Both the position numbers and the translations under genes were made by a program. Shown here piece after piece: positions 1 through 64,000 of a stretch of 64,000 bases of DNA. Where the stretch lies: NCBI GenBank assembly GCA_031291995.1, contig JARLHZ010000039.1, positions 18,380 to 82,379 of the forward strand, read 5' to 3'. Each line of letters starts with the position of its first letter. Position 1 is the first letter of the stretch. The stretch is from Candidatus Doudnabacteria bacterium (GTDB lineage: Bacteria; Patescibacteriota; Doudnabacteria; UBA920). The notes below the pieces were generated by a model, which searched no databases, had not been told where the DNA came from, and was given only the letters and a program-made list of their open reading frames with translations.

Positions 1-366
1 TTCCCGTTAATGGGATCAGAAATTGTTCCTACAACAATAATATCTCCAACATTGACTTCCTGTAATTTAGCATCGGACAGAGTGTCCTGGTAATCAACTT
101 CCACGCTCTGACCCTTTTCCGCACCGTCAAGCAGGGTCACTTGCAAAGTCTCGGTAATTTGCGACAGATGTTTATTCTGTTCCTCATTCTTATCCTTGAC
201 CTCGGTGACTTTTCCTTTGGCCAGTTCATTAAAAGACGTGTTGCCAGCCTCAGCGGCATCGGCGGCAAAACTTTGAGTATTGGTAGTAGGCGACTTTTCT
301 ATTTTATACCAGCCAAAGGCTAGGGCGGCGGCAACCACCAGTATGAAAATTGTGAGATATCTTTTC
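1..366 (-). CDS. hypothetical secreted/membrane-anchored protein (3'-truncated by window start; start codon at 366)
   Basis: Reverse-complement of 1..366 opens with ATG and encodes MKRYLTIFILVVAAALAFGW... (N-terminal hydrophobic signal/anchor) and continues in frame to the window edge. Not in the ORF track because there is no stop inside the window. Confidence 0.5.
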
Positions 367-405
367 ATTCTGTAATTTTATCACCCTTTGGCCTAGCCGG
401 CCATT

Positions 406-1242
406 TTAAGTATGGTGATGGGTTAGCTCCGGCAACTTATGCGGCACTATCCTATGGACAAGGCCGACCGTGATAAAGTAAGTTAAACCAGCCAGGCTGG
501 CTATATAGAAGCTGATGGGAAAAAGGGTGGCCAAAGCGAGTAGCAAGCCGCCCCAGGTGAAAACCAATCCCAATACTACTGAAAACAAAATCCCGTAAAG
601 CGGCCGTTTGGTTAAATGCTGAGCCGTGGCCGCAGGTGCGATTAACAGGGCGAAGACTAAAAGCACTCCTATAACCTGAATTGATTCAGCGACTGTGACA
701 GCCAAGATTAACATAAAAATAATCCCGAGCAGTTTTACCGGCACACCCCGGGCTTCGGCGACTTCGGGGTCTATGGACATAAACAACAACGGCCGGAACA
801 AAAACGACAATATGGCTAAAATTACGGCACTAAAAATTAAAGTAAGCCAGACATCGACCCTGGTCACGCTTAAAATAGAACCAAATAAGACTCCAACAGC
901 CTCCGTGGCTCCTCTGGTATAAAGGCGCAAAAAAAGCACTCCTAGACCTAAAGCAAAAGACAACACCATGCCTATTTCCACGTCACGGCCTTTTAGCCTG
1001 CCCTCCAAAGCGCCTATGCCTAATGCCGCCAATACAGTAAACCCAACCATCCCCAGTAAAGAGCTGATACCTAATAAAGCCGCGCCCGTGGCTCCTGCAA
1101 AGCCGATACAAGACAGCGACTCTGCGGCAAATGCCTGCGCGCGCAAAACGACAAAATATCCAACCACGCCGGTAATAATGGCAATAACCGTACCAGCCAA
1201 GAATGCATTTTGAATAAAAGGCTGCTGAAATAATTCAATCAT
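406..1242 (-). CDS. metal (Zn/Mn) ABC transporter permease, ABC-3 family
   Basis: 278-aa polytopic membrane protein with ZnuB/MntD-like profile. 4-bp ATGA overlap with the second permease. C-terminal HHHT. Confidence 0.8.
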   Translation of the reverse strand: MIELFQQPFIQNAFLAGTVIAIITGVVGYFVVLRAQAFAAESLSCIGFAGATGAALLGISSLLGMVGFTVLAALGIGALEGRLKGRDVEIGMVLSFALGLGVLFLRLYTRGATEAVGVLFGSILSVTRVDVWLTLIFSAVILAILSFLFRPLLFMSIDPEVAEARGVPVKLLGIIFMLILAVTVAESIQVIGVLLVFALLIAPAATAQHLTKRPLYGILFSVVLGLVFTWGGLLLALATLFPISFYIASLAGLTYFITVGLVHRIVPHKLPELTHHHT

Positions 1243-2078
1243 ACAACAGCCCTTTCCGCCCGTTGTTTTTGGGTTGAAAATAATCTTACCGGCAAATAAA
1301 CCGCAAACGATAAAGCGGCAATATAAAAACTTACCGGCCAGCTTCCGTTGGCGGCCAATAGTATACCAAGCCAGCTATAAATTAAACCCAAAACGATGGC
1401 CACGGCGATGGCTTTTTTAGGATCCTGCGCCAGACGCATGGCGGTAGCGGCCGGACCAACCAATAAAGTAAAAATTAAGAGTACGCCAACTACCTGCACA
1501 GCCATAGAAACCGTGATAGCCACAAGAATTAGAAAAATCAAGCCTAGCGTACGTACCGGAACACCGCGCGCTTGTGCCACTTCAGGGTCGAAAGAAGAAA
1601 ATAATAACGGTCGGTAGATTGCAGTCATCCCTGCCAAGGTAATCGCACTAAATATGGCAGTAATAAGAATATCCATTCTGCTGATTCCCAAAATCGTGCC
1701 AAACAAAATACTGTAAGCGCGCTCCGCGTACCCTGTGTAAAGGGAAATGAATAAGGCCCCAAGCCCTAAAATAAAAGCTAAAAAAATACCAATAGTCACA
1801 TCCCGCTCATTAAGTCTGCGTCCAAAGATTGCAATTCCAACAGCGCCTAAAATTGTAAATACCAGAAGACCAAATACCGGATCTACACCCGTTACCAGAG
1901 CGGCGGCGGCTCCGGCGAAGCCGACGTGTGACAAGGCATGTCCGGCGAACGTTAAGCCCCGAGCCAGCAAGAAATAACCGACCACGGCGGCAACAATAGC
2001 CACTAACGAAGCGGCAAATAAAGCATTTTGTAAAAACTGATAATGGAATAACAGAAACATAGGTTTAAGTCTCCGCAC
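1239..2078 (-). CDS. metal ABC transporter permease, ABC-3 family (second permease)
   Basis: 279-aa paralogue of the downstream permease. Overlaps the ATPase gene end, so operonic. Confidence 0.8.
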   Translation of the reverse strand: MRRLKPMFLLFHYQFLQNALFAASLVAIVAAVVGYFLLARGLTFAGHALSHVGFAGAAAALVTGVDPVFGLLVFTILGAVGIAIFGRRLNERDVTIGIFLAFILGLGALFISLYTGYAERAYSILFGTILGISRMDILITAIFSAITLAGMTAIYRPLLFSSFDPEVAQARGVPVRTLGLIFLILVAITVSMAVQVVGVLLIFTLLVGPAATAMRLAQDPKKAIAVAIVLGLIYSWLGILLAANGSWPVSFYIAALSFAVYLPVRLFSTQKQRAERAVV

Positions 2079-2838
2079 CTACGATAAAGACTCTATTGCC
2101 GCTTTTAACTACTTCTACCGAAGTCCCATAGAGCTTGCTTAGTGATTCGTTAGTTATAACTTCATCGGGTTTGCCCATAGCGCCATGACCCCGCGCCAAA
2201 AACAGCACGCGGTCAATGAAAGGCAAGAGCGGGTTAACATCATGTGTCACCAGCAAGATGGTAATATGTTTTTCCCGCGTCAGCTTAACAGCCAGAGCCA
2301 CAATGTCTTGGCTGTGCTGAATATCCAGATTTGAAAGCGGTTCGTCTAAGAGTAGAATTTTAGGGTTGGTAATCATAGCCTGGGCTATAAGCAAGCGCTG
2401 TTGCTCGCCGCCTGATAGTTGGCCCATGGATGAATCGGCCAAATGTAAGGCGTCAACTTCTTTTAAGGCTTGATTGATAATCTCAGTTCGGCGCTGGCTT
2501 GGCCAGCCAACGCCCCACTTGTTGCCATCTAAACCAAAACCCACCACGTCCCTGGCGCGCAGGGCCACATCGGTTTCCAGCACCCGGTGCTGTGGCGCGT
2601 AGCCAATTTGCGAATTGCCGCGTCGCGGAACATTACCCAAGACTCTGACATCGCCACAATCGGGTTTGAGCAATCCTAATAAAATCTTAAATAAAGTGCT
2701 TTTGCCGGCTCCATTTGGGCCAAGGACTGCCACGAATTCTCCGTTATTAACCGAAACGTTTATGTCGTGCAAAATCGTGCGACCGCCCAGGCTGACGCAA
2801 ATATTATCTAATGAAATTACAGGTTCGTTTATATCCAT
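2065..2838 (-). CDS. metal ABC transporter ATP-binding protein
   Basis: Walker A GPNGAGKST, ABC signature LSGGEQQR, Walker B LLLDEP. Confidence 0.88.
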   Translation of the reverse strand: MDINEPVISLDNICVSLGGRTILHDINVSVNNGEFVAVLGPNGAGKSTLFKILLGLLKPDCGDVRVLGNVPRRGNSQIGYAPQHRVLETDVALRARDVVGFGLDGNKWGVGWPSQRRTEIINQALKEVDALHLADSSMGQLSGGEQQRLLIAQAMITNPKILLLDEPLSNLDIQHSQDIVALAVKLTREKHITILLVTHDVNPLLPFIDRVLFLARGHGAMGKPDEVITNESLSKLYGTSVEVVKSGNRVFIVGAET

Positions 2839-2842
2839 ATTG

Positions 2843-3787
2843 TTATTTTACCACTTGCTGTAAACTTTGTTCCAAGTCATTTAACTGCCCAAGCATCCAG
2901 CTTTGGTAAGTCTTGTCTTGCGGCATAGTTTCGGAAACCTGAACCACAGGAATACCCAACTGCTTGGCCATGTTTTGTAGGTTAGTGGTTATGGGAGTGA
3001 CAGTTTGGTTGTTATAGATCAAAACTTTAATCTGCTTATTTTGCACCTGCTGGTTGGTGGTTTTAACATCCGCCACGGATGGATCGTTGCCTTCGGCCAG
3101 AGCCTTTTCAAAGTTATAAGGGGTAAGTACATTTAAACTCATCGCTTGAGTCTGATAAAGATAGATGGTTTCCGTAAGCCCCACTGGCGTGTTTTGGTAT
3201 TTGGATTTTATTTCGTCTATTTTTTGCAATAATGGACTCAAGGAATTGTTAAATGTTTGGAGGTTGTTGTTAAAAGTTGACAAGTCGGCTGGATCAGCTT
3301 TCTTTAGCGCAGAGGTAATTGCATTGGCAATGCTGGCCATATTATCTATTCCATACCAAATGTGTGGGTTATCCGGCAAAGGATGAGCCGCGATTTGCCC
3401 TGCTATCAAGACCTGCCGGCTGCTGTTTGGCGAGGCTGACAATAATTTATCCATCCAAGTATCGTATTCAAGCCCGTTTTCCAGAACAATATCGGCCTGA
3501 CTGACTGCCACCGCGTCCGGCACGCTGGATTCATACTCATGTGGGTCAGCGTTCGGATCGGAGAGTATGCTGGTAACGGAAACATGCTCGCCGCCTAATT
3601 GTTTAACCACGTCACCGTAAAAGTTTTCAGCAGCTACGACTTTTACCACAGACGAACTTTTGGCTTGGTTATTAGCGTTAGTAGATTGCTGCGGAGTATT
3701 AGAATGTATATTAACTTTAATTATATAACCGAGAACCGCAATAAAAATTATGCCTAAAATGAAACCTAAAATCTTTTTATTATTCAT
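2843..3787 (-). CDS. metal-binding periplasmic-type substrate-binding protein (ZnuA/TroA cluster A-I), N-terminally membrane anchored
   Basis: N-terminal TM anchor. NPHIWY and DPHEYE His-containing motifs typical of the TroA/ZnuA family. 4-bp gap to the ATPase gene. Confidence 0.8.
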   Translation of the reverse strand: MNNKKILGFILGIIFIAVLGYIIKVNIHSNTPQQSTNANNQAKSSSVVKVVAAENFYGDVVKQLGGEHVSVTSILSDPNADPHEYESSVPDAVAVSQADIVLENGLEYDTWMDKLLSASPNSSRQVLIAGQIAAHPLPDNPHIWYGIDNMASIANAITSALKKADPADLSTFNNNLQTFNNSLSPLLQKIDEIKSKYQNTPVGLTETIYLYQTQAMSLNVLTPYNFEKALAEGNDPSVADVKTTNQQVQNKQIKVLIYNNQTVTPITTNLQNMAKQLGIPVVQVSETMPQDKTYQSWMLGQLNDLEQSLQQVVK

Positions 3788-3790
3788 ATT

Positions 3791-5089
3791 TTAATTGTTA
3801 ATTGTTAAATTATTTAAAGTTGATGAAGCACTGCTGGATGTGTCCGGAGTTATCGTTATCAAAGCAGGAGGCATTGTTGTGGGGTCGACTGCTGGCGGAG
3901 TAGAACTGGAAACATCTGATGCTGCGGGCAAATCTTCAACGGTTGTAGTGGAATTATTAGTTTGTGGTGTCTGAGCAGGAACGGTTGCTGGCTGTCTTTG
4001 GCTAACAGCCATTACATCGGGACACTTGCCGGGCTGCGACTGCAAAACATTGTTGGCCGAGAAAATACAAACCGGTAGCTTGGTTACGGTATCATAGATA
4101 GTGATACCTGCTGGCTGGTCAAGCGATCCAACCTCTAGCTGCTTAGTTTGAACCATATCGGCAATCAAACTCTCGACCTTTATAAAACCCTGCGCAATAC
4201 TTACTCCCAAACTTTTTAAGCCATCCAATATCCATGAAATATCGAGCATTGCGGATATTTTGGCATCCAGTCCCTGAATACCGGCCAGCGCCACACCAGC
4301 GGGGTCTATCGTAGAAATAGAACTACTACTGTTGCCAAGGCCGAAGGCTGTATAAAAATCTTCTGCAACCGGACCTATATGCACAATGTCCGAATTCTCT
4401 GTTTTATAATTCCAAGTATAGATGGGCAAACTATCAATCTTGGTTAAAATATTATCTGGGGTTATGGTGGCAAAATTTTCTTTTAATTCTTTACTGGAAG
4501 CATTCGTCCAGCTATAACCGTCAAAGTTTGCGATTGAAACCGGGGATTCTATGGTGGCAACGTTTAAGTTAGCCATAGTAGTGGAAGCGGTAAAATTTGC
4601 GTTGCCAGAAAATGATGCGCTGCCTTCGTTTGTAAATGCTCCGGTGCTGTCCAAGTCCCCGGTGTTAACGCTATTGACCGTGATGTTGTCGCCGGAAAGG
4701 TTGGTAGCAGCCAAAAAAGTTTGTTGGTTTGCGGCCGATACTGCTCCCGGAATGTAGACCTGCTGGAAGTCGGAAGAGTTGGGGTCGACTGAGGCCAGGG
4801 TTGGAAAAGAAGAAGTGTCTCCTTTGTCGCCCTTTTCTCCTTTTAGCAAACCCTGTGATACCATTTTATTTACCATATCTGTTACTAAGCTGGTAATGTA
4901 GGCATCGCTGACGGTGTAACTGCCTAAAACCTGTGGTTTTGTCAGACTGACTACCAGAGCCTTTTTATTACCATAAGCTAAGTAACGGTTGTTACTAAAA
5001 GCTAAGGCTCGGCTGGTATTTAGCGCAAAGATTAAAAACGCCAAAAAAACTGTAACTATTGGTATTTGCTTTGAAGGAGGCTTCGCCAT
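3791..5089 (-). CDS. membrane-anchored fibre-like protein with a short collagen-like Gly-X-Y stretch and a peptidase-S74 / intramolecular-chaperone (tail-fibre/endosialidase C-terminal) domain
   Basis: N-terminal TM. GEKGDKGDT triplets. SSKELKENF...DSLPIYTWNYKTE..DIVHIGPVAEDF...DPAGVALAGIQGL matches the SDxRLKxNI...auto-chaperone module of phage tail fibres. S/T/P-rich C-terminus. Stop is 3 bp from the SBP gene start. Confidence 0.7.
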   Translation of the reverse strand: MAKPPSKQIPIVTVFLAFLIFALNTSRALAFSNNRYLAYGNKKALVVSLTKPQVLGSYTVSDAYITSLVTDMVNKMVSQGLLKGEKGDKGDTSSFPTLASVDPNSSDFQQVYIPGAVSAANQQTFLAATNLSGDNITVNSVNTGDLDSTGAFTNEGSASFSGNANFTASTTMANLNVATIESPVSIANFDGYSWTNASSKELKENFATITPDNILTKIDSLPIYTWNYKTENSDIVHIGPVAEDFYTAFGLGNSSSSISTIDPAGVALAGIQGLDAKISAMLDISWILDGLKSLGVSIAQGFIKVESLIADMVQTKQLEVGSLDQPAGITIYDTVTKLPVCIFSANNVLQSQPGKCPDVMAVSQRQPATVPAQTPQTNNSTTTVEDLPAASDVSSSTPPAVDPTTMPPALITITPDTSSSASSTLNNLTINN

Positions 5090-5240
5090 GTTGTTAATAG
5101 TTAATTATCTGTTGAGTTTTAGGAAAGGCGTTTGGCCTGAAAGCAATAAGAACCAAACGCCTTATAACTGGATATTAATGCAAGTCGTTTGCGTTTGTCA
5201 AGTTATTGCAAATAGATTGCGTTTATGCTAATATGCGCTT

Positions 5241-5666
5241 ATGAATAAACCCTGTAACCAGCATATTGCCGAATCCAAAGAACAGCTAAAGGCCGGCAGT
5301 TTAAAAATAACCTCCGCTCGTTTAACTTTGCTCGATATACTAAAGCACGCCAAAAAACCTCTCAGCATAAAAGAGATCTCCCTACGTTTGGGGGAGGTAG
5401 ATTTAGTTACTTTATATAGGAATGTGGAGTCTCTTCAGAATTTAGGAATAGTAAAACAGATTAACTTAAAAGACCGCCAGGCTTATTACGAGCTGTCGGG
5501 CGGCGAGCACCATCACCACCTTATTTGCACCAACTGCGGCAAGCTGGAAGACGTGCAGGTGGAGGAAATAAAGTTAAACAAAACTTTTCTTAAAAACCAC
5601 GGCTTTGCCAAGGTCACGGATCATAGTTTGGAGTTTTTCGGTATCTGTAAAAATTGCGACCGATAA
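5241..5666 (+). CDS. zur: Fur-family metalloregulator (probably Zur)
   Basis: 141 aa with HHHHLICTNCG...CKNCD metal-binding motifs and an N-terminal winged helix. Divergent from the znu-like operon. Confidence 0.75.
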   Translation: MNKPCNQHIAESKEQLKAGSLKITSARLTLLDILKHAKKPLSIKEISLRLGEVDLVTLYRNVESLQNLGIVKQINLKDRQAYYELSGGEHHHHLICTNCGKLEDVQVEEIKLNKTFLKNHGFAKVTDHSLEFFGICKNCDR

Positions 5667-5690
5667 TTAACTTAGCTTTAGGAGTTAATT

Positions 5691-6179
5691 TTGAATAATC
5701 TGATCATTTTTTCTACTCAATACTTGTACTTGCTGGTGGTTGTTCTAGCCACAGCGTATTTTTTTACCATCCCGAAAGACCAAAAGAGAAACTTTGGACT
5801 TTTGCTGATTATCGCCCTGCCCTGCATTTACCTAGTTTCAAGGGTAGCGGCTAACTTCTATTTCGATCCCCGTCCGTTTGTGATGGGGCACTTCACTCCA
5901 TTGATTCCCCATGCACCTGATAACGGCTTCCCTTCTGATCACGCCTTGATTACAAGCGCCATAGCTTCAGTAGTTTTTGTGTACAACAAAAAAGTAAGCG
6001 CTGTGCTTTGGGTGCTCACAATTATTGTAGGTCTGGCCAGAGTCCTTGCCGGCGTTCATCATCTCATTGATATTGCCGGAGCAATCACTATTTCTATTCT
6101 GGCAACCGCCGTTATAGATTACGTCCTAAAAAAAGCAAAAAGTTTTTACTTACAGAGACAAAATCTTCAGGTAGAGTAG
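5691..6179 (+). CDS. PAP2-family membrane phosphatase
   Basis: Motifs FDPRPF, PSDHA and ARVLAGVHHLIDI match the KxxxxxxRP / PSGH / SRxxxxxHxxxD PAP2 signature. 24 bp downstream of zur. Confidence 0.75.
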   Translation: MNNLIIFSTQYLYLLVVVLATAYFFTIPKDQKRNFGLLLIIALPCIYLVSRVAANFYFDPRPFVMGHFTPLIPHAPDNGFPSDHALITSAIASVVFVYNKKVSAVLWVLTIIVGLARVLAGVHHLIDIAGAITISILATAVIDYVLKKAKSFYLQRQNLQVE

Positions 6180-6270
6180 AGTATACGCTAGATATAATAA
6201 GGAGCATGCTTAGGAATACCAGCTATATAGTTAAATTATTAACTAACCGTTTAGTTGAATAATAAAAAAT

Positions 6271-6579
6271 ATGCGTACCGATAAACAAATAATTCAAATT
6301 CGCAAAGAGCTTAAAGACGGTACTGAACAAAGAGTAATTTTTAAGATCCTCGCCGACACTAACCGTTACCGTATTTTTGAAATGTTGGGCAAACAGCCCC
6401 AACTTACCGTCAGCGACATGGCCAGAGTTCTTAAAATATCCCTACCCCTTGCCTCCCAGCACCTTAAGACTTTAGAGCGCGGTGGCCTCCTGCAAAAAGA
6501 AAAACGAGGCCAAAAAGTTTACTACGGACTCAGAACCGATAACCGGATTGCCCAGGCTATTACTAAAACCATTATATGA
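6271..6579 (+). CDS. ArsR/SmtB-family metal-responsive transcriptional regulator
   Basis: RIFEMLGKQPQLTVSDMARVLKISLPLASQHLKTLERGGLL is a canonical ArsR HTH. Confidence 0.8.
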   Translation: MRTDKQIIQIRKELKDGTEQRVIFKILADTNRYRIFEMLGKQPQLTVSDMARVLKISLPLASQHLKTLERGGLLQKEKRGQKVYYGLRTDNRIAQAITKTII

Positions 6580-7199
6580 AAAAAATCATTATTGTTTTAT
6601 CGGCAATATTCTCACTGGCCGCCGGCTGCCAGAGCGCTATTGTCACTCAAACTCCGCCGGCAAAACCAGGAGCCTGCACCCTGGAAGCCAAACAGTGCCC
6701 GGATGGCTCTTATGTTGGCCGCAGCGGCCCTAACTGCGAGTTTGCGGCCTGTCCTGAACCGAAAGCGACAACTACTCCTACTCAACCACCGTCTCCGGTA
6801 GTCTGCCCACAAATTGCCTTGGCCTGCCCGGACGGCAGCTATGTTAAACCGGAAGGACCAAATTGCAAAATCCCTGACTGCCCGACCCTAACCAGCGGCA
6901 TAGAGGGAAAAATTACCCTAGGCCCGACTTGCCCAGTAGAACGAATGCCGCCAGATCCTAACTGTGCAGACAAACCTTATCAGGCTATGGTAATAGTTAA
7001 AACCGCAGACGGGCAAAAAGAAATTACGCGCTTTACTTCCCAAACCGATGGTACGTTCAAACAAGCCTTAAAGCCAGGCACGTATTTGCTGGTGTCGGTA
7101 AGCGCTCAAGTCTATCCACGGGGCGTACAGCAAACCGTGATAGTGAACGCAAATACCTTCAGCCAGGTTACAATTAGCTATGATACTGGGATAAGGTAA
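6576..7199 (+). CDS. Cys-rich lipoprotein
   Basis: Lipobox LAAGC. Three repeats CPDGSYV..GPNC..(A/D)CP. 14 Cys in ~120 aa, then a beta-rich C-terminal domain. ATGA overlap with the ArsR gene. Confidence 0.7.
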   Translation: MKKIIIVLSAIFSLAAGCQSAIVTQTPPAKPGACTLEAKQCPDGSYVGRSGPNCEFAACPEPKATTTPTQPPSPVVCPQIALACPDGSYVKPEGPNCKIPDCPTLTSGIEGKITLGPTCPVERMPPDPNCADKPYQAMVIVKTADGQKEITRFTSQTDGTFKQALKPGTYLLVSVSAQVYPRGVQQTVIVNANTFSQVTISYDTGIR

Positions 7200-7200
7200 C

Positions 7201-7312
7201 CCCTACAAGCCGTTTCTTACAACAACCCTACAAGCTATTTCAAGCGTTTCCTGCCCGAGTCGACATCTGGAGCCATCGGCAAATTCACGCGGCGTTTTAC
7301 GTGTAGGGTAGG
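7201..7312. repeat. ~100-nt structured direct repeat, copy A (CCCTACA...TGTAGGG long imperfect hairpin)
   Basis: About 80% identical to 8761..8863. Outer arms CCCTACA/TGTAGGG and inner arms GCGTTTCC/GCAAATTCACGC are complementary. Confidence 0.75.
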
Positions 7313-7329
7313 CTAAGAAGGGAAGGAAG

Positions 7330-8694
7330 TTAAAATGGTATCCCGATTGTATCAGTAGCCTCGGCGATATCCGCCTTTTTCGGCTGTTTAACAAGCTCCT
7401 TTTGCATTTCAGTTTTTTGTTCGGCGCTTAGCTGATCAAACTCCTCTAAGTCCTGGCGGGACTTTACCTGTAAGTGTTTGTCCATTTTTATAACTTTTTC
7501 GCTAACCTTCAATGCCATTTCATTAAATCCAAGCAGTTTGATGCCTGCCAGGGAGCGGACGCGGGACAGGGCCACGTAGCCCATACCATATTCAAAGGTC
7601 TTGCTTAAATCGATTTCCGCACAGTCCAAGCTCATCCCTTGGCTTTTATGAACAGTAATGGCCCAAGCCAGTCGTAGCGGCACTTGGCTGATTGAGGCTA
7701 ATATTTTCCTGCCGTCTTCAATCTTCCATTTTTCAGGATAGGCGATAATCACCTTGCCGTGAACAGTTTTAATAATTGGGTAGCCGCTGTCTTTGTCAAA
7801 ACCTGTTACCGTACCCAGCGTACCGTTAACATAGCCCAAATCAAAATTATTCTTTACGAACATAACCACGGTACCGGTTTTTAATACCAGCCGTTCAGGT
7901 GCCAGGCAGCTTTCTCTCAGCGTTTCCACCAAGTGTGGAATGCCTTCAGAGTACATTTGGTAAACTGATTCCTTGCCTTTTAATTTAGCCAGCTCAAACT
8001 GGTTATAAGCGTCTACGTTGCTGTTGTGGGTATGCAACTTAGTGGGCTTAATCTTAAAACTTACCGGCTGATTGATCCGTTCAGCGAGTACGGCTTTGGT
8101 ATCCATTGTAGTTCCGTTACGGCGAATGTCGTTTAATACCCGTAAAAATCTTTTATCATCTTGGCGGTATTGCTCTTCCAGATAGCAAATTTTGATGTCC
8201 ATATTTTGCCAGATTCCAGACTCAGTCACAAATCTGCCGTCCTCCCTGGCAGTCCTTGTTACGGGCGGCAGTTGGAAAAAATCCCCGCATAGGATAGTCT
8301 GGATGCCGCCAAAGGGCGCGGCGCTTTCCTTAAATTCTTTGCAGATTCTGTCCACCAGATCCAGCCGACTGGCATTGAGCATGGAGATTTCGTCGATTAT
8401 TAAAACCTTGGCGTATTTTATCCGTTCCCACAGGTGCTCTTTTTCCGTCAGTCTCTCTATCTGCTCATCGGACAGGTTCTGCTCAATGCCCATGCCGCAC
8501 CAGGAATGAATGGTGCGACCGTTGATATGCGTTGCCGCGATGCCGGTAGAGGCCGTTATCCCCGGATCAACATCATTGTGTTTCAGGTAATTTATATATT
8601 GGTTCAGCAAAAAAGTCTTGCCGCAGCCGGCGGGGCCGGTGAGGAAGACGTTATATCCAGACTTTAACATTTCTAAGGCTTGGGGTTGGGTCAT
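7330..8694 (-). CDS. PIF1/RecD-like SF1 DNA helicase
   Basis: Walker A GPAGCGKTFLL, Walker B LIIDEISML, motif ITVHKSQGMSLD. Confidence 0.8.
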   Translation of the reverse strand: MTQPQALEMLKSGYNVFLTGPAGCGKTFLLNQYINYLKHNDVDPGITASTGIAATHINGRTIHSWCGMGIEQNLSDEQIERLTEKEHLWERIKYAKVLIIDEISMLNASRLDLVDRICKEFKESAAPFGGIQTILCGDFFQLPPVTRTAREDGRFVTESGIWQNMDIKICYLEEQYRQDDKRFLRVLNDIRRNGTTMDTKAVLAERINQPVSFKIKPTKLHTHNSNVDAYNQFELAKLKGKESVYQMYSEGIPHLVETLRESCLAPERLVLKTGTVVMFVKNNFDLGYVNGTLGTVTGFDKDSGYPIIKTVHGKVIIAYPEKWKIEDGRKILASISQVPLRLAWAITVHKSQGMSLDCAEIDLSKTFEYGMGYVALSRVRSLAGIKLLGFNEMALKVSEKVIKMDKHLQVKSRQDLEEFDQLSAEQKTEMQKELVKQPKKADIAEATDTIGIPF

Positions 8695-8760
8695 AAATTG
8701 GTTGTCTTTGTCTGTGTGGAATTAATTATATCGTTTTAAGGATGGAGGATTTTTATACTG

Positions 8761-8863
8761 GCCTACAAGCAATCACCCTACATAGGATTTCAAACGTTTC
8801 CTGCCCAGGCGATATATGGAGCCACCAGCAAATTCACGCAGCGATTTGTATGTAGGGTGGGAG
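8761..8863. repeat. ~100-nt structured direct repeat, copy B
   Basis: Same-orientation copy of 7201..7312. The two copies bracket the helicase gene. Confidence 0.75.
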
Positions 8864-8994
8864 TAAACAAGGTGTTAATATTACTTGGAAATTCCTACAA
8901 AGCGAGTCTTTGAAATTTTGGCTGGTTATGATAGTCTTATAGTATAGATTTTCGTCGAAGGCCCGTCCTTTTTGGCGGAGAAATGGTTTCAGAG

Positions 8995-9037
8995 CAATCT
9001 GAAATAGGCGAAAACGCGGACCCCTTAACAGGGGTCT
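8995..9037 (+). terminator. Rho-independent terminator module (ATAGGCGAAAACGC + GACCCCTTAACAGGGGTC + T-run)
   Basis: 9-bp GC stem followed by TGTTTTTTG. About 80% identical to the module at 10473..10517. Confidence 0.65.
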
Positions 9038-9245
9038 GTTTTTTGTGAGAGTGCTGGTGTTGGTGTCACTGAGTGAAGTATCCTACCCTGCTCATTACGG
9101 GCTACAATCGTCCGCTCATAGCGGGGAGGTGGTAATTCGATTACAAAATGGAAAGGAATCAGTTTTACAGGGGTGTCAGCGGAAAAATATCGGGTAGAGT
9201 CCTGGCTATGCCGATTGTCTGTTTTGTACCAGGCATAATTTAAAG

Positions 9246-10382
9246 TTAATGTTTTTTTTCCGGTTTCATGAACCCGGAGAAGTTTTGCGAGTTCACGCCA
9301 CCCAATTCTTTCCGGCCATTTAAATCTTTAACGAAAATATTTTTTATTTTATCGGTCAAAGAGCGTTCTTTCCATTTGAATTCAAACCCGTCCACAAGCC
9401 CATCGGAAACTTCAATAAGGTCTATTTCTTCGCCCTTGTAAGAGCGCCAGAAATAGTGTTCGGCAAAGGCTCCCAGCGCCTCATTTCGCTTCTTCCTTTC
9501 CACGACGCAGAAGTTTTCCCAGAGCTGGCCCAGGTCCTGACGTCTGTCCAACTGAGTGAAATCGTTTATAATGGCATTGCGGATGCCGAGATCGTAAAAA
9601 TAATATTTTTTTTGTTTGATAATGGATTTTCTTTTGTTGGTAAAGTAGGGCTTTAAGGAAAAAATGATGTACAGTTTTTCCAGAATATCTAAATAGCTGG
9701 TCACGGTTTTGGTGTCAAGTCCCACAATGGTTGCCAGCTCGTTCATAGATACCTGGCCGCCCAATTGCAGAGCCAGGGCTTTTAAGATATGTTCCAGCGA
9801 GCGGGGGTTCTTTATATATTCAATGTTCAGCACGTCTTTAAACAGGTAATTGGTTGCAATATTTTGGATGATATTTCGGCGCGTTTCATCGGTATGAGCC
9901 GTTACAACTTCCGGGTACGAACCATATACCATGAAGTTGTTTAATTCAAATAAGCCTACGGCCCCGGCTTCGCCAAACGAGATGGGGTACATATTATAAG
10001 AAAAGTACCTGCCGGTTAAAGGTTCGTTGACGGTATTGGAAAGTTCAAAAGCAGAAGAACCCGTGGCAATGATTTTCAGTTTGGGCAGCTCGTCAAAAAT
10101 TACTTTCAGCTTGATGCCGATGTCTTCTATTCTCTGGGCCTCGTCAACAACCAGCAAATCAATATCCGCAAATTGCTTAACCATGTCGCGGGAAGGCCGG
10201 TTAAGTTTTTCCTGGTCGTCGATAAAATCTCCGTTTATATAGGTGCTCTTGGCGAAGCGGTCTAAAAAGTGTTTGACTAAAGTTGTTTTCCCTACCTGCC
10301 TGGGCCCGTAAATTATTAAAATTTTGCGATCCCGAAGGTTTTGTGAAATTTTTTCCTCTAAATATCGCTTTATTTCAGGCAT
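9246..10382 (-). CDS. AAA+ ATPase of the DUF4143 (COG1373-like) family
   Basis: Walker A GPRQVGKTTL, Walker B LLVVDEAQRI. About 378 aa, the typical size for the family. Confidence 0.75.
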   Translation of the reverse strand: MPEIKRYLEEKISQNLRDRKILIIYGPRQVGKTTLVKHFLDRFAKSTYINGDFIDDQEKLNRPSRDMVKQFADIDLLVVDEAQRIEDIGIKLKVIFDELPKLKIIATGSSAFELSNTVNEPLTGRYFSYNMYPISFGEAGAVGLFELNNFMVYGSYPEVVTAHTDETRRNIIQNIATNYLFKDVLNIEYIKNPRSLEHILKALALQLGGQVSMNELATIVGLDTKTVTSYLDILEKLYIIFSLKPYFTNKRKSIIKQKKYYFYDLGIRNAIINDFTQLDRRQDLGQLWENFCVVERKKRNEALGAFAEHYFWRSYKGEEIDLIEVSDGLVDGFEFKWKERSLTDKIKNIFVKDLNGRKELGGVNSQNFSGFMKPEKKH

Positions 10383-10472
10383 ATTTTTAATAAAAGTAAA
10401 TTTTTGGAATACACCCCATATTTTATATTTAAATAGAATTTAAGTCAAATTGGGTTTTTGGGCCTAAACGGG

Positions 10473-10517
10473 ATAGGCGAGAACGCAAACCCCAAAATTT
10501 GGGGTTTGTTTTTTTAG
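10473..10517 (+). terminator. Rho-independent terminator module, second copy (ATAGGCGAGAACGC + AAACCCCAAAATTTGGGGTTT + T-run)
   Basis: Near-perfect palindrome followed by GTTTTTTT. Shares the ATAGGCGARAACGC leader with 8995..9037. Confidence 0.65.
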
Positions 10518-10915
10518 CCATCAAAAAAATCGGCCATGCCCTATAGGGGCTAACCGATTTTTCTGTCCTAAGCTGTCTTTATGACTTAGTGATCCAACAT
10601 TGCAATAAGAGGTTGGCTGTTCCTATTCCGCAGATACGCTACGGACACCAGCCATACGGTCAGTATTCGGACTGGCCTTCGGCTATTTTAGCAAGTCGGC
10701 ATGCCTTCTTGCTAAACCAATCTCTGCCAAAAAAGGGCAGGCCTTCGCCGAGACCTTGTGGAGCCGAAGGGCTGGTTATGCTCCGCCGTCGACTGTTTAC
10801 AAAACAGTTGCTCTGCTATTGAACTACTTCGGCATGGGGTGAGGGACGGGTAATGCTCCCGCTTCTCCCGATTCACAGTCGGGTATAATTACTTTTATAC
10901 GACCCTCAACATAAG

Positions 10916-10989
10916 TGGCGCCGGCTGAAGGAACTGAACCCTCACTAACGGGTTTGGAATCCGTCGTCTTACCGTTAGACGAAGCCGAC
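10916..10989 (-). tRNA. candidate tRNA-Trp (anticodon CCA)
   Basis: Hand-folded cloverleaf: 7-bp acceptor with one G-U, U8, 4-bp D-stem with A14 and G18G19, anticodon loop UUCCAAA with U33 and A37, 4-nt variable loop, T-arm GAGGG/UUCAGUU/CCUUC, discriminator G, encoded CCA. Weak points are an A-C closing the anticodon stem and G at position 58. Confidence 0.55.
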
Positions 10990-11177
10990 AAACAAAAAAG
11001 CACCCAGCTATGGTTGCAATCCAATTTATGTTTAAAAGTTTATCTTATGCAAAAACATAAAGCAAATTACCCATAGCAAAATCCGTGGAATCTTTCCACG
11101 TGGTGGTATGATGTGTTGTTTGGGTAACTATTTGCTTCATAATAAATAAGACGAAAGCACTTATAGTTTTGTTACAG

Positions 11178-11603
11178 TTATTTTCTTTCCTTTAGTTCAA
11201 TTGATTCTTTTGTTAGATCAAATTTAATTACAAAAATTTCAAAAAATCCTTTTTGCCCCAAGATGCCATAACTGTCCTCGGAAATCTCTTCGGAAAACCC
11301 GACTGTGGTGTTATATTTCCAGCCACCGATGACCAAAGTAATTTTGTGCAGGTATGCGGCCGCTGCTTCAGTTTTTTGAACTCCACCAAAGGTTAGCTTT
11401 TCACCGGCGGTAATGTCCAAGCCTAAGGCCTCGCCGACTTCGGTATGGAATATAGAAAAATCGGCACCGGAATCAACTAGCGCCCTGTATTGCAAAGACT
11501 TATCGCCGTTAGCAATCCTGATGTCAATAATTGGCTTTAAAATAGAACTGCCGAAAAAGTTAGACCTTTCTGGCAGAGTAATTTTGGAGTAGTCAAATTT
11601 CAT
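11178..11603 (-). CDS. retropepsin-like (clan AA) aspartic protease
   Basis: ALVDSGADFSIF matches the D-S/T-G-A active-site motif. Likely start is MKFDYSKI; the in-frame upstream extension overlaps the next gene. Confidence 0.7.
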   Translation of the reverse strand: MKFDYSKITLPERSNFFGSSILKPIIDIRIANGDKSLQYRALVDSGADFSIFHTEVGEALGLDITAGEKLTFGGVQKTEAAAAYLHKITLVIGGWKYNTTVGFSEEISEDSYGILGQKGFFEIFVIKFDLTKESIELKERK

Positions 11604-11622
11604 TTTGTTTTTGGGTCGAAGT

Positions 11623-11817
11623 TTAAATAGCTCCGATCTGGGGAATAATGCGGGTGGGGACTTTAAAGAGGATGGGGTCATTAAAACCTTTGGTATTGGC
11701 CTCGTTTAAAACCTCTTTTACTGTTTTGCCGGCAGCAACAACCGTGATCTTATCTTCTTTTAAGGCTACCCATAGACCCTTATATTTTTGATAGATTTTA
11801 GTTAAATCAATGGCCAT
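11623..11817 (-). CDS. small protein (DUF5678-like) paired with the retropepsin-like protease
   Basis: 64 aa, KGLWVAL..DKITVVAAGKTVKEVLNEANTKGF..PILFKVP. Same strand, immediately upstream of the protease. Confidence 0.55.
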   Translation of the reverse strand: MAIDLTKIYQKYKGLWVALKEDKITVVAAGKTVKEVLNEANTKGFNDPILFKVPTRIIPQIGAI

Positions 11818-12310
11818 AAAATGAAAGTTTAATGATAATTTATATAACGAATTAGCAAACCGTTTGATACACTAATTTTACCTCAAGCGACCTAGCCGGT
11901 CAAACAGGGGAGGGTTCGGGAACAGAGTGAACAATTTTGCCCCGACTGTCACGCTCTACAATTTTCCGCGCGTAATGGGGCGGGGGCATTTTTACGGTAA
12001 AGGAAAAGGGGATAAATTTTGCGTCATCCCGCAAAGACGTATGCCCTTCGACAGGCTCAGGACTATGGGCGGTTGCGCTCAAGCTATGCCGATTTGAAAT
12101 GAAATAAAATTGAATTATAAATTAGAAATTATGAATGTAGCGCAGGCCAGTGGCCTGCTTTTACAGTTCACCCAATAGTATAAGCCAGACGGGCGCTTTA
12201 GCCAAGAGATTGACGGAATTAAATATTTGGCATACCATATTTTCTGTAGAAGCACACCATGCTCGTCGTAGACAGGGTGTGCGTTTTTATTTGTAGGAGG
12301 ATTCCGTAAA

Positions 12311-12676
12311 ATGTCGGTTACGATAGTCAGCAGGCTGAGCAATCCGAGGCCCACCGTGCGTCATACGAAGTTGTTTCCGTTACAAGGCATCAGGCCCGTG
12401 TGCCAGGTAGCGAATGAAGAACACGAGGTGTCCTTCATGATTTTGGCGGCGCACGCCGTTAAAATGGGGATGACTCCGGAAATCAAGCTGGAATATGCAG
12501 TCATGCAACTGAATAGGGCGGCTATTAAACTGCCCGAAGACACGCAACTCATCCGGTGCAACCAGCACGCCGATGGCATCCGCCTGACGCTACAGCAGGG
12601 TGATGTTTTTTCCCGGTTTGAGGATACCGTCGAAGTTTTTCTCCAACGCTTCTACCACTTCGACAACGCAGCCTAG
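12311..12676 (+). CDS. hypothetical protein in GC-rich segment
   Basis: ORF followed by a Rho-independent terminator at 12691..12730. No recognisable domain. The flanking DNA is markedly more GC-rich. Confidence 0.4.
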   Translation: MSVTIVSRLSNPRPTVRHTKLFPLQGIRPVCQVANEEHEVSFMILAAHAVKMGMTPEIKLEYAVMQLNRAAIKLPEDTQLIRCNQHADGIRLTLQQGDVFSRFEDTVEVFLQRFYHFDNAA

Positions 12677-12690
12677 CTGACATTCACCCT

Positions 12691-12730
12691 CGCGGGCGGC
12701 CGCCTTCCAGTCGCCCGCGAATCCTTTTTG
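12691..12730 (+). terminator. Rho-independent terminator
   Basis: Stem CGCGGGCG...CGCCCGCG followed by AATCCTTTTTG. Confidence 0.6.
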
Positions 12731-12756
12731 GGAGGGTTTTTATTTTGGTAAAATTG

Positions 12757-12785
12757 TTGACATAGTTTAGTTCATGACGTAGTAT
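12757..12785 (+). promoter_or_regulatory. sigma-70-like promoter (TTGACA-17-TAGTAT)
   Basis: Consensus -35 hexamer, 17-nt spacer and near-consensus -10, about 70 nt upstream of the ORF at 12856. Confidence 0.55.
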
Positions 12786-12855
12786 ATGTCTTAAGATTCA
12801 GCGTTGCCGATGTAATCTCGGTGCGTTGTTTTCTTAAATCTAGATTGGGGGTTTC

Positions 12856-13338
12856 ATGAAGAGTTTTTCGTTGGTCGGGTACACGCCGATATTCCAGCGG
12901 CCTATTGCCGTTGGTTTGGCCAGCCAGAATGCTGGTGGTGTAAGATATATCGATGTTAAGCGGGAGCACTTAGGTCGCCAAGCCGCCGTATGCGAGATTC
13001 TCGCGAGGCAGAAGATTCAGCCCAAGCGGCTGAGGGACTCTGCCGAGCCGCCCGCGGCTCCCGTGGTGCTGCTTGCCAATAATAGGCATCGTATGCATTT
13101 TGCCATGTTGGCGAGTGTCTCTGGTATCACCAGGACAACTAGCCCGGAAAAGGCCGTAGGCTTGATTGCGGTTGTCTCATCGTGTCTGCCGAAAGGCATC
13201 GTTCTGCACCGGAGGACCTTCGGGCGTCACATCATTCGCCTGACGCTGGCTAGTACCGCCGGACATTCCCGCTTTGAGGGTACGCCAGGACAGTTGATCC
13301 AATCCTTCCTTACCTCTGATCCGCAGCGGTCATCCTAG
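12856..13338 (+). CDS. hypothetical protein in GC-rich segment
   Basis: 160-aa ORF downstream of a consensus promoter. No recognisable domain. Confidence 0.4.
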   Translation: MKSFSLVGYTPIFQRPIAVGLASQNAGGVRYIDVKREHLGRQAAVCEILARQKIQPKRLRDSAEPPAAPVVLLANNRHRMHFAMLASVSGITRTTSPEKAVGLIAVVSSCLPKGIVLHRRTFGRHIIRLTLASTAGHSRFEGTPGQLIQSFLTSDPQRSS

Positions 13339-13475
13339 TTTTATATTTCTGCTCCGCTCCCGCAAGCAGAACAAGGGCGCATCGCAGGCTTTTCTCCAAA
13401 GCTTCGGCGCCCTTTAATTTTGTGCTAAACTGAAACTAGCCGATAATTTTATCGATTTAGTAATTAGCAATCTTT

Positions 13476-14273
13476 ATGAAAATTACCAATCCAACTAAAA
13501 TCAAAAATAAGTCTTTAATTGTTTTTGACCTGGACGGTACGCTGGCGCCGAGCAAGACGCCTATGGATGGGGAGATGTGCGGGTTGATGGAAAAATTGCT
13601 GGAAGCCAAAAAGGTGGCGGTTATTGGCGGGGGAAAATATGATTTGTTTAAGGAACAGCTTTTGGCGCCGCTAAAAATTTCCAAAGATTTATTTAAAAGA
13701 CTTTATTTATTCCCCACAACTTCCACATCTTTTTATAAATACGAAAAATCCTGGAAAAACATTTATGCCCACCAGCTAAGCCAGGCCGAACGGGCAAAAA
13801 TAAAAAAGACTTTTGCCAAGGTGTTAAAGGAAATTAATTACCAGGCTCCGCCAAAAACATACGGAAGAGTTATAGAAGACCGCGGCACCCAGGTAACGTT
13901 TAGCGCGCTCGGGCAGGACGTGGTCAAAATTTTGGGCCGGGACAAGGGCGTGGCCATGAAAGACAAATGGCGCGACGAAAACACGCCGGTTAAACTGAAA
14001 ATCGCCAAATTAATGTCCAAGTATCTGCCCGATTTGGAAATCCGCGCGGCCGGGCACACCTCGGTGGACGTGACCAAGAAGGGGATAGACAAGGCCTACG
14101 GCTTAAAGCAGATAGAAAAATATTTGGGCGTAAAAATTAAAGACATGCTGTTTATAGGCGACGCCATTTTCCCCGGCGGCAACGACTACGCCATTACCAA
14201 AACCAAAGTCGACTACATGCCCGTTAAAGGACCGGAAGAGACAAAAAAAATTATCAAAGCAATATTAAACTAA
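13476..14273 (+). CDS. eukaryote-type phosphomannomutase (HAD-IIB, PMM family)
   Basis: LIVFDLDGTLAPSKTP (HAD motif I), VIGGGKYDLFKEQL and FIGDA...GGNDY align with PMM1/2-type enzymes. Terminator follows. Confidence 0.75.
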   Translation: MKITNPTKIKNKSLIVFDLDGTLAPSKTPMDGEMCGLMEKLLEAKKVAVIGGGKYDLFKEQLLAPLKISKDLFKRLYLFPTTSTSFYKYEKSWKNIYAHQLSQAERAKIKKTFAKVLKEINYQAPPKTYGRVIEDRGTQVTFSALGQDVVKILGRDKGVAMKDKWRDENTPVKLKIAKLMSKYLPDLEIRAAGHTSVDVTKKGIDKAYGLKQIEKYLGVKIKDMLFIGDAIFPGGNDYAITKTKVDYMPVKGPEETKKIIKAILN

Positions 14274-14276
14274 TAC

Positions 14277-14303
14277 AAACGCCCTTGACGGGCGTTTTTA
14301 TTT
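14277..14303 (+). terminator. Rho-independent terminator
   Basis: Stem AAACGCCCTTGACGGGCGTTT followed by TTTATT. Confidence 0.7.
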
Positions 14304-14359
14304 ACTTGGAAATAGTGGCGGCAGCGGACATCGGGTTGATGCGCGCTGCCGTGTGTGCT

Positions 14360-14596
14360 TCATGCGGTCGCTCCTTTTGAAAGCGGAACCAGGCGGATGG
14401 GTTTAATGGTTTTTACGCCATCAAGTCCTTGCGGAAGATCGTTCGCTTGGTGTTCATCAACAGCTGTGATGGTAATTACCAGGGTTTCCCGGTTGTATTC
14501 CATCGGCCATTTTGCCAGTGCTTTCCAAGCTGTGAAGTTGAACCAGGCTGTTCTCATCCTTGAAAGATCCTCAAAACAGTACTCTACTGATATCAC
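14360..14596 (-). CDS. hypothetical small protein
   Basis: 78-aa ORF co-directional with trpS and the upstream 122-aa ORF. The plus-strand alternative (14355..14600) looks low-complexity. Confidence 0.4.
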   Translation of the reverse strand: MISVEYCFEDLSRMRTAWFNFTAWKALAKWPMEYNRETLVITITAVDEHQANDLPQGLDGVKTIKPIRLVPLSKGATA

Positions 14597-14611
14597 ATAA
14601 CCCCCATGGGA

Positions 14612-14980
14612 TTAGACATTTGATAACATCCGATGAGACTTTTTTGCGATGTGGTGGTGCGACCTCCTTAAAAACAATACATTAGGGCCGTATAAACTTA
14701 GGATTTCGATTGCCTGCTCCAGCGGCAGACGGACAATGAACATCTTTTCTATCAGATCTTCATGGTCTTGAAAAGTACCCTGCTCGGGTGATCTAATTTC
14801 GATCAGCGCTGCGAAGGTGGTCTTGGACTCATGTTCGGCTCCTTTTATTTCATACGTATCATCCAGAACCGGCCGAAAACCAAACACGGACTTTTTATTC
14901 ACGGACGTAATAAATCCGCGTCCCAATGAGTTGAGATCTCTAAAATATATTACCAAGGTATAAGATATTGTGTCCTGCAT
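14612..14980 (-). CDS. hypothetical protein
   Basis: 122 aa. Strong SD AAGGAGG 6 nt upstream of the ATG. Lies downstream of trpS on the same strand. Confidence 0.6.
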   Translation of the reverse strand: MQDTISYTLVIYFRDLNSLGRGFITSVNKKSVFGFRPVLDDTYEIKGAEHESKTTFAALIEIRSPEQGTFQDHEDLIEKMFIVRLPLEQAIEILSLYGPNVLFLRRSHHHIAKKSHRMLSNV

Positions 14981-15022
14981 GGAAACCTCCTTGGGAATCC
15001 AACAAAAAATCGGACAGCTATG

Positions 15023-16066
15023 CTATAGCAGTCCGATTTTTTGTTTGACTTCCAAAAGTGTTTGACCGGCGACTTTACGGGCACGACTGGCACCGTCGCC
15101 GAGGATTTCGGCCAGGTAGTCCGGCTTGTTTAAGAGTTCTTTTTTCTTTTCGCGAAATTCGGCAAAGAAATTATAAATGTCGTCCGCCAGGGTTTGTTTG
15201 AGCTCGCTGTATTGTAATAATCCTTCGGTTTGTTTGTCCGCGAAATATTTTTTGGTCTTTTCCGGACTAAAGCTGTTCATCAAGAGGAATAAATTATCTA
15301 CCCCGGCGCTGGCTTTACCACTGGCATCCGAAGCCGTTACGGCTTTTTTGAGCTTACGCTGAATTTCTTCCCGGGTATCATCCAAAAGCAACGCTTCGTC
15401 GCCCGTCTTGCTCATTTTTTTGGTCGGGTCCTGCAGGCTCATTATACGCAAAGGCTTTCTAAGATAAGTTTGCGGCTCGGGGAAAATTTTTCCGAATTTG
15501 CCATTGAATTTTTTGGCAATCAACCGCGCCAATTCCACATGCTGGACCTGGTCTTCGCCCACCGGCACGGCCGAAGGTTTGTAGAGCAAAATATCCGCGG
15601 CCATGAGGCACGGGTAGGTGAGCAGGCCGGCATTGGCCACTTCCTTGTTTTGGCTAATCTGGATGCCGATTTTGCCGGCCATGGAAACTTTTTTCCCGCC
15701 GCCCGAGGTTTGTTGTTCCACTTTATCCTTAAACTGCGTCATCCGGTAGAGTTCGCCCAAAGGCGTAATGCAGTTAAATATCCAGGCCAACGTGGCGTGT
15801 TCCAAAACGTGATTTTGTAAAAAGAATGTGGTTTTGTTAGGGTCAATCCCCAAAGACAAATAGGTGGCGGCAATATCCAAAGTATTTTGTGAAAGTTCCT
15901 TGGATTCAAACGGCGTGGTAATCCCGTGCAAATCCGCAATAAAATAAAAGCAGCGGTTATTGGGATCGGCCTGGGTGTCCAATAGCTGTTTAATAAGCCC
16001 CAAATAATGCCCAATATGCAATTTCCCGCTGGCCCGTATCCCGGCTACCAATGTTTGCTGTGTCAT
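15023..16066 (-). CDS. trpS: tryptophanyl-tRNA synthetase
   Basis: HIGH motif (KLHIGHYLG) and KMSKT(GD). ITPFESKEL...GIDPNKTTFFLQNHV...MTQFKDK aligns with bacterial TrpRS. 347 aa. Confidence 0.85.
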   Translation of the reverse strand: MTQQTLVAGIRASGKLHIGHYLGLIKQLLDTQADPNNRCFYFIADLHGITTPFESKELSQNTLDIAATYLSLGIDPNKTTFFLQNHVLEHATLAWIFNCITPLGELYRMTQFKDKVEQQTSGGGKKVSMAGKIGIQISQNKEVANAGLLTYPCLMAADILLYKPSAVPVGEDQVQHVELARLIAKKFNGKFGKIFPEPQTYLRKPLRIMSLQDPTKKMSKTGDEALLLDDTREEIQRKLKKAVTASDASGKASAGVDNLFLLMNSFSPEKTKKYFADKQTEGLLQYSELKQTLADDIYNFFAEFREKKKELLNKPDYLAEILGDGASRARKVAGQTLLEVKQKIGLL

Positions 16067-16150
16067 AAAGAGATTATACCAAAAAACTCCCCAAAAGGGG
16101 AGGTGCTTGCGTAGTTGCCCGATTTATCGAGCCTGTAGCAACAATCACGG

Positions 16151-16411
16151 CTAACCGTAAAGTTCAGAGTGGGTATCAATATTAACAAATTTTACATAAT
16201 TTTCTTCTTGCTTAAAAATTGCCCGATAATCACCGCTTACGTTTATGCTTCGGCAGCCTGGGTAAGCTTTGTGAACATCATGATTATGAAGTATGGAGTT
16301 AAAGGGGTTTTCCAAAAATAAAATCAGCCGTTCTTTAAAAGCCATCTGAATGGTTTTTGGCATCTGCGAGTATTTTTTCTGGAAATGCTTGTGATAAAAA
16401 ACACTTGTCAT
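16151..16411 (-). CDS. RelE/ParE-family toxin (type II TA)
   Basis: 86 aa, ...HKAYPGCRSINVSGDYRAIF. 4-bp ATGA overlap with the upstream antitoxin gene. Confidence 0.7.
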   Translation of the reverse strand: MTSVFYHKHFQKKYSQMPKTIQMAFKERLILFLENPFNSILHNHDVHKAYPGCRSINVSGDYRAIFKQEENYVKFVNIDTHSELYG

Positions 16412-16689
16412 GTTAGAGTATCCAAGTACTCTATGGCATCTTTGGCGTTAGTAAAACCCGGGGACAGGTTTTTACCTTTCTTAATGTCTCTTAAGGCTTG
16501 TTTAACTTCTTTGTCAGTTTTGTAATTAAATTTAGGTTCCGCAACCACGGTCACATCCATTTTGCGGTTGGCATAGGCCTGTGTGGCCATCTTAAGCACA
16601 AAAGCCAAAGGCACACCCTCCTCTTTTGCCCGTTTCATGGCCTTTTGTTTTAAGGCTTTATCGATTTTAAAAATAACTTGGGAGTTCAT
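16408..16689 (-). CDS. antitoxin (RelB/DinJ or RHH-like) partner
   Basis: 93-aa charged protein immediately upstream of and overlapping the toxin gene. Confidence 0.6.
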   Translation of the reverse strand: MNSQVIFKIDKALKQKAMKRAKEEGVPLAFVLKMATQAYANRKMDVTVVAEPKFNYKTDKEVKQALRDIKKGKNLSPGFTNAKDAIEYLDTLT

Positions 16690-16728
16690 ACATAAATTTT
16701 AATAGTATAACCAAAGTATAGCTTATAG

Positions 16729-17004
16729 TTATATAAGTGTCAAAAAAAATGAGCGCCGCAGAGTGACAAGTGCGGCGCTCGGAGAGGTTACGATCTGTAG
16801 CCTTCCGCCGATTGATCTTCGGCCATAATCCGGGCCAAGTCGGGCGGGGGAACGACTTGTTCCCATAGCCGGTTGCGCCCAACGGCAATCCTCGCGCCAG
16901 TAGGTGTTAGGCGTGGGCTGCTTTTTGGGTGCAACCACTGTTGGCTGGAGTTCAGTGTTGTCTCGATAAGGTGAGCAGGAACCGATGCTACATTGCTTAG
17001 TCAT
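16729..17004 (-). CDS. questionable small ORF in a GC-rich, hairpin-rich segment
   Basis: AGGAGGA is 5 nt upstream of ATG(MTKQ...). The ORF reads through a strong hairpin followed by T-run at its 3' end. Odd composition. Could instead be a structured RNA. Confidence 0.3.
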   Translation of the reverse strand: MTKQCSIGSCSPYRDNTELQPTVVAPKKQPTPNTYWREDCRWAQPAMGTSRSPARLGPDYGRRSIGGRLQIVTSPSAALVTLRRSFFLTLI

Positions 17005-17158
17005 TATCCTCCTAAAAAAAGCCGCCAAGCGTTGCTCGGCGGCATTCGGGTATATTGTAGCGCATCTATGAAAACTGTCAAAAATTTGTTTTATTGCAAA
17101 GTTTGTACTTTTACTTCATAATTAAAGCGTTAATAAGAGAAATTCAATTTAAAAATAT

Positions 17159-17344
17159 TTGTTGTTTGTAAAATATATGGACGCTAAAAATATCGAGAAA
17201 AAGGTTAAAGAGCTACAGACTGTAATGGCCGGTTATAAGCATGAATTGAGTAGTTTGGAAAAAACTTTGTATAGGTCGATTTCGGATTATCAGAAAGCTA
17301 TAGACGAGGAAAAGCTTAAAGATATCAGAAGTAGTCTGTCTTAA
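17159..17344 (+). CDS. small coiled-coil protein, first gene of a 3-gene operon
   Basis: 61 aa. Promoter-like TTGCAA-17-CATAAT upstream. Stop is 1 nt from the next start. Confidence 0.5.
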   Translation: MLFVKYMDAKNIEKKVKELQTVMAGYKHELSSLEKTLYRSISDYQKAIDEEKLKDIRSSLS

Positions 17345-17345
17345 T

Positions 17346-20300
17346 ATGCCATCAACTTTGTTACAATCAGAAAGTTCTCTTGAGGGTCATAGGGAATCAG
17401 CTCAAATGCCGGAGGCGCAAAGTCCAGAAATATCGGACCACGACGAGGCAAGTTTGCGGAGAATGGTTGATCAGGCAACAGCAGAAATCTCCTCGGTCCA
17501 GGCAAGAATAGATGCTATCTCTGAGGATCGTTTGCAGAAAGCCTCATCGGGCCTGGCCCCGGAAAGGGCGGGCCGTATATTTTCGACCGGTGGTTTTGCT
17601 GACCGGATAAGTAAAGTCAAAAAGGAAATTTCGGATTTAATAAATCGTACAAAGAGCCAAATTGGTGTATTGCTTAAGCCTTCATCGGAAATTGAAACCC
17701 GACAATCAAAAAATGAACCAGACTCCGACTCTGAACATAAAGCCGCGTCTCCCCAAAGTTTGGAGCATTATATGGAAGCAAACAAGCTTGGCGGAATGGA
17801 AACGGTGAAGGAAAAAGCCCGTCTCGCGCAGTTGCGCTTACAAAGGATAAAGAATCCGGAAAAGGTTTTGGCTTTGGCTCATTATTTGGAACAATTCTCT
17901 GTAAACACGGAATTTAAAAATCTCAAGATTTCAAAGAATGAACGAAAAAAAATCGAAGAAGAGGAGGGGAAGTTAAAAAAACAAGGATTTAATATCAGGG
18001 GTCGGTATACTGATGATGAAGAAGAAGACAAGGTGAAACTATGGGCAACCAAGGAATCTCCATATTCATTTAACACCCACGATTCAAAATTTCTTGCCAA
18101 AGACCTTGCTGAAATGGTTAGCTCGCCAAACGATCCGGTTAGGATGTTTGAATCCTTGCGCAATCTCGGATACCACCTTGAGATTATTAAAAACTGGACG
18201 TTCCATGACAACGATAAGCTGAAAGAGTTTTTTAAAAATCCCGGTGCGTTGGCATTTTTGGAAAAGGTAAAAACGTTCGGGGGAGAGGGGCTTAAGAAGG
18301 ATCTTTTTAAGGGCTATGACCCAATACTCAGACTTTCGGAATTGGCTACTAAAGATTCTGCCGAGCATATTTTTACTCCGGAGTCGGAAAAAAATTTGGA
18401 GAAGGTCTCCGCAATATTGGGTAAGCCCGTGGAATTTGCCGATGTCGAAGATTGGATTGAACTCTCCCGGGGAGACACCCTAATGGAAATTTTTTCCACG
18501 TTGAAAAAGATGCCGGGCAGTGACATTTCCACTAGTGACTGGTTAAATAAACTGCACATAATTAAGGAGAGAGGTGTGGAAAATGAGGTTGTGGAGCTTT
18601 TGAAAAAAGGGTTTTCCGAACGAATGCTTGGGAAATTTTATGGCTATGGTCCGGTTGAAGGCGAAAAGGCCACCGAATCTCTAAAGCAAGCCCTAGAAGT
18701 TTTTAAATCCAACCCGCAATTACAAAAATTCGTGCTTGGGGCGGCAAAAATCTTTGGAATTGAAGATCCGTTAGGGAAAGAGAATCTGGAAAAATTTTGC
18801 AAATTGGAAGAACAAGTTCCGGAAGCCGGGCTGGCATTTGAGTTTTTGTTGGGGATTGGGTTAAAAGGCCAGCCATATGAGTTGCGTGAATTTTTTGGTG
18901 AGCCGGAAATTTTCTTCAGAAATAGGAAATTATTTCAGCGGATGGAGCAACCGCAGGTTAGGCAAGTTATTACTTTGCTGGCAGAATCCGGGCATGAGTT
19001 AAAAATGGATACCTTGTCAGCCGACTTTTATAAAGTGGATATTATTATCGCCGGTGGATTAACTGAGGCTGTGGCGCGATGTAAAGATTTTCCGGGAATG
19101 GCTGATTTTATTATCGGTCACGCGGAGCTTATTAAGGATATTACCAAAAAAGAACTTGCGGAATATCTAAATCAAATTTTATCAGGCAGTGAATCGAAAT
19201 CTATCAGGGACAGGCAGATGGTCCGCGGGGAAATGATGGGTACAGTTTTATCTCAAGGCAGATATGACGTGCTTGCTAAAGTCCTATCAGCCAAGGGAGA
19301 GCTTACCCCAGAGCATACGGAAATAGCTGAACGTGTGGAAAAATTTGTCGATACTTACAAAATTGGAAACAAAGGCCGTACCATAGTCACATTGCTGGCA
19401 ATGAGGGAATATCGCGAAGGTGAAAATTTGGGTGGTTTATTGGAAAGAATCGGTAAAACCTTGGTGGGTTATCAAAAATTATTGGAACAAAAATCGGCGC
19501 ATCATATTCCAGCGGGGCTTCGGGCCTCTATTGGAATGGAATATGAAATAACCAACAGCACAGCTCAAGCGTATTTAAACTCCAATAAGAATTTTTTGGA
19601 GAATGATATGCAGGATGTTTCCCGTTTTGCCGGCGTGGGAAAAGGCAAGGATGCGGTTTTTGAAATCGCAACAAAATCCACTGATAACCCCTACGCAATG
19701 CTTTTGGAGTTGCAGTTGTTGCAGGATTTGGAGTTTATTGATTTTAATTTTAGACGGGAAGGCTATGAAAAAGGTAGCCGCGGTTGTCATATAACAGTTG
19801 GAGGTGAACATGGGCTCAAAACAAATAATAATGCCAATTTTTTACAAAACACTTTAATGATGAGCGGCTGGGGCGGTATTAATGCTGGCCGAAAGGTAGA
19901 GCAGCTGAGCAAAGCGAGAAATGCAAATATTCGCCAGCGCGATACATACAGCACCCAAAAGGTATTTGAAAATTGCCGGCCAGCGGTGGAATTTAGGTCT
20001 TTATCCCTGGACACGTGGGAGCCCTTTGAGCGGACAGTGGAAACTTCCTATTACGGTGCGATAGCGGTTCAGGCTATGGATAAATATTTGTCGGGCTTAA
20101 AGCCGGCGGTGTTTTTCCAAAATTTTGAGACGCAATTTCCGAGGGGCGCGGAAGGCTTGGTCTCAATGCTAAAGGATGCAGGGATGGTTTCTCCCGATTT
20201 AAAGGACGAAAAAACGAAACAAATTATTTTTTTGTGGATGAAGCTGCAGGCAGGAGTATATGGCGCTTTGCAGGATCATAATGAGAATTTTTTGAACAAC

Positions 20301-20756
20301 GAAACGGGCGGTTATTTTGACGAAGATGGAAAATGGATAGATCCGAATGATTTTGGCGGTAATACGAATAAGGAGCGGTTTTTGGCGGTCAGCGGAGGCG
20401 AACAGGGGCTGCAGTCTTATAGTGAAAGTGTTAAAATTTCCCCCGCTGACCTTTTTGAGACCGCGACCGAGGGGCTGGCAAATCGTTGCACAGCCATAAC
20501 CAATCTTTTCATAAAACCGTCCTTAGAATCCGGCGGTGACGTAACAAATGCTACGGCTAGTTTTGATACGACTAAAATCGGTCGAACCATTGAAAGTAGT
20601 GACACTCGGGCCAAATACCAATCTGTTTTTGAGGCCAAAGGGCAGACGAGGGAAGGGTATTATTATATTCAAGGGGGGAGTCAGAAAATGCTCCTTCATC
20701 GAATTCAGATAGAACTTTTGGAGTTTAATAAAGCTATGCAAAAAATAATAGAATAA
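17346..20756 (+). CDS. large (1136 aa) cytoplasmic protein of unknown function; C-terminal third may have an amidoligase/GS-like fold
   Basis: No signal peptide and an acidic, coiled-coil N-terminus. Motifs SIGMEYEIT ... VFEIATKST ... RGCHITVGGEHG resemble the E-x-E / H-x-H-containing strands of COOH-NH2 ligases. This is weak and unverified. Confidence 0.6.
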   Translation: MPSTLLQSESSLEGHRESAQMPEAQSPEISDHDEASLRRMVDQATAEISSVQARIDAISEDRLQKASSGLAPERAGRIFSTGGFADRISKVKKEISDLINRTKSQIGVLLKPSSEIETRQSKNEPDSDSEHKAASPQSLEHYMEANKLGGMETVKEKARLAQLRLQRIKNPEKVLALAHYLEQFSVNTEFKNLKISKNERKKIEEEEGKLKKQGFNIRGRYTDDEEEDKVKLWATKESPYSFNTHDSKFLAKDLAEMVSSPNDPVRMFESLRNLGYHLEIIKNWTFHDNDKLKEFFKNPGALAFLEKVKTFGGEGLKKDLFKGYDPILRLSELATKDSAEHIFTPESEKNLEKVSAILGKPVEFADVEDWIELSRGDTLMEIFSTLKKMPGSDISTSDWLNKLHIIKERGVENEVVELLKKGFSERMLGKFYGYGPVEGEKATESLKQALEVFKSNPQLQKFVLGAAKIFGIEDPLGKENLEKFCKLEEQVPEAGLAFEFLLGIGLKGQPYELREFFGEPEIFFRNRKLFQRMEQPQVRQVITLLAESGHELKMDTLSADFYKVDIIIAGGLTEAVARCKDFPGMADFIIGHAELIKDITKKELAEYLNQILSGSESKSIRDRQMVRGEMMGTVLSQGRYDVLAKVLSAKGELTPEHTEIAERVEKFVDTYKIGNKGRTIVTLLAMREYREGENLGGLLERIGKTLVGYQKLLEQKSAHHIPAGLRASIGMEYEITNSTAQAYLNSNKNFLENDMQDVSRFAGVGKGKDAVFEIATKSTDNPYAMLLELQLLQDLEFIDFNFRREGYEKGSRGCHITVGGEHGLKTNNNANFLQNTLMMSGWGGINAGRKVEQLSKARNANIRQRDTYSTQKVFENCRPAVEFRSLSLDTWEPFERTVETSYYGAIAVQAMDKYLSGLKPAVFFQNFETQFPRGAEGLVSMLKDAGMVSPDLKDEKTKQIIFLWMKLQAGVYGALQDHNENFLNNETGGYFDEDGKWIDPNDFGGNTNKERFLAVSGGEQGLQSYSESVKISPADLFETATEGLANRCTAITNLFIKPSLESGGDVTNATASFDTTKIGRTIESSDTRAKYQSVFEAKGQTREGYYYIQGGSQKMLLHRIQIELLEFNKAMQKIIE

Positions 20757-20761
20757 ACTAT

Positions 20762-21196
20762 ATGGTAAACAATAATCCCGGACATCGATTATATGGAGAA
20801 ACGTTCACTCAGGAAGCGCCTAAGCCAAATGCCGCGGCCTATGAGGTTTTATTGCGCCATTTAAAAAAGCAAGATAGCTTTGAAGGTGAATCGCACGAAA
20901 TTTTAAATGATATTTATAAAGCCTTGTGGGATAGTGAAGCGGAAGCGGATGCTGCTTTAGTCACGATGGAACAAAAGGGGTTGGTTAGCCGCGAAGATAC
21001 TCTGATGTTAATTGTGTTACTCGCCATTTCCCGGACTTTGGGACCCGATTTGGATTTTTTACGGAGGGCAATTATAACTGGTAATTTTAGAGCATCTACC
21101 GTCAACGAAATGATTAAAGCTTCCGGGTTGGATGATTCCTTAGTGAGTTATTTGCAAACAATCACCGATAAGTTTACCGCAGAAATAAAAGAGTAA
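20762..21196 (+). CDS. hypothetical protein, third gene of the operon
   Basis: 144 aa, 5 nt downstream of the large ORF. Confidence 0.5.
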   Translation: MVNNNPGHRLYGETFTQEAPKPNAAAYEVLLRHLKKQDSFEGESHEILNDIYKALWDSEAEADAALVTMEQKGLVSREDTLMLIVLLAISRTLGPDLDFLRRAIITGNFRASTVNEMIKASGLDDSLVSYLQTITDKFTAEIKE

Positions 21197-21332
21197 GCAT
21201 ATAAAAACAGCCCATTAAATTTGGGCTGTAATTATATTTGGTTATACTTCTATGACTACCGGCAATACCATCCACCTTCGCCAAGGCTTCGGCGGACAAG
21301 TGGGCGCCTATGGTGGTGGAGTTATTATCGCC

Positions 21333-23174
21333 TTAAACTTCAATCACGACTGGTAATACCATGGGTCGGCGCTCTGTTTTTTGGTAGAGGTATTCGCCGA
21401 CTTCGTCGCGGACGATGTTGCGGAGGTAGGCGTAGTTGGGCTCGAGTTTTTCTTTGCCTTTGTTTTCCACCAGCTTGCGGACTTCGTGTTTGACTTCGCG
21501 GATGAGGTCGTCGTTGCCCTTCATGTAAATGAAACCGCGGGAAATAATGTCGGGCTGGTTGACCAGTTTGCCGCTGCGGCGGTCGAGAGTCAAAATTATG
21601 ACGAACATCCCGTCCTGGGCCATAACCTGGCGGTCGCGGATAACCACTTCGCCGACATCGCCGACGCCGAGTCCGTCAATAAAGACGTAGCCGGAAGTAA
21701 TTTTGCTGTCTTCCGTGGCGCGGGCTTCTTTGGCGGAATTGATTTCCAAAATTTGGCCGTTGTCGAGCGCGAAAATATTGGCTTCCGGAATACCCATGGT
21801 CCTGGCCAGTTCGGCGTGGGCCACAATCATGTGGTGCTCACCGTGAATAGGCATAAAGAACTTGGGCTTTGTTAGCGCCATCATCAACTTTAATTCTTCC
21901 TGGTGCGCGTGTCCCGAAGTGTGGATGTCCAGCGTTTTGTTGTAAATAACGTGGCTGCCTAAGCGGGTCAGGTTGGAAAGCATGGCGGAAATCGCCCGCT
22001 CATTGCCGGGAATAGGGGAGGCGGAGACAATGGTCGTATCGCCTTTTTTAATTTTTACGGTTTTGTGGTCGCCGCGGGCAATGCGGGCCAAACCAGCCGC
22101 GTCCTCGCCCTGGGCGCCGGTAGTCAGAATAAGAATTTGGTTGTCGGGATATTTTTTAGCCTGTTCGGATTTGATAATAATCTTGGGCTGGATTTTTAAG
22201 TAGCCCAAAGACAGGGCGATTTCTATGTTGTTGACCAGCGAGCGGCCGGTAACAATAACCTTGCGGTTAAATTTTGCCGAGCTGTCAAAGACCTGCTGGA
22301 TACGGGAAATGTTGGTGGAAAAGTTGGCAAAAATAATTCGGCCTTTAATATCCGCAAAAGCGCGGTCTATGGTCAGGCCGATTTCCCGTTCCGAGGCGCA
22401 ATAGCCGGGTTTGGTAGCGTTAGTGGAGTCGGACATCAGCAAAATGACGCCTTCGGCGCCGAACTTGGCGATTTTATCGAACTCCGTGGGCTTGCCGTCG
22501 GCGGGAGTGTGGTCGAATTTCCAGTCGGTGGCGTAAACAATCTGGCCGACCGGCGTGGTAATGCACAAGCCGGTGCTGTCCGGGATGCTGTGGTTAATTC
22601 GGAAAAATCGGACTTTAAAATTTCCCAACGACAATACGTCGTCTTTGGTTAACACGTTAATTTTGGAACGGCCAAGCAAACCGAATTCTTCCAAACGTTT
22701 TTTGATGAAGGCCGCGGTAAGCGCCATGGTGTAAACCGGCGGGTCGCCCAGTTTTGGTAAAATATATGGCACGGCGCCAATGTGGTCCAAATGGCCGTGG
22801 GTAATAATGACTCCGCGGATGCGGCGCTTATTTTCTTCCAGCCATTTGGTGTCGGGAATAATATAGTCTATGCCCGGCATGGTGTCGTCGGGGAAAGCCA
22901 AGCCCATGTCGATTATAATCAGATCATCACCGTATTCCAGTACGGTCATGTTTTCTCCGACTTCTTCCACGCCCCCCATGGGGATAATCCTTAAATTCTG
23001 CCGCGACTGGGTGTAGCGGCTGGTGGCCATTCCGGGAACGAGGGATGTGGCCTTGTTGATTAGCGCGTCTAGCCTGTCGGGCTGTTTTTGCGCTTGCGGC
23101 GCCTGTTGCGGCGCGCCAAAATTGCCGCTTCTGTGCTGTTGCGGGCGCTGATGTTGATGTCTTTTCTGCATCAT
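21333..23174 (-). CDS. rnj: ribonuclease J (metallo-beta-lactamase / beta-CASP)
   Basis: GGVEEVGENMTVLEYGD...IITHGHLDHIGAVPYIL (HxHxDH). Has a basic Gln-rich N-terminal extension. Confidence 0.85.
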   Translation of the reverse strand: MMQKRHQHQRPQQHRSGNFGAPQQAPQAQKQPDRLDALINKATSLVPGMATSRYTQSRQNLRIIPMGGVEEVGENMTVLEYGDDLIIIDMGLAFPDDTMPGIDYIIPDTKWLEENKRRIRGVIITHGHLDHIGAVPYILPKLGDPPVYTMALTAAFIKKRLEEFGLLGRSKINVLTKDDVLSLGNFKVRFFRINHSIPDSTGLCITTPVGQIVYATDWKFDHTPADGKPTEFDKIAKFGAEGVILLMSDSTNATKPGYCASEREIGLTIDRAFADIKGRIIFANFSTNISRIQQVFDSSAKFNRKVIVTGRSLVNNIEIALSLGYLKIQPKIIIKSEQAKKYPDNQILILTTGAQGEDAAGLARIARGDHKTVKIKKGDTTIVSASPIPGNERAISAMLSNLTRLGSHVIYNKTLDIHTSGHAHQEELKLMMALTKPKFFMPIHGEHHMIVAHAELARTMGIPEANIFALDNGQILEINSAKEARATEDSKITSGYVFIDGLGVGDVGEVVIRDRQVMAQDGMFVIILTLDRRSGKLVNQPDIISRGFIYMKGNDDLIREVKHEVRKLVENKGKEKLEPNYAYLRNIVRDEVGEYLYQKTERRPMVLPVVIEV

Positions 23175-23458
23175 TTTGTTAGTGTGTAGTGGTTAGTGTG
23201 TAGTGTGTAGGTGACTAAACCTAACCAAAGCTATTCTGTCCAGGCAAAATGCTTGGACTTATTTATTAAGTTTTGTTATTTAACCCGCTCCAAGTGGTTT
23301 GTAACCGACCCGGACCGGATTCCAAATTAACAAATGACAACCAAAAAGGGGATTTTTAACTGTCATCTGGCAATTGATTTTTGCTTTATTTCAGAGGGAT
23401 TTTTAACAAGTAGTTTAATTATATCACGTCGTGATTTTTTTGTCAATTTTTTTTGTAA

Positions 23459-24877
23459 GCATGTCATTTAAAATTCAAAAGTGCACTAGTTTAAAGCCCA
23501 AAACTGCACTTTTTTGCTAAATATGCCCCCGCAGGCTTAGGATATACGGTTAACCTTAATTAAAGAGAAAGGATAATCATATGCCCCAAGTCCACAAACG
23601 TTTGGAAGATGAAGCCGTCAGAAGAATTTTTAGCCAGTATGATTCTAAACAATTAACCCTGGAGCCTGCCTTAGCTCAACTTGGAATTAAGCGCCGCCGC
23701 TTTTTTGACTTACTAAAAGCCTACCGCGACAATCCTGCCGACTTTTCCGTGGCCTATGAACGTACCGCGCGGAAATTAATTTCAGACTCGGCCGAACAAA
23801 AAATTAAGGATGAATTGTTAAAAGAAAAAACTATGATCGACGACAAGTCTTTACCGATTAACTGGTACAACTATTCGGCCGTTCGAGATACGCTGAAAGA
23901 AAAACACAACATTACGGTATCAGTGCCAAGCATTATCAGCAGAGCCAAGGAACAAGGCTTTTACATACCTAAGCCGGAAAAGAAAAAACATAATCATGAA
24001 GTTATTACCAATTACCCCGGGGAGTTAGTCCAGCACGATGCTTCCCACCATCGCTGGAACCCCTATGTGCAGGCTACTTGGTCTGCCATTACCAGTATTG
24101 ACGACTATAGCCGCGTGCTTTTGTTCGGCGACCTGTTTGAACATGAAAGTAGCTGGGCGCATATTTCTTCAATGGAATCAATATGTTTAACCTATGGGGT
24201 TCCTTTAAAATACTACCTTGACCAACACCGGATATTTAGGTTTGTAAGGAACAGGGACATTAAGAGCAGATTTTTTAATTATCAGAAGTTTACCGATGAG
24301 GTTGACCCGCAGTTTAAACAGGTGCAGAAAGAATTAAATATTGATTCAACATACGCGCTCTCGCCTCAAGCTAAAGGAAAAATTGAGAGGCCATATCAGT
24401 GGTTGCAGGATAGAGTGGTTCGGCATTCTTCTAAAGACCACGTTACCAAGTTTACCGAGGTTCGGGATATTTTTAGAGACGAGGTTTTAAGGTACAACAA
24501 CCGACAAGTGCATTCCACCACCAAGGAAATTCCCATGATGAGACTGGAAGCGGCGCTTAACCAGAACAGGACAATGTTCAGGCCATTTAAAATTCCAAAA
24601 CCTTATGAGTCAACCAAGGACATTTTTTGTTTAAGAACTACCAGGACAGTTAATCATTACCAGAAAATAGCCTTACACAATTTAATGTTTGACGTCCCGG
24701 ATGTCAGACCAGGGCAGGAAGTTGATATACGTATCCGCCCGGAGCCGGAATCCGGCCAGGCTGAAATCAGAATTTGGCACAGCGGCAACCTTACGGCGAC
24801 CAAGACAATTCTGCTTAAAGATCTACCCGCAGTGCATCTTTGAATTTTAAAGAGTGCAGTTTTGAATTTTTCCTAAC
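23459..24877 (+). mobile_element. insertion sequence (~1.4 kb) with imperfect terminal inverted repeats and a 13-bp target-site duplication
   Basis: IRs AAAATTCAAAAGTGCACT (23470..) and AGTGCAGTTTTGAATTTT (..24869). Identical ATTTTTTTTGTAA at 23446..23458 and 24878..24890. Single transposase ORF inside. Confidence 0.75.
23581..24843 (+). CDS. DDE transposase (rve/integrase-core type; IS481/ISNCY-like)
   Basis: 420 aa. N-terminal HTH region, D (VQHDASHH), D (SIDDYSR) and E (AKGKIER) spaced as in the rve catalytic core. Confidence 0.7.
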   Translation: MPQVHKRLEDEAVRRIFSQYDSKQLTLEPALAQLGIKRRRFFDLLKAYRDNPADFSVAYERTARKLISDSAEQKIKDELLKEKTMIDDKSLPINWYNYSAVRDTLKEKHNITVSVPSIISRAKEQGFYIPKPEKKKHNHEVITNYPGELVQHDASHHRWNPYVQATWSAITSIDDYSRVLLFGDLFEHESSWAHISSMESICLTYGVPLKYYLDQHRIFRFVRNRDIKSRFFNYQKFTDEVDPQFKQVQKELNIDSTYALSPQAKGKIERPYQWLQDRVVRHSSKDHVTKFTEVRDIFRDEVLRYNNRQVHSTTKEIPMMRLEAALNQNRTMFRPFKIPKPYESTKDIFCLRTTRTVNHYQKIALHNLMFDVPDVRPGQEVDIRIRPEPESGQAEIRIWHSGNLTATKTILLKDLPAVHL

Positions 24878-24895
24878 ATTTTTTTTGTAAACAAT

Positions 24896-24982
24896 TGGTG
24901 GCCGAGGAGGGACTTGAACCCTCACGACCTTGCGGTCATACGCACCTGAAGCGTACGTGTATGCCAATTCCACCACTCGGCC
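24896..24982 (-). tRNA. tRNA-Leu (anticodon CAG), long variable arm
   Basis: GGCCGAG acceptor pairs with CTCGGCC. D-loop AATTGG. Anticodon stem TACGC/GCGTA with loop TTCAGGT. T-arm GAGGG/TTCAAGT/CCCTC. Closely resembles E. coli tRNA-Leu. Encoded CCA. Confidence 0.85.
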
Positions 24983-25108
24983 TTCAATTGTTTATAAAGC
25001 GTGCGTTTATTTTAGCATTGGAACATCTAAAGAATCAAATGAACAAATTTCATGAAAAAGGATGACCGTTCCGCGTCATCTGTATTTTAATCTGCGTATC
25101 CGCGGTAT

Positions 25109-26860
25109 CTATTTCCACACCCGCCTGGTGTCCATATACCAGCTTTCCACCCCGTCAAAGCGCTGGCTGGAATCGTAGAGAGAATTTATTGAGACATTCT
25201 TGACGTCCGCATCCTGGATATACTGGTATACGGCCTGGTCCAAAAATAATACCGGGGTTTTTGCTAAAATCAGGCCGCTGATTTGCTGGTAATCCTGGGC
25301 GCGCAGTTGGTAGTTGGTAGTGGTTTCGGCGTCTACAATCAGCTGGTCAACAGTCGGGTCGGAAAAACCGGTGAGGTTTAACCCCGGGTCTTTTATCTGG
25401 CTGCTGTGCCAAAAATGAAAAGGGTCGGGGTCGGCGCCGAATTTTTGCGGGTAAAGTAAAACGTCAAAATTTCGGGGTTTGATGGTATTATCGGTTAAAA
25501 GTTGGTTGGGCAAAATTGCCAGGGAAACTTTTATTCCCAGCTGGCTCCACTGGCTGGCCAGAAGCTGGGCGGTTGAGCTGTTTACCGAAGAATCGCTTGT
25601 CGACAGGGTTAAGCTGAGAGGCTGGCCTTTTTTGGCCCGCAGGCCGGTTTTGGGGTCAACTATCCAGCCGGCCTGGTCGAGCAGGCTTTTGGCCTGGCTG
25701 AGGTCGGTATCGGACGGCAAGACCTGGCGGCTCGACGGGTCGTTAAATACAAACGGCGATACCGGCAAAATGGCCTGTCCTTTAAAAATTTGATCGATAA
25801 TTGCTTTGCGGTCGGTAGCCAGTGCCAGAGCTTGACGGATAGTCTGGTCGGATAAGATTGCATTGTTCAAGTTAAAGAATACCGCCTGGTATTGCTGTAA
25901 GGGAATACTGAGGCTTTTGCTTTGCGGCAGGTTGTTTTGCGTATCCAGTCCGCTGGTTAAAGGACTGAAACCAAACCCCAAAATTTCCCGGCTATGGTAC
26001 GCATTGGGCAGGTCGGTATCGTTATCATAAAATTTAATGTCAATTTCATTAATGCCGGGACGGCCGCCGTAATAATCGCCGTATGCCTGGAGGCTGATTT
26101 GTTCCACTTTGCCGCTCGGTAGTTTTTTGATTTGCTTGACGCTGTAAGGGCCGCTGCCGACGGCTTCGAGATTGTATTTGGATTGCAGGAAGTTTTGGCC
26201 TTCAATGCCGCCCCAAATGCCTTTGGGCAGAATACCGACCGTCAGTTTTTGCAGGAAAGGGCCGGAAATATCCTGAGTTGTAAACTGAACCGAATAATCG
26301 GAAAGTTTGCTCACACTGTCCGATTGCCAGGCCGCGCGAAGAGGGCTTTTAAAATCGGGATCCTGCAAGGTCTGGATGGTAAATACGACATCGTCGGCAG
26401 TTACCGGCTTGCCATTTTGCCATTTGGCGTTATGTTTTAGGTTGATTGTATATTGTTTTTGGTCGGCTGAAATTACCGGCATGCCATCGGCCAGGTCCGG
26501 TACCAGCTGCCCGTTTGAATCATATTTATAGAGGCCGGAAAATATGAGATTGGTCAGCGACAGGTCGGGTTCCTGGCTGGCCAGGAGGGGATTTAAATAA
26601 GTTGGCTGTCCGAGTATTCCTTCGCTGTATGTTCCGCCCTGCGACGGTACGGAAACCGTGTGGCTGTAATAAAAATTAGCCGCCGAAATCCCCAGGCTGA
26701 CAATGGCCAGAGCGGCCAAGATTGCGAGGGTAATTTTTTCGCCTTTCCCCAATAAAGAAAAAACTTTCCTCAGTCGGGAAAGGCTTAAGTCGGGGAGCTC
26801 CTTAAAGCCTAACATCAGGCTTTTGGCAAAAGAGGTTTGGTTGTGGGGGAAACCGTTCAT
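25109..26860 (-). CDS. family-5 (OppA/DppA-like) ABC substrate-binding protein, membrane anchored, orphan (no permease or ATPase adjacent)
   Basis: 583 aa. N-terminal TM. DPDPFHFWHSSQ and overall SBP_bac_5 architecture. Confidence 0.75.
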   Translation of the reverse strand: MNGFPHNQTSFAKSLMLGFKELPDLSLSRLRKVFSLLGKGEKITLAILAALAIVSLGISAANFYYSHTVSVPSQGGTYSEGILGQPTYLNPLLASQEPDLSLTNLIFSGLYKYDSNGQLVPDLADGMPVISADQKQYTINLKHNAKWQNGKPVTADDVVFTIQTLQDPDFKSPLRAAWQSDSVSKLSDYSVQFTTQDISGPFLQKLTVGILPKGIWGGIEGQNFLQSKYNLEAVGSGPYSVKQIKKLPSGKVEQISLQAYGDYYGGRPGINEIDIKFYDNDTDLPNAYHSREILGFGFSPLTSGLDTQNNLPQSKSLSIPLQQYQAVFFNLNNAILSDQTIRQALALATDRKAIIDQIFKGQAILPVSPFVFNDPSSRQVLPSDTDLSQAKSLLDQAGWIVDPKTGLRAKKGQPLSLTLSTSDSSVNSSTAQLLASQWSQLGIKVSLAILPNQLLTDNTIKPRNFDVLLYPQKFGADPDPFHFWHSSQIKDPGLNLTGFSDPTVDQLIVDAETTTNYQLRAQDYQQISGLILAKTPVLFLDQAVYQYIQDADVKNVSINSLYDSSQRFDGVESWYMDTRRVWK

Positions 26861-26865
26861 GGGGT

Positions 26866-26940
26866 CATTAAGTAAAATTAAATATGATTGACCAAAATTA
26901 AGTAAAATTTTACTTAATTTTATTTAATTTTACTTAATTA
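26866..26940. promoter_or_regulatory. nested palindromic operator candidate (four TTAAGTAAAAT half-sites, including a perfect 24-bp palindrome at 26896..26919)
   Basis: Half-site occurs twice forward and twice reverse in the 90 bp upstream of the SBP start codon. Confidence 0.5.
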
Positions 26941-26951
26941 TGTCAATGAAG

Positions 26952-27176
26952 TTATTTGGTAAACAGGAAACCGATGTTAATTAAAATAAATAAAATTCCC
27001 AAGACAATGGTGGCGTAAAATAGCCATTTTTCAAAGCCGCGGCGGGTCTGGACAATGTTGCCGGCGCCGCCGAAGACGTTGGACAGTCCGGAAGACTTGT
27101 TTTGCAGGGCGACGACAATGACCAGCAATAACATGACTAAAATGTTCAAAAACTTAAAAATCGGGCTGGAAAACAT
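26952..27176 (-). CDS. secG: preprotein translocase subunit SecG
   Basis: Two TM helices flanking GLSNVFGGAG...QTRRGFEK, the SecG signature loop. Confidence 0.75.
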   Translation of the reverse strand: MFSSPIFKFLNILVMLLLVIVVALQNKSSGLSNVFGGAGNIVQTRRGFEKWLFYATIVLGILFILINIGFLFTK

Positions 27177-27400
27177 AAGGTTTATGTATTTGGCTGTTAA
27201 AATAAATTGCCCGCTTATTATACTAAGAAAGGGGTATGGGTGTCAATGTCGCGCGGGGGTAGGCAATAGTTGTAGGTTATGGAAGTTAGACTAGGCATAA
27301 GGTGTAGAAAGTAGGCCGTTAGCGCTCATAGCCCTACAACCAACAACCTTTTTCCTTACCACTTTCTATAACTGACAACCATAACCATAGTCATAACCCA

Positions 27401-29386
27401 CTATAAGTATTTTTTGATTCTCTCAGCGGCGGCTTTGCCGACAGCGGCGGTCAGCTCCTCCAAAGACGCCTGACGAATGACGGCAACGGTGCCGAATTTT
27501 GCTTTAAGAATTTTTTTGGTTTTGGGACCGATGCCGGGGATTTCGTCGAGCGCCGATTTTACCGCCTGCTTGCTGCGCAGGTCGCGGTGGAAGGTAATGC
27601 CAAAACGATGGGCTTCGTCGCGCAACCTTTGGAGCATTTGGAGCGCCGGATCATCATGCGATAAAATAATCGGCTCGGGTTTGTCGGGCAGGAATATTTC
27701 CTCAATGCGTTTTGCAAGCCCGATAACGTTAATTGATAATTGTGAATTGTGAATTGTTTCCAGCGCAGCGCTGAGCTGGCCTTTGCCGCCATCAATCACT
27801 ATTAAATCAGGAAGCGGCCAACCGCGGAGCCTCTCTTCCTGCAATGGGAGAGTGCCCCGAGCGTTGTCGAGGGGGGGAGGGTTTGGAGTTTTATCGATGC
27901 TTTCTCCAACCACCCCGTTGCCTGACGGCGACACCCCTCCTTGCCAGGAGGGGAGGCTCCGCGCCAAGCGCCTGCTAAGCATTTCTTTCATCATGGCAAA
28001 ATCGTCGGGCGTGGATTTGCCGCGGATTTTAAATTTGCGGTATTGGCTTTTGGCGGGCAGGCCGTTTGTAAACACCACCATACTGCCAACCGGGTTGGTC
28101 CCCTGGATATTGGAAATGTCGTAACATTCAATGCGCCGCGGAATATCGGCAAGCTTTACCGTATCCCTTAACCTTTCCAAAGCCTTATTAATTTTGTCCA
28201 AATGTCCGGCCTGGTCCGACAGCCACTTGCTCAAATATTCCCGGGCATTGACCGAACCCAGGTTGGTTAGCTCCCTGGCTTTACCTTTTTGGGGAGAGAT
28301 GATTGTAATGCCGCGACCGATGCGCGACTTAACCAATTTTATGATCAAGTTAGCATCAGCCGCCGCGTATTGGGTATAAATAATTTTTGGCACACTTGAC
28401 GTCTCAGCATAGTACTGTTCCAAAAATTTTTGCACAATCTCCGTTCCGTAGTTTTCCGTAGTTCCGGATAGGTTCCGTAGTTCCGCATTGGAGATTTCGT
28501 ATACAAAATTTTCCTTGTCCTGCAATTTCCCCCCGCGGACTTTAAATAAGTTTACGCAGGTATAGCCGTCGGAAGACGCCAGGGACACAATATCCCAGTC
28601 CACTTTTTTGGCCAAAATTACGGTTTGCCGCTCATCCAAAAGTTTGATGGAGTTAAGCTGGTCGCGAAGTCGGGCGGCTTTTTCGAATAACTTATGGGCC
28701 GCGGCCAATTTCATTTCGCTTTGCAGCTGGCGGCTGATTTTCCCGGTATTGCCGGCCAGAAAATCTTCGATTTTTTTTAGGTATAACCGGTAATCATCGA
28801 GGCTGATTTTTCCAATGCACACGCCAGGACAGCGGTGCAGGTGGTAATGGAAACAGGGTTTGCCCGAGACTTTTTCGGCCGAGCAATAAGGAAAAATTTT
28901 GCGCATTAAGTGAAGGGTGTTGCGGATTTTGTAGGCGGCTGTGTAGGGGCCGAAGTACTTAGGGGGCAGGGGTGAGGGGTGAGGGGTGAGGGGAGATTTC
29001 TGTACCCTGTACCCTGTACCCTCAACCCTTCTTGAATAGCCGATTTGCGGAATTTCGGTGGAATAATCGATTTTAATGAAGGCGTAATTTTTGTCGTCGC
29101 GCAGTAAAATATTGTATTTGGGCAAATACTGTTTAATAACGGTATTTTCCAAAAACAGGCTTTCCAGTTCGTTATTAACCACGGTATAACTAAAATCCGC
29201 CGCCTCTTTCATCAGATGCGGAATTTGCGGCCGTTCGTCGTGCCCGGAAAAATACTGCCCCACCCGGCTCCTCAAATTTTTGGCTTTCCCAACATACAAA
29301 ACCTTCCCATCTTTATCCAAAAACTGGTAAACACCGGGCGATTTGGGAACATCTTTAAGTTTTTCACGAAGTGGATTCATCGGCAT
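27401..29386 (-). CDS. uvrC: excinuclease ABC subunit C (UvrC) with in-frame low-complexity insertions
   Basis: N-terminal GIY-YIG (GVYQFLDKDGKVLYVGKAKNLRSRV), UvrBC-interacting region, C-terminal (HhH)2 (IPGIGPKTKKIL). Also contains tandem-repeat-encoded segments. Confidence 0.9.
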   Translation of the reverse strand: MPMNPLREKLKDVPKSPGVYQFLDKDGKVLYVGKAKNLRSRVGQYFSGHDERPQIPHLMKEAADFSYTVVNNELESLFLENTVIKQYLPKYNILLRDDKNYAFIKIDYSTEIPQIGYSRRVEGTGYRVQKSPLTPHPSPLPPKYFGPYTAAYKIRNTLHLMRKIFPYCSAEKVSGKPCFHYHLHRCPGVCIGKISLDDYRLYLKKIEDFLAGNTGKISRQLQSEMKLAAAHKLFEKAARLRDQLNSIKLLDERQTVILAKKVDWDIVSLASSDGYTCVNLFKVRGGKLQDKENFVYEISNAELRNLSGTTENYGTEIVQKFLEQYYAETSSVPKIIYTQYAAADANLIIKLVKSRIGRGITIISPQKGKARELTNLGSVNAREYLSKWLSDQAGHLDKINKALERLRDTVKLADIPRRIECYDISNIQGTNPVGSMVVFTNGLPAKSQYRKFKIRGKSTPDDFAMMKEMLSRRLARSLPSWQGGVSPSGNGVVGESIDKTPNPPPLDNARGTLPLQEERLRGWPLPDLIVIDGGKGQLSAALETIHNSQLSINVIGLAKRIEEIFLPDKPEPIILSHDDPALQMLQRLRDEAHRFGITFHRDLRSKQAVKSALDEIPGIGPKTKKILKAKFGTVAVIRQASLEELTAAVGKAAAERIKKYL

Positions 29387-29449
29387 TTATTATATCGCGG
29401 GCTGGACAGAGTGTCGAGGATTTAATAAGATTTGTCCTAAGGAGGCAGT

Positions 29450-29818
29450 ATGTATTTTACGGGTCCCGAAGAGCCGACTCATCTGTGGCTACAGATTTTA
29501 CTCGCTTTGATTATCTGGACGGTTTTTTTGTTGAGCGTCGCGTGTTATTTGTGGTATAGACGTACGCATATCAGGTCGGGCAAAGTCCGCGTGCGTCTCA
29601 CGGAGGAGGAAGTGGAAACGGAATATCGGATGCTTTCGTGGAATAAAACCGGTCAAACTTTTGTCGAACCGATTCAGTTGAAGCTTCTCATCCTGTACCG
29701 AAAAAGCATCGGCGCTTGGTTAAAAAATCGGGCTCGGAGAAAAAAGGTGCTCGGCAGAGTCCGATCGCTCCGGATGCTGGCTAGTTCCGACGAGCCTAAG
29801 GAGGACGGATACCGATGA
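29450..29818 (+). CDS. small membrane protein
   Basis: SD AAGGAGG before the ATG. One TM. 122 aa. Confidence 0.6.
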   Translation: MYFTGPEEPTHLWLQILLALIIWTVFLLSVACYLWYRRTHIRSGKVRVRLTEEEVETEYRMLSWNKTGQTFVEPIQLKLLILYRKSIGAWLKNRARRKKVLGRVRSLRMLASSDEPKEDGYR

Positions 29819-29957
29819 TAATCATTCATTGGCAAAAGGGCAAATGGAACGGACGACAGCTCCATATTTACCAAGCGCTCTCAACCGTGATTTATCTTTT
29901 GGCCTTGTGCGGCCTGGTCAGTGTGGCTTTATTTTTTTACAGGCTACTTGGTTAACC
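29817..29957 (+). CDS. 46-aa membrane peptide (translationally coupled, ATGA overlap)
   Basis: Read manually: MIIIHWQKGKWNGRQLHIYQALSTVIYLLALCGLVSVALFFYRLLG. Below the ORF-track size cut-off. Confidence 0.4.
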
Positions 29958-30051
29958 CGCCGCCGACGTTGTTTGTTCGGCCGCGGGTTTTTGTTTTGTC
30001 TTGACAGTGGTACGTATTTCGGGCAATATTTATCCACCTCGGGAGGAATAA

Positions 30052-30240
30052 ATGAAATTGTCGCAGAACTTTCCACAAATGACCATACACGAGTTCTTGA
30101 TTGAATTTTTGGTGGCCATAATGATCATCGTGGTGCCGGTGCCCGTTATCATCGTCGGATGGATTTGGGATCGCCTTGGCGATCTGATAAGTTTAATCCC
30201 GGCTGAACTGCGTGAGAGGGCAAATCGCAGTAACCAATAA
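30052..30240 (+). CDS. small membrane protein
   Basis: SD GGGAGGA before the ATG. One TM. Terminator follows at 30241..30274. Confidence 0.55.
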   Translation: MKLSQNFPQMTIHEFLIEFLVAIMIIVVPVPVIIVGWIWDRLGDLISLIPAELRERANRSNQ

Positions 30241-30274
30241 CCCGGACCGTCGCGATTGACAGGCCGGGTTTTTT
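30241..30274 (+). terminator. Rho-independent terminator
   Basis: Stem CCCGGACC...GGCCGGG followed by TTTTTTATTT. Confidence 0.6.
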
Positions 30275-30458
30275 ATTTCTTGAAGAAAAATGCAATTATC
30301 GGAATATTATCTCTATTGAACAAATTTTCTAATAAACAGCCCATAAATGGGCTAACTACGTAAAGTTAAGGTTTAAGAATATCCAGCCCTTAGTCCCTTG
30401 CCATCTCTTGACTTAGGTGGTAGAATTGTTACTAGTTTGTGGCTACGGATATTAGAAG

Positions 30459-30566
30459 AATACACTGCAGAAAACTACGGAATTTACGGAATTTGATAAA
30501 CCGTACTTCTGAATTCTGTAGTTCCGCAGTTTTCCGTAGTGAGATTAATTTAAATTCCGCAGTTGT
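30459..30566 (+). promoter_or_regulatory. uvrA upstream region with multiple TTCCG(T/C)AG(T) half-sites in direct and inverted arrangement (candidate operator, possibly DNA-damage regulon)
   Basis: AAAACTACGGAA...TTCCGTAGT inverted pair plus ACGGAATTT x2 and TTCCGCAG x2 directly before the uvrA ATG. The same motif is repeated inside uvrC. Confidence 0.45.
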
Positions 30567-33449
30567 ATGCAAGACAAAATAAGTGTCCGGGGAGCCCGGA
30601 TGCACAATTTAAAAAATCTGGACGTGGATTTGCCAAGGAATAAGCTGGTGGTACTAACCGGCTTGTCCGGAAGCGGCAAGTCGTCTTTGGCGTTTGATAC
30701 AATTTACGCCGAAGGCCAGCGCAGGTACGTGGAATCGCTTTCGGCTTATGCCCGACAGTTCATTGGCCTAATGGATAAGCCGGATGTGGACAAAATAGAA
30801 GGGCTGAGCCCGGCCATATCCATCGACCAAAAATCAGCTTCCCATAACCCGCGCTCGACCGTGGGCACGGTTACGGAAATTTACGACTATTTGCGCTTGC
30901 TGTACGCGCGTATTGGCATTCCCCACTGTCCGGTTTGCGGTAAAAAAATTACCGGACAGACTTTGCAGGCTATGGTGGAGCAATTGTTGAATTTGCCAGA
31001 GGGAACCAAGCTGATGCTTTTGGCGCCTTTTGTGCGCGACCAAAAAGGGGAACACAAACATATTTTTGAACAGGTAAAAAAAGCCGGTTTTGCACGCGTT
31101 CGCGTTGACGGCACGGTTATGGATTTAAACGAAGCGCAATCGCTAAACCTCGACAAGCAGAAAAAACATTATATTGACGTAGTGGTAGACCGCATTGCCG
31201 TATCTAAAAACGACCGTTCCCGGATATCGGAAAGTTTGGAAAAAGCTTTGGACTTGGGAGACGGCTTAGTCGTGGTATTGCGGGCTGACGCGGAATCACG
31301 CGGAAATACTGCAACGCGGAACCACGCGGAAAATAATCAAAAAGAAATTACCATGTCGCAGAACTTTGCCTGTCCCGACGGGCATATGTCCTTAAACCAA
31401 CTGGATCCGAGGGATTTTAGTTTTAACAGTCCGCACGGCGCCTGCCCGGAATGCAAGGGCCTGGGCACCAAACTGACAGTGGAGCCCGACCTGGTAATAC
31501 CCAACCAAAGGCTGACTTTGGCCGAAGGAGCCGTGCGCCCCTGGAGCAAAACCACTTCGCGGCTGTCGTGGTATTCCCGCATTATGGAGGCCGTGGCCAA
31601 AGAATACGGTTTTTCCACCAATACCCCGGTTAAAGACCTGCCCAAAAAATTTGTCGATATAATTTTATATGGCACCGGCGACAAAAAAGTCCGCGTCTCG
31701 GGCGAGTTTCGCGGCGGCGAAGGCGAATTTGAAATGAATACCGCATTTGAAGGCGTTATCCCGAACCTCCAGCGCCGCTACCGCGAAACCGATTCCGAAT
31801 ATATGCGCAGTGAAATAGAAAATTACATGCGTGTCCGCCAATGCCAGGTCTGTCTGGGCAAGCGGCTAAAGCCCGAAGTTTTGGCCGTAACCGTGGGCGG
31901 CCGGGGGATTGTGGACGTATCCAACATGCCCATAGATTTAACCGCGGAATTTTTTAAAAATCTGCCCAAAGAGTTGAACGCCAGGGACACGGCCATTGCC
32001 CGGCAAATTTTAAAGGAAATTAACGCGCGCCTGTCGTTTTTATTAAATGTGGGATTGGCTTATTTATCGCTCGACCGTACGGCCGACACGCTTAGCGGCG
32101 GGGAAGCGCAGCGTATCCGACTGGCCACGCAAATCGGGTCCGGTTTGACCGGAGTCCTCTATATATTAGACGAGCCGTCCATTGGCCTACACCAGCGCGA
32201 CAACCGCAAACTCCTCCAGACGCTTAAGGATTTGCGCGATTTGGGCAATACGGTAATTGTGGTGGAGCACGACGAGGAAACCATCCGCGAAGCCGACTGG
32301 GTGGTGGATATTGGCCCGGGCGCGGGCAAGCACGGCGGCGAACTGGTGGCCGAAGGCACTCCCAAAGACATCGAAAAAAATCCCAAGAGCATAACCGGGC
32401 AATATTTGGCCGGCAAGGAATTTATAGAGGTTAGCAAGCGCCGCCGCCCGGGCAACGGGCGCAAGCTGACCATTGTGGGCGCCGAGGAATTTAATTTAAA
32501 AGATATTACTGTGGACATTCCGCTCGGGAAGTTTGTCTGCGTTACCGGCGTGTCGGGCAGCGGTAAATCCACTTTGCTTAACGAAATTCTGGCCAAAGCC
32601 CTGAATCATTATTTTTTTAACAGCAAAGACGAACCGGGCAAGCATAAAAAAATTCTAGGACTGGAACATTTGGACAAAATTATCAACATTGACCAATCGC
32701 CAATCGGGCGGACGCCCCGCAGCAATCCGGCCACTTACACCGGATTGTTTACCCCGATTCGCGATTTGTTTGCCGATACCAAAGAGGCCCGCATGCGCGG
32801 CTATAAATCCGGACGGTTCAGTTTTAACGTTAAAGGCGGCCGGTGCGAAAAATGTTCGGGCGACGGCGTTATTCAGGTGGAAATGAATTTTTTGCCGGAT
32901 GTCTATATTACCTGCGACGAATGCCACGGCAAGCGCTACAACCAGCAGGCGCTGGAAATCCACTATAAAGACAAAACCATTTCCGATGTTTTGGAAATGA
33001 CCGTGGACGAAGCCAAAATCTTTTTTGCCAACTTGCCGCAAATCCACAAAAAACTGGAAACGCTTTCGCAGGTCGGTTTGGGCTATATGAGGCTCGGCCA
33101 AAACGCCACCACTTTGAGCGGCGGGGAAGCGCAACGGATTAAACTGGCTACGGAATTGTCGCGCGCGTCCACCGGGCGGACTTTATATTTGCTGGATGAG
33201 CCGACTACGGGATTGCACTTTGCCGATATTAAACGGCTAGTCCAGGTACTGAATAAATTGGTGGACAAAGGCAATACGGTGGTGGTCATTGAACATAATT
33301 TGGACATGATTAAAACCGCGGACTGGCTAATAGACTTAGGCCCCGAAGGCGGCAACAAAGGCGGCACGCTGGTAGCCGCGGGCACGCCGGAAGATGTGGT
33401 TAAAGTAAAAGCCAGTTACACCGGGCAGTATTTAAAAAAAATGCTGTAA
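30567..33449 (+). CDS. uvrA: excinuclease ABC subunit A (UvrA)
   Basis: 960 aa. Two ABC ATPase modules ([23 protein letters not shown]; [10 protein letters not shown]), Zn-finger cysteines and LSGGEAQRI signatures. Confidence 0.95.
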
Positions 33450-33460
33450 AGATTTACAAA

Positions 33461-33486
33461 AAAATCCCATGTTGGGATTTTTTTGT
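33461..33486 (+). terminator. Rho-independent terminator of uvrA
   Basis: Stem AATCCCA TGT TGGGATT followed by TTTTTG. Confidence 0.7.
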
Positions 33487-34242
33487 TTGCTTCAACTTAT
33501 TATCCTCAGTTTATTCACCATCGATCCACTTTTTTGCCAGAAATAAGCTTATTCGCGTGCAATATGAGGGTATTGCGTAAATTTTACTGAGTGATATAAT
33601 TTCTTTACCTATTGATTTGCCGGATTTTTGAAACACTTGCTCAATTTGGAGCGATTACAATGCTGAGCCCGATTAATTCCTGAAATTAAATTACAATTTA
33701 ATCAACAAGAGCCTGCGGCCGTAATAGCCGCTAAGATGTACGAAGATGCACAAAGGCCACTTTAAAAGCGCGGTACAAAAAGTCTGTTTTTGTATTCCGG
33801 AGTACCGCAATAAGAGGGAAACAGAAGCCCAGAGCTAAAGCAATTTAGCTATGGGCTTTTGTTTTTGTATAAAAGGTCGACCCCTCGCCAAAAAAGGGAA
33901 TACAAAATACAAAGCCCTGTTTTTGAGAACAGGGCGCGAGCCAAAACAGTAAATTTTACGGACTCACTCTTTAGCTGCTTTTGTATTGGAAAGCGAGGCT
34001 TTCCATTAATTTATACGCAAAAAGCGGTCATAAAGATTCAGTTTTGGCCGGTAATTCCGCCAAAAATTCTTCCCGAATTTTTGGCATAAATCCGCGCTAA
34101 GCCCCCAGCAAGGGGCCGGAAAAAGTTCTTGCTCCTGATTGGGGGCGTATAAAAACGTCCCCTAACCAATTCCGCAATTTTAAGGCGGAATTGAAATAAT
34201 CAAATAACCTTGATTATGGAGGGAGGCTAAAAGCGGGTTTAA

Positions 34243-34372
34243 CATCATTGTCATTGCGAGACACGTACCGGACGGTACTGTGGCAAGGGAGTGTCCGCCG
34301 GAGGCGCATCTGCCTCAGGCACGACACCAGACGAAGCAATCTATCGATTGAAGATTTAATAAGATTGCTTCC
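34243..34372. repeat. dispersed palindromic repeat (CATTGCGAG...CGAAGCAATCT / AGATTGCTTCC family), copy 1
   Basis: Shares the GTCATTGCGAG and GAAGCAATCT modules with copies at 37615.., 43020.. and an intragenic fragment at 40795... Terminal hairpin GAAGCAATCT...AGATTGCTTC. Confidence 0.65.
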
Positions 34373-34494
34373 AATTATGCCGAAACTGCGGCGGTCCGGT
34401 CGGATGTTCCTACAACGACAAAAAATCAGTAAATTAGCATAAACCGCACAGGATAAATCTAAACCTTTTTGGTTTATGTTAGAGAAAGTAATAT

Positions 34495-36579
34495 ATGATA
34501 AAAAAATTATTAACCAGACTTGGCATAGCGGGCGGAACTTTGGCGATTATTATTGCCGGGGCCGCGGCCTTTAGCGCGTTTGAGGCGCACGTAGTCAATG
34601 TGACGGCGTCCATCAACAACGCTTTAACGGTGCCGCAGGAGGCAAGCGGTATAAGCTTTGGGGCAATTTTTCCCGAAGAAGTCGCGCACCAGCCGCTGAA
34701 CGTCTCTTTGAGCACTTCGTTTTTGAACGAGTCGCGCGTGGACGACGTTTCGTACATGATTCGCCAAAAGCCGAAATGCGTGAGCGACACCGACCCGAGC
34801 GTGCATCCGCAGGTTACCGAACAAGGGGTGACTTTTGTTTGTCCGGCCGGCTCGCACCAAATGCCCCTGCTCTGCCCGTATTTGTCCAAGCATTTGGTAA
34901 CGGGAAATTGTAATCCCGACCTGCCGGTGGGCACCGAAGGCTCCTGCACCGGCATAGACGCGTTCCATGGCACGGCCAGCTCCACTTTGTGGACGGAAAC
35001 CGTAACCGAAGCCACCCAGGTAAACGGCCACCTTGTAAAAGGAGGCAATACCACCGACAACTGGGACATAGATTTGCACGCGCCCTGCTTTAAAGGAATG
35101 TGCGCCCAGGACAACGTAATTCCTGCCGACTTCCAACCCGACCCCAGCTTAGAAGGCCAAACCTTCGGCTGTGACCTTTGGGTGGAAGTTAACGGCATTA
35201 GCACAACAACGGAAACCGGGACCGGAACTTTAACCGTTACTAAAGTGGTTGTCGGCGGAACCAAAGTAGTTTCCGATTTTCCGCTGTTTGTTGACGGCGC
35301 ATCGGTGACATCCGGAGTTACCGCTACCACAACCGCGACTACCCATCAGGTCTCGGAAACTTCCGACCCCGATTACGTAGGCACCTTTAGCGGCGACTGC
35401 GGCTCAACCGGTCTAGTCACCGTCCCCCCCAACGGAAGTGCCTCGTGTACATTAACCAACACCTTTGACCCACGACCGGGAACTTTGACTATCGTCAAAA
35501 ATACAACCGGTGGCAACGGCACGTTTGACTTTACCGTCACGGGTGCTTCCTCATCGTCTCCAAGCATTACTACGGTAGGCGGTACCGGCACGACGGGTTC
35601 CATGACAGTTGGTTCCGGCACTTATACCGTATCGGAAACTGTACCGGACGGCTGGGCACTGGGCACGGCTACTTGTGATGATGGTACATCCTCATTAACG
35701 GATAATACCATCTCAAACATCAAGATTGCTCCAGCCAGCAATGTTACTTGTACGTTTAACGATAGTAAAAATACGGGAACTATTACAGTTTATAAAGTTG
35801 TAAACAACAATGGCTTAGGTACTTCCACGCCAGCGGATTTCCAGATGCAAATCGACGGTTCCAGTGTGGCGCAAGGAGCAACTACAACCGAAGCCACCGG
35901 CCTGCATACTGTTTCAGAAGCCAATGCCGGTCCCTACGTTACTTCCTTTAGTGGTGACTGTAACACCAGCGGCCAAATAACTTTGGCCACTAAGCAAGCC
36001 GCGGTTTGTGTTGTTACGAATACGTTTCCCATAGCAAGTTTAAAGATCGTTAAAACGGTGAATAATATTCACGGTGGCACCGCAGCCATTTCAAGCTTTA
36101 CCTATTTTGTAGGTTCAACCCAAGTACAAAATAATACAGTAACGAACTTCATCCCTGGAACTTATAATATTTCCGAAGGTGGGGTAAGGGGTTATAGTGC
36201 CACATTTAGTGGGGCGTGTAATGGTGTTAATTCCGTAACTTTGCACGCCGGAGATAACGTCGAATGTGACATAACAAATACCGATATTGCGCCGGTAATC
36301 AGTTTGAATCTCAATATAACCGGTACTGGAACAGCCACAACCAGTGACTTTAATATGTTCATTGATGGGACTTTCGTTCCGCAGAATAGTTCACAATCGG
36401 TGACTTCTAATGCCAGTCACTCTATTACTATTACCGGCAATAACCATACATCAGGCTATACAAATTCCGGAGTCACTGGTACATCAGCATTTGGCGTAAG
36501 TTGTCCCGCATCTCTGCCAGGTAATGTAACTTTGACTCCTGGTGATTCAATCTCGTGTACTATAACGGAAACCCATTAG
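34495..36579 (+). CDS. secreted surface protein, paralogue 1 of the SAFEAHVVNVTA family; conserved Cys-containing N-domain plus prealbumin-like/Cna-B-type repeats
   Basis: N-terminal K-rich start, hydrophobic core and AAAFSAFEAHVVNVTA junction resembling SipW-cognate signals. Conserved blocks FGxxFP(E/Q)E, CPAG..MPLLCPYLSK, WDIDLH.PCFKG.CAQD, GCDLW.EV.GI. C-terminal repeats with GxYTVSE..P.GW.L...C. Confidence 0.8.
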   Translation: MIKKLLTRLGIAGGTLAIIIAGAAAFSAFEAHVVNVTASINNALTVPQEASGISFGAIFPEEVAHQPLNVSLSTSFLNESRVDDVSYMIRQKPKCVSDTDPSVHPQVTEQGVTFVCPAGSHQMPLLCPYLSKHLVTGNCNPDLPVGTEGSCTGIDAFHGTASSTLWTETVTEATQVNGHLVKGGNTTDNWDIDLHAPCFKGMCAQDNVIPADFQPDPSLEGQTFGCDLWVEVNGISTTTETGTGTLTVTKVVVGGTKVVSDFPLFVDGASVTSGVTATTTATTHQVSETSDPDYVGTFSGDCGSTGLVTVPPNGSASCTLTNTFDPRPGTLTIVKNTTGGNGTFDFTVTGASSSSPSITTVGGTGTTGSMTVGSGTYTVSETVPDGWALGTATCDDGTSSLTDNTISNIKIAPASNVTCTFNDSKNTGTITVYKVVNNNGLGTSTPADFQMQIDGSSVAQGATTTEATGLHTVSEANAGPYVTSFSGDCNTSGQITLATKQAAVCVVTNTFPIASLKIVKTVNNIHGGTAAISSFTYFVGSTQVQNNTVTNFIPGTYNISEGGVRGYSATFSGACNGVNSVTLHAGDNVECDITNTDIAPVISLNLNITGTGTATTSDFNMFIDGTFVPQNSSQSVTSNASHSITITGNNHTSGYTNSGVTGTSAFGVSCPASLPGNVTLTPGDSISCTITETH

Positions 36580-36643
36580 AAATAAACCAAAATAGTTTCC
36601 GCTTTAATCGGAAACCAATAAATAAAAGTAATTAAGTAATCCT

Positions 36644-37393
36644 ATGAAAAAATTATTTATGCGCGCGGGGTTGGCGGCTGGGACTTTGGGGCTGATTATT
36701 GCCGGCGCCGCGGCGTTCAGCGCTTTTGAAGCGCATGTGGTCAACGTGACCGCGACCATCAGCAATGCCACGGATATTTCCACCTCGGAAATAACTTTTG
36801 GCAATGTATTCCCGCAGGAAATCCTGCACAATCCCATAACCCTTTCCTTGTCCTCGTCATTCTTGAGCGCTTCCAATACCAGGGCTTCGATTGTAGACTA
36901 CGTTCTTAAACAGAAGCCGAAGTGTATGGCTACCGATCCTGCTAACGCGGTTCAGTTCGCCCAGGTTGTTGATGTTCCCGGCGCAGAAGGCGGTCCGGTA
37001 ACCTTTACCTGCCCCGCAGGCTATACGGAAATGCCCCTGCTTTGCCCGTACTTATCTAAAACCAGCCCGACCCAGGGAGACACCAGCGTGCCATCCTTTC
37101 ACGGAACGACCGATTTAGCTTCCTGGACCGACGCGGTTAGCATGGCCACGGAAGCCAGCGGACAGTTAAGCACAACCGGCGCCACCAGCACCACCTGGGA
37201 TATAGATTTGCACACGCCATGCTTTAAAGGTGAATGTGCCCAGGACTGGGACAGCTTTGTAACTACGGCCAATCCGGCTGTAAACGAGAACGCCTCCATT
37301 ACCCCGGAGTACTACGAGGCAGACCCGGCCGACCAGAATGTGCCAATGGGCTGCGACTTATGGTATGAAGTCAGCGGAATTGGCCAACCATAA
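36644..37393 (+). CDS. secreted surface protein, paralogue 2 (N-domain only)
   Basis: Same signal and all conserved blocks as paralogue 1. 249 aa. Confidence 0.8.
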   Translation: MKKLFMRAGLAAGTLGLIIAGAAAFSAFEAHVVNVTATISNATDISTSEITFGNVFPQEILHNPITLSLSSSFLSASNTRASIVDYVLKQKPKCMATDPANAVQFAQVVDVPGAEGGPVTFTCPAGYTEMPLLCPYLSKTSPTQGDTSVPSFHGTTDLASWTDAVSMATEASGQLSTTGATSTTWDIDLHTPCFKGECAQDWDSFVTTANPAVNENASITPEYYEADPADQNVPMGCDLWYEVSGIGQP

Positions 37394-37484
37394 TTATAAA
37401 CTGATAAATTTTAATTAAGCAGTTTCAACTAAATTCCCCCCTGCTCTTTACCCGGTTCATTATGGGATGAACCGAAAAAGGGCG

Positions 37485-37531
37485 GGGGAGGGTCTGCTTG
37501 TTAATTAATTTTAATGAGCAGGCCCTCCCCC
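37485..37531. terminator. strong GC hairpin (GGGGGAGGGTCTGCT...AGCAGGCCCTCCCCC), terminator-like on the minus strand
   Basis: 15-bp near-perfect stem with an A-run upstream and none downstream on plus. Confidence 0.4.
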
Positions 37532-37614
37532 AAAGGATATAAACCACAATAGACAAAATTGACCCCTCCTTCGCTAAAGCTACGGAGGGTAAGCAAAAAT
37601 TAACGAACAAACTG

Positions 37615-37692
37615 TGCCATTGCGAGGGAGTGCATCCGACCGAAGCAATCTTTATCCTCGATAAGATCGCTTCGGCTGCACTCGCGATGACA
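37615..37692. repeat. dispersed palindromic repeat, copy 2 (complete ~80-nt hairpin)
   Basis: 5' arm CATTGCGAGGGAGTGCATCCGACCGAAGCAATCT is complementary to 3' arm AGATCGCTTCGGCTGCACTCGCGATG. Sits in the 5' leader of paralogue 3. Confidence 0.7.
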
Positions 37693-37712
37693 CCCAGGAA
37701 GGAAAATAAATT

Positions 37713-39143
37713 ATGAAAAAATTATTTATGCGCGCGGGATTGGCGACTGGGACTTTGGGGTTGATTATCGCTGGCGCCGCGGCGTTCAGCGCGTTTGAAG
37801 CGCATGTGGTCAATGTGACCGCGACTATAAGTAATGCCACGGATATTACTACATCGGCAATAACTTTTGGCAACGTGTTCCCGCAGGAAATTCTGCATAA
37901 CCCCGTGACGCTTGCCCTCTCCAGCTCATTTTTGAGCCAAAGCAATACCCGGGCCACCAGCGTGGACTATGTAATCAAACAAAAGCCAAAGTGCGCGTTA
38001 ATCCCCGGGATAACCGGAGACTTGCCGCCATACGCCGAAGTTGCCGATAACTCGGACGGGACTTTTGTCTGCCCCACTGGATACCAAGCTATGCCTCTGC
38101 TTTGCCCGTATCTTTCCAAGACTAGCCCGACAGAAGGCGACACCAGCGTCCCGTCTTTCCATGGCCCGACCGATTTAGCTTCGTGGACCGACGCGGTTAG
38201 CGTCGCGACAGAAGCTACCGGCCATTTGACCGCGGCAAACCCCAGCACCACTTGGGATATTGACTTGCACACCCCCTGTTTTTCCGGAGAATGCGCCCAG
38301 GACTGGAACAGCTTTGTAACCGGCGCTAACCCGGCGGTAACAACTACTTCGCAGCCTTATAACACGGCTTATTACCAGGCCTCCTCTACATATCAGGGTC
38401 TGCCCATGGGCTGCGACCTGTGGTACGAAGTCAGCGGAATTGGTACATCCACGGCTCCGAGCCAAAATATTGTTATGGTCGGCGCGGGGGATCTTGCGAC
38501 GAGCACTGTCGACGCCATCGCAAATCCTACAAAGTGGTTTATGTATAATGATGACAATAACACCATAGACAACACAATCGGATCCTTTGTCTCAGGACCG
38601 GCAACGCCGCCATACGGGACCGGAAGCGTCGAGTTTACATTAGGCGCAAATCCGCTTTCCCGCAAAAATATTGCGACCTATCAGTTCTCCGGTACTTCGC
38701 TTTCCGCCATCACGCAAATGTCTTTTGGGGCTTACTCGCATAGCGGAGTGGCCAGCTCAACCGAATCGCCGTTCTTTAATTTTAACGTCGATTTAGTCAA
38801 TTCAAATACTTTCCAGGGTCGATTGGTTTATGTGCCAAGCACCAATAGCGTAACTGTGCCTCAAGACGCATGGAACAGTTTCGATACCATTAACGGCGGC
38901 AACGCACTGTGGACCTGGTCGCATTTTGCCAGCAATGGCAACAAATGGCCCGATAACAATACCAACCAGTACCGCACATGGAATGATATTAAGACCGCAT
39001 TCCCAACCGCAAAGGTTTTGGTTTCAGATCCTTGGTTAGGCGTTCGCGTAGGCGAACCGGGACCGACAAACTATACCGGCGATGTCAATTTCTTTAGCAT
39101 CGCTACCGGCGGAACGCCGACGGTTTATGAATTCCACAATTAG
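37713..39143 (+). CDS. secreted surface protein, paralogue 3
   Basis: Nearly identical N-terminal 60 aa to paralogue 2, the same conserved Cys blocks, and a 250-aa unique C-terminal domain. Confidence 0.8.
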   Translation: MKKLFMRAGLATGTLGLIIAGAAAFSAFEAHVVNVTATISNATDITTSAITFGNVFPQEILHNPVTLALSSSFLSQSNTRATSVDYVIKQKPKCALIPGITGDLPPYAEVADNSDGTFVCPTGYQAMPLLCPYLSKTSPTEGDTSVPSFHGPTDLASWTDAVSVATEATGHLTAANPSTTWDIDLHTPCFSGECAQDWNSFVTGANPAVTTTSQPYNTAYYQASSTYQGLPMGCDLWYEVSGIGTSTAPSQNIVMVGAGDLATSTVDAIANPTKWFMYNDDNNTIDNTIGSFVSGPATPPYGTGSVEFTLGANPLSRKNIATYQFSGTSLSAITQMSFGAYSHSGVASSTESPFFNFNVDLVNSNTFQGRLVYVPSTNSVTVPQDAWNSFDTINGGNALWTWSHFASNGNKWPDNNTNQYRTWNDIKTAFPTAKVLVSDPWLGVRVGEPGPTNYTGDVNFFSIATGGTPTVYEFHN

Positions 39144-39249
39144 AAGACTCTGTAAAGTGGGCATTTACCGGCCCGTTTTACCGGGGTCAATCTTTCACGA
39201 ATCCTTCGTCTCCGAGAGGGGAGGCGGGGGAGGGTGAGGGATAAATTGT

Positions 39250-39330
39250 GAAAATAAATTGCAAATTAAAAATATCAAATTTCAAACCAAACCAAAATTT
39301 CAAAAGTGATTTTATAAGACTATTAAATAT
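39250..39330. repeat. AT-rich intergenic module R1 (AAATTAAAAAT..TCAAAT..CAAAAT family)
   Basis: Partial copy of the modules at 39876..39960 and 40490..40590. Confidence 0.5.
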
Positions 39331-39336
39331 AAAAGT

Positions 39337-39867
39337 ATGACCGAGCCAATGCCGAATTTTATAAATAAGATGCCTCCGGATTTAAGGCCGGGGATTCAAC
39401 CGAATATAAAGCCCAAACAAAGCCTGGGTATTCAGATGCAGGTTATGGAACCGGTAAAAAAGAGATCCGTGGGCAAAATTATTGCCTGGATAATAATTTT
39501 AATAATTGCCATTATCGCGCTTGTCCAATATCTTAACGCCGCCAAATATCCGGCTTTGGTCCAGGTAATAGACCAGGACCGCATTGGCGTAAACCCCACC
39601 GGTAATGCTTTGGACTTTGGCGATTTGCCACGGGACAAAAGCGCCGTGCGCACCGTAAATTTGGTCAGCAAAGGCAATACCGGCAGTTATATAATTGTCC
39701 TAAAAACGGGCGCTGTGGCGGACCTGCTTACCGTAGATAAAAATTATTTTACCCTAAAGCCCCACACTACTGAGCAACTGCAATTTACCGCCTACATCCC
39801 GAACTCGGCCGCTTATAAATATTATCGGGGAGAAGTATTGATATTCCAGATACCGAAGATATGGTAA
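39337..39867 (+). CDS. membrane-anchored protein of unknown function within the sipW cluster
   Basis: 176 aa with one TM (IIAWIIILIIAIIALV) and a beta-rich extracytoplasmic domain. Confidence 0.6.
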   Translation: MTEPMPNFINKMPPDLRPGIQPNIKPKQSLGIQMQVMEPVKKRSVGKIIAWIIILIIAIIALVQYLNAAKYPALVQVIDQDRIGVNPTGNALDFGDLPRDKSAVRTVNLVSKGNTGSYIIVLKTGAVADLLTVDKNYFTLKPHTTEQLQFTAYIPNSAAYKYYRGEVLIFQIPKIW

Positions 39868-39875
39868 AAGTAATG

Positions 39876-39960
39876 ACAAATTAAAAATTTTAAATATCAA
39901 ATCAAAATCAAATTTTAAAATTAAAACTTTGACTTGATTTGTAATTTGATATTTGATATT
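39876..39960. repeat. AT-rich palindromic intergenic module R2
   Basis: Arms AAATATCAAATCAAAATCAAA and TTTGATTTGTAATTTGATATTT are complementary. About 85% identical to R3. Confidence 0.65.
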
Positions 39961-39969
39961 CAGCAACTT

Positions 39970-40482
39970 ATGCCCACAATTGAATCTAAAATAATGTATA
40001 TGGAGCCGAAAGTAACGCCAAGGCCGGTGGCTATGCGGGTGTTTATTGGCATTGCAAAAGTTGCTTTGTATATCGCTTTTGTCGCGGCCGCGGTTTACTA
40101 CACCCCAAAAATTTTATCGCGAACCCTGCATACCCAGTACCCGCTGGCCACCATTACCTCCGGTTCCATGTGGCCGGTTCTAAAAGTTAACGATTTGATA
40201 TTAATGAAAGGCATAACCGCGGACCAGGCGCAAATTGGCCAGATTATTGTTTACCAAAGCGGCAAGGGCTATGTTATTCACCGGCTAATTCGCTTGCAGG
40301 ACGGAAAATTAATTACCCAGGGAGATGCCAACGACGTGGAAGACGCGCCGGTCAGCCCGAGCCAGGTGGTGGGACGGATTGTCTATGTTTTTGGCAGCCA
40401 TCCGTTCAGGATTCCATATTTGGGAATTGTGGCCCGGAGTTTGGGTCCGACGGTGCAGGAATTGGAGAAGGGGAGGAGTTAA
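39970..40482 (+). CDS. sipW: SipW-type (S26B, Ser/His) signal peptidase I
   Basis: N-terminal TM, catalytic-Ser box SGSMWPVL, then GDLILM and His box YVIHRLI. The ORF-track start at 39934 lies inside the palindromic repeat, so ATG 39970 (MPTIESK) is preferred; the start is uncertain. Confidence 0.8.
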   Translation: MPTIESKIMYMEPKVTPRPVAMRVFIGIAKVALYIAFVAAAVYYTPKILSRTLHTQYPLATITSGSMWPVLKVNDLILMKGITADQAQIGQIIVYQSGKGYVIHRLIRLQDGKLITQGDANDVEDAPVSPSQVVGRIVYVFGSHPFRIPYLGIVARSLGPTVQELEKGRS

Positions 40483-40489
40483 AATTACA

Positions 40490-40590
40490 AATTAAAAATT
40501 TTAAATTTCAAGTCAAAATCCAATTCCAAATTTTTAAATTCAAAACTTTGGCATTGATTTGAAATTTGACATTTGACATTTAGCGCCGGG
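40490..40590. repeat. AT-rich palindromic intergenic module R3
   Basis: Arms AAATTTCAAGTCAAAATCCAA and TTGATTTGAAATTTGACATTTGACATTT are complementary. Paralogue of R2. Confidence 0.65.
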
Positions 40591-40612
40591 TCTTTAGCAA
40601 ATCCACTTTATA

Positions 40613-43009
40613 ATGAACCAAAAACACCCGAAAATTAAAAAAGGATTGGATATCGGGGAGCCGAAAATCGGACGGTTGGTTTTAGCCGTGCCGAAACCTA
40701 AATCTAAGGCCAAAAAATTTGTGGCCATGGAAGACATCAGGGCTTCATTTTTAAACTCAGATAGAGATAAAAAGAAAATAGTAAAAATTACTGGTGTCAT
40801 TCCGAGCGCGGCCGGGGAATCCCTTATACCAAAAAAATTATCAAGCGTCGCGAAAACCCCCGAATTAATTCCGGAAATTGACACGGTAAAACCGGAAACT
40901 AAGCCATTAGTTACGACCCAGCCGTTTATTAGCAGTCTGATTATCCGGCAGAAATCGCGGATTAAACTTTTGCCAAAAACATTTACGGCTTTTAAGCTGG
41001 CCGCCTTGACTGTGTTATGCCTAATTGTGAGCATCCCGGCCATGTCGGCTTTTGAAGCGCATGTGGTAAACGTTACCGCCCAGTTAAAAGAAATTACCCC
41101 GCCAACATTAACGCCGCCCGGGAGTTCCGTGGCCTGGGACGACCATAACGGCGGCACTAATTTGTCCGGAAATATTAATGTGGTAATGAGTGATGGTTAC
41201 ATAGACGCGTCGGATATTTATTATACTTTCGGCACCGGCACCATTGACCCGGGCACAGTGCCCAATCCCGTTTGCGGCCAGACCGGGCCAAACGGCGGCG
41301 GGGGAGACAAAACCCTGCCCCAGCAATTAAGCATAAATGCCGATACCGTAATAAAAGCCATTGCCTGCGATGGGATAACCGGTACTGCTCACAGCAGTTA
41401 CGTAAACACCAAAATTTATTCCTTCGGCCAGCCGGTGCAAAATCTGGTCATTAATGAATTCCTGCCAAATCCGACCGGAACCGCGGCGGGCAACCAGGGC
41501 GTATCGGGCGGGCATAATACCGGCAACGGCGGCGAGTGGGTGGAACTCTACAACAACGGCACCTCCACCATAGATACCGACGGCTTCGTGCTGTATGACG
41601 ATTTTGTTCCCACAACCACTCCAGCCAGCCAAACCTGGACCACCAACAGCGATTTTAATTCCGTGCCTCCGCCCATAGAGGGCAGTACAACCGTAAGCGG
41701 AGGCAGTGTGTTATTGACTGCCGGTTCTTTGAGCGGGACATTTGAAAAAGTTTTTGACATCGGCACCAATAAAAAAGCTTCCTGGGGCAATGTTACTATG
41801 GCCAATACCATTACCGATCCGGCCGCTTTGGTTTGCCTGTCCGCGGCTACGTCCGACGACGGCGTTAATTTTACGCCTTACGTCAGCTTGGGCTTGAATT
41901 CGTGCGCCACTGCTTCCTCAACCTCCATCTCCTTGTCCCTGGCCTCCCTGCCCCAGTCGCGCTTTATTAAATGGCAGGCCGCTTTTAGCCGAAACGATGC
42001 GACCAAGGCGCTAAGTTTGAATTCATTGAGCATCAATTACAGTTTTGTTGATTACAATACTTATCACGAATTGGTTATTACGACCGACAACACCAATAAC
42101 ACGTTGGCGCCGGGGACAACTATTATGGATCCGGGCGACTTTTTGGTGGTGTACCGCGACGGCAATCCCAATTTTGATTTGGACTCGCAGGTTAATGCGG
42201 CATCTTTGTATGACGGCCATTTGTATTTGGGCGCGGGACTAATAGACAGCCATGCCTATGACCTGGGCGGGTCCGTGCCGGTTGGTAATTCCATAGCCCG
42301 CATTCCGAACGGCAGCAGCAACTGGGTCGACCCATGCCCCACGCCCGGCGCGCCCAATACGGCGGACTGTTTAATTCCGGCTAATGTTTCCACCACCACG
42401 CCGGACAGCCTGGCAGACGCCACCTCAACGCCCGATTCAACCTCAACGATTATCAGCGATACCGGCGCGACTTCAACTCCGGACACCGCAACTTCCACGG
42501 ATATTAGTGCTGGCGGCAGCAGCGTCACGGCAACTTCAACTGATGCCACCTCGACGCCCGAAGCTGACGGTGCGTCCGATACTACCATTTCCACTTCCAC
42601 GGACGCATCCGCACAAATCCCGCCGCCGGATAATTCCACAACCACGACTGTTTCAACTACTTCTCCCGATTTATCTACAATTACCACTCCGACGCCAACA
42701 CCAGGGACAACGGTACCCGGCAATAATATAGATCAGGCTCCGGCTGATAATTCTTCCGGTGTTTCCACGCCGCCTGTTTCTCCGCCGCCTGTTTCTCCGC
42801 CGCCTTCATCGGATCAAAGCGCACCGGCCAATCCGCCGGTTGACAATTCCGACTCCTCCAAACAGCCCGATGCCATAACCCCGCCGCAGCAAAACCAACA
42901 GCCCGCGGTTACCCCCGCCCCCACCTCCTCCGGCGGCGATGGCTCGCCTCCGCCTCCTCCGCCTGCCGATCCGACACCAGCCACCGCGGATTCATCTTCA
43001 GGCAGTTAA
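40613..43009 (+). CDS. surface protein, paralogue 4: cytoplasmic N-extension, TM with SAFEAHVVNVTA motif, lamin-tail-like domain, P/T/S-rich tail
   Basis: MSAFEAHVVNVTAQLKEI follows a 120-aa N-region that contains a repeat-derived segment (GVIPSAAGESLIP). LVINEFLPNP...EWVELYNNG matches the LTD fold. Confidence 0.75.
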   Translation: MNQKHPKIKKGLDIGEPKIGRLVLAVPKPKSKAKKFVAMEDIRASFLNSDRDKKKIVKITGVIPSAAGESLIPKKLSSVAKTPELIPEIDTVKPETKPLVTTQPFISSLIIRQKSRIKLLPKTFTAFKLAALTVLCLIVSIPAMSAFEAHVVNVTAQLKEITPPTLTPPGSSVAWDDHNGGTNLSGNINVVMSDGYIDASDIYYTFGTGTIDPGTVPNPVCGQTGPNGGGGDKTLPQQLSINADTVIKAIACDGITGTAHSSYVNTKIYSFGQPVQNLVINEFLPNPTGTAAGNQGVSGGHNTGNGGEWVELYNNGTSTIDTDGFVLYDDFVPTTTPASQTWTTNSDFNSVPPPIEGSTTVSGGSVLLTAGSLSGTFEKVFDIGTNKKASWGNVTMANTITDPAALVCLSAATSDDGVNFTPYVSLGLNSCATASSTSISLSLASLPQSRFIKWQAAFSRNDATKALSLNSLSINYSFVDYNTYHELVITTDNTNNTLAPGTTIMDPGDFLVVYRDGNPNFDLDSQVNAASLYDGHLYLGAGLIDSHAYDLGGSVPVGNSIARIPNGSSNWVDPCPTPGAPNTADCLIPANVSTTTPDSLADATSTPDSTSTIISDTGATSTPDTATSTDISAGGSSVTATSTDATSTPEADGASDTTISTSTDASAQIPPPDNSTTTTVSTTSPDLSTITTPTPTPGTTVPGNNIDQAPADNSSGVSTPPVSPPPVSPPPSSDQSAPANPPVDNSDSSKQPDAITPPQQNQQPAVTPAPTSSGGDGSPPPPPPADPTPATADSSSGS

Positions 43010-43019
43010 CAAACCAGTA

Positions 43020-43125
43020 TCATTCCGAGCGACCCTGAGGGAGCCGCCATCGGCGGCGAGCCGAAGGGGAGCCGAGGAATCCCTTAACTCTGATAATAAG
43101 TTTAATGTTAAGGGATCCCTCCGCT
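43020..43125. repeat. dispersed palindromic repeat, copy 3 (CATTCCGAGCG...GAGGAATCCCTTAAC / GTTAAGGGATCCCTC)
   Basis: Variant of the CATTGCGAG family with a 15-bp terminal hairpin. Confidence 0.6.
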
Positions 43126-44616
43126 CCTCAACAATTCCACTACAGAAGGAATTGTCTCGTCGGTCGGGATGACAGAGAATATAATCAAATGATACCTTTG
43201 TTCAAACATCATCAATTGCTAAAAAAAATCGGCCTGACCGCCCTTACAATTTTGCTCGTGGCCGGCGGCAGTATTTGGCAGCAGCGGGTCTTGCAGGTCA
43301 ACGCCGCGGTTCAGGTTTTGCTGGTCAGCCGCACGGCCATTGCGTTTGGTAATGTCTTTCCGGGGCAGGATCCTTCGGAAACCTACACCGTGCAGCTGGA
43401 TACGTCGAGCAATGGCGCAACATATACAACCGGCCTGACGCCGTTGCCCGGTTTGCAAAATTTATGTCCGTTTTTAAACATCAGCAGTATAGATTCGCCG
43501 GCCGAACCGGACACTTTGGGAGCAGCCACGCTCAAACGTCCCGGTGACACTGTAGACAATTGGCAGGTCCAGTTAAGCGTTCCTGGCATAAAAGGCGAAC
43601 TGTCGCAGGACCACGCCGGCGGCATAATTGTCCAGGGCGGAAATTTCGGCTGTAAAATTACCATTACCACAACTACCGATCCGGGAACGATTATAATTTG
43701 CAAAAACAGCGTGGGCGGCACCGGTACTTTTAACTTTACCGGCGATTTGGGAAAATTTTCCATCCAGACTTCTTTGCCGGCTAAAAATAACGGAGTCAGT
43801 TCAAATGGCCAGCAAACCGACCCCTGCAGCCAACCTCCCTGCCCGGCATCCGATGACCATACCACGGGGAGTAACAGCGGCATTGATGATAAAACCAAAT
43901 GCATTACTAATACCACCGTCACCAACTACAACAGCTCAACAATCATAAACGTGCAAAATACCGGCGCTGGCAGCGGCGGCAATGTTATTGGCACCAATTC
44001 CGGCGACGTCAACGGCGGCAAAAATACCAGCGGCAGCGCCACCAGCAACAGCTCGGTGACCACTTACGGAAATTCCATTAATTCCTCGGTGACAACCGGC
44101 GGCAGTAACGGCAGCGGCAACCAAATTTTTGCCAATCTCCAGTCCGGCAGTTATACCGTTTCGGAAAGCTCAAGTACAAATTGGAGCCTGTCTTCATTGA
44201 CCTGCAAAGATCCGGCCAACAATTCCATGGTGTCAGCCAGTTCCGCGAAAATACAGCTGGATTCCGGCGAAACGGTAATTTGTACTTTTGTAAACGAGCA
44301 AAATACCGGAAAAATTATTATCCGAAAAAAAACTGACGGGGGCAACGGCAGTTTTGGATTTACCGGCAATTTGGGTCAGTTTAATATTACGACCGCCTCC
44401 GGCCTGGGCAGCAAGACCTTTTCCGGACTAACACCCGGCGTTTATACCGTTACCGAACCGGCCGACCAAAAAGGCTGGAGTTTGACTGGTTTGACCTGCA
44501 GCGATCCGGGCGGAAACAGCCAAGCCAACAACCGCAGCGCCATTATCCGCCTGGCGCCGGGGGAGACCGTGACTTGCACGTTTACCAATTCAAAAAAAGG
44601 TAAATTGGGCTCGTAA
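43105..44616 (+). CDS. secreted surface protein, paralogue 5 (degenerate N-domain, SGGN-GDVN-TSG module, prealbumin-like repeats)
   Basis: Retains AIAFGNVFPGQDP and CPFLNIS...DNWQVQLSVPGIKGE blocks. C-terminal repeats GVYTVTEPADQKGWSLTGLTCSD. Confidence 0.7.
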   Translation: MLRDPSAPQQFHYRRNCLVGRDDREYNQMIPLFKHHQLLKKIGLTALTILLVAGGSIWQQRVLQVNAAVQVLLVSRTAIAFGNVFPGQDPSETYTVQLDTSSNGATYTTGLTPLPGLQNLCPFLNISSIDSPAEPDTLGAATLKRPGDTVDNWQVQLSVPGIKGELSQDHAGGIIVQGGNFGCKITITTTTDPGTIIICKNSVGGTGTFNFTGDLGKFSIQTSLPAKNNGVSSNGQQTDPCSQPPCPASDDHTTGSNSGIDDKTKCITNTTVTNYNSSTIINVQNTGAGSGGNVIGTNSGDVNGGKNTSGSATSNSSVTTYGNSINSSVTTGGSNGSGNQIFANLQSGSYTVSESSSTNWSLSSLTCKDPANNSMVSASSAKIQLDSGETVICTFVNEQNTGKIIIRKKTDGGNGSFGFTGNLGQFNITTASGLGSKTFSGLTPGVYTVTEPADQKGWSLTGLTCSDPGGNSQANNRSAIIRLAPGETVTCTFTNSKKGKLGS

Positions 44617-44692
44617 AACAGCTCTTTTTTCGCATTTATGGCCTGTTTTTGGGAATTGTAAAAAAATTATTTGAAAATATGGGAAAAATTGC

Positions 44693-44720
44693 TTGACAAA
44701 GGACGCAATAGGACTAGAAT
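44693..44720 (+). promoter_or_regulatory. sigma-70-like promoter (TTGACA-16-TAGAAT)
   Basis: Consensus hexamers about 210 nt upstream of the adhesin ATG, followed by a terminator-like hairpin. Confidence 0.5.
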
Positions 44721-44842
44721 GAAGAAAAGAAAAAATAGAAAAAAGTCATCTTGGTGCGTGTGAGGGGATGGCTTTTTACTTTTGATTGTCCCGGTAAATA
44801 ATCCCGGGAAAATATTTCGCCATTACTATAGTGCACGTGAGG

Positions 44843-44880
44843 CCCCAAAAGAGACCCAGCGTCTTTTTTGGGTTTTTTTA
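44843..44880 (+). terminator. terminator or attenuator hairpin in the adhesin leader
   Basis: Stem CCAAAAGAGAC...GTCTTTTTTGG followed by GTTTTTTTA, 50 nt before the ATG at 44930. Confidence 0.5.
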
Positions 44881-44929
44881 TTTATTAACAATTTAATTAA
44901 CGCGTAAGAAATTACGCAAGAAAAAATAT

Positions 44930-47900
44930 ATGAGAAAAAAAATTAAATCAATGAAGGCCAGTCTCTTCTTTTCCCTCGCCCTCTCCGCCGTCCTGGCGGC
45001 GGGAAGTTTGTTTGTCCCGGTTTCTCGGGCAATTGCCGCAATTCCGGTTGATGCGGTGCTGGGTGTAACGCAAATTACCGCGGTGCAAACTTACGCAACC
45101 GCGGACGGGAGTTATCAGGACGGATGGAGATGGGTTTTTGATGTCACTGTTCCGGACAGCCAGACGATTTTAAAAATGAAGTTTGCCGATTGGGTAAATG
45201 GCGCAAATACCATTCCTGCCGCCGGCAATATTCGTTTTTATTCAGAACAATCTACAAATGCCTTCGCTTCAACCAGTGCTATTTCCATTAGCGGCGCCGG
45301 TGTGTATAGCGATCTTATGTATTTGAATGGAGGTACAGATCTGAATGTAAATTTGGGTGGGAGACAGATCCAAATTACAGTGGAAGCCCGTATCCCGACA
45401 GGCTCAGCCGGCGGATCTTATTCCACTAGCTACGGTATAAACACTACGGCTCCAGCCACGGTTGTTATAGATACAAATAGCTTGGCGCAAACTTACGACT
45501 CCACGGCAAAAATTGTCAGTGCAACGACCAATCCGTTCGGCCTTGCTACAAGTATTACTTATAACGGATCATTAACGCCGCCAACTCATGTAGGCAGTTA
45601 TGCGGTTTTGGCAACCGTTACTGACCCCGGTTATACAGGTTCTTCACTGGCCACTTTGGTTGTCAGCCCCGCCTCGGTATCGGTCACAGCGGATCCCAAA
45701 ACTAAAGTCTACGACGGATTAACAGCGACAGACCCCACATTGACTTACACGGTCCTCCCGCCTTTGTTTGGCAGTGATACCTTTACCGGCGCGTTAACGA
45801 GGATCTCAGGTGAAATTGTCGGGGTATATCCGATAACACAAGGTACACTCTCTTTGAGCGTGGATTATAATTTTAATTTTATCCCCTCGACTTTTGTTAT
45901 TACCCAAGCTTCAGCTTCGGTTACTTTAAACGAAAGTGACTTGAACCAAACTTATGACAAGACAGGCAAAGTAGTAAGGGTTACGACCAATCCACCCGGT
46001 TTGCCCGTAACTGTCACATATAACGGTTCTGCCGACTTGCCGATTAATGCCGGTACATATGCTGTTGTGGCAACTATCGCGGATCCGAACTATACCGGAT
46101 CAGCGAGCGGCAGTTTGATAATTAATCCGGTGCCTCTGACTGTTACAGCCGTTATCGCCACCAAAGCTTACGACGGGACGACGGACTCCGCTGGGCTGGC
46201 TTCTATAACATCCGGAGCGCTTATTAATGAGGACACCGCGACTTGGACGCAGACATTTGGCGGTAAAGACGTAGGGAGTAATATAACCATAACTCCTTCA
46301 GGAACCATAATTGATGGCAATAGTGGAAAGAACTATATTGTAACCTTTGATAATGCGACCGGTTCAATTACCCCAGCGTCAGCGACAGTTTCAGCTGTCG
46401 GCCACGACAAAGTTTATGATGGCACCACTTCGGCGACAGCTAAGCTAAATGTTACCGGTTCGGTTGGTAACGATGTATTAACAGCATCCGGCACTGCTGT
46501 TTTTGACACTAAGGATGTTGGCAGCAATAAGGTAGTCACTGTTACAGGAATAACTCTTTCGGGAGCGACCGTTGGTGATTATACTTTTAATACGACAGCT
46601 AATACGACTGCCTCTATAAATCCTGCCACTCTGGCCATTACTGCAAACGATGCCGACAAGATCTATGGCGACATTAAGACATTCTTGGGGACTGAATTTA
46701 CAACAAGTGGATTGGTAAACGGAGACGGCGTTACGGCGGTCACATTAATAAGCGCCGGCGCGGCCACAACGGCTCAAGTTACGGGGTCGCCTTATGACAT
46801 TGTGCCAAGCAACGCGCAAGGGATCGGATTAAATAATTACACCATTAATTACACAAAAGGCAACCTGACTGTAACCAAGAAAAATTTGACAGCCACCATC
46901 ACCGCAGACGATAAGCCATACGATGGCAACAATACAGCAAGCATCAGCAATTGTTCTCTCAACAGCCTGGTAAACGGGGACGGGGTAACCTGCGCCGCTT
47001 CCGGCGGGACATTTATTAACGGAAATGCCGGCACCGGCATAATTGTCAGTGCTAGCGTGGATCTGGTCGGCGATAGTGGAAATTATACCGTTACTTCTCC
47101 GGTAACAACGGCAGCCAACATAACCGCGTTGCCGATTACGGTAACTGCCGTAACCGATACCAAAGTTTACGATGGTACAACCGCAGCCTCGGCGGCAACA
47201 GTCGTGCCGACGATAACAGGGTCGCTTGTTGATGGAGACGTTGCGAATTTTACCCAATCTTTTGCTGATAGGAATGTCGGAACTACAAAGACTTTAATTC
47301 CCGCTGGTACGGTGAATGATAAAAATGGTGGTAATAATTATGCGGTGACATTTGTTAACAATACAAACGGCGTAATTAAAGCCAAAGACTTAACAGTAAG
47401 TGCTACAGGTGTGGACAAACCTTATGACGGTACAATGGCCGCCACGGTTACTCTTACCGACAATAGAATCTCAGGGGATGTCTTTACCGATATTTATACC
47501 GGCGCAGTTTTCAGTGATTCTGGCGTAGGTGATGGTAAAACGGTTAGCGTATCAGGCATTTCTATTAGCGGCACCGATGCCGGAAACTACAATTTTACTA
47601 ATACTTCTGCAGCCACAACTGCTAATATTACCCCGGCTACTTTAACCATTACGGCAAATAGTACATCTAAGGTTTATGGCGTTCTGGCAACATTTGGTGG
47701 GAGTGAATTCACTCACAGCGCTTTGTTCGGAAGTGACGACGTTACATCCGTAACTTTAACAAGCGCCGGTATGGATGCCACAGCACCAGTTTTAGGATCA
47801 CCATATACGATTGCCGCAAGCAATGCAGTCGGTACGGGATTAAGCAATTATACAATAACGTATAAAAACGGAAATCTGACAGTGAATCCAAAAGTACTTC

Positions 47901-49138
47901 TAGGGACAATTTCCATGCCAGGCAAGGTATATGACGGAACCTTGACCGCCAATGGAACCGTTTGTTCAGTAACTGATGGCGGCGTTATTAATGGCGATAA
48001 AGTAAATTGTGATGTTTCTAATGCGAATTTTAATACCAAAAATGCCGGTAATGATTTGGTTACCGCCAGTTTGGTATTGTCCGGTGAGAACGCCAGCAAT
48101 TACTCAATTAATCCAACGGCAACAGTAAGCGCAGCTATTAGCCAGTTAGCCATTACTGTCACAGCCCAGCCAAACATCAAAATTTACGACGGAACAACGA
48201 ATGCGTCCGCAGTCCCAACAGTTTCTCCGAACGTCGCGCCGGGAGATACCGCCAATTTTATAGAAACCTATGACAACGCAAACGTCGGTATTGCAAAAAC
48301 TTTACTGGCGAGCGGCAGTGTGAGTGATGGCAACAGCGGACACAATTACGATTACAACTTTATAAGCGACACAACAGGGGTTATTACTAAAGCCAACCAG
48401 TCGGTTTCGTTTGTGACATATCCGAACGGACCAGTGACGGGAAACTCCTTTAGTGTAACCGCAAGTTCAACATCCGGACTTACCGTAACCTTTACCGGAG
48501 GCGCGCCAGGCATTTGTTCGGTTGAAGTAAATGGCACGGTTGATATTCAGGGTTCGGGCCAATGTCCGGTAACGGCAACGCAGGCCGGCGACAATAACTA
48601 CAATGCGGCACAAAACGTCACCAAAACTTTCACAGTGGTATACAATGTTACGGCAAATTTGCTGACTTCCACCAGTATCACCAGCAACGGTGTAGTTATT
48701 GGTCCGCTTGGAGGAGCTACGCTGACAGTTACCAATTCCGGTTCTTGTGATGGTCTGAATAGCGGCAGCTCCGATTGCCACACATTGAATGTTTCCGAAG
48801 TACAAACAACAAATGGTTTTTTGCCTGCGGAATCAGATGCATTTGTCCTTGTGCAAAGTACGGCTGATTTAACAGGATACTTTGCCGGTAAGACAGGCTG
48901 GGATCCTTCAATGTTAGCCCAAATTGATGCAGAAATTTCCCGTAGCGCACCGTTCTTTTTCTTTGTCTCTGATGGTAAAGGTGGTTACAGTCTGGCTGAC
49001 GGATTCACATACGGAATAAGTTCGGGAAAAATCAATAACGCTCCTGTTGTTATTGACGACAATTACCCCGCTGGCACTTACACCTTCTCGGGCAATGTTA
49101 ACGGAAGTCCGGTTACCGTGACTTTGACAGTCCAATAA
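44930..49138 (+). CDS. giant secreted adhesin-like protein with >=10 MBG (YDG-motif) repeats
   Basis: Signal peptide. Repeated KVYDGTT...NYxxxYxxGxLTIxxA units (e.g. NYTINYTKGNLTVTKKNLTAT). 1402 aa. Confidence 0.85.
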   Translation: MRKKIKSMKASLFFSLALSAVLAAGSLFVPVSRAIAAIPVDAVLGVTQITAVQTYATADGSYQDGWRWVFDVTVPDSQTILKMKFADWVNGANTIPAAGNIRFYSEQSTNAFASTSAISISGAGVYSDLMYLNGGTDLNVNLGGRQIQITVEARIPTGSAGGSYSTSYGINTTAPATVVIDTNSLAQTYDSTAKIVSATTNPFGLATSITYNGSLTPPTHVGSYAVLATVTDPGYTGSSLATLVVSPASVSVTADPKTKVYDGLTATDPTLTYTVLPPLFGSDTFTGALTRISGEIVGVYPITQGTLSLSVDYNFNFIPSTFVITQASASVTLNESDLNQTYDKTGKVVRVTTNPPGLPVTVTYNGSADLPINAGTYAVVATIADPNYTGSASGSLIINPVPLTVTAVIATKAYDGTTDSAGLASITSGALINEDTATWTQTFGGKDVGSNITITPSGTIIDGNSGKNYIVTFDNATGSITPASATVSAVGHDKVYDGTTSATAKLNVTGSVGNDVLTASGTAVFDTKDVGSNKVVTVTGITLSGATVGDYTFNTTANTTASINPATLAITANDADKIYGDIKTFLGTEFTTSGLVNGDGVTAVTLISAGAATTAQVTGSPYDIVPSNAQGIGLNNYTINYTKGNLTVTKKNLTATITADDKPYDGNNTASISNCSLNSLVNGDGVTCAASGGTFINGNAGTGIIVSASVDLVGDSGNYTVTSPVTTAANITALPITVTAVTDTKVYDGTTAASAATVVPTITGSLVDGDVANFTQSFADRNVGTTKTLIPAGTVNDKNGGNNYAVTFVNNTNGVIKAKDLTVSATGVDKPYDGTMAATVTLTDNRISGDVFTDIYTGAVFSDSGVGDGKTVSVSGISISGTDAGNYNFTNTSAATTANITPATLTITANSTSKVYGVLATFGGSEFTHSALFGSDDVTSVTLTSAGMDATAPVLGSPYTIAASNAVGTGLSNYTITYKNGNLTVNPKVLLGTISMPGKVYDGTLTANGTVCSVTDGGVINGDKVNCDVSNANFNTKNAGNDLVTASLVLSGENASNYSINPTATVSAAISQLAITVTAQPNIKIYDGTTNASAVPTVSPNVAPGDTANFIETYDNANVGIAKTLLASGSVSDGNSGHNYDYNFISDTTGVITKANQSVSFVTYPNGPVTGNSFSVTASSTSGLTVTFTGGAPGICSVEVNGTVDIQGSGQCPVTATQAGDNNYNAAQNVTKTFTVVYNVTANLLTSTSITSNGVVIGPLGGATLTVTNSGSCDGLNSGSSDCHTLNVSEVQTTNGFLPAESDAFVLVQSTADLTGYFAGKTGWDPSMLAQIDAEISRSAPFFFFVSDGKGGYSLADGFTYGISSGKINNAPVVIDDNYPAGTYTFSGNVNGSPVTVTLTVQ

Positions 49139-49158
49139 TTATTAACCCCCGAACGATT

Positions 49159-50577
49159 ATGAAAATTTTCAGAATAAAATTATTGCTTGCGACGGCGTTC
49201 CTGTTTTTGGGAATGGGAATTAAGGCGGTATTGGCTGACGAGGTGACGGGAAATTTATCTACCGGGCTCAATAGTACTGTCGGGACCACGGTTAACGGTG
49301 TTGTTATTTCCCCGCCTACGGCAAATCCCGCGGCCGGTACTTATAAAGGAACTCAGACTGTCACTTTGACCGCGGACGGATCTACGAGCATCTACTACAC
49401 TACCGACAACAGCGCGCCGACATGTTCAGCCGGCTTACCATATAACGGTGCTATATCTGTAACAGCATCAGTGACTATTCAGGCTATATCCTGTTATCCG
49501 GGTAGCGTATCATCGACCGTGGCTTCTTACGGTTATACAATCAACTCGTCTCAGTCACTTGCAACATCTGGCGGCGGCGGCGGGGGAGGGGCTTATTACA
49601 GTGTAATTATAGCCAAAAGCGGCGACGGAACAGGCAATGTAACCGCAAATGGTTCTTTGTGCAGCGGTTCCTGCGCTTTTATTGCGGGGACTTCTGTAAC
49701 TTTAACAGCCGCCTCGGAATCCGGTTCAAGTTTTGGCGGCTGGACAGGTGACTGTACCGGTTCAACAAAAACGTGCGCCCTGGTTTTAAACGGTAACAAA
49801 AATGTTGAGACGTCTTTTATTAAAGGGCAGGTCTTGGGGGAAAGCATTAGTACAGCTCACCCCAACGGTACCTTGGTAATAGATGGTAAGACGGTGTCCT
49901 TAATTGCCGGCGGGCAAATCCATGGTTTCCGCGATCCGCAGGAGTTTGCTTCTTACGGATATAAGTTCAGCCAAACGGTACCAATTAACGAGGCCGATAA
50001 ATTATTGCCCGCGGGCGATATTATGAAGGCTATGACCGGCACGCTGGCTCTGGACACTTCCGACAACCGTACCATTTATATGGTGGGCCAACAGTACAGC
50101 AAGCGGGGATTTGTTTCTATGCAGGTTTTTGCCGACTTGGGATATACCAAAGTCTCATCCTTAGTCCGCGGAATGTTTAAAATAAACCTGAGCGACTACC
50201 CGGCAGGGGATCCGGTGGCTTCGTCCACCGCGGCCCATCCGGAAGGCGCTTTGGTTTTGGATGGAACGGGAACGGTCTGGTGGGTTTTAGACGGCCAAAG
50301 AAGCGGCTTTGAATCGCTAACGGTGTTTAATACCTACGGTTTTACTTTTGACCGCGTGGTACCTGCCAACTCCGCCGACATGGCATTGCCTGTAGGACCA
50401 ACCGTTAAACTGCGTGACGGTACCCTTGTTTCAGACGGTGTCATAACTTACATAATTTCCGACGGCCAAAAATTGCCGTTTGCCGACTCTGCCGCAATGG
50501 TAAGCCGGGGTTACGATGTGAAGAACGCGGTTTCGGCCGACCTTGCCGGATACACCGCCGGACCAAATCTCAATTAA
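49159..50577 (+). CDS. secreted protein with CHB_HEX_C-like domain, divergent InlB B-repeat, Gly8 linker and three ~80-aa C-terminal repeats
   Basis: Signal peptide. ADGSTSIYYTTDNSAPT. GWTGDC...C...NGNKNVETSF. Repeated AHPNGTLVIDGKTV / AHPEGALVLDGTGTV units. Confidence 0.7.
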   Translation: MKIFRIKLLLATAFLFLGMGIKAVLADEVTGNLSTGLNSTVGTTVNGVVISPPTANPAAGTYKGTQTVTLTADGSTSIYYTTDNSAPTCSAGLPYNGAISVTASVTIQAISCYPGSVSSTVASYGYTINSSQSLATSGGGGGGGAYYSVIIAKSGDGTGNVTANGSLCSGSCAFIAGTSVTLTAASESGSSFGGWTGDCTGSTKTCALVLNGNKNVETSFIKGQVLGESISTAHPNGTLVIDGKTVSLIAGGQIHGFRDPQEFASYGYKFSQTVPINEADKLLPAGDIMKAMTGTLALDTSDNRTIYMVGQQYSKRGFVSMQVFADLGYTKVSSLVRGMFKINLSDYPAGDPVASSTAAHPEGALVLDGTGTVWWVLDGQRSGFESLTVFNTYGFTFDRVVPANSADMALPVGPTVKLRDGTLVSDGVITYIISDGQKLPFADSAAMVSRGYDVKNAVSADLAGYTAGPNLN

Positions 50578-50631
50578 ATTTATCAAAATAAGTAAAGCCA
50601 GGACGTCTCTCGTGGTCGTCCTGGCTTTTGT

Positions 50632-51462
50632 TTAAATGCCTGCTTTAAGCGCTTTCTTTTTGGCGATGCCGAGTAAGAGCAGCGCCGTGCCGCCGAGTCC
50701 CCAGGTTGCCGGCTCCGGGGTTGACCCGAGTGTGCTCGCATTGAGATTATCAATGTTGAGCGTCGGTGCGCCGTTCTGGGCGACCGCGAACCACACAAAT
50801 CCCGTGCCGCTAAGGTTTGCGCTGGTCAGGGTTTCTCCGTCGGAGTTGCCCAGTACCGCAGCGGTGCCAATCAGATTTGTTCCAGACAGGATATTCATGT
50901 TGGTCTGAACCAGGTCACCTGGATGGCTTCCTTTGGCGAAAGTCGCCTGGAAGGTATACCATCCCGGATTGTTGAGCACGGACATTGTGCCGCCCCCGTC
51001 AACCGCGACGCTTACCGAACTTCCATCATACGCCAGGCGGAAATTGTGCTCGTCGCCACAGGCGCTGTTGCCGCAACCGACGCCGTCCGGAATAGAGGTT
51101 CCGGGTGTGAAGTCAATCCAATAGTTGGTTCCGGCGCTGCTGGGATCAATATAGACGCTGATTGACTCGCTAAACGCACTGCCGGGGTAAACAGTCGGGT
51201 CGCCGCCGGCGCCAAAATAGGAAAATCCGTAATCGCCATACCCGCTCATGTAATCGTTAGGGGAGTTGGTGATTTGCGCGTAGAATCCACCGCTGGCAGC
51301 AGTGATTCCACCCGTTCCGGAGGCGACGCGGGTGATTGTCCCAACGGGAGACCCGCCATTTGACGGCGTCCAACCGCTGGTATTGGATTCGAACCCTTGA
51401 TTGAATATGGTTCCAGCCTGAGAAAGGCCGGCGAACATCAGGAAACATACAAACGTTTTCAT
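50632..51462 (-). CDS. secreted protein with C-terminal PEP-CTERM-type sorting signal
   Basis: Signal peptide MKTFVCFLMFAGLSQA. C-terminus ...TPEPATWGLGGTALLLLGIAKKKALKAGI (PEP + TM + basic tail). GAGAGG 6 nt upstream of ATG(MKTF). Confidence 0.7.
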   Translation of the reverse strand: MKTFVCFLMFAGLSQAGTIFNQGFESNTSGWTPSNGGSPVGTITRVASGTGGITAASGGFYAQITNSPNDYMSGYGDYGFSYFGAGGDPTVYPGSAFSESISVYIDPSSAGTNYWIDFTPGTSIPDGVGCGNSACGDEHNFRLAYDGSSVSVAVDGGGTMSVLNNPGWYTFQATFAKGSHPGDLVQTNMNILSGTNLIGTAAVLGNSDGETLTSANLSGTGFVWFAVAQNGAPTLNIDNLNASTLGSTPEPATWGLGGTALLLLGIAKKKALKAGI

Positions 51463-51804
51463 TCTGCCTCTCGATTTTTTGTAAACAACTCTTCGGTTTA
51501 GGCTCCGCTTAAAGTTCAAACGAAACCAAAAAAGCAGGCTTCAATATTCCTCCTGCCAAGTGTACATTTTACCAATAACATCGGGTTTTGGCAAGACTGC
51601 CTAACTAACCATTACAACCGGACATAAAAAAGTTGTGACAGAGCGCACAGGTCATAAGGCGAGACACTCTGAATGATAGTTAAAGTTGGAATAATATACT
51701 TTTATTATGTCCAAGCCGCGACGTGGAAGAATTTTTCAGTCAGCAGTTCCCTTACTTGCAAAAAATCCCCGGGGGTGTATATTATTCGTGAAAGGATTTT
51801 ACCT

Positions 51805-52110
51805 ATGTCACAAGCATATTTTGACGAGGGGACCAAAATCCAAACAAAAAAGTGCGTGGCGAATTTATTTAAAGTTTTGACAAAATTGCCGCCCCGGGCG
51901 GCCATGAGTTTGTACGGGGATTTGCTGACCGAAAGCGAAGCGGTCATGCTGGCCAAGCGTTTGGAAATCGCGGTCAGTCTGCTTTCGGGACAAACTTACC
52001 GAAACATCCAGCTTCGGCTGAACGTTACTCCTGGTACAGTGGCGCAAATAGCCAGAGTATTAAAAATTTCGGGCGAAGGTTTTAAAACGGCCCAGCAATT
52101 ATTTTTATAG
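51805..52110 (+). CDS. TrpR-like (YerC/YecD family) DNA-binding protein
   Basis: LYGDLLTESEAVMLAKRLEIAVSLLSGQTYRNIQLRLNVTPGTVAQIAR. RBS GAAAGGA before ATG(MSQAY). Confidence 0.65.
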   Translation: MSQAYFDEGTKIQTKKCVANLFKVLTKLPPRAAMSLYGDLLTESEAVMLAKRLEIAVSLLSGQTYRNIQLRLNVTPGTVAQIARVLKISGEGFKTAQQLFL

Positions 52111-52462
52111 GCCGTGTCGCTGCCTTCGGGAGAATCGGTACAACAGGAAACTTACGGTAAATTATAGATTGCTATCATTCGACGTAGCATTAAATATTCA
52201 TTGTCATCGGGTATTATTCGGAGAGATTGTCTACAGGTTGTCCACAGAAAGAAACTTAAATGGTTAAATTCCCAATGAATCGCGGGTTATCTCCCGGTCT
52301 TAAAATTTGCATTTTTTTTGGTTTCCTTTTACAATTGCTATACGTTGAGTTTTAATCACGCTTCCATTCGCAGGGTTTAATGGTTAAGTAAATATTAAAA
52401 CTGACCGGGAATTTTGAAACTATAGTTCTTTTTCCGGACAGAAAGCCCTTGAGCTTCGCCAT

Positions 52463-52792
52463 ATGTTCGAAAATAAAATGACACATTGCCCCAAGTGCCA
52501 CAAGCCGGTATTAAACGCCGGACAATTTTGGGGCTGCGCGCAATTTACCATTAAGTGTCCGTGGTGCCAGGCGGTTTTGACCCTGAGCGTTCAGCAGCAG
52601 GTTTCCGCCAAACTCAAAATTCCGGAGCAACCCGGCGGCTATCAGCAACAGCCGGAGTATGCCGCGGCGGCTCACGACGATTCGGGTTTTGAAACCCCGA
52701 TGCCATCGTCTTCGCGCAACGCCGGCTCCGACCAGGACGGCTTTAAAGTTGTCGGTTATATTTACCCCCAGGGGGACAAGCCCCCGGGTTAA
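52463..52792 (+). CDS. small zinc-ribbon protein
   Basis: CPKCHK...CPWCQ pair of CxxC motifs, then a low-complexity tail. Confidence 0.5.
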   Translation: MFENKMTHCPKCHKPVLNAGQFWGCAQFTIKCPWCQAVLTLSVQQQVSAKLKIPEQPGGYQQQPEYAAAAHDDSGFETPMPSSSRNAGSDQDGFKVVGYIYPQGDKPPG

Positions 52793-52971
52793 AAAAGATT
52801 AAAATTTAGTGCGGACTAAGTGAGCCGCGGGACTATGAGCGCCCACCTTGAACAGTTTCGATATTTATCGAAGCTAAGCAAGGTGGGCTCTTATTTTTTA
52901 AACAGAGCCGTGTAATATAAAGGTCGAACACAACAGAAAAAATAATTAAAGTTAGATAAGGAAATAAATTT

Positions 52972-53565
52972 ATGAAAAAAGTTATAGCATCTTTAGGCGC
53001 CGCCGCTATGGTCCTGACCTTTGCCGGAACAGCGTTTGCTTCTTCCAGCACCGGCAGCCACAGCCCGGTAAAGACAAAGGTCATTACCATCACCGGCACC
53101 ACCGTCACCAACACCAATGAACTGTCCATTGAAAATATGCAGAGCTCCGCTGCCTTTACCGGCGGCAACGTGATTGCCACCCACACCGGCGACGTTAACG
53201 GCGGCAGCAACACCAGCGGTAACGCCACTGCCACCGCCGCCGTCAATAACAGCGGCAACGGCATTCAGAGCACCGTGACCACGAACAGCAGCGAAGCCAC
53301 TCCGGCATCGCCCAGCGATTCGTCCAACGGCAGCAACAGCAAAGTAACCAGCACCGTTGTCACCAAGGACGGCGCGACCGTTACCAACGGCAACTTAGCC
53401 GAAGTCTCAAATGGCCAGTCGGCCATTTCCGGCACCGGTCTGAACGCGGTTACCAGCTGGACCGGCGACCTTAACGGCGCCAGCAACGCGTCCGGCACAG
53501 CCATGGGAGCCACATCGGTTGTTAATATGTTCAATCCGATAGTTTCCGTCGTGACCCGCAACTAG
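52972..53565 (+). CDS. secreted protein carrying the SGGN-GDVN-TSG repeat module
   Basis: Signal peptide. FTGGNVIATHTGDVNGGSNTSGNATATAAV and TSWTGDLNGASNASGTAMGA repeats. Terminator-like hairpin downstream. Confidence 0.7.
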   Translation: MKKVIASLGAAAMVLTFAGTAFASSSTGSHSPVKTKVITITGTTVTNTNELSIENMQSSAAFTGGNVIATHTGDVNGGSNTSGNATATAAVNNSGNGIQSTVTTNSSEATPASPSDSSNGSNSKVTSTVVTKDGATVTNGNLAEVSNGQSAISGTGLNAVTSWTGDLNGASNASGTAMGATSVVNMFNPIVSVVTRN

Positions 53566-53789
53566 TTTTAACCGATTTTGCCGAAACGTTTTTGGCGAGC
53601 CGGTTAAAAAAACGCGGCGGACATTACGATATACCGTAGTGTCCGCCGCGGACAGCATTTTTCCAACTAAACTCAAGACTACTTTTATCCGCAACTTATG
53701 GCGGCTAAAAGCGGTTTTAGGTTTAACCCGCGGTTTTTTCGGGATTAAAACCAAGGCCGTTAATCTAGTAATCTTAAAATAATAATTTT

Positions 53790-56700
53790 ATGTTTAATTT
53801 ATTTAAAAAAACTTCAGCCAATAAGAGGTCATCATGTTTTGGTATCGGCATGTTGCGGGTTTTCGCGATTGTGGTTTTAACTGTCTTGGTTATCCAGCCA
53901 TTAGCGGTTTTGGCCGATAGCCCCACGACCACTACTATTACTGACGCTAACAATAACCAAAATCCTGCCCAGCAGCAGGTGACCGGCGGCAGTCCGGACG
54001 CCTCAACCACGCCCGTCACCCAGGTAATATACACGGTCACGACCAGCACGCCGGACCAAATCGCGCCGGTGAATTCCACCACCACCCCGGCAGACGCGGG
54101 AACCGCGGCCAGCTCCACGGACCCGAGCCTGCAAAATGCTACCTCCACTCCCGATACATCCACCACCACGCCGGATACCTCCGCTACCACCACCCCGGAC
54201 TCAACTTCTACCACGACTCCGGGCGGCACGATTGCGCCCTGCACGGATACCGGCGCTTCAACTTCCACTCCGGACACAACCAGCACCACCACGCCGGACT
54301 CCCAAACTGCGTCCGGCTCCAACCAGCCCTGCGGCCAGACCGCGACCACCACCGACAGCTCCGCTCTGTCCGATCCCAACGCGGCGACCACCACTTTGGA
54401 TTCGACCACCACTTTGGATCTTTTAAATTCCAATAATTTGGACGCCACCACCACGGCAACCACCACGGCCAACAGCGGTTTAAACGATACCGTGTCCAAT
54501 AACGGCGATATAAATTACGCGACCACCACCACCGGAGACGTTAACGTTTACGCCAATGTTTTGACAGTCGCGAACATTAATTTGGTGAATTCCCAGATTG
54601 TGCAGATGAATGACAGTTTTAACAACCTGGCCGCTGACTTGTATTTAAACCAGCAGGAGCTTTCGCCGGGTCAGCGCACCCAGGATTTGGTTAATCCGAT
54701 TTGCAGCAGCGGAGGAGTGAGCTGCCAGAGCATTACCACTTTTAAGCTGACAAACCAGAATTCGGCTAACGTGAGCAATAACATCGCCGCCTCGGGCAAC
54801 AGCGGCGGCAACGCGATTGCCGCGAGCGGCGACGTAAACCACAGTTCCATAACTACCGGTAACGTTAACGCGGTGGTCAACATTCTTAACATTGTCAATG
54901 CCAATGCCGTAAATTCCACCTGGACGATTGTAACCTTTAACGTGTTCGGCAACTGGACCGGCGATTTGGTTATGCCTTCGGAATTATATTTTACCGATGC
55001 CATGTCCGTGGGTGCCAACAGCAACAGCGACATTTCCCAGGTGCAAAAAGTTATATTAGACGTCAACAACAGCAATTCATCCAAAATTACCAATAATGTT
55101 TCGGTTCAGACCGATACCGGAAATAATACGGTTCAGGGGATTTCCGACATTAAGGGGAACTCCGGGGATATTAATGACGCCCAGGTCAGCACCGGAACCA
55201 GTACCGCGACTTCCGCCGTCACCAACTTAAGCAACCTGACCGCGTATAACAGTTCCTGGTTTTTAGGCTTGATTAATATTTTAGGGCAGTGGTCGGGAAA
55301 AGTATATTCATTGCCCAGTAACGTGCAGGCCAATTATAATCCCACCGGCTTTACTTTTGTTTCCGCTTCAAATCCGCCATCCGCGGGAATTCCCAGCCAA
55401 TTATTGGCGCAGTTATCCGAGCCTAACGCGACCACCACCACGGCCCAGGACAACAGTTCGCTCCAGCCCACCGGTACCAGCACGCTGGACAGTACCGCTA
55501 CCGTACAAATGGATAACAGCAACCAGGCGACAATAAATAACAATGTGACCGTGGATGCTACCACCGGCCAAAACGCCATCGCCGCCGGCGGGGACAGCAA
55601 TCATACCGCCATTACCACCGGCAATGCCACGGCGCTGGCCAATATTTTAAATTTTGCCAACGCCAACCTTATAAATTCCGATTTATATGTTGGCCTGGTG
55701 AATATTTTTGGAAATTGGCAGGGCAATATAGTGTTCGGTTATCCCGATTTGTCCGTTAGCCAGAGCTCCGTTCAAAACCAGATTGCGGGCGGCGCTGGCG
55801 CTCCGTTAACGGTTAACGCCGCGTTTGCCAACCAGGGTAACGGTTCCATGGCCGATACCCAATTGGAGTGGAAGTTTGACCCGACGCTGTTTACGCTGGC
55901 AAATGTTCAGGCTTCCTCTACCGACCCGAATAACGGGGCGGTACAAGCGACTTCAACATACCAAACTATCGCCCCGGGTGATATTCGAGTCGATTTGGGC
56001 GGGCTGGAACCGAACCAAAATGGCAACGCGGTATTCCAGCTGCAAAGCCTGGGGGATCAGACCAACGATCCGGCCGACAATTTTTTTGCCAACATTTTTG
56101 GAAACGGCCCGGAAATTAATTTGACCAACAACCAGAATAATTTAAGCGTCTTGCCGGCAACCGGCACGCCTGTTTCCGTTACTACAAATAATTCGTCAGA
56201 CTCGGGTACGCAAAACACCCAAACCAATTCAAACAACAGCTCCGCTCCGTCTGGTGGTGGTGGCGGCGGTGGTGGTGGTGGCGGCGGGGGCGGGGGATTT
56301 GTATCCAATAGTTCTTCCGGCCAAATTGGGGTCTACCCGGATGTCCTGAATATTTATAAGACTAATTCCGCTACCGGACCGGTCAATCCGGGCATGACGA
56401 TTAATTTTGTCATTACCGTTGACAACGACGGCAATAATTCCTTAAGTAACCTGGTCGTTTACGATACCATGACCGGGCCGGACGGCAGTACCATCAGTTC
56501 GAAAAATTTTAGCGTTCCGGATATGGCTACCCGCCAGGAGGCTTACGTTAAATATTCCCTGGCAATTTCCCCGAACGCTCCGGCTGGGAATTATACCAAC
56601 TCGGCTTATGTTCAGGGCTTGGACGGTAACTTAATAACGGTGCGCAGCAAAACCACGGCATTAAGCACCTTTACCATTGCCGGGCCGGCCGTTATCAACT

Positions 56701-57368
56701 CCCAAAATCCCGATGGCACCTTGAATTCCTCCACTTCTCCCCTGACTTTGATAAATCCGGACAAATCACCGGACAGCAGTTCAACAACCCCGATTTCCGC
56801 CACGTGGCCTTTGGGATTCTTGAAGATGGAATATGGGCAGGTTTTGGGGGCATCCTGCGTACAGCCAAGTTTTGCCGCAGATTTGCGCTATGGTTTTCAC
56901 TCTAACGATGTAAAAGCTTTGCAGACTTATTTGAATAATAACGGTTATACCCTGGCCGCCAGCGGTCCCGGTTCACCAGGGCACGAAACTTTTTATTTCG
57001 GCCCCCTGCTCAAAGCCGCGCTGTCCCGCTTCCAAAAAAATAACGACATTACAGAGCTTGGGTTTTTTGGCTCCGCCACCCGCTCATTCCTTAACGGTTT
57101 GTTAAATACCACCGGCGCGGCTTTTTGTCCGGCTCCAGTGGCCCCGCCGGCAACGCCAAAAAAGCCGATAGCGGCCGCAAAGCCACATGTGCTTGCTTCA
57201 AAGGGCGGGAAGGCTTCCCCGGTGGTAAAAACCAAGCCGGCCCCAAACGCCAATTTAGGCGCGGCAAAAGTCGAACATAATGCGGGGTTGTCCGGAAAGC
57301 CCGTTGTCAACACTCCCGCAGTAACCGGCATCTGGTCAGGACTGGCGAAATTATTCAGTTTTCAATAG
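53790..57368 (+). CDS. giant secreted T/S/P-rich protein with GDVN modules, DUF11 domain, Gly15 tract and C-terminal peptidoglycan-binding domain
   Basis: Signal/TM. Repeated GDxN-containing units. VYPDVLNIYKTN...MTINFVITVDNDGNNSLSNLVVYD (DUF11). LRYGFHSNDVKALQTYLNNNGY...PLLKAALSRFQKNN (PG_binding_1). Confidence 0.8.
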   Translation: MFNLFKKTSANKRSSCFGIGMLRVFAIVVLTVLVIQPLAVLADSPTTTTITDANNNQNPAQQQVTGGSPDASTTPVTQVIYTVTTSTPDQIAPVNSTTTPADAGTAASSTDPSLQNATSTPDTSTTTPDTSATTTPDSTSTTTPGGTIAPCTDTGASTSTPDTTSTTTPDSQTASGSNQPCGQTATTTDSSALSDPNAATTTLDSTTTLDLLNSNNLDATTTATTTANSGLNDTVSNNGDINYATTTTGDVNVYANVLTVANINLVNSQIVQMNDSFNNLAADLYLNQQELSPGQRTQDLVNPICSSGGVSCQSITTFKLTNQNSANVSNNIAASGNSGGNAIAASGDVNHSSITTGNVNAVVNILNIVNANAVNSTWTIVTFNVFGNWTGDLVMPSELYFTDAMSVGANSNSDISQVQKVILDVNNSNSSKITNNVSVQTDTGNNTVQGISDIKGNSGDINDAQVSTGTSTATSAVTNLSNLTAYNSSWFLGLINILGQWSGKVYSLPSNVQANYNPTGFTFVSASNPPSAGIPSQLLAQLSEPNATTTTAQDNSSLQPTGTSTLDSTATVQMDNSNQATINNNVTVDATTGQNAIAAGGDSNHTAITTGNATALANILNFANANLINSDLYVGLVNIFGNWQGNIVFGYPDLSVSQSSVQNQIAGGAGAPLTVNAAFANQGNGSMADTQLEWKFDPTLFTLANVQASSTDPNNGAVQATSTYQTIAPGDIRVDLGGLEPNQNGNAVFQLQSLGDQTNDPADNFFANIFGNGPEINLTNNQNNLSVLPATGTPVSVTTNNSSDSGTQNTQTNSNNSSAPSGGGGGGGGGGGGGGGFVSNSSSGQIGVYPDVLNIYKTNSATGPVNPGMTINFVITVDNDGNNSLSNLVVYDTMTGPDGSTISSKNFSVPDMATRQEAYVKYSLAISPNAPAGNYTNSAYVQGLDGNLITVRSKTTALSTFTIAGPAVINSQNPDGTLNSSTSPLTLINPDKSPDSSSTTPISATWPLGFLKMEYGQVLGASCVQPSFAADLRYGFHSNDVKALQTYLNNNGYTLAASGPGSPGHETFYFGPLLKAALSRFQKNNDITELGFFGSATRSFLNGLLNTTGAAFCPAPVAPPATPKKPIAAAKPHVLASKGGKASPVVKTKPAPNANLGAAKVEHNAGLSGKPVVNTPAVTGIWSGLAKLFSFQ

Positions 57369-57401
57369 AGATTAATTCGCAGAAAAGTTAAGCATACGGC
57401 C

Positions 57402-58010
57402 ATGGCTATTAAGAGGGCACAGAATTTTTATCGAACTGCCACAGTTTCGGCGGCTGTCACGCTGCTGGCAGTTTGGCTGTTACCGGCTTTGGCTTTTGCC
57501 GATTCGTATGTTAGCGTCTCAACCGGCAACAGCAGCAGCGAGTCGGTAATAAACAATTCGGAGAGCAATTCTTCGTCGCGGACTTATATTTCCGCCACGG
57601 CCAACGGCCAAAACCGGACGGTAATTATTAACGGCGACGGAACTTCCACGGATAATTCGGTTTTTGTCCGCTTAAGATCGCAAAATGGTATCGCGACCAG
57701 CACAATAAGGATTAAAACCCCGGCCGGGAATTACTACCAGTTGATTCCGAACCGAACCCGTAACTCCACTACTACCATCCAAATAAAACCGGACCGGCCG
57801 ATATTTGCCAGTTCAACCGCTCCGGGCCTTAACACCACCAGCCAGGTTTACCTTCCCTGCGCCCCGGAATCGGGTTCCGTCTTTTACCGATTATTCCCGT
57901 TTTTATTCGGACGCCATTGTCCCATGGCCGCCTCGACTTCCGCGGTTTCGGCAGGCGTCCCGGCCAACACCGGCTGGACCGGAAAATTGTTTGGTTGGTT
58001 TAACTGGTAA
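57402..58010 (+). CDS. small secreted protein
   Basis: Signal peptide with ALAFADS. S/N-rich. 202 aa. Confidence 0.55.
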   Translation: MAIKRAQNFYRTATVSAAVTLLAVWLLPALAFADSYVSVSTGNSSSESVINNSESNSSSRTYISATANGQNRTVIINGDGTSTDNSVFVRLRSQNGIATSTIRIKTPAGNYYQLIPNRTRNSTTTIQIKPDRPIFASSTAPGLNTTSQVYLPCAPESGSVFYRLFPFLFGRHCPMAASTSAVSAGVPANTGWTGKLFGWFNW

Positions 58011-58036
58011 GGAGCTTAAAATTAAATTTTGAATTT

Positions 58037-60730
58037 ATGGGTATTCGCGCTACAAAAAAATCAGGGCAATCGGCAACGGTTTTTGGATTGTCTGCGGCGG
58101 CCATAATAGCCGCGCTGTGGCTAAATTTTATCCCCCAGCCGATACAGGCGGCGGGAGCGGCGCTGGCACCGAGCGGTATTGGTAACTATGATCAATGGCA
58201 GGCAAATACCGGAAATAAAATCAGCGCCGTGGCCTCCAACGACGGCGACAGCTCATTTATAACTTCTTCCAGCACTTCGGCCGCCGAGACTTATAGTTTT
58301 CCGGGAGCCGGTTTGCCGGCCGGCGCCACGGTTAATTCCATAACTTTGACCGCGCAGGTAAAAAATGGCGGTTCGATTTTTGTTTGGCCGGCTGTACAGC
58401 TGCTTTTGGAAAACGGCGCGAATTCCGCCAATGACGGTGCCGCGGGACATATTGTAATTGATAATTCGGCATATACGCCGATTTCCTGGACAATGGCCGA
58501 TAATCCCTTAACGAGCGCGCCGTGGACGCTAAGCGATGTTAATGCCTGGACGGTTAATTTTGGCGTCGGCGTGGCCGCGGCAAGCGCCGGTACGGCCATG
58601 GTAACCCAAATTTCCTTAAGCGTTGATTATAATCCGCCGCCGGCGGCCAATCCGCCCCTGCCGGCCCGGACTTGCGGGTTGGATATCGCCCTGGTCCTGG
58701 ATAACTCCGGCAGTATTAACGGCAGTCTGCCGCAAATGAAGAGCGCGGTTAATAATTTTATTTCATCGTTGCTCCCCGGCACACCCACGGATTTTTCCGT
58801 AACATATTTTAACACCGCCGGACATGTCCAGCAGGTATTCACAAACAGCACCACCAGCCTGGCGAGCGCCATAAATAACATTCCGGCTTCCGGCGGAGAC
58901 ACCAACTGGGAAGACGGACTGCTCAAAGCCGCGGGTACATTTGACCCCCGGCCCGGCAGCCTCCATCCAAATTTGATAATTTTTGCCTCTGACGGCGTAC
59001 CGAATAAATATAACGTTTACGGCTCGGGCGGCAGCGTGACCGGCACGCAGGGCAATGGCAGCAACGGCGGCGACCCGCTGGCGCTGTCCGCGGCCGTCAC
59101 GGAAGCCAACGCCATTAAAACTTCCGGCACCAGAATTGTGACGTTGGGCATAGGCAGCAGCATTAATCAAGCCAATATGGTAGCCATTTCCAGCTCGGAC
59201 GCTTACAACAGCGTTTCCGATTTCAGCCATTTGGCTCCGGTTTTGCAATCTTTGGCCGCCGGCATGTGCGGCGGAACAATCACCATAAATAAAAAAATCG
59301 ACGCCGACGGAAATTTGGCGACGACAAACGACCAGACGAACGGCGGTGCGGGCTTTACTTTTGACATTACTCCGGGCTACGGCGGCCAGATTACCGACGC
59401 AAACGGACAGACTCCGGCCGTGGCCGTAACCGCCGGCAGTTACAGCGTGGCCGAAAGCTCCATCCCGGGCGGTTACGCTCCCTTGGGCGGCAGTTGCAGC
59501 GGCGCGACCAATAACGGTTCCCCGAGCGGCACCGCGGTTAGCGGCCTGCAGATTGGGTTAAACGATATTGTCGCCTGTATCTTTTACAATTCGCCAATCG
59601 GCGGGGGCGGGGGCGGTCCGGGTACCACCACCCCGACGAGTACGGATATCAGTATTTTAAAATCCGTTGATAAGCCCGCGGTTAATGCGGGTAATAAGGT
59701 TAATTTTACTTTAGCGGTTACCAATTACGGGCCGGCCAACGCGACCGGAGTTATGGCTTCCGATACGCTGCCTTCCGGCCTGGTGTTTGTCTCGTCCACC
59801 TCCACTTTAGGCAGTTATAATGCCACTACCAGCCTGTGGAATATTGGCAACCTCGCCGTGGGAGCCTGGGTCACGACTACCATAACCGCCGCGGTTACCG
59901 CCAGTTCCAGCGGACAAAGTTTAACCAATACCGCCGCGGTCAGTTCTGTCACCCCGGATTTTAATCCCGCCAACAATTCCTCCAGCATTTCGGTTTCAGT
60001 CGGCGGCGGCGGGGGAGGGGGGTGCACCTCAAATTGCGGCGGCGGCACATCCACTCTGCAATCGGATTTGTCGATAACCAAAACCGTGGACCATTCCTCG
60101 CCCAATCCCAATGATGCCATAAATTATATTTTGGTCGTTAAAAATTTGGGACCGGACGGCGCCACCGGCGTTGTTGCCACCGACACGTTGCCTTCCACGG
60201 TGACGTTTGTGTCGTCAACCTCCACCTTGGGCAGTTTTGACTCTACCACCAGTTTGTGGACGATTGGCAATTTGGCTAACGGCGCATCGGCCACTACCAC
60301 CATTACTGCTTCTGTTAACAGTTCCGCGGCCGGGCAAAGTATTGCCAACACCGCTTCAGTAACTTCCGCTATCCAAGATCCAAATTTATCCAACAACAGC
60401 TCTTCCGCCGGCGGCACCGTTGCCGGTTCGGGGTCGGGCGGCGGCACCACCAACGGGGGATGCTCGGGCAGCTGCGGCGGCGGCTCCCCATCCGGCGGCG
60501 GGGGAGGCGGGGGAGGCGGCGGGGCGCCTGGAGCCGGGCTGACATTTGGCGGCGGCCAGGTGTTGAGTACTTCCACCGGGCTATCTATGATATTGCCCGC
60601 GACGGCGCCACAGGTTTTGGGAGCCTCGACATTATTGCCGCGCACCGGCGAGCCGGTAACCGAACTTGGCCTGCTGTTTTTACTTAGCATTGCGGGCGGC
60701 CAGATTCTGTTAAAAAGGCGGAAAATTTAA
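58037..60730 (+). CDS. LPXTG-anchored surface protein with vWA domain and two DUF11 repeats
   Basis: N-terminal signal. MIDAS motif DIALVLDNSGSI. DUF11 units (LAVTNYGPANATGVMASDTLPSGLVFVSSTSTLGSY; LVVKNLGPDGATGVVATDTLPSTVTFVSSTSTLGSF). C-terminal LLPRTGEP + TM + KRRKI. Confidence 0.85.
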   Translation: MGIRATKKSGQSATVFGLSAAAIIAALWLNFIPQPIQAAGAALAPSGIGNYDQWQANTGNKISAVASNDGDSSFITSSSTSAAETYSFPGAGLPAGATVNSITLTAQVKNGGSIFVWPAVQLLLENGANSANDGAAGHIVIDNSAYTPISWTMADNPLTSAPWTLSDVNAWTVNFGVGVAAASAGTAMVTQISLSVDYNPPPAANPPLPARTCGLDIALVLDNSGSINGSLPQMKSAVNNFISSLLPGTPTDFSVTYFNTAGHVQQVFTNSTTSLASAINNIPASGGDTNWEDGLLKAAGTFDPRPGSLHPNLIIFASDGVPNKYNVYGSGGSVTGTQGNGSNGGDPLALSAAVTEANAIKTSGTRIVTLGIGSSINQANMVAISSSDAYNSVSDFSHLAPVLQSLAAGMCGGTITINKKIDADGNLATTNDQTNGGAGFTFDITPGYGGQITDANGQTPAVAVTAGSYSVAESSIPGGYAPLGGSCSGATNNGSPSGTAVSGLQIGLNDIVACIFYNSPIGGGGGGPGTTTPTSTDISILKSVDKPAVNAGNKVNFTLAVTNYGPANATGVMASDTLPSGLVFVSSTSTLGSYNATTSLWNIGNLAVGAWVTTTITAAVTASSSGQSLTNTAAVSSVTPDFNPANNSSSISVSVGGGGGGGCTSNCGGGTSTLQSDLSITKTVDHSSPNPNDAINYILVVKNLGPDGATGVVATDTLPSTVTFVSSTSTLGSFDSTTSLWTIGNLANGASATTTITASVNSSAAGQSIANTASVTSAIQDPNLSNNSSSAGGTVAGSGSGGGTTNGGCSGSCGGGSPSGGGGGGGGGGAPGAGLTFGGGQVLSTSTGLSMILPATAPQVLGASTLLPRTGEPVTELGLLFLLSIAGGQILLKRRKI

Positions 60731-60810
60731 AGACGGCCTGAAAAATTTCGCGGTTTCAGGCCGGGCGTTTTCCTTTGCCCTAAACCCGCAAGCCCCACTA
60801 TAATAAAGGC

Positions 60811-61416
60811 ATGGACAGCAAACAGGCCATAAAAATTTTAAAAACCCTGGCTTTGACCGCCATAATTTTCGCGGGGCTGTTGGTAATATTTAACTATAAT
60901 TATTTTTGGCAGAATATCCGTTATGATTTGTACGGGGTAAAGCAGGCGGCATTCCCCGCGGCGCCGGTACCTTCCGCCGCCGGGGCGCATTCTTATATTT
61001 TAGCCGTTCCGTCCCTGGGAATTTCCGCCCCGGTTATTTACGCCACCGCGACCGGGGAAACGGCCTTTCAGGCCGCCCTGAAAAACGGCGTCGCGCACTA
61101 TCCGGGTACGGCCGATCCCGGCCAGACGGGAAATTGTTATATTTTCGGGCACTCTTCCGATTATATCTGGAGCAGCGGGCATTATAAAAACGTTTTTGCG
61201 ATTTTGCCTAAAATAAAAAAAGGGGCGGATATAATTATCAGCGGCCGGCAAAACCAGTATACCTATACCGTAACGGACAGTCGGATGGTTTCTCCGGGCG
61301 ATTTGTCCGTCTTAAGCCAGCAGACCGGCCAAAAGAAAATTTTAACTTTGCAAACCTCCTATCCCATAGGTACCGCCTTGGCCAGGTGGATTGTTGTCGC
61401 CGAAGTGAGCAGATAA
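60811..61416 (+). CDS. sortase-fold protein with catalytic Cys replaced by Ser
   Basis: N-terminal TM. Aligns with SrtA across the His (YIFGHSS vs LAGHTF), the Cys strand (KILTLQTSYP vs KQLTLITCDD) and the Arg (ARWIVVAEV vs EKRKIFVATEV). The codon at the Cys position is TCC. Confidence 0.7.
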   Translation: MDSKQAIKILKTLALTAIIFAGLLVIFNYNYFWQNIRYDLYGVKQAAFPAAPVPSAAGAHSYILAVPSLGISAPVIYATATGETAFQAALKNGVAHYPGTADPGQTGNCYIFGHSSDYIWSSGHYKNVFAILPKIKKGADIIISGRQNQYTYTVTDSRMVSPGDLSVLSQQTGQKKILTLQTSYPIGTALARWIVVAEVSR

Positions 61417-61535
61417 AATTATTGCTTCGCATGTTGATAACAGATTTTTAAATAGCTCTATTTTAATAGGCAAAATCACAAAATATCCTTTAAATATTGG
61501 CCTTTTATATATTTATTCCTGAATTATAAGTTTTT

Positions 61536-61563
61536 TTGACACCAGGCTTATAGATGATATTAT
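61536..61563 (+). promoter_or_regulatory. sigma-70-like promoter (TTGACA-16-TATTAT)
   Basis: Consensus hexamers, followed about 80 nt later by a terminator-like hairpin and then the pilB-like ATG. Confidence 0.5.
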
Positions 61564-61644
61564 GACTATAAGATTCGGGGCGCGGTGCAGACATATATAT
61601 AGATAGAAATACAAACAAATAATATAACTAACGGAAGCTCGGGA

Positions 61645-61675
61645 AGCTCGCTGTACGGCGAGTTTTTTGTTTTTG
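61645..61675 (+). terminator. terminator or attenuator hairpin in the pilB-like leader
   Basis: Stem CTCGC TGTACG GCGAG followed by TTTTTTGTTTTT, 30 nt before ATG 61704. Confidence 0.5.
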
Positions 61676-61703
61676 CCAGCCGCTGTTTGGCCAGATTGTA
61701 TTT

Positions 61704-62927
61704 ATGATGATTCCACTAAAGGATAAAATCGAAACAGAGCTGGCCAAAGCATCCGGCATTTCCATTATCAGCTTAGTGCACGATTTGATTATTTACGCTC
61801 ATAGCATCCGCTCTTCCGATATACATTTGGACCCCGCGGAGAAGTCGTTGAGATCCCGGTTTCGGGTCGACGGCGTCCTGCGCGATACTTTCAGTTTTCC
61901 CAAACATATCCATTCTGAAATTATTTCCCGGATTAAAATTCTGTCCGGACTGCGGACGGACGAACACCAGGCCGCCCAGGATGGTCGGTTCCGTTTGAAT
62001 GTGGAAGGTCAAAGCCCGCTGGACATCCGCGTGTCCATTGCCCCGACCTATTACGGAGAAAACGCGGTGCTAAGGCTGTTGGCCGACCGGGCGGAAAATT
62101 TTACTTTGGAAACCCTGGGTTTTAGTGAACAAAACCGCAGCATCATCGCTAAAGCCGTCAACAGGCCTTACGGGATGATTTTGGTTACCGGCCCCACGGG
62201 CAGCGGCAAGACCACCACGCTCTATACCATTTTAAAAATGCTGAATACGCCGCAGGTTTCGATTGTGACCATAGAAGACCCGGTGGAATACGCGGTGGAA
62301 GGCGTGGAGCAGATTGGCGTGAACCCGCGCACCGGCCTGACTTTTGCCCATGGCTTGCGCAGCATTTTAAGGCAGGATCCCAACATTATTATGGTCGGGG
62401 AAATCCGCGACGCGGAGACCGCCGGAATCGCCATAAATGTGGCGCTGACCGGGCATCTGCTGTTGTCCACCCTGCACACCAACGACCCGGCCACGACTTT
62501 GCCGAGATTGCTTGACATGAAAATAGAAAGTTATTTGGTGGCGTCCACGGTTAACGTGGCTGTCGGCCAGCGGCTGGTCCGAAAAATTTGCCCGAACTGC
62601 AGGCGGCAGGAAAAAATTACCGCCGCCCAATCCAAAAATCTGGCGGAAATTTTTGGTTTGCAGCCACCGCACGACCGCGCCATGCTTTATTCCGGCAAAG
62701 GCTGTGCCGACTGCAATTATTCGGGCTACCGCGGCCGGATTGCCCTGCACGAAATTATTGAAATTTCAGAACCGATTCGCGAAGCGATTTTGCGAAAAGC
62801 CACGGCGCGCGAAATCAACAGTATTGCCATTGCGCAGGGAATGATAACTATGATGGAGGACGGACTGGAAAAGGCACTGGCGGGCATTACGACTATTGAA
62901 GAGGTACTCAGGGTTGGGCATGAATGA
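61704..62927 (+). CDS. type II secretion / type IV pilus assembly ATPase (GspE/PilB family, short form)
   Basis: Walker A GPTGSGKTTTLYT, Asp box IIMVGEIRD, His box TGHLLLSTLHTND, tetracysteine CPNC...CADC. Confidence 0.85.
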   Translation: MMIPLKDKIETELAKASGISIISLVHDLIIYAHSIRSSDIHLDPAEKSLRSRFRVDGVLRDTFSFPKHIHSEIISRIKILSGLRTDEHQAAQDGRFRLNVEGQSPLDIRVSIAPTYYGENAVLRLLADRAENFTLETLGFSEQNRSIIAKAVNRPYGMILVTGPTGSGKTTTLYTILKMLNTPQVSIVTIEDPVEYAVEGVEQIGVNPRTGLTFAHGLRSILRQDPNIIMVGEIRDAETAGIAINVALTGHLLLSTLHTNDPATTLPRLLDMKIESYLVASTVNVAVGQRLVRKICPNCRRQEKITAAQSKNLAEIFGLQPPHDRAMLYSGKGCADCNYSGYRGRIALHEIIEISEPIREAILRKATAREINSIAIAQGMITMMEDGLEKALAGITTIEEVLRVGHE

Positions 62928-63059
62928 AATTAATTGATATTGATAGATATTTGTTGATATTAAGATATTAGTAGATATTGGGATATTAATTGATATTAAG
63001 AGGTTAGTGCCGCAACGAGTAGGTCCAATTTATTTTTTGCGAATATCGATTTTAATTGT

Positions 63060-64000
63060 ATGTCCAAATTTTCAAGTAAGGAACAAATTTTGTTTGCCAA
63101 GCGCCTGGGTTTTTTGATGCGGGCCGGCGTGCCGGTTTTGGAAAGCTTGGAATTGTTAAAAAGCCAGACGAAGTCCAATTCGAGCCGGCTAATTTTTTCC
63201 AGGATAATTTTTGACGTATCGAATGGGCGGGCTTTATCCTCGGCGCTGGCCGCGCGCAATAATATTTTTGGCGATTTTGCCGTTAATATTATCCGGGTGG
63301 GGGAGCAGAACGGAATTTTATGCGATAACCTGAATTATTTGGCCGAAGAGCTTAGAAAGAAACAGCAAATGAAGCGAAAAATTTTAAGCGCCATGTTTTA
63401 TCCGGCGTTCATAATCTGCGCCACTCTGCTGCTGACGGTCGGCCTGACGATATTTGTTTTTCCCAAAGTCCTGCCGATTTTTTCCAGCGTTAATTTAAGT
63501 TTGCCCTTAAGTACCAAGATACTGATTTTTGCCAGCAATTTCTTAATTAACCGCGGTTTATACTTAACGATTTGTTTAATTGCGGCGGCGGCGGCCGTAA
63601 TTTTTTTATTGAAGCGTCCGAAGTTCAAAATGGCCGCCGAACAAATAGCGTTAAAAACTCCATTAGCCGGAAATATTTCGCAAAATTATTATCTTTCCAA
63701 CTTTTGCCGTACTCTGGGACTTTTACTGAAAGGGGATAGCCGTCTGGATGAAGCTATAAAAATTACCGCGGCTACCACCGAGAATCTTGTTTATCGCCGG
63801 GAGCTTGAGGGCGTTGGCCGGTTTGTGGACAAAGGCGGCAAGATTTCCGTTTACCTGCTCGAACGTCCGGGACTATTTCCCGATATGCTCGGCCATATGG
63901 TGGCTGTTGGCGAAACCGCCGGCAACCTCAGCGAAACTTTTTTATATTTGGCGGATTTGTACGAAGCCGAAGTTGATGATTTAACCAAAAATCTTTCGGG
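63060..64000 (+). CDS. GspF/PilC-like inner-membrane platform protein (3'-truncated by window end)
   Basis: Manual translation from ATG 63060: MSKFSSKEQILFAKRLGFLMRAGVPVLESLELLKSQ... with TM segments and a second GspF-like repeat (TLGLLLKGDSRLDEAIKI). No stop before position 64000. Confidence 0.7.
   Translation, partial: MSKFSSKEQILFAKRLGFLMRAGVPVLESLELLKSQTKSNSSRLIFSRIIFDVSNGRALSSALAARNNIFGDFAVNIIRVGEQNGILCDNLNYLAEELRKKQQMKRKILSAMFYPAFIICATLLLTVGLTIFVFPKVLPIFSSVNLSLPLSTKILIFASNFLINRGLYLTICLIAAAAAVIFLLKRPKFKMAAEQIALKTPLAGNISQNYYLSNFCRTLGLLLKGDSRLDEAIKITAATTENLVYRRELEGVGRFVDKGGKISVYLLERPGLFPDMLGHMVAVGETAGNLSETFLYLADLYEAEVDDLTKNLS

Follow-up and report, generated by a model that had tools for sequence, protein, structure and literature searches.

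What might a tightly packed three-gene cassette do when no sequence model in Pfam, NCBIfam, PHROGs, PADLOC, or PDB matches any of its products? This question is raised by a locus within the window, by which we mean the whole stretch of 64,000 nucleotides of a Candidatus Doudnabacteria genome that was analyzed here. Patescibacteria (CPR bacteria) account for much of bacterial diversity; they are epibionts with tiny genomes, and their lineage-specific proteins mostly have no assigned function. The reading that we prefer, with a probability of roughly 55%, is that the locus is a Patescibacteria-restricted cassette in which a large, soluble, modular protein with a GS-fold ligase module is accompanied by two dedicated small proteins.

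Results

Three open reading frames (ORFs) lie in the same direction on the + strand of the window, at 17159-17344, 17346-20756 (1,136 aa), and 20762-21196 (144 aa), with gaps of 1 nt and then 5 nt. They form a tight operon, just as the first-pass annotation had described. Because an identical NCBI entry for the 1,136-aa protein exists, from a Candidatus Doudnabacteria MAG, and because other genomes have conserved homologues of all three proteins with the gene order retained, these ORFs are real genes and not chance ORFs. The features of the cassette are as follows.

17021..17043, no strand assigned: G+C-rich hairpin with T/A runs on both sides (pattern match only)
17094..17122, + strand: candidate sigma-70-like promoter, TTGCAA-17-CATAAT (consensus match 9/12, no evidence of function)
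17177..17344, + strand: mini-protein, 55 aa (from homologue starts and a gene caller)
17346..17765, + strand: N-terminal leader of the large protein, residues ~1-140 (alignment of 10 relatives)
17766..19307, + strand: central region of the large protein, residues ~141-654 (fast-evolving, repeat-like)
19308..20753, + strand: conserved C-terminal module, residues 655-1136, ~480 aa (putative divergent GS-fold ligase core plus conserved C-terminal subdomain)
19488..20060, + strand: predicted catalytic core, residues ~715-905 (five beta-strands in the AF2 model)
20762..21196, + strand: partner, 144 aa, acidic (homologues and AF2 model)
21207..21229, no strand assigned: terminator-like hairpin, bidirectional, 11 nt past the partner stop codon

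The first hairpin looks like a terminator of the minus-strand toxin-antitoxin genes upstream and may form the 5' boundary of the cassette, the second would form its 3' boundary, and the promoter candidate lies ~55 nt upstream of the mini-protein ATG; promoter-like and hairpin sites are no more numerous in this region than expected by chance. The window copy is flanked by a YafQ-type toxin-antitoxin pair and an IS element, and PIF1-helicase and AAA/DUF4143 genes lie upstream of it. At other loci of the family, the neighbors are ribosomal, cell wall, and tRNA modification genes, that is, a chromosomal housekeeping setting. The genomic position of the family is variable and its distribution patchy, and the cassette was seen only in Patescibacteria, wherever the source names the organism. 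The surroundings of the window copy, the patchy distribution, the variable position, and a single fusion to an ART domain (see below) could be taken to indicate a defense cassette against phages or other mobile genetic elements, composed of a large sensor-effector and small accessory proteins. We consider this very improbable, given that PADLOC returned no match, that nuclease, NTPase, and other sensor domains were not detected, and that the other loci lie among housekeeping genes and not in defense islands.

The C-terminal module evolves slowly and occurs in at least 176 clusters (50% identity). It is found at the C-terminus of proteins of 1,000 to 1,850 aa, behind an N-terminal region of 140 to 1,350 aa, and ends at most 22 residues from the C-terminus in 134 of 134 cases. 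It is sparsely distributed: a pattern-based scan of 185,579 species-representative genomes recovered 34 loci, which is a lower bound. Searches of 50,697 phage and 72,556 plasmid records with tblastn were negative. In the module tree, three loci of the Gracilibacteria class (SR1, Peribacteria, and Gracilibacteria) cluster together. In the AlphaFold (AF2) model of residues 571-1136 (pLDDT 83.7, pTM 0.88), the predicted core comprises strands at protein residues 727-735, 772-775, 812-820, 862-868, and 878-887 (model residues 157-165, 202-205, 242-250, 292-298, and 308-317), which bear G730-x-E732-x-E734, D769/E773, H815, and E882-x-R/K884. Across 124 sequences, E732, E734, E773, H815, and E882 never vary (100%), and at position 884 only arginine (65%) or lysine (35%) occurs. 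The sequence motifs from which an amidoligase-like C-terminus had initially been suspected are all present, at 728-736 (SIGMEYEIT), 771-779 (VFEIATKST), and 812-823 (RGCHITVGGEHG).

Structure prediction, which the first-pass annotation had recommended for this region, points to the GS fold. Foldseek searches of the PDB with the AF2 model returned GS-fold ligases for all of the best ~26 matches (probability up to 0.99, E values of 7e-3 to 0.1), including GmaS (9qur), GS (9n4x, 5dm3, and 7evt), and YbdK (1r8g and 1tt4), and the best named matches in BFVD were phage amidoligases (E values of 8e-4 to 6e-3, probability 0.96-1.0), with E values that are modest overall and TM-scores that are low (0.2-0.35). 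Examples of such amidoligases are Pseudomonas phage tf gp21, which was confirmed as PF12224, and the amidoligase of Cellulophaga phage phi14:2. The motif order G-x-E-x-E, E, H, E-x-R is collinear in the module, the phage tf amidoligase, and Escherichia coli YbdK, an equivalence that rests on order along the sequence and not on structural superposition; amidoligases read G-x-E-x-E, D/E, His, E-F-R, and the YbdK motifs TLGIELEMQ, MLELAT, GQHVHVG, and TVEVRVMD correspond to SIGMEYEIT, VFEIAT, GCHITVGG, and AVEFRSLSLD in the module. No sequence or profile method ties the module to Amidoligase_2 or GCS2: (i) the module has no match in Pfam at an E value of ≤10; (ii) Amidoligase_2 is not among the 25 Pfam families listed for 33 module members at an E value of ≤1; (iii) hhalign gives a probability of 0.04% against tf gp21 alone and, with a misregistered alignment, of 0.5-0.9% against seven phage amidoligases (template Neff 2.3); and (iv) it gives 0.15% against YbdK, all of these templates being shallow (Neff 1-2.3). 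Since profile comparisons with genuine amidoligases are not significant, the module is therefore to be seen as a fold-level relative and not as a member of Pfam Amidoligase_2. Of the earlier suggestion of an amidoligase-like C-terminus, the fold and the invariant Glu/His/Glu residues thus stand, and the family link does not. At the level of fold and motifs, the model supports a very divergent GS-fold carboxylate-amine ligase core, related to GS, GCS2/YbdK, and the phage amidoligases.

Membership in Amidoligase_2 (PF12224) was considered in its own right and rejected, on account of the missing HMM/profile match and the absence of the typical neighbors; the GAT-II, ATP-grasp, and AIG2-like genes that adjoin the phage tf gene are absent around the window locus and 40 related loci. 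Compared to amidoligases, for which we know of no experimentally defined substrate in the GS-like family, the module is larger (~480 aa), has an extra conserved C-terminal subdomain, always follows an N-terminal region, and, unlike the phage proteins, has no counterpart in the phage and plasmid records searched. Compared to GCS2/YbdK (1R8G and 1TT4) and GS/GmaS (9N4X, 5DM3, 7EVT, and 9QUR), its motif spacing is shorter, the N-terminal beta-grasp domain of GS is not recognized in the protein, and the module is embedded in a giant multiregion architecture with dedicated small partners. The nearest solved structures, GmaS, GS, and YbdK, are small-molecule ligases, and several loci have housekeeping neighbors, as would befit a metabolic enzyme, for instance, a gamma-glutamyl-amine or peptide-metabolite synthetase like GmaS, PuuA, or YbdK, with the N-terminus as a scaffold or localization device and the partner as a regulatory subunit. 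We hold such a role to be unlikely: a noncatalytic extension of 650 to 1,350 aa that evolves quickly and varies between clades would be unusual in genomes so reduced, metabolic genes are not consistently linked, and the distribution is sparse (at least 34 loci among the genomes scanned).

The region in front of the module is built differently. The leader has three conserved segments in an alignment of 10 relatives (MP[ST]TLEQ, EYDExGL, and GL...IF..GGFA.RI), is common to P0002 and P0003, relatives whose C-termini differ or are unknown, and is weakly similar (14.5 bits) to a 279-aa protein that follows a mini-protein paralogue in locus L002. The central region ends in a stretch (residues 571-654) that is helical in the AF2 model. 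P0002 is 43% identical to the window protein across residues 6-569 and internally repeats segments of the central region, and its C-terminus is unrelated, with a GSx10DxD motif. Iterative searches connect only part of the family's N-termini, which differ between clades while the head remains constant. Most members have no other recognizable enzyme domain in this region; the one with a second recognizable domain, P0137, carries an ART-PolyVal ADP-ribosyltransferase fusion (57 bits). Neither the window protein nor 116 of 117 full-length relatives contains a hydrophobic or transmembrane segment, so that the earlier description of a giant protein lacking signal and membrane segments extends to the family, and the large protein is predicted to be soluble. 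Its modularity is supported by gene fissions precisely at the boundary between the N-terminal domain and the module, which occurred independently in L005 and in L006/L035.

The mini-protein is charged and helical, with a coiled-coil-like composition, as had been noted from the sequence; its start was misplaced, since homologues and an independent gene caller begin at ATG 17177 (55 aa), which is probably the true start, instead of TTG 17159 (61 aa). Homologues of 65-67% identity abut homologous large genes in L002 and L005, one of 44% identity adjoins the large gene in L004, and in L058 and L059, 55-aa genes are called upstream, abutting the large gene. Of 13 further loci with a small upstream ORF, 7 have one that resembles the mini-protein, abuts the gene of the giant, and carries [YF][KRQ]xx[LV]xxL, a motif that was defined post hoc and occurs in 1.6% of background small ORFs. 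The mini-protein is also present beside P0002, which lacks the ligase module. At L014 and the P0007 locus, which have no leader, there is no mini-protein either. It accompanies the leader and not the ligase.

The partner follows a different rule. Its 29 homologues are all standalone proteins of ~90-155 aa (most 135-155 aa), from Patescibacteria wherever an organism is named. The AF2 model has six helices (pLDDT 81) and no fold match in the PDB; the N-terminal motif Y-G-E-T-F..E-A-P-x-P, although disordered, is the most conserved segment and contains the near-invariant Glu13, and Lys53 is invariant. The partner gene lies directly downstream of the module gene (gap of -3 to 13 nt) in 11 of 38 loci, as well as in L058, L059, and an ENA locus; about 27 of the 38 lack it, including a large clade with unrelated downstream genes, and there is none next to P0002, the only organism in which an alternative head without a partner was seen. 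The partner is thus a companion of the ligase module, linked in about one-third of loci, and because most module loci lack it, it cannot be essential for the chemistry of the module. The search for homologues and their neighborhoods, which had been advised at the outset, has in this way revealed a Patescibacteria-only family with companions of distinct linkage patterns.

Small proteins so tightly encoded with a GS-type ligase bring to mind PafA and Dop, which belong to the GS-like ligase superfamily and likewise act with a small co-encoded protein. By analogy to PafA with Pup, the ligase could covalently couple one of the two small proteins to target proteins, or modify the partner; the partner's disordered motif with Glu13 and its invariant Lys53 are in line with this. 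We judge this improbable, somewhat more so than a metabolic role: PafA and Dop are not in the best 50 PDB fold matches, neither small protein has a conserved C-terminus, a Gly-Gly-Gln/Glu ending, or any other Pup-like C-terminal motif, the mini-protein follows the leader and accompanies the non-ligase P0002 too, the partner is lacking at most ligase loci, and proteasome or Mpa-like genes were not found near the loci examined.

Discussion

We infer the following mode of action for the cassette. By analogy to GS-type enzymes, the invariant Glu-x-Glu, Glu, His, and Glu-x-Arg/Lys on five consecutive strands would bind Mg/Mn-ATP, and a carboxylate, once activated as an acyl-phosphate, would be linked to an amine through an amide bond. 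For the long N-terminal region, which evolves fast, the most plausible task is to select or position a macromolecular substrate (a protein or peptide) or a cellular location. The mini-protein probably binds or stabilizes the leader, and the partner probably docks on the ligase head via its conserved disordered motif, as a regulator, an inhibitor, or a substrate.

The layout also resembles that of polymorphic toxin and LXG-Lap-type cassettes, with a small helical protein, a large protein that ends in an enzymatic head behind a possibly constant N-terminus, and a small head-specific gene, and is analogous to Esx/LXG effectors with their targeting factors (PMC13622651). The large protein could accordingly be an effector delivered to a host, a competitor, or a phage-infected cell, for example, via the relaxase-less type IV secretion system (T4SS) that occurs widely in Patescibacteria, with the mini-protein as a secretion chaperone or targeting factor, the ligase as one of several exchangeable heads, and the partner as a head-specific immunity protein or meta-effector. 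T4SSs with unknown substrates are common in Patescibacteria (PMC12102498). The position of the enzymatic module, invariably at the extreme C-terminus, is in line with this, as are the changed C-terminus and missing partner of P0002 behind a shared N-terminal domain, the fusion to ART-PolyVal (typically a domain of proteins that phages and conjugative elements inject), the covariation of the downstream small gene with the head and of the upstream small helical gene with the leader, and the patchy distribution and variable position of the family. Yet we regard delivery as a tentative possibility, with the odds clearly against it. Polymorphic toxins have an immunity gene directly downstream of every toxin, whereas here most module loci have no partner, which weakens the effector/immunity idea put forward by the first-pass annotation; the downstream gene does covary with the head. 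Moreover, neither a signal peptide nor a trafficking domain of a known type (LXG, RHS, PAAR, MuF, or another) was found, secretion genes (T7SS or other) are not consistently linked and none lie in the window, the family has no match among the phage and plasmid records, the module evolves slowly with the Gracilibacteria-class loci grouped together, arrays of orphan heads or immunity genes were not seen, and head swapping is documented in one organism only. Polyvalent proteins, for their part, occur on phages and conjugative elements, whereas the cassette has a chromosomal context. They also combine at least two conflict-type enzymatic domains; in this family, a second recognizable domain was seen in P0137 alone, with none in the window protein. 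The paper that describes them (Iyer et al. 2017, PMC5512222) mentions neither glutamine synthetase nor CPR and uses "ligase" only for ATP-grasp RNA ligases. A bolder and more doubtful version is that Patescibacteria own a family of signal-less, modular giant effectors, with a chaperoned leader, a variable helical targeting region, and exchangeable heads (a GS-type protein ligase in most, an NTase-like one in P0002, and an added ADP-ribosyltransferase in the SR1 member), with the partner as an immunity protein or meta-effector in some lineages, which would be exported, for example, by a relaxase-less T4SS and covalently modify host cell proteins during epibiotic growth.

Under our preferred reading of a GS-fold ligase cassette with two companions, the structural model places the conserved module of a CPR-restricted family, which comprises at least 176 clusters (50% identity) and is not recognized by curated models, in a known enzymatic fold with an apparently intact catalytic constellation, and two small companions with distinct linkage rules have been identified. 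What was a hypothetical giant protein thereby becomes an enzyme hypothesis that can be tested, namely, putative ATP-dependent amide ligation. If the protein were an ordinary metabolic ligase, its interest would be modest; if it were a delivered effector or a protein-tagging enzyme, the cassette would give one of the earliest molecular entry points into the ways in which CPR bacteria manipulate hosts or themselves.

Results

Gene boundaries

The cassette consists of three co-directional open reading frames on the + strand, at the coordinates claimed in the first-pass annotation and with intergenic gaps of 1 nt and then 5 nt, and it is accompanied by pattern-matched signals on both sides:

17159-17344, +, mini-protein ORF, start corrected to the ATG at 17177 (ORF reading)
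17346-20756, +, large protein, 1136 aa (ORF reading)
20762-21196, +, partner, 144 aa (ORF reading)
17094-17122, promoter-like site (pattern match)
17021-17043 and 21207-21229, hairpins (pattern match)

The first ORF stands and its start does not: homologues and an independent gene call both place the start at the internal ATG, giving 55 aa and not 61. The promoter-like site and the hairpins bracket the cassette sensibly, with the number of such elements overall no greater than shuffled expectation. NCBI holds an entry identical to the large protein, which places the window in a Patescibacteria (CPR) genome. The protein had been proposed to lack TM segments, and it indeed has no hydrophobic 19-mer (likewise 116 of 117 full-length relatives). 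The absence of curated domains also held, since Pfam, NCBIfam, PHROGs, PADLOC and PDB-sequence models match none of the three products; relatives of the cassette proteins are equally without meaningful matches in these collections. The operon is conserved.

Architecture of the large protein

The large protein is modular. Queried with the full-length sequence, a word index covering 5.8 billion proteins returned two relatives only, P0002 (43% identity) and P0003 (37%), both matching exclusively within residues ~6-570, here called the N-domain. The C-terminus of P0002 differs from that of the window protein and comprises ~500 aa with a GSx10DxD motif resembling pol-beta nucleotidyltransferases; because it matched no PDB sequence, this putative assignment is made from the motif only. 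Residues 571-1136, used as query in an exhaustive HMMER search, yielded 176 clusters at 50% identity. The end of the conserved module (residues 655-1136) lies at most 22 residues from the C-terminus in all 134 proteins in which that end is complete, and the region preceding the module ranges from 140 to 1,357 aa and falls into ~17 groups unlinked by BLAST. The N-domain of the window protein is shared by the nearest module-holders (P0004-P0009 and P0013), and N-terminal regions behave like fast-evolving repeats, with segments repeated internally in P0002.

In the related locus L005, the gene is split exactly at the N-domain/module boundary into 668 and 663 aa (L005 3120-7130), and in L006/L035 an ORF pair of 878 and 773 aa breaks exactly at the same boundary (L006 7259-12322). 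Splits at this boundary are known from two separate lineages, and assemblies made independently repeat the L006-type split. This pattern points to real fission of the gene and not to sequencing error; the large protein is therefore built of separable units. In a single family member, P0137 (HMY80904.1, Candidatus Absconditabacterales), a complete ART-PolyVal ADP-ribosyltransferase domain (residues 60-268) lies upstream of the module.

Fold and catalytic residues of the module

The AlphaFold2 model of residues 571-1136, built from an input alignment of 12 sequences, was confident (mean pLDDT 83.7, pTM 0.88). In a Foldseek search of the PDB, the first ~26 matches were all ligases of the glutamine synthetase (GS) fold, including gamma-glutamylmethylamide synthetase, several GS structures and YbdK, the Escherichia coli GCS2-type carboxylate-amine ligase; probabilities reached 0.99, E values were modest (7e-3 to 0.1) and TM-scores were low because of large extra helical parts. 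The best named matches in a viral structure library were phage "amidoligase" proteins (E 8e-4 to 6e-3, probability 0.96-1.0). The model places five predicted strands at residues 727-735, 772-775, 812-820, 862-868 and 878-887, which carry G730-x-E732-x-E734, E773, H815 and E882-x-R884. Across a 124-sequence alignment, E732, E734, E773, H815 and E882 are invariant (100%), position 884 is Arg or Lys in every sequence, and D889, E892, N1068, R1102 and Q1109 are conserved at ≥97%. The motifs quoted in the first-pass annotation were found at residues 728-736, 771-779 and 812-823, and the motif order of the module is collinear with that of two genuine family members, phage tf amidoligase and YbdK.

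Table. Collinear motifs (phage tf amidoligase; E. coli YbdK; window module)
G-x-E-x-E motif: FGFEVELE; TLGIELEMQ; SIGMEYEIT
Second acidic motif: DGS..E; MLELAT; VFEIAT
His motif: THLHMD; GQHVHVG; GCHITVGG
E-x-R motif: VEFRG; TVEVRVMD; AVEFRSLSLD

Comparison of the family profile by hhalign with phage tf amidoligase alone, with seven phage amidoligases or with E. coli YbdK gave no significant match, and scans of viral contigs yielded no diverse amidoligase set. The model, the GS-fold matches, the invariant residues and the shared, collinear motifs thus bear out the earlier guess of an amidoligase-like C-terminus as far as the fold and the catalytic constellation are concerned. We consider a GS fold for the module quite likely. 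The acidic/His/basic constellation of the GS-fold head is intact and invariant, and constraint of this degree speaks against a pseudoenzyme; the module is probably catalytically competent.

In the alignment columns of window residues 730, 820 and 1110, Gly is invariant except in about 9-10% of the 124 aligned relatives, which have Trp there; this is the signature expected of genes that read UGA as Gly (code 25; SR1/Gracilibacteria) but were translated by public pipelines with UGA as Trp.

The two companions

The mini-protein accompanies the leader (residues ~1-140 of the large protein). Small genes that abut the large-gene homologues of L002 and L005 share 65-67% identity with it, the one in L004 shares 44%, and 55-aa genes are called directly upstream of, and abutting, the large gene in L058 and L059. 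P0002, a protein with the leader and no ligase, has a mini-protein beside it, and none occurs where the leader is missing (L014 and the P0007 locus). At distant loci, an abutting upstream small ORF with [YF][KRQ]xx[LV]xxL was found in 7 of 13 cases versus 1.6% of 2,703 background small ORFs, an enrichment whose Fisher p of ~6e-10 is optimistic because the motif was defined after the sequences had been inspected. Fusion of the mini-protein to the N-terminus of those giants that lack one was considered and rejected, the N-terminal S-[YF]-[LI]-x-x-L-[DE] motif being found also in giants with a separate mini-protein. The P0002 locus (L002 1-6264, GCA_016307145.1) holds three mini-protein paralogues of 57, 55 and 55 aa, as well as a protein of 279 aa whose leader is similar and whose C-terminal half is rich in Gly.

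In some lineages only, the partner accompanies the ligase head. Of 38 loci analyzed, 11 have it directly downstream of the module gene, at a gap of -3 to 13 nt, as do three more loci of the window type; at no other position within these loci was it found. No partner adjoins P0002, which has a different head, and none occurs in a large clade of module proteins of 1,630-1,776 aa or in the SR1/Gracilibacteria/Peribacteria clade, where unrelated genes (e.g., GreA-like or aquaporin-like) lie downstream; nor was a partner domain found fused inside the longer partner-less proteins. Each of the 29 partner homologues stands alone as a protein, with a length of roughly 90-155 aa (135-155 in most), and every source with a named organism is patescibacterial. 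The partner model (pLDDT 81) has a disordered N-terminus of ~20 residues followed by six helices, and its fold found no structural relative in the PDB. The most conserved motif, Y-I-Y-G-E-T-F-S-x-E-A-P-R-P, falls in the predicted-disordered N-terminus; L-N-D-x-Y-K and S-R-T-L-G-P-D-L-x-F-L-R are also conserved.

Distribution and genomic context

With one genome taken per species, a pattern-limited scan recovered 34 loci, in Magasanik-, Nomura-, Falkow- and Kerfeldbacteria, Paceibacteria, SR1, Peribacteria and Gracilibacteria; the three Gracilibacteria-class loci cluster together in the module tree. The gene is also carried by TPA MAGs titled "uncultured Gammaproteobacteria" or "Bdellovibrionales" (L016, L020, L021, L026-L028, L030, L032-L034, L036, L038, L039, L041 and L043), which nest among named Patescibacteria in that tree, and these titles are probably placeholder taxonomy. 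Since tblastn of the module against 50,697 phage and 72,556 plasmid records found no match, a phage or plasmid origin is unsupported.

The first-pass annotation had read the giant protein with its small flanking partners as a candidate effector/immunity or peptide-modification system. Among homologue neighborhoods, the two companions recur, and no other neighbor or secretion gene does: the window cassette is near TrpRS, a YafQ toxin-antitoxin pair, RNase J and an IS element, L005 near a type IV pilus cluster, L006 near pilins and a T4SS-pilin gene, L014 near RNase HII, TrmD and MurG, and L058 near the S13-S11-S4-RpoA-L17 ribosomal operon. Pilin-like genes occur at only 5 loci and the T4SS-pilin gene at one, near L006. 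The rest of the window holds no secretion system and instead encodes UvrA and UvrC, together with an island (34495-60730) of large proteins predicted to be surface proteins or adhesins:

34495-36579 and 43105-44616, SpaA-like prealbumin-fold domains
40613-43009, lamin-tail domain
44930-49138, 1402-aa protein with YDG/MBG repeats
53790-57368, 1192-aa protein with a peptidoglycan-binding domain
58037-60730, VWA and DUF11

No repeats indicating insertion flank the cassette, and only the neighboring IS has terminal inverted repeats. Other features of the surroundings are as follows:

7330-10382, -, PIF1-family helicase (454 aa) and AAA_14/DUF4143 ATPase (378 aa), upstream of the cassette
16151-16689, -, YafQ-type toxin of 86 aa (Pfam YafQ_toxin match, weak) and, overlapping it, an antitoxin-like gene of 93 aa, next to the cassette on its upstream side
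23178-23205, 14-mer GTTAGTGTGTAGTG in exact tandem duplicate, just upstream of the start of the RNase J gene (- strand, end at 23174)
23461-24982, IS with terminal inverted repeats (23461-23495 and 24845-24879) and a 420-aa transposase-like ORF (23581-24843; DDE/rve-like by eye), directly abutting tRNA-Leu(CAG) at 24896-24982

With these helicase/ATPase genes, its toxin-antitoxin pair and its IS, this part of the window looks mildly like an "accessory island".

Discussion

Enzymes of the GS, GCS2 and amidoligase types bind Mg/Mn-ATP, phosphorylate a carboxylate and couple it to an amine. By analogy, the head of the large protein would bind Mg/Mn-ATP and phosphorylate a carboxylate before joining it to an amine. 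The architecture suggests that a macromolecular substrate or a location is chosen through the long, variable N-terminus, that the mini-protein binds the leader, and that the partner binds the head, possibly via its conserved disordered motif, and may act as regulator, inhibitor or substrate. The overall picture, a modular large protein with a GS-fold ligase head and two companions of distinct linkage, has in our estimate a probability of about 0.55.

That the cassette is effector-like is a possible but rather unlikely reading. It would fit the strict placement of the head at the C-terminus, the one instance of head swapping, the fusion to ART and the chaperone-like and immunity-like positions of the small genes, as well as the substrate-less T4SS that exists in Patescibacteria (CPR) (PMC12102498); however, most loci lack the partner, neither a secretion signal nor a secretion linkage was found, and the module evolves slowly. 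Less well supported than this are a small-molecule ligase, which we regard as improbable, a Pup-like tagging system, which appears quite improbable, and a defense cassette, which is very improbable.

Our literature search found no paper linking amidoligases or carboxylate-amine ligases with CPR and no published description of the large-protein family, which no curated model matches. A 2017 survey of polyvalent proteins (PMC5512222) mentions neither glutamine synthetase nor CPR and uses "ligase" only for ATP-grasp RNA ligases. The fold and the presumed chemistry are already known; new are the large-protein family with its architecture and the two companions. The interest of the finding is moderate, and it would be considerably higher if the large protein proved to be an effector that is delivered, or an enzyme for protein tagging, in epibiotic bacteria.

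Follow-up and report, generated by a model that had tools for sequence, protein, structure and literature searches.

The window analysed here is a 64-kb stretch of DNA from a Candidatus Doudnabacteria MAG. It carries uvrC and uvrA as divergent neighbours (Table 1), an order that is kept in 68 of 80 loci. The uvrC product is 100% identical to an NCBI 'Candidatus Doudnabacteria' UvrC and has Pfam matches to GIY-YIG, UVR, UvrC_RNaseH, UvrC_RNaseH_dom and HHH_5, which is the full set of UvrC domains. The true start of the gene is probably its second ATG (29380) and, since the promoter-like site stops 8 nt before this codon, the uvrC mRNA would be leaderless or nearly so. We compared the window with 86 related loci (cited below by L numbers); the DNA sampled lay within about 6 kb of uvrC in the relatives, together with the 64 kb of the window, and the scan for arrays covered 85 of the 87 sequences, or 1.03 Mb. 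UvrC length in Doudnabacteria ranges from 590 to 850 aa.

Table 1. Coordinates of the genes and sequence features in the window
Feature	Position	Strand	Description and basis
SBP-leader palindrome	26867..26938	.	second palindrome of tandem units, (ATTAAGTAAA)n / (AATTTTACTT)n; 28-nt perfect core; z -6.0
uvrC CDS	27401..29386	minus	661 codons; ORF list and translation
Site 5	27738..27757	minus	turn after GGKGQL helix; heptamer array, AATTGTG x2.9 (TRF)
Site 4	27823..27963	minus	141-nt imperfect palindromic element; in-frame insertion of ~42 aa (aa 478-519)
Site 2	28444..28491	minus	loop of first RNase H-like domain; three exact TTCCGTAGTT units and degenerate copies
Site 1	28965..29030	minus	linker between GIY-YIG domain and Cys-rich module; two adjoining heptamer arrays (TRF)
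uvrC promoter-like site	29389..29417	minus	TCGACA-17-TATAAT; consensus scan, 11/12 positions
uvrA promoter-like site	30398..30426	plus	TTGCCA-17-(TGg)TAGAAT; consensus scan
uvrA 5' leader	30441..30566	plus	long imperfect palindrome; inverted repeat and fold
uvrA CDS	30567..33449	plus	Pfam; divergent from uvrC; control gene, heptamer arrays absent

Repeat arrays and a palindromic element within uvrC

Three tandem arrays lie inside uvrC, as the original prediction had it (27738-57, 28444-91 and 28968-29022; TRF), and the open reading frame runs through all of them to yield the peptides AELRNLSGTTENYGTE and SPLTPHPSPLPP. The array near 27742, for which two copies of AATTCAC had been proposed, does exist but holds about three. 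At site 1, AGGGGTG is repeated 3.7 times at 28968-28993 and CTGTACC 3.3 times at 29000-29022; read in the sense orientation these are (AGGGTAC)x3.3 followed by (TCACCCC)x3.7, and they encode EGTGYRVQKSPLTPHPSPLPP. The plus strand, which is the template strand of uvrC, here reads GGGG-TGA-GGGG-TGA-GGGG-TGA-GGGG. At the equivalent place in the codon alignment, L081/L082 have (TCRCCCC)n and (AGGGTTG)n. The repeats of site 2, which lie about 900 nt inside the reading frame, comprise two tandem copies of TTCCGTAGTT at 28444-28463, one more exact copy at 28473-28482 and degenerate sequence as far as 28491. The sense unit, GGAACTACGGAA, is translated in all three frames to give AELRNLSGTTENYGTE, and at least 14 related species have homologous CTACRGAW arrays at these codons. 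At site 5 the sense array (CACAATT)x2.9 encodes IHNSQLSI; the segment is as long as that of PDB homologues, with no insertion, and every close relative has a heptamer array of another unit there (AACAATT, TTACAAC or GCTACMA; codon alignment).

Model confidence (pLDDT) is low at sites 1 and 2, with a block mean of 54-67 at site 1, and high at site 5. None of these arrays forms a significant hairpin in the window: the hairpin-like fold of site 1 has an energy of -30.2 kcal/mol (z -1.7), and the z values for sites 2 and 5 are -1.7 and -0.6. A search of 26800-30700 against Rfam at a permissive threshold returned only a chance match to mir-207 (24 bits, where the gathering score is 88), which fell on the site-1 arrays.

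A further in-frame feature, much larger and absent from the original prediction, is the inverted repeat 27823-27854 / 27932-27963 of site 4. Its arms are 32 nt long and 75% complementary, with a terminal inverted repeat of 11 bp (CGCGGAGCCTC / GAGGCTCCGCG). The element also has internal hairpins, CCCCTCCTGGCAAGGAGGGG among them, and sits directly before PDLIVIDGGKGQL. The RNA fold of the element (-74.1 kcal/mol, z -3.6) was equalled in stability by none of 200 shuffles. The segment is missing in the UvrC C-terminal structures 3c65, 2nrt and 8b0q, and pLDDT is below 50 at aa 480-519 between confident flanks, so that it is modelled as disordered, at a position that would be a loop compatible with the fold. 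A homologous element was found in L083 only (84/132 nt). Site 4 is the sole large insertion in the UvrC of the window.

It had been proposed that all the arrays are insertions in an otherwise canonical UvrC. The protein does have every UvrC domain and site 4 is inserted, but all 120 orthologues vary at the same sites, site 5 equals the solved UvrC structures in length, and sites 1, 2 and 5 are near the clade median.

Variation of the repeat sites among relatives

Repeats in UvrC occur at the N-terminus, in the linker between the GIY-YIG and Cys modules, in a loop of the first RNase H-like domain, and on either side of DGGKGQ, in the loop that precedes it and the turn that follows. The DNA at these four or five sites consists of short tandem units, perfect palindromes or palindromic elements of 100-140 nt, in every case in frame, and the units are mostly 7 nt long (8-10 nt at site 2). 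Across 120 orthologues, site 1 ranges from 9 to 80 aa (25 in the window), site 2 from 11 to 76 aa (24), site 4 from 2 to 55 aa (46) and site 5 from 10 to 31 aa (14), while control segments are invariant in length.

The four closest relatives, all 70-73% identical to the window overall, have differing units or elements at each uvrC site in the codon alignment, and what they share with the window is a mosaic. Site 2 is shared with L084 and L082 (about 80%), site 1 with L081 (82%), site 4 with L083 alone and site 5 with L081. The strains L085 and L086 are 88.5% identical in nucleotide sequence; at sites 1, 2 and 5 the density of mismatches between them rises by a factor of 2.5-3.5, and the site-2 units have changed in parallel, from CTACAAAT to CTACGRAT. 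The units are thus species-specific yet evolve in concert within an array, and the arms of palindromes change together. It is also frequent for one unit to appear in two arrays of a genome, 1-3 kb apart. Examples are CTACACC at aa 157 and aa 570 in L042, AAATCTT at the N-terminus and aa 518 in L060, ACAAGTT in uvrC and in an intergenic hairpin in L009, ACCCGAAT at sites 1 and 2 in L010, and AAATATC at site 5 and in the uvrA leader in L076.

Heptamer arrays are concentrated in uvrC

In the 1.03 Mb scanned, arrays of period 7 numbered 85 against none in shuffled sequence and those of period 6 numbered 19 against 2; other periods were at chance. Strictly counted, 64 of the 85 heptamer arrays lie inside uvrC, or 68 when N-terminal edge cases are included, although this gene makes up only 15% of the DNA (rate ratio 16.7, binomial p 1.7e-34). 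The 195 kb of uvrA, 19% of the DNA, contains none, and ligA, the SBP genes and the window's large surface proteins are almost free of them as well. Per kb, the loops of uvrC have about 20 times the heptamer density of non-coding DNA, the length of the latter being roughly estimated. At least one array is present in 37 of 85 uvrC genes, and period-7 arrays are found at four sites of the gene; arrays there are 19-35 nt long, mostly of about three units, and nearly every one has its own unit.

These arrays are poor in G on the sense strand (7.4% against 20.8% gene-wide), and 36 of 68 lack G altogether where 18% would be expected. Enumeration ruled out the avoidance of stop codons as the source of this depletion, which points to a filter at the RNA or protein level or to a strand-specific mechanism. 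The reading frame of uvrC is intact in 82 of 85 genes, the exceptions looking like assembly errors or a deletion, and no frameshifted allele was found. Between near-identical strains the gene differs by substitutions or triplet indels and not by a single unit; P0074 and P0132 differ in length through the loss of 12 aa from the Cys motif, away from the repeats.

Perfect palindromes of at least 24 nt were found 19 times, against none in shuffles. Three of 36 nt occupy the same uvrC codons with arms that differ and are fully compensated. Of palindromes composed of tandem units there were 28, where shuffles gave 2, and most of the 28 are intergenic. Some elements recur in both settings: the window's intergenic segment 37614-37656 matches in-frame elements of L081 (38/42) and L084 (30/34), a 30-nt palindrome, TCCGCCAAAGGCGGATCCGCCTTTGGCGGA, lies within uvrC in L083 and just upstream of it in L058, and the site-2 element of L010 is about 80% identical over some 78 nt to the uvrA leader of L055/L082.

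The uvrA leader and its relation to uvrC

The promoter-like site of uvrA falls within a block conserved in Doudnabacteria, CTTGCC-N4-CTTGACA-N3-GTGGTAnAAT-N6-ACTAGTTTGT. The leader downstream of it has a left arm of ACTRCGGAA / TACGGAATT units and a right arm of TCYGYAGT units and ends at the ATG, with no visible Shine-Dalgarno sequence. It folds with -47.4 kcal/mol (z -5.0), a stability that none of 200 shuffles reached, and it belongs to no Rfam family. Leaders of about 25 related species have the same architecture built from other units (ACTACGGAA, CTACAGAA, ACGCTGAA, CGCGAAAA, ACTAAAT, ACCCGAAT, TACGAAT and AACAGT, by species), and long hairpins are present in many orthologous leaders. In L008, L014, L027, L041, L052 and L073 the promoter block is conserved and the hairpin is missing. 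Leader hairpins were the more stable in the sense strand in 20 cases and in the antisense strand in 18 (p 0.87), which gives no signal of selection on the RNA strand and fits an origin at the DNA level. With respect to a regulatory RNA, the leader therefore offers a stable fold at a conserved position but neither selection on the transcribed strand nor a known family.

Similar arrays, including ones of CTAC type, precede secG (L037, L079) and SBP genes (L060 and the window). The palindrome of the window at 26867-26938 stands before a minus-strand SBP_bac_5 gene (25109..26860), overlaps the promoter-like site of that gene and has a conserved counterpart in L006.

The motif common to uvrC and the region upstream of uvrA was borne out: exact TTCCGYAGTT occurs six times in 64 kb against 0.30 expected, a number reached by none of 100 shuffles. 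Three copies are in uvrC and three in the uvrA leader, all of them within 28444-28482 or 30473-30564, and the 20 nt at 28443-62 and 30521-40 are 95% identical. The 8-mer TCYGYAGT has 13 matches in the window, against 3.5 expected, nine of them in these same places. The suggestion that the motif is a dispersed mini-repeat holds in so far as unit families and hairpin elements recur at coding and leader sites, but TTCCGYAGTT itself is enriched nowhere else in the 64 kb and is confined to this one locus. On the reading that we favour below, the shared TTCCGTAGTT unit belongs to a single family (CTACRGAW), old at uvrC site 2 and present in both arrays in this sub-lineage. In 1 Mb of related DNA, 14 of 18 CTACRGAW clusters fall in one of two places, uvrC site 2 and the uvrA leader; the window (rank 1 of 43) and L084 show the strongest within-genome sharing of units. 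Covariation of units between uvrC site 2 and the uvrA leader gave p 0.007 with the window and 0.06 without it, so its significance is due to the window and L084. L085/L086 say nothing about whether leader units change in parallel, since neither strain has arrays there.

Discussion

We are inclined, with some reserve, to regard the uvrC arrays and the repeats of the uvrA leader as products of lineage-wide generation and homogenisation of repeats and palindromes at the DNA level, and not as operators bound by protein. Arrays would build up by replication slippage, often seeded from adjacent conserved codons; the seeds that we propose are AGAAGGGTTGAG (RRVE) for AGGGTTG, GTnTACGAA (VYE) for CTACGAA and CTTAAATCTAAAATC (LKSKI) for AAATCTW. 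The complementarity of arms may be maintained by intra-strand or ectopic template switching or by gene conversion, and the same events could also transfer units over short distances, for instance across the 2 kb that separate uvrC site 2 from the uvrA leader. Part of the larger elements would be truly dispersed mini-elements. Repeats that break the frame or the fold would be purged by selection and retained only in disordered or tolerant loops, and the translated strand would be filtered, of which the strong sense-strand depletion of G is taken as a sign.

Tolerance and slippage leave two features unaccounted for, namely the dominance of period 7 and the excess of arrays in uvrC over non-coding DNA. 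A unit of 7 nt cannot be added singly within a reading frame without breaking it, and this counts against slippage plus tolerance. It is conceivable, if rather improbable, that uvrC is instead a dedicated target or sink of an as yet undescribed, locus-specific process, one that writes species-specific units (7-nt arrays whose sense strand is poor in G, and perfect palindromes centred on GGCC) into defined codon positions and neighbouring leaders with functional consequences. Were this true, nucleotide excision repair (NER) might be tuned by linker length, mRNA structure or G-quadruplexes in the template strand, and expression of uvrA and uvrC might be coupled by complementary RNA segments.

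Non-autonomous mobile elements of MITE, REP or RPE (Rickettsia palindromic element) type, mobilised in trans into leaders and coding loops, with survival only of those uvrC insertions that are in frame, seem to us an unlikely source of the repeats, even though several features recall them. One family lies between genes in the window and within uvrC, in frame, in relatives, the ACCCGAAT hairpin is found at uvrC sites 1 and 2 and in the uvrA leaders of different species, site 4 has its terminal inverted repeat, and occupancy of the sites is a mosaic in which some uvrA leaders resemble empty sites. RPEs are moreover a precedent for palindromic in-frame insertion (PMC10969869). Against this, a blastn search of the window elements in the window and 1 Mb of related loci gave no further copies beyond the sharing of units and the L006 counterpart of the SBP leader; the elements of site 4, site 1 and the leader are single-copy there, which departs from the multi-copy state of RPEs. 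No target-site duplication was noticed on reading the window sequence and the codon alignment, and no transposase was detected among the 21 window proteins scanned against Pfam. Arrays look seeded by neighbouring conserved codons, units drift continuously between species without discrete families, and repeated insertion at the same four or five codon positions would be required. That the repeats are chance or protein-level linkers of low complexity, with no special process acting on the DNA, is barely credible. The sites are indeed loops and linkers of low model confidence, and the length of UvrC linkers varies across bacteria generally. However, the units are translated in each of the three frames, so that it is not the protein that repeats, and this explanation is further opposed by the 85 heptamer arrays where shuffles have none, the perfect 36-nt palindromes within the reading frame, the use of the same units in non-coding arrays, and the near absence of arrays from uvrA and the surface proteins.

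The idea of a regulator site common to the two NER genes, put forward in the original prediction, fared poorly, and we consider regulation of this kind very unlikely. It would require either that TTCCGTAGTT be bound by a common regulator, LexA-like or other, or that uvrC mRNA pair with the uvrA leader; in the RNA version, sense ACUACGGAAAACUACGGAAC would pair with the 3' arm of the leader hairpin (19/20 nt), open or close the uvrA start and so couple the output of UvrA and UvrC. The restriction of the motif to these two genes in 64 kb, the clustering of CTACRGAW at the same two places in related DNA, the peak of within-genome sharing in the window and L084, and a leader hairpin that would sequester the AUG in the absence of a Shine-Dalgarno sequence are all in keeping with it. 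But leader units are species-specific, and the hairpin is missing from some species that share the promoter; together with the arrays before the non-repair genes secG and SBP, this does not support a shared NER operator. In L085/L086 there are CTAC arrays in uvrC and none in the uvrA leader, the uvrC copies are some 900 nt inside the gene, the sharing loses significance when the window is removed, sense-strand stability bias is lacking in the leaders, and no Peptidase_S24/LexA match was obtained among the 21 window proteins scanned against Pfam. A contingency locus, in which non-triplet repeats would make uvrC phase-variable and provide a reversible NER switch akin to repeat-mediated mutator switching in mismatch-repair genes, is extremely unlikely. 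Phase variation driven by simple sequence repeats (SSRs) is well known (PMC4692102), the unit length is not a multiple of three within a reading frame, and the arrays are in a DNA-repair gene, at times at its extreme 5' end. Yet copies are few, nearly all uvrC genes are intact, near-identical strains lack single-unit differences, and several arrays per gene would raise the OFF rate with no obvious benefit.

Comparison with known systems

RPEs form multi-copy families in many unrelated genes per genome (Ogata et al. 2000, 2002, via PMC10969869). They are palindromic elements of about 100-150 bp, in frame in housekeeping genes at positions compatible with the fold. The site-4 element has each of these properties within an intact reading frame, and the RRHSEG...LRMTPE and VIARSTSDEAIL elements of relatives, as well as the family that is both intergenic and in frame, are likewise RPE-like. 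The window's elements differ in being single-copy in the DNA sampled and in recurring at sites of one gene, and most of the uvrC material is short tandem units or small perfect palindromes rather than one conserved element. The heptameric SSRs of cyanobacteria and Xanthomonas (STRR; GGGGA(C/T)T, GGGAATC) comprise few consensus units genome-wide, with an intergenic excess and a deficit in reading frames (PMC4692102). The Doudnabacteria arrays resemble them in a strong and specific excess of period 7 and a typical copy number of 3-4 (PMC4692102), and the (GGGGTGA)n array of uvrC has the four G-tracts typical of G-quadruplex-forming heptamers. Unlike STRR, almost every array here has its own unit, about 80% are inside one reading frame, and the sense strand is G-poor.

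Quasi-palindrome correction and slipped-strand template switching, as worked out in E. coli by Ripley, Lovett and others, perfect imperfect palindromes and duplicate short units. Events of this kind would need no selection to yield compensated arms and would favour neither strand in the stability of hairpins, as we see. To our knowledge this is a mechanism of point-mutation hotspots, and it is not known for array families in one gene across a bacterial class. The uvrA leader resembles the SOS/LexA operators of uvrA in lying between promoter and start and in having a repeated motif with inverted symmetry, but no box is conserved across species, the units are of 8-10 nt over about 125 nt rather than a 14-16-bp dyad, and the architecture is found at non-repair genes and the units deep within uvrC. 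The DNA uptake sequences of Neisseriaceae and Pasteurellaceae (DUS/USS) occur about once per kb throughout the genome, with a reported bias to genome-maintenance genes. They too are species-specific 9-12-mers that have dialects between relatives and are often in inverted pairs; an uptake sequence is ruled out on density, with six TTCCGYAGTT in 64 kb, all in one 2-kb locus.

Significance

This analysis removes a tempting annotation, as the repeats before uvrA do not look like an SOS-like operator shared with uvrC. It is apparently the first record, for a CPR class with very compact genomes, of an essential-type repair enzyme whose gene contains DNA that looks selfish or stems from slippage; among the papers returned by full-text searches, none described palindromic elements in frame in CPR or a uvrC with heptanucleotide repeats. 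The fixed loop positions, the specificity for one gene and the strand bias are at odds with what is usual for such repeats, which as a rule are intergenic and kept out of reading frames. There is also a practical warning, in that the junk-like cassettes behind the range of UvrC lengths will disturb alignments, phylogenies and gene assembly. The uvrC loci of Doudnabacteria offer a natural system in which the birth, homogenisation and filtering of repeats in coding DNA can be followed.

Results

The uvrC gene and its surroundings

The window derives from a Candidatus Doudnabacteria (CPR/Patescibacteria) MAG, and its uvrC product of 661 aa, with all UvrC domains present, is 100% identical to a UvrC in NCBI from Candidatus Doudnabacteria. 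Divergent uvrA and uvrC, here with two small unknown ORFs between them, are kept in 68 of 80 related loci from GTDB species genomes. The promoter-like site of uvrC ends 2 nt upstream of the first ATG and 8 nt upstream of the second; the mRNA is probably leaderless and translated from the second ATG (MNPLREKL..., start region 29378-29386), a start with which orthologue N-termini agree. In one related locus, L075 (5980-7690), uvrC aligns with query aa 1-35 and, in a different frame, with aa 161-661; it lacks the GIY-YIG domain and site 1 and may represent a deletion or a pseudogene. Between the uvrC stop and the secG promoter lie about 150 nt, purine-rich then pyrimidine-rich (GGTTATGG...CCATAACC), which resemble a degraded long palindrome; the fold is not significant (z -0.7).

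Features of the window
Feature	Position	Strand	Description
Pif1-like helicase gene	7330-8694	-
tRNA-Trp(CCA)	10916-10989	-
RNase J gene	21333..23174	-
RNase J repeat leader	23175-23215 (repeats 23178-23210)		TAGTGTG x4.4, sense CACACTA, G-free
tRNA-Leu(CAG)	24896-24982	-
Tandem-unit palindrome	26867-26938		before SBP_bac_5 gene; fold z -6.0
uvrC-secG stretch	27250-27400
uvrC	27401..29386	-
Site 5 array	27738-57	-	sense (CACAATT)x2.9
Site 4 palindrome	27823-27963	-	imperfect, 141 nt
Site 2 array	28444-91	-	three exact TTCCGTAGTT units plus degenerate copies
Site 1 arrays	28968-29022	-	sense (AGGGTAC)x3.3 then (TCACCCC)x3.7
uvrC promoter-like site	29389-29417	-	TCGACA-17-TATAAT
Block before uvrA	30388-30440		CTTGCC-N4-CTTGACA-N3-GTGGTAnAAT-N6-ACTAGTTTGT
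uvrA promoter-like site	30398-30426	+	TTGCCA-17-(TGg)TAGAAT
uvrA leader palindrome	30441-30566	+	long, imperfect
uvrA	30567..33449	+
REP-like palindromes	34300-34440, 37591-37712, 43005-43104		intergenic; widespread 'CATTGCGAGG...GAAGCAATC' type
Repeat leader of gene at 40613	40482-40612		(AAATTAC)x4.3 ... (ATTTGAC)x3.6 with hairpin
Repeat leader of gene at 63060	62925-63059		about 8 GATATTAA-type units, fold z -3.5

Repeats at the variable sites of UvrC

The original prediction of three tandem arrays within uvrC was confirmed, in place and all in frame, but it had overlooked the largest repeat feature of the gene, the site 4 palindrome, which encodes aa 478-519 directly before PDLIVIDGGKGQL and whose fold (-74.1 kcal/mol, z -3.6) is far more stable than those of shuffles. 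At site 1 the + strand (28966-28996) reads GGGGG-CA-GGGG-TGA-GGGG-TGA-GGGG-TGA-GGGG, to judge from sequence a canonical G-quadruplex motif on the uvrC template strand. Among the window's products is a Pif1-like helicase; G4 unwinding is a known activity of that family.

Alignments of first 25 and later 120 UvrC orthologues showed that length in the clade changes at fixed places only (the sites tabulated below, together with the N-terminus and, rarely, a site 3), control segments being constant. Accordingly, sites 1, 2 and 5 of the query are of ordinary length for the clade, and only site 4 is long; the view of the arrays as insertions is only partly right, site 4 being the one large insertion. 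Residues 478-519 are missing from the solved UvrC C-terminal halves (3c65, 2nrt, 8b0q), with which site 5 aligns without a real gap. An AlphaFold2 model (mean pLDDT 85.9) falls below 50 at aa 480-519, is low around aa 121-140 and 301-310, and has high confidence at site 5.

Variable sites of UvrC, with their DNA in the window and related loci (L numbers)
Site	Location	Range (aa)	Query (aa)	Contents
1	between GIY-YIG domain and Cys-rich module	9-80	25	window (AGGGTAC)3+(TCACCCC)3; L082 (AGGGTTG)3+(TCRCCCC)4; L083 (GGTCAAA)4; L084 ~100-nt palindromic element (RRHSEG...LRMTPE)
2	loop of first RNase H-like domain	11-76	24	window and L084 CTACGGAA arrays; L082 CGGATAA arrays; L081, L083, L055 36-nt perfect palindromes, arms differing with complete compensation, GGCC centre
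4	before DGGKGQ	2-55	46	141-nt element in window and L083 only; other elements in L081, L082; L084 (AGGATTA)n
5	after GGKGQL helix	10-31	14	heptamers in all: CACAATT, AACAATT, TTACAAC, GCTACMA

When the window's uvrC was aligned by codon with its four nearest relatives (aa identity 68-73% as listed by the search and 71-75% across aligned columns), every variable site proved to be built of repetitive DNA that differs by species. Since seven is not divisible by three, successive copies of a unit fall in all three frames, and it is the DNA, not the protein, that is repetitive. Site contents are shared as a mosaic: the window resembles L084 and L082 at site 2 and L081 at sites 1 and 5 (about 80% in each case), and L083 alone at site 4. 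Its overall identity with each of the four is 70-73%. The conserved N-terminal peptide NLKSKI is encoded by an AAATCTW heptamer array at the uvrC start of L082, L083, L002 and L060; the unit is seen again at site 1 (L016, L041, L059) or near aa 518 in others, and the peptide NLKSKILN recurs.

Heptamer arrays across the clade

Tandem arrays (at least 2.7 copies, at most one mismatch) were surveyed against locally shuffled sequence in 1.03 Mb, comprising the window and the DNA around uvrC in 84 of the 86 fetched loci. Period 7 gave 85 arrays against none in shuffles and period 6 gave 19 against 2; periods 4 and 5 were at chance and periods 8-15 almost absent. With 15% of the DNA, uvrC holds 64 of the 85 heptamer arrays strictly, or 68 with N-terminal edge cases (rate ratio 16.7, binomial p 1.7e-34), and 37 of 85 uvrC genes have at least one; uvrA, with 19% of the DNA, has none, other ORFs about 6 and non-coding DNA 11. 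In the window alone uvrC holds three of six, and the large surface proteins have triplet-based repeats instead. The uvrC arrays are markedly poor in G on the sense strand (7.4%, against 20.8% for the gene): G is absent from 36 of 68, C from only 3. Among stop-free heptamers, enumeration gives an expected 21.5% G and 18% of units lacking G, and stop avoidance is therefore ruled out as the cause of this depletion.

The uvrA leader

The block before uvrA, which includes the promoter-like site, is highly conserved across Doudnabacteria (L002, L003, L013, L059, L084 and others), apparently beyond the needs of a promoter alone, and ACTAGTTTGT, which falls at the predicted start of transcription, could be a genuine regulatory site. 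Almost all of the ~134-nt leader is filled by a palindrome with ACTRCGGAA / TACGGAATT units in its left arm and TCYGYAGT units in its right, which runs up to the ATG (fold -47.4 kcal/mol, z -5.0); a Shine-Dalgarno sequence is absent, and no Rfam family matched. The same architecture occupies the same place in about 25 related species with other units: CTACAGAA/TCTGTAG (L005, L006, L009, L013, L084), ACGCTGAA/TCAGCGT (L001, L058), CGCGAAAA/TTCGC (L002), ACTAAAT/ATTAGTA (L003, L015), ACCCGAAT/ATTCGGG (L055, L082), TACGAA/TTCGTA (L049, L075, L079) and AACAGT/CACTAT (L042, L047, L048). Six loci (L008, L014, L027, L041, L052, L073) have the same promoter but a short leader without the palindrome. 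Sense and antisense uvrA leaders fold equally (20 vs 18 more stable, p 0.87), and there is therefore no sign of selection at the RNA level. Tandem-unit palindromes are not peculiar to uvrA: under strict detection there were 28, as compared with 2 in shuffles. The unit differs from one palindrome to the next, and most lie in leaders or immediately 3' of genes. In the RNase J leader the repeats directly adjoin the ATG, again with no Shine-Dalgarno sequence.

Units shared between sites and genes

Exact TTCCGYAGTT occurs six times in the 64 kb (0.30 expected), always in uvrC or at 30473-30564, which bears out the predicted unit common to uvrC and the DNA upstream of uvrA. Site 2 and the leader share 26 7-mer positions in the window (mean 1.9; rank 1 of 43) and clearly also in L084 (14 positions), and over the remaining species sharing is not significant (p 0.06). 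At least 14 species have CTACRGAW units at site 2, read in the same frames, and the conserved GTnTACGAA codons (VYE) immediately before them appear to be their seed. This 8-mer is not over-represented across the 1 Mb as a whole (132 vs about 126 expected); its clusters lie at uvrC site 2 (8 of 18) or the uvrA leader (6), the other four being in secG or SBP leaders or 3' of an SBP gene. Strains L085 and L086, which have site-2 arrays and no leader arrays, are 88.5% identical. Their mismatches at sites 1, 2 and 5 are denser by a factor of 2.5-3.5, and every site-2 unit is altered in parallel (CTACAAAT to CTACGRAT): the units evolve in concert.

One unit in two separate arrays of a genome is a recurrent theme: CTACACC at aa 157 and aa 570 (L042), AAATCTT at the N-terminus and aa 518 (L060), ACAAGTT in uvrC and an intergenic hairpin (L009), ACCCGAAT at sites 1 and 2 (L010) and AAATATC at site 5 and in the uvrA leader (L076). 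Between species, the L010 site-2 element resembles the L055/L082 uvrA leader (about 80% identity over about 78 nt), a perfect palindrome of 30 nt is found within uvrC in L083 and directly upstream of it in L058, and the window's intergenic element at 37614-37656, a copy within the REP-like palindromes, matches and belongs to the same family as in-frame uvrC elements at L081 site 4 (38/42) and L084 site 1 (30/34). Perfect palindromes of 26-42 nt, alike in a central GGCC and with unrelated arms (CGTGGCCACG, CACGGCCGTG, CTCGGCCGAG, GCGCGGCCGCGC), occur in uvrC site 2 and intergenic DNA (L016 12622, L053 4008, L079 8251, L055 6936, L081 4888, L083 4876) and may form a distinct family with a conserved core.

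Discussion

The unit common to uvrC and the uvrA leader had been read either as a regulator site shared by the two NER genes or as a dispersed mini-repeat. The shared operator fails on conservation, on repair-gene specificity and on position. Dispersal is supported in modified form, as unit families and entire elements reappear at various coding and leader positions, and some truly dispersed mini-elements probably contribute, but TTCCGYAGTT itself is confined to the two places in the 64 kb. That mobile elements account for the repeats and palindromes is a serious rival; it is weakened by the single-copy status of the window's elements in the window and 1 Mb of related DNA, by the fact that no target-site duplication was noticed and no transposase is among the 21 window proteins scanned against Pfam, and by the local seeding of units. 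Phase variation of uvrC is not supported, as the arrays are short, uvrC is intact in 82 of 85 genes and closely related strains do not differ by indels of single units.

The RPEs of Rickettsia are a known case of in-frame palindromic DNA (PMC10969869), which is now seen also in Doudnabacteria uvrC. An excess of heptamers has been described in cyanobacteria and Xanthomonas (PMC4692102) and is likewise found in Doudnabacteria DNA around uvrC; however, the Xanthomonas and Nostoc repeats have a single consensus unit, lie between genes and are under-represented within ORFs (PMC4692102), in contrast to arrays that lie mostly inside uvrC. A full-text literature search returned no description of either phenomenon in CPR bacteria, or of a repair gene as the main host of such repeats.

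We suggest that arrays would be built by slippage, and that template switching or ectopic conversion could perfect palindromes and copy units over 1-3 kb, with selection filtering frame, fold and translated strand; the common TTCCGTAGTT unit would then represent local, lineage-specific spread of the CTACRGAW family. The repeats are features of the DNA, with fast turnover, homogenised within and between nearby arrays and with palindrome arms kept complementary, and in frame they survive only where the structure of UvrC is tolerant.

Follow-up and report, generated by a model that had tools for sequence, protein, structure and literature searches.

The CGTC-tagged REP superfamily, which comprises the families CGTC-1 to CGTC-4, contains the closest described relatives of the repeats reported here (Di Nocera, De Gregorio and Rocco 2013, BMC Genomics 14:522, PMC3733652). 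According to the text description in that paper, a unit has (i) an unpaired terminal CGTC tag, or TGTC or CCTC in its place; (ii) a stem of 8–9 bp with a loop of 4–5 nt, the loops of Bradyrhizobium CGTC-1 being variable; and (iii) a short, unpaired tail, mostly CCA. The units occur mostly as HH dimers with spacers of 20–100 bp near the 3′ ends of ORFs, the hosts listed in 2013 fall into five phyla, and Neisseria dRS3 and Rickettsia RPE-4 and RPE-6 are included in the superfamily. The same text links no transposase to CGTC repeats. The superfamily is an orphan, that is to say, it is widespread and conserved in sequence across phyla, with no known mobilising enzyme. In REPIN–RAYT systems (Bertels and Rainey 2011; Nunvar 2010), two inverted hairpin units and their spacer likewise move together, and the likely recognition feature, there as here, is a single-stranded hairpin with a conserved flanking tetranucleotide.

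The window, that is, the whole 64-kb stretch of DNA that was analysed, comes from a Candidatus Doudnabacteria MAG (groundwater, tiny genome). An earlier note on this DNA had reported palindromic repeats at four sites, and all four (34249–34421, 37615–37692, 40795–40823, and 43018–43174) are present and comprise seven units. Taken as a whole, they are best explained as CGTC-tagged REP elements in Doudnabacteria, arranged as three HH dimers (inverted pairs of units with the tags outward) and one singleton, a reading to which we assign a probability of about 0.72. The repeats belong to a known and very widespread class of small hairpin repeats in bacteria. The units, and the gene island within whose first 10 kb all the repeat sites lie, are as follows.

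33450–60800, + strand: lineage-specific surface-protein gene island of ~27 kb, from synteny with relatives
34249–34341, + strand: left unit of dimer 1, reading TGTC, ATTGC, GA, a 72-nt interior, GAA, GCAAT, C
34363–34421, − strand: right unit of dimer 1, degenerate, with the head GTCGTTGTAG in place of GTCATTGCGAG (two transitions)
37615–37650, + strand: left unit of dimer 2, tag TGCC, stem ATTGC/GCAAT, interior GGGAGTGCATCCGACC
37665–37692, − strand: right unit of dimer 2, tag TGTC, stem ATCGC/GCGAT
40795–40823, + strand: complete singleton, TGTC-ATTCC-GAGCGCGGCCGG-GGAAT-CCC, inside the called 798-aa ORF
43018–43081, + strand: left unit of dimer 3, tag TATC, stem ATTCC/GGAAT, with its own interior hairpin GCCGCC/GGCGGC
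43114–43174, − strand: right unit of dimer 3, tag TGTC, stem ATCCC/GGGAT, interior hairpin ACAATTCC/GGAATTGT

The units follow one plan, which consists of a (T/C)GTC tag, a 5-bp stem beginning with AT, GA, a variable interior, GA(A), the complementary stem, and C. The AT(T/C)(G/C)C start and the complementary ...AT end are found in all seven units, and the closing stem is composed of 5 Watson–Crick pairs followed by GA/GA(A) positions and a G-C pair. The tags are TGTC (four units), TGCC (one), and TATC (one); the tails are CTA, CTT, CTT, CCC, CCC, and CCC, in which the first C is invariant and the remainder varies. The two sequence variants recognised earlier are real, and are in fact stem variants kept complementary, of which the window holds four versions (ATTGC/GCAAT, ATCGC/GCGAT, ATTCC/GGAAT, and ATCCC/GGGAT). 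The three intergenic copies each turned out to be an inverted pair of units, 76–170 nt long with spacers of 14–32 nt; in dimer 1 the right unit is degenerate, its inner end GAAGCAATC is intact, and it forms the HH dimer hairpin with the left unit. The intragenic copy, which had been taken for a fragment, is a complete single unit from the tag through the CCC tail and shares its subtype with the left unit of dimer 3.

The motif GTCATTSCGAG, with at most one mismatch, has 5 matches in the window against 1.39 expected, a number reached in none of 100 shuffles. The relaxed pattern C-AT-xyz-GA ... z′y′x′-AT-C gave 9 matches against 2.06 expected (maximum of 6 in 100 simulations); six of the nine are known units, and the other three are at chance level. 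The census of repeats within this genome covered the 64-kb window. Beyond their termini of ~11–13 nt, the four sites have no common sequence, and therefore show no sign of recent copying within the genome.

Comparison of the window subtype (termini ATTGCGAG...CGAAGCAAT) with the superfamily, as the latter is described in the text of PMC3733652, revealed that (i) both have an unpaired CGTC/TGTC-type tag, a stem that begins with AT and ends with ...AT, and a C-rich tail; (ii) HH dimers, often heterodimers, predominate in both; (iii) both lie a short way 3′ of ORFs, where the flanking genes are co-directional or convergent; and (iv) both include occasional in-frame intragenic copies, especially in uvr genes, and for neither was an associated transposase found. 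By contrast, the window units have 5 Watson–Crick pairs plus G·A-type positions (~8 “pairs” if the G·A pairs are counted) instead of stems of 8–9 bp, interiors of about 8 to 72 nt instead of loops of 4–5 nt, and tails of CTA, CTT, and CCC instead of CCA, and their tags TGCC and TATC are degenerate. An ATTCC...GGAAT-type core after GTC is shared with Neisseria dRS3 and the Rickettsia RPEs, a link that is drawn through the statement of the 2013 paper and the peptides in its Additional file 3 (PMC3733652). As described there, the ATTCCCGC/GCGGGAAT stem of dRS3 and CGTC-1 is paired throughout and closes a 4-nt loop; in the window copies, the junctions are GAG...GA and the interiors are large. The Rickettsia RPEs are inserted in frame in ORFs, as are the window singleton and a copy in the uvrC gene of a related genome, L206 (described below).

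Membership in the REPIN–RAYT group was rejected, because the tags are (C/T)GTC rather than GTAG and no RAYT/Y1 transposase gene was found in the window; in addition, REPIN sequences are species-specific, whereas the CGTC termini are identical across phyla. A CRISPR-like array was also considered and rejected. The alternation of co-directional genes with imperfect palindromes of 76–170 nt would suit an integron-like array in which the palindromes are attC-like sites of gene cassettes, but the ends read GTCATT... and ...AATGAC and contain no GTTRRRY/RYYYAAC core sites, the window yielded no integrase, single units are found on their own and within ORFs, and the same sequence is scattered through ordinary chromosomes. 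This reading is hardly credible.

The same termini were found in at least 120 genome loci from at least 10 phyla, and also in at least 120 IMG/VR contigs. The genome loci include Alpha-, Gamma-, and Deltaproteobacteria, Chloroflexota, Bacteroidota, Cyanobacteria, Patescibacteria, Zixibacteria, Planctomycetota, Sporomusa, and Helicobacter. Patescibacteria/CPR, like several further phyla of the census, lies outside the five listed in the text of PMC3733652. The well-formed copies in a candidate-phyla-radiation bacterium add to the known superfamily a wider host range. Among the matches listed, (i) the first tag base in 172 units was C (106 units), T (58), A (6), or G (2); (ii) the tails of the same 172 units were CCA in 77, CTC in 45, and CCC in 13; (iii) the interiors were 4–40 nt long; (iv) the dimers were HH in 41 cases, TT in 4, and HT in 5; (v) the genes flanking the HH dimers were convergent in 8 cases, co-directional in 10, and divergent in 1, and the dimers lay at a median of 22 nt past the upstream stop codon; (vi) the singletons had a weak orientation bias (21 sense versus 12 antisense, by crude ORF calls); and (vii) the ATTGC/GCAAT stem occurred in 74 of 151 IMG/VR pattern matches. 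BLAST of the four copies against the retrieved loci gave a relative for dimer 2 only, in L206, and a search of literature full text for the raw repeat motifs returned unrelated primers only.

Folding revealed very stable structures for dimer 1 (−66 kcal/mol, z = −3.9), dimer 2 (−35.9 kcal/mol, z = −4.2), and dimer 3 (−81.2 kcal/mol, z = −7.4), each equalled by none of 200 shuffles. The claim that every copy forms a long hairpin thus holds for the dimers and fails for the singleton, which has no long hairpin when its fold is compared with shuffles (z = +1.6). Single units alone are thermodynamically weak or marginal (DNA fold z = −2.4 to +0.5, not significant), so the unit structure is supported by compensated substitutions and not by energy. 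Relative to the left unit of dimer 2, the right unit has T>C in one strand of the stem and A>G in the other. The right-unit changes of both dimer 2 and dimer 3 are fully compensated inside the unit, and the left–right pairing acquires T·G and A·C. Covariation was found in the interior helix, both sides of which had changed in 4 of 5 pairs, with a covariation score of 0.160 versus 0.062 for shuffles (0 of 500 reached it) and at most 0.053 for all slid controls. In an unbiased viral scan for closing-stem covariation, the matches beyond ATTGC/GCAAT (74) and ATGGC/GCCAT (3) were noise. The proposal of a dispersed palindromic family whose structure is conserved, as opposed to copies confined to this locus, is borne out, and the family is found across many phyla.

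The positions of the copies would also be compatible with a regulatory RNA that evolved locally as leaders, attenuators, or terminators of the surface-protein paralogue array and is not mobile DNA: the copies lie between co-directional genes and fold very stably, dimer 2 ends 21 nt short of the start codon ATG 37713, and dimer 3 begins about 10 nt past a stop codon. However, many phyla have identical termini in unrelated settings, a near-identical left unit is located within uvrC of a relative, the paralogue at 36644 has no copy at all, and there are neither T-tracts nor an Rfam family match; the reading is largely refuted by the cross-phylum census, and we consider it very improbable. At the gathering threshold, Rfam matched only tRNAs in the window, and 16 repeat-bearing loci gave no match; at a permissive threshold, the repeat region had only chance miRNA-like matches (E > 0.5). 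An intrinsic terminator was rejected as the identity of the repeats, because none of the terminator-like sites reported for the window coincides with a copy and the T-tract signature is absent at all copies; the sequence 3′ of the three dimers is A-rich or mixed. The statement that dimers 1 and 2 sit in leaders stands as a description of position only; no promoter could be placed. REP and BIME elements of E. coli, which are stem-loops just 3′ of stop codons, act as mRNA stabilisers and translation-coupled regulators. Dimer 3 has a similar position, its left unit beginning 9–10 nt past the stop codon that ends the 798-aa gene, but the sequence family differs.

In the related genome L206, uvrC carries a close copy of dimer 2 as an exact, in-frame insert of 87 nt. 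The insert starts on a codon boundary, runs from tag to tag, and encodes the peptide SFRRHSEGVQPTEES. Its excision restores an uninterrupted uvrC frame with no stop codon; no target duplication was seen at the insert, and if 4 nt more are removed, as a putative CCGG duplication would require, 24 stop codons appear. Its left interior is identical to that of dimer 2 at 15 of 16 bases, and its units have the stems ATTCT/AGAAT and ATCCT/AGGAT. In comparison with dimer 2, two pairs of the closing stem differ and both differences are fully compensated, that is to say, closing stems change by fully compensated substitutions with the interior unchanged. Both this property and the clean example of tag-to-tag insertion are additions to what is known of the superfamily. 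At the level of sequence, the insert supports both mobility and tolerance within ORFs, and it is a clean proof of ORF tolerance in the Doudnabacteria lineage. Among 120 UvrA homologues, small variable inserts were found, none of them clearly CGTC-encoded.

The earlier description of the repeats as MITE-like applies loosely, to a small non-autonomous element. Classical MITEs, which are deletion derivatives of IS elements that are moved by the transposase of the IS acting on their terminal inverted repeats and that duplicate the target site, would share with the dimers a multicopy, intergenic, inverted-repeat form of 76–170 nt. Such an origin is nevertheless distinctly improbable: the sole clean comparison of a filled with an empty site is the L206 insert, which has no target duplication; no direct repeats flank any of the four copies in the window, and a TIR-plus-TSD architecture was not seen; singletons, which would be half elements, are common; and only short termini, with no IS-like interior, are conserved across phyla. 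A scan of ORFs over the 64-kb window found no transposase, integrase, or Y1/HUH gene, which is weak evidence because it concerns 64 kb only, and none is linked to CGTC repeats in the text of PMC3733652.

As a CGTC-tagged REP element, each unit would be a small hairpin module with an unpaired (C/T)GTC 5′ tag and a closing stem starting with AT, followed by sheared-type G·A/A·G positions, a GC-rich interior hairpin that is free to vary, and a short C-rich tail. The elements would be non-autonomous DNA that spreads as whole tag-to-tag units, probably via a single-stranded hairpin intermediate recognised by a trans-acting enzyme, which we infer to be encoded outside the window. Copies between co-directional genes would be co-transcribed and fold into very stable stem-loops, which may block RNA decay or partly punctuate the surface-protein transcripts. 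Because near-identical left units are found at unrelated sites in two related genomes and no RAYT/IS200-type transposase was found, CGTC REPs could be mobile at present in Doudnabacteria (genomes of ~1 Mb), the mover being a housekeeping enzyme or an unrecognised cross-phylum enzyme. We think this unlikely; if it were true, the tiny CPR proteome would make the missing “CGTC transposase” findable by phylogenetic profiling, and the small genomes are a pointer to where the missing enzyme could be sought.

The surface-protein island is flanked by uvrA on one side and by sortase and type IV pilus genes on the other. Relatives do not have the island, and orthologous empty sites downstream of uvrA therefore could not be compared. 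Same-strain Logan contigs are 99.995–100% identical to the window and have no variation at the repeats. The repeats had been suggested to drive recombination among the paralogues, and every copy does lie within the lineage-specific variable island, and one duplicated block starts 14 nt away from dimer 2. Several observations speak against the idea that the repeats, as recombination substrates or breakpoints, gave rise to the paralogue array or the island and still shuffle it: (i) the identity between copies is ~11–13 nt at most; (ii) the blocks of DNA similarity among the paralogues begin at 34490, 36636, and 37705, in each case 5–8 nt ahead of the start codon; (iii) the block at 36636 has no nearby repeat, and dimer 1 lies 70 nt off its block; and (iv) the island borders (33450 and about 60800) have no copy. 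We regard the chance that the suggestion is right as very slight.

The translation of the singleton, VIPSAAGES, is in the frame of published intragenic CGTC units (VIPAKAGI). Upstream of the paralogue-type start, the 798-aa ORF that contains it runs without a stop for 119 codons (chance 0.0003), with coding-like codon usage on both sides of the singleton; the paralogue starts correspond to its codon 120. The N-terminal extension contains GVIPSAAGESLIP, and no homologues were found for the first 165 residues. No empty site was found for the singleton, because the metagenome relatives of the 798-aa protein cover the LTD domain only (residues ~235–780). The earlier conclusion that invasion of an ORF is tolerated is clean for uvrC of L206 and, judged from the open frame and codon usage, plausible for the unit at 40796. 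The 119-codon extension is possibly affected by repeat-derived codons, as is, probably, the called start of the 503-aa gene (43105), which falls in the loop of dimer 3; ATG 43189 is the likelier true start of that gene.

The repeats punctuating the surface-protein array that starts after uvrA are members of the known superfamily of CGTC-tagged REPs. All four sites noticed earlier are real and lie where they had been described, three as intergenic dimers (c1–c3) and one as a single unit (c4) inside the called ORF of a 798-aa LTD protein:

34249-34421: c1, two-unit dimer; left stem ATTGC/GCAAT, right unit degenerate (two transitions)
37615-37692: c2, two-unit dimer; left stem ATTGC/GCAAT, right stem ATCGC/GCGAT
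40795-40823: c4, single unit; stem ATTCC/GGAAT
43018-43174: c3, two-unit dimer; left stem ATTCC/GGAAT, right stem ATCCC/GGGAT

The motif GTCATTSCGAG, with 1 mismatch allowed, occurs 5 times in the window compared with 1.39 expected (0/100 shuffles reached 5). A relaxed pattern, C-AT-xyz-GA followed within 100 nt by complement-AT-C, gave 9 matches compared with 2.06 expected; 6 of these are units at the four sites and the other 3 are at chance level. No additional copies were found in the 64-kb window. A fit to the relaxed pattern at 16064-16128 (TGTCATAAAGAG...TTTATC), with a TGTC tag and an internal CTCCCC/GGGGAG hairpin, separates the gene for a YafQ-like toxin from that for a class I (Trp/Tyr-type) tRNA synthetase; it is partly conserved in a related Doudnabacteria locus (L208) and is probably a chance match.

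Each unit comprises a (T/C)GTC tag, a stem strand AT(T/C)(G/C)C, GA, a variable interior, GA or GAA, the complementary 5 bases, and C, and the intergenic copies are inverted unit pairs with spacers of 14-32 nt. The four stem versions in the window are all Watson-Crick complementary inside their own units. In the right units of c2 and c3, both changes are compensated within the unit, whereas the left-right pairing of the long hairpin acquires a T.G and an A.C; thus, the constraint, or the origin, is at the level of the unit. The earlier note regarded every copy as a long hairpin, which holds for c1, c2, and c3 (z -3.9, -4.2, and -7.4 against shuffles) but not for c4, which has no such fold (z +1.6). 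Likewise, the repeat that it had called an intragenic fragment is present but is a complete monomer that has a minimal interior and the subtype of the c3 left unit (TCATTCCGAGCG and GGAATCCCTTA are common to both); no right partner was found for it. Lone units folded as DNA were marginal (z -2.4 to +0.5), and in this genome thermodynamic significance is confined to dimers.

The superfamily was defined by Di Nocera et al. 2013 (PMC3733652). According to that paper, its members have (i) a CGTC tag, often TGTC or CCTC; (ii) stems of 8-9 bp, A-T pairs first; (iii) loops of 4-5 nt, variable in Bradyrhizobium CGTC-1; (iv) mostly CCA tails; (v) a predominance of HH dimers (two inverted units with tags outward), with frequent heterodimers; and (vi) locations near the 3' ends of ORFs, with intragenic copies known particularly in repair genes, including uvrA/B/C. 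The paper records the superfamily in five phyla, names Neisseria dRS3 and Rickettsia RPE-4/6 as members, and describes no associated transposase. The repeat-encoded peptides published there (VIPAKAGI, SFRGEAVEPGIQ, LDSRLRGND, and VIPGLDPGIH) back-translate to GTCATTCC... and GTCATCCC... units, and these intragenic units share their reading frame with c4 (VIPSAAGES). The window units differ from the superfamily as defined there by their unusually long loops and short Watson-Crick stems. The phylum of the host is without an earlier superfamily record in the literature found: Patescibacteria go unmentioned in a 2025 paper on a survey tool (PMC12306157) that cites the 2013 work, no paper covering both CPR and REPs was found, and the raw motifs retrieved only primers from the full-text literature. 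No Rfam model matched the repeat in the window, in 16 repeat-bearing loci, or in a permissive search of the region.

A census across genomes and a covariation alignment revealed that the repeats are not confined to this locus and that their structure is conserved. When one genome per species was scanned with GTCATTSCGAG-N(3-33)-GARGSAATC, at least 120 loci carried the pattern; the matches listed come from Alpha-, Gamma-, and Deltaproteobacteria, Chloroflexota, Bacteroidota, Cyanobacteria, Patescibacteria (including one Doudnabacteria MAG), Zixibacteria, Planctomycetota, Sporomusa, and Helicobacter. Among the 172 units in the matches listed, the commonest arrangement is a + unit followed 15-45 nt on by a - unit, GTC is preceded by C (106/172) or T (58/172), the tail is CCA (77/172), CTC (45/172), or CCC (13/172), and G and C almost invariably occupy the first and last positions of the interior, which is a simple GC-rich hairpin in some units and in the others has a second G.A/A.G step enclosing a mini-hairpin of the GCGAAGC type. 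An alignment of 16 distinct units, all equally long, has changes on both sides in 4 of the 5 interior helix pairs, with a covariation score of 0.160 compared with 0.062 for shuffled units (0/500 reached 0.160) and at most 0.053 for slid controls. When any base was allowed at the two middle stem positions, the 151 IMG/VR matches listed comprised 74 ATTGC/GCAAT stems, 3 compensated ATGGC/GCCAT stems, and noise. Dimers in a crude positional census were HH (41), TT (4), or HT (5); the HH dimers were located between convergent (8), co-directional (10), or divergent (1) genes, a median of 22 nt past the upstream stop codon, in agreement with the HH dominance and 3'-end location described in PMC3733652. 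On an unrelated IMG/VR contig (L247:3339-12744), an array of co-directional genes is punctuated in the same manner by six single units, all on the opposite strand and each occupying a short gap behind a stop codon.

The proposal that the repeat invades an ORF and that coding capacity is tolerated stood in the uvrC gene of a related Doudnabacteria locus (L206); the odds that the c4 stretch is coding are only slightly better than even. In the alignment of UvrC from the window and three relatives, the linker after ...RRV(D/E) is hypervariable, and the L206 linker has 29 extra codons, RRHSEGVQPTEESQNKGSFAPRVHSGLRMT. These correspond to a CGTC-tagged dimer of the HH type, exactly 87 nt long (L206:7090-7176, minus strand; CGTCATTCTGAG...GAAGAATC, spacer, GATCCTTCG...CAGGATGACG), which begins at a codon boundary, in frame. 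Its excision restores the frame (...RRVDSFR|PEKDKYFGPY...) with 0 stop codons; the insert is flanked by CCGG|...|CCGG, and excising 4 further bases, the putative CCGG duplication, yields 24 stop codons in uvrC. The left-unit interior is identical to that of c2 at 15/16 positions, and the closing stem ATTCT/AGAAT differs from ATTGC/GCAAT of c2 by two pairs altered on both sides, fully compensated. The right unit, ATCCT/AGGAT, has C at stem position 3, the left/right asymmetry seen in c2 and c3. The insert is the best single evidence for movement of the element as a whole tag-to-tag unit, and it shows stems kept paired and a Doudnabacteria lineage tolerant of the element in frame. In another relative (L205), an SBP gene is followed by a singleton (GTCATCCCGG...CCGGGATC) that the window lacks, although the two align poorly there.

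At the equivalent hypervariable site in the window uvrC (28955-29020, minus strand), the linker after ...RRVEG consists of short tandem repeats, (GGGTACA)x3 and (CCCCTCA)x3. Another palindromic element in this gene (27826-27963, minus strand; arms CGCGGAGCCTC / GAGGCTCCGCG, inner CCCTCC...GGAGGG hairpins), without a CGTC tag, encodes an insertion of ~45 aa in the endonuclease domain and is present in L205 and absent in L206 and L208. Such GC-rich hairpins number 2 compared with 0.1 expected, and another strong hairpin, GGGGGAGGG.../...CCCTCCCCC, sits between gene 36644 and c2; together (37484-37531 and 37564-37589; 27935-27952) they may be a second small hairpin family or terminators.

For c4, the gene caller's start is ATG 40613, and the frame stays open through the 119 codons preceding the paralogue-type start, as in 0.0003 of shuffles. 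Codon usage scores +0.17 overall and +0.15 / +0.16 on either side of the unit, compared with +0.30 ± 0.12 for coding windows, -0.70 ± 0.22 off-frame, and negative values for intergenic sequence. An AT-rich segment of ~58 nt just before 40613 also counts toward coding; its three copies (39257-39314, 39872-39929, and 40483-40540; 72-100% identity, internal inverted repeats) directly precede the consecutive genes for a 176-aa protein, an S24-like peptidase, and the 798-aa LTD protein, and may be a shared promoter or operator. Against coding, three paralogues start exactly at the codon 120 equivalent (TTG 40970), whose spacing to the SAFEAHVVNVTA motif matches that in the paralogues, and homologue searches with the N-terminal extension found none. 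If coding, c4 would belong to an N-terminal extension ahead of the cleavage site, and an insert there would do no harm. For the next gene (503-aa SpaA-fold protein), the public call starts at ATG 43105 inside the c3 loop, so that its first 28 codons (43105-43188) would be repeat-derived; the paralogue alignment favours ATG 43189 as the probable start. The signal-peptide end motif SAFEAHVVNVTA (34576-34607, 36722-36753, 37791-37822, and 41048-41079) retains 81-94% nucleotide identity across four otherwise diverged surface-protein genes, which adjoin the S24-like peptidase gene (39934-40482), suggesting a dedicated signal peptidase and substrate set.

The intergenic copies are located between co-directional genes: c3 starts 9-10 nt past a stop codon, c2 ends 21 nt ahead of a start codon and 4 nt ahead of AGGAAGGA, and c1, within a 1045-nt gap, is 74 nt ahead of a start codon. 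No T-tracts or terminator calls were found at c1, c2, or c3. If co-transcribed, the dimers could block decay or provide partial punctuation, roles proposed for REPs generally. The earlier note was right in its description and only partly so in its interpretation; its suggestion that the repeats drive recombination among the paralogues is unsupported, because the copies share only ~11-13 nt, the paralogue similarity blocks begin just upstream of start codons (34490, 36636, and 37705), one of them (36636) without a repeat, and the island borders carry no copy.

The uvrA gene at 30567-33449 encodes a protein identical to that of a Candidatus Doudnabacteria MAG, its closest relatives are from Doudnabacteria/Patescibacteria, and contigs of the same strain match the window at 99.995-100% identity. 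Three relatives, whose UvrA is 92, 87, and 86% identical, have sortase or type IV pilus genes within 0.5-4 kb after uvrA, whereas in the window these genes are at about 61.0-64.0 kb; therefore, 33450 to ~60800 is a lineage-specific island. These ~27 kb are missing from all three, one of which has a different 4-kb insert there. The island encodes only surface or adhesin-like proteins (SpaA-fold, LTD, YDG/MBG, CHB_HEX_C, PG-binding, and VWA+DUF11). No recombinase was found at its borders, and the ORFs scanned throughout the window included no transposase, integrase, or Y1/HUH gene. The repeat sites all fall in the initial 10 kb of the island, and free space alone does not account for this clustering, since the window has many long intergenic gaps elsewhere. 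A perfect 14-bp hairpin (ACAAAAAAATCCCA / TGGGATTTTTTTGT; 33456-33486), 7 nt past the uvrA stop codon, looks like a bidirectional terminator.
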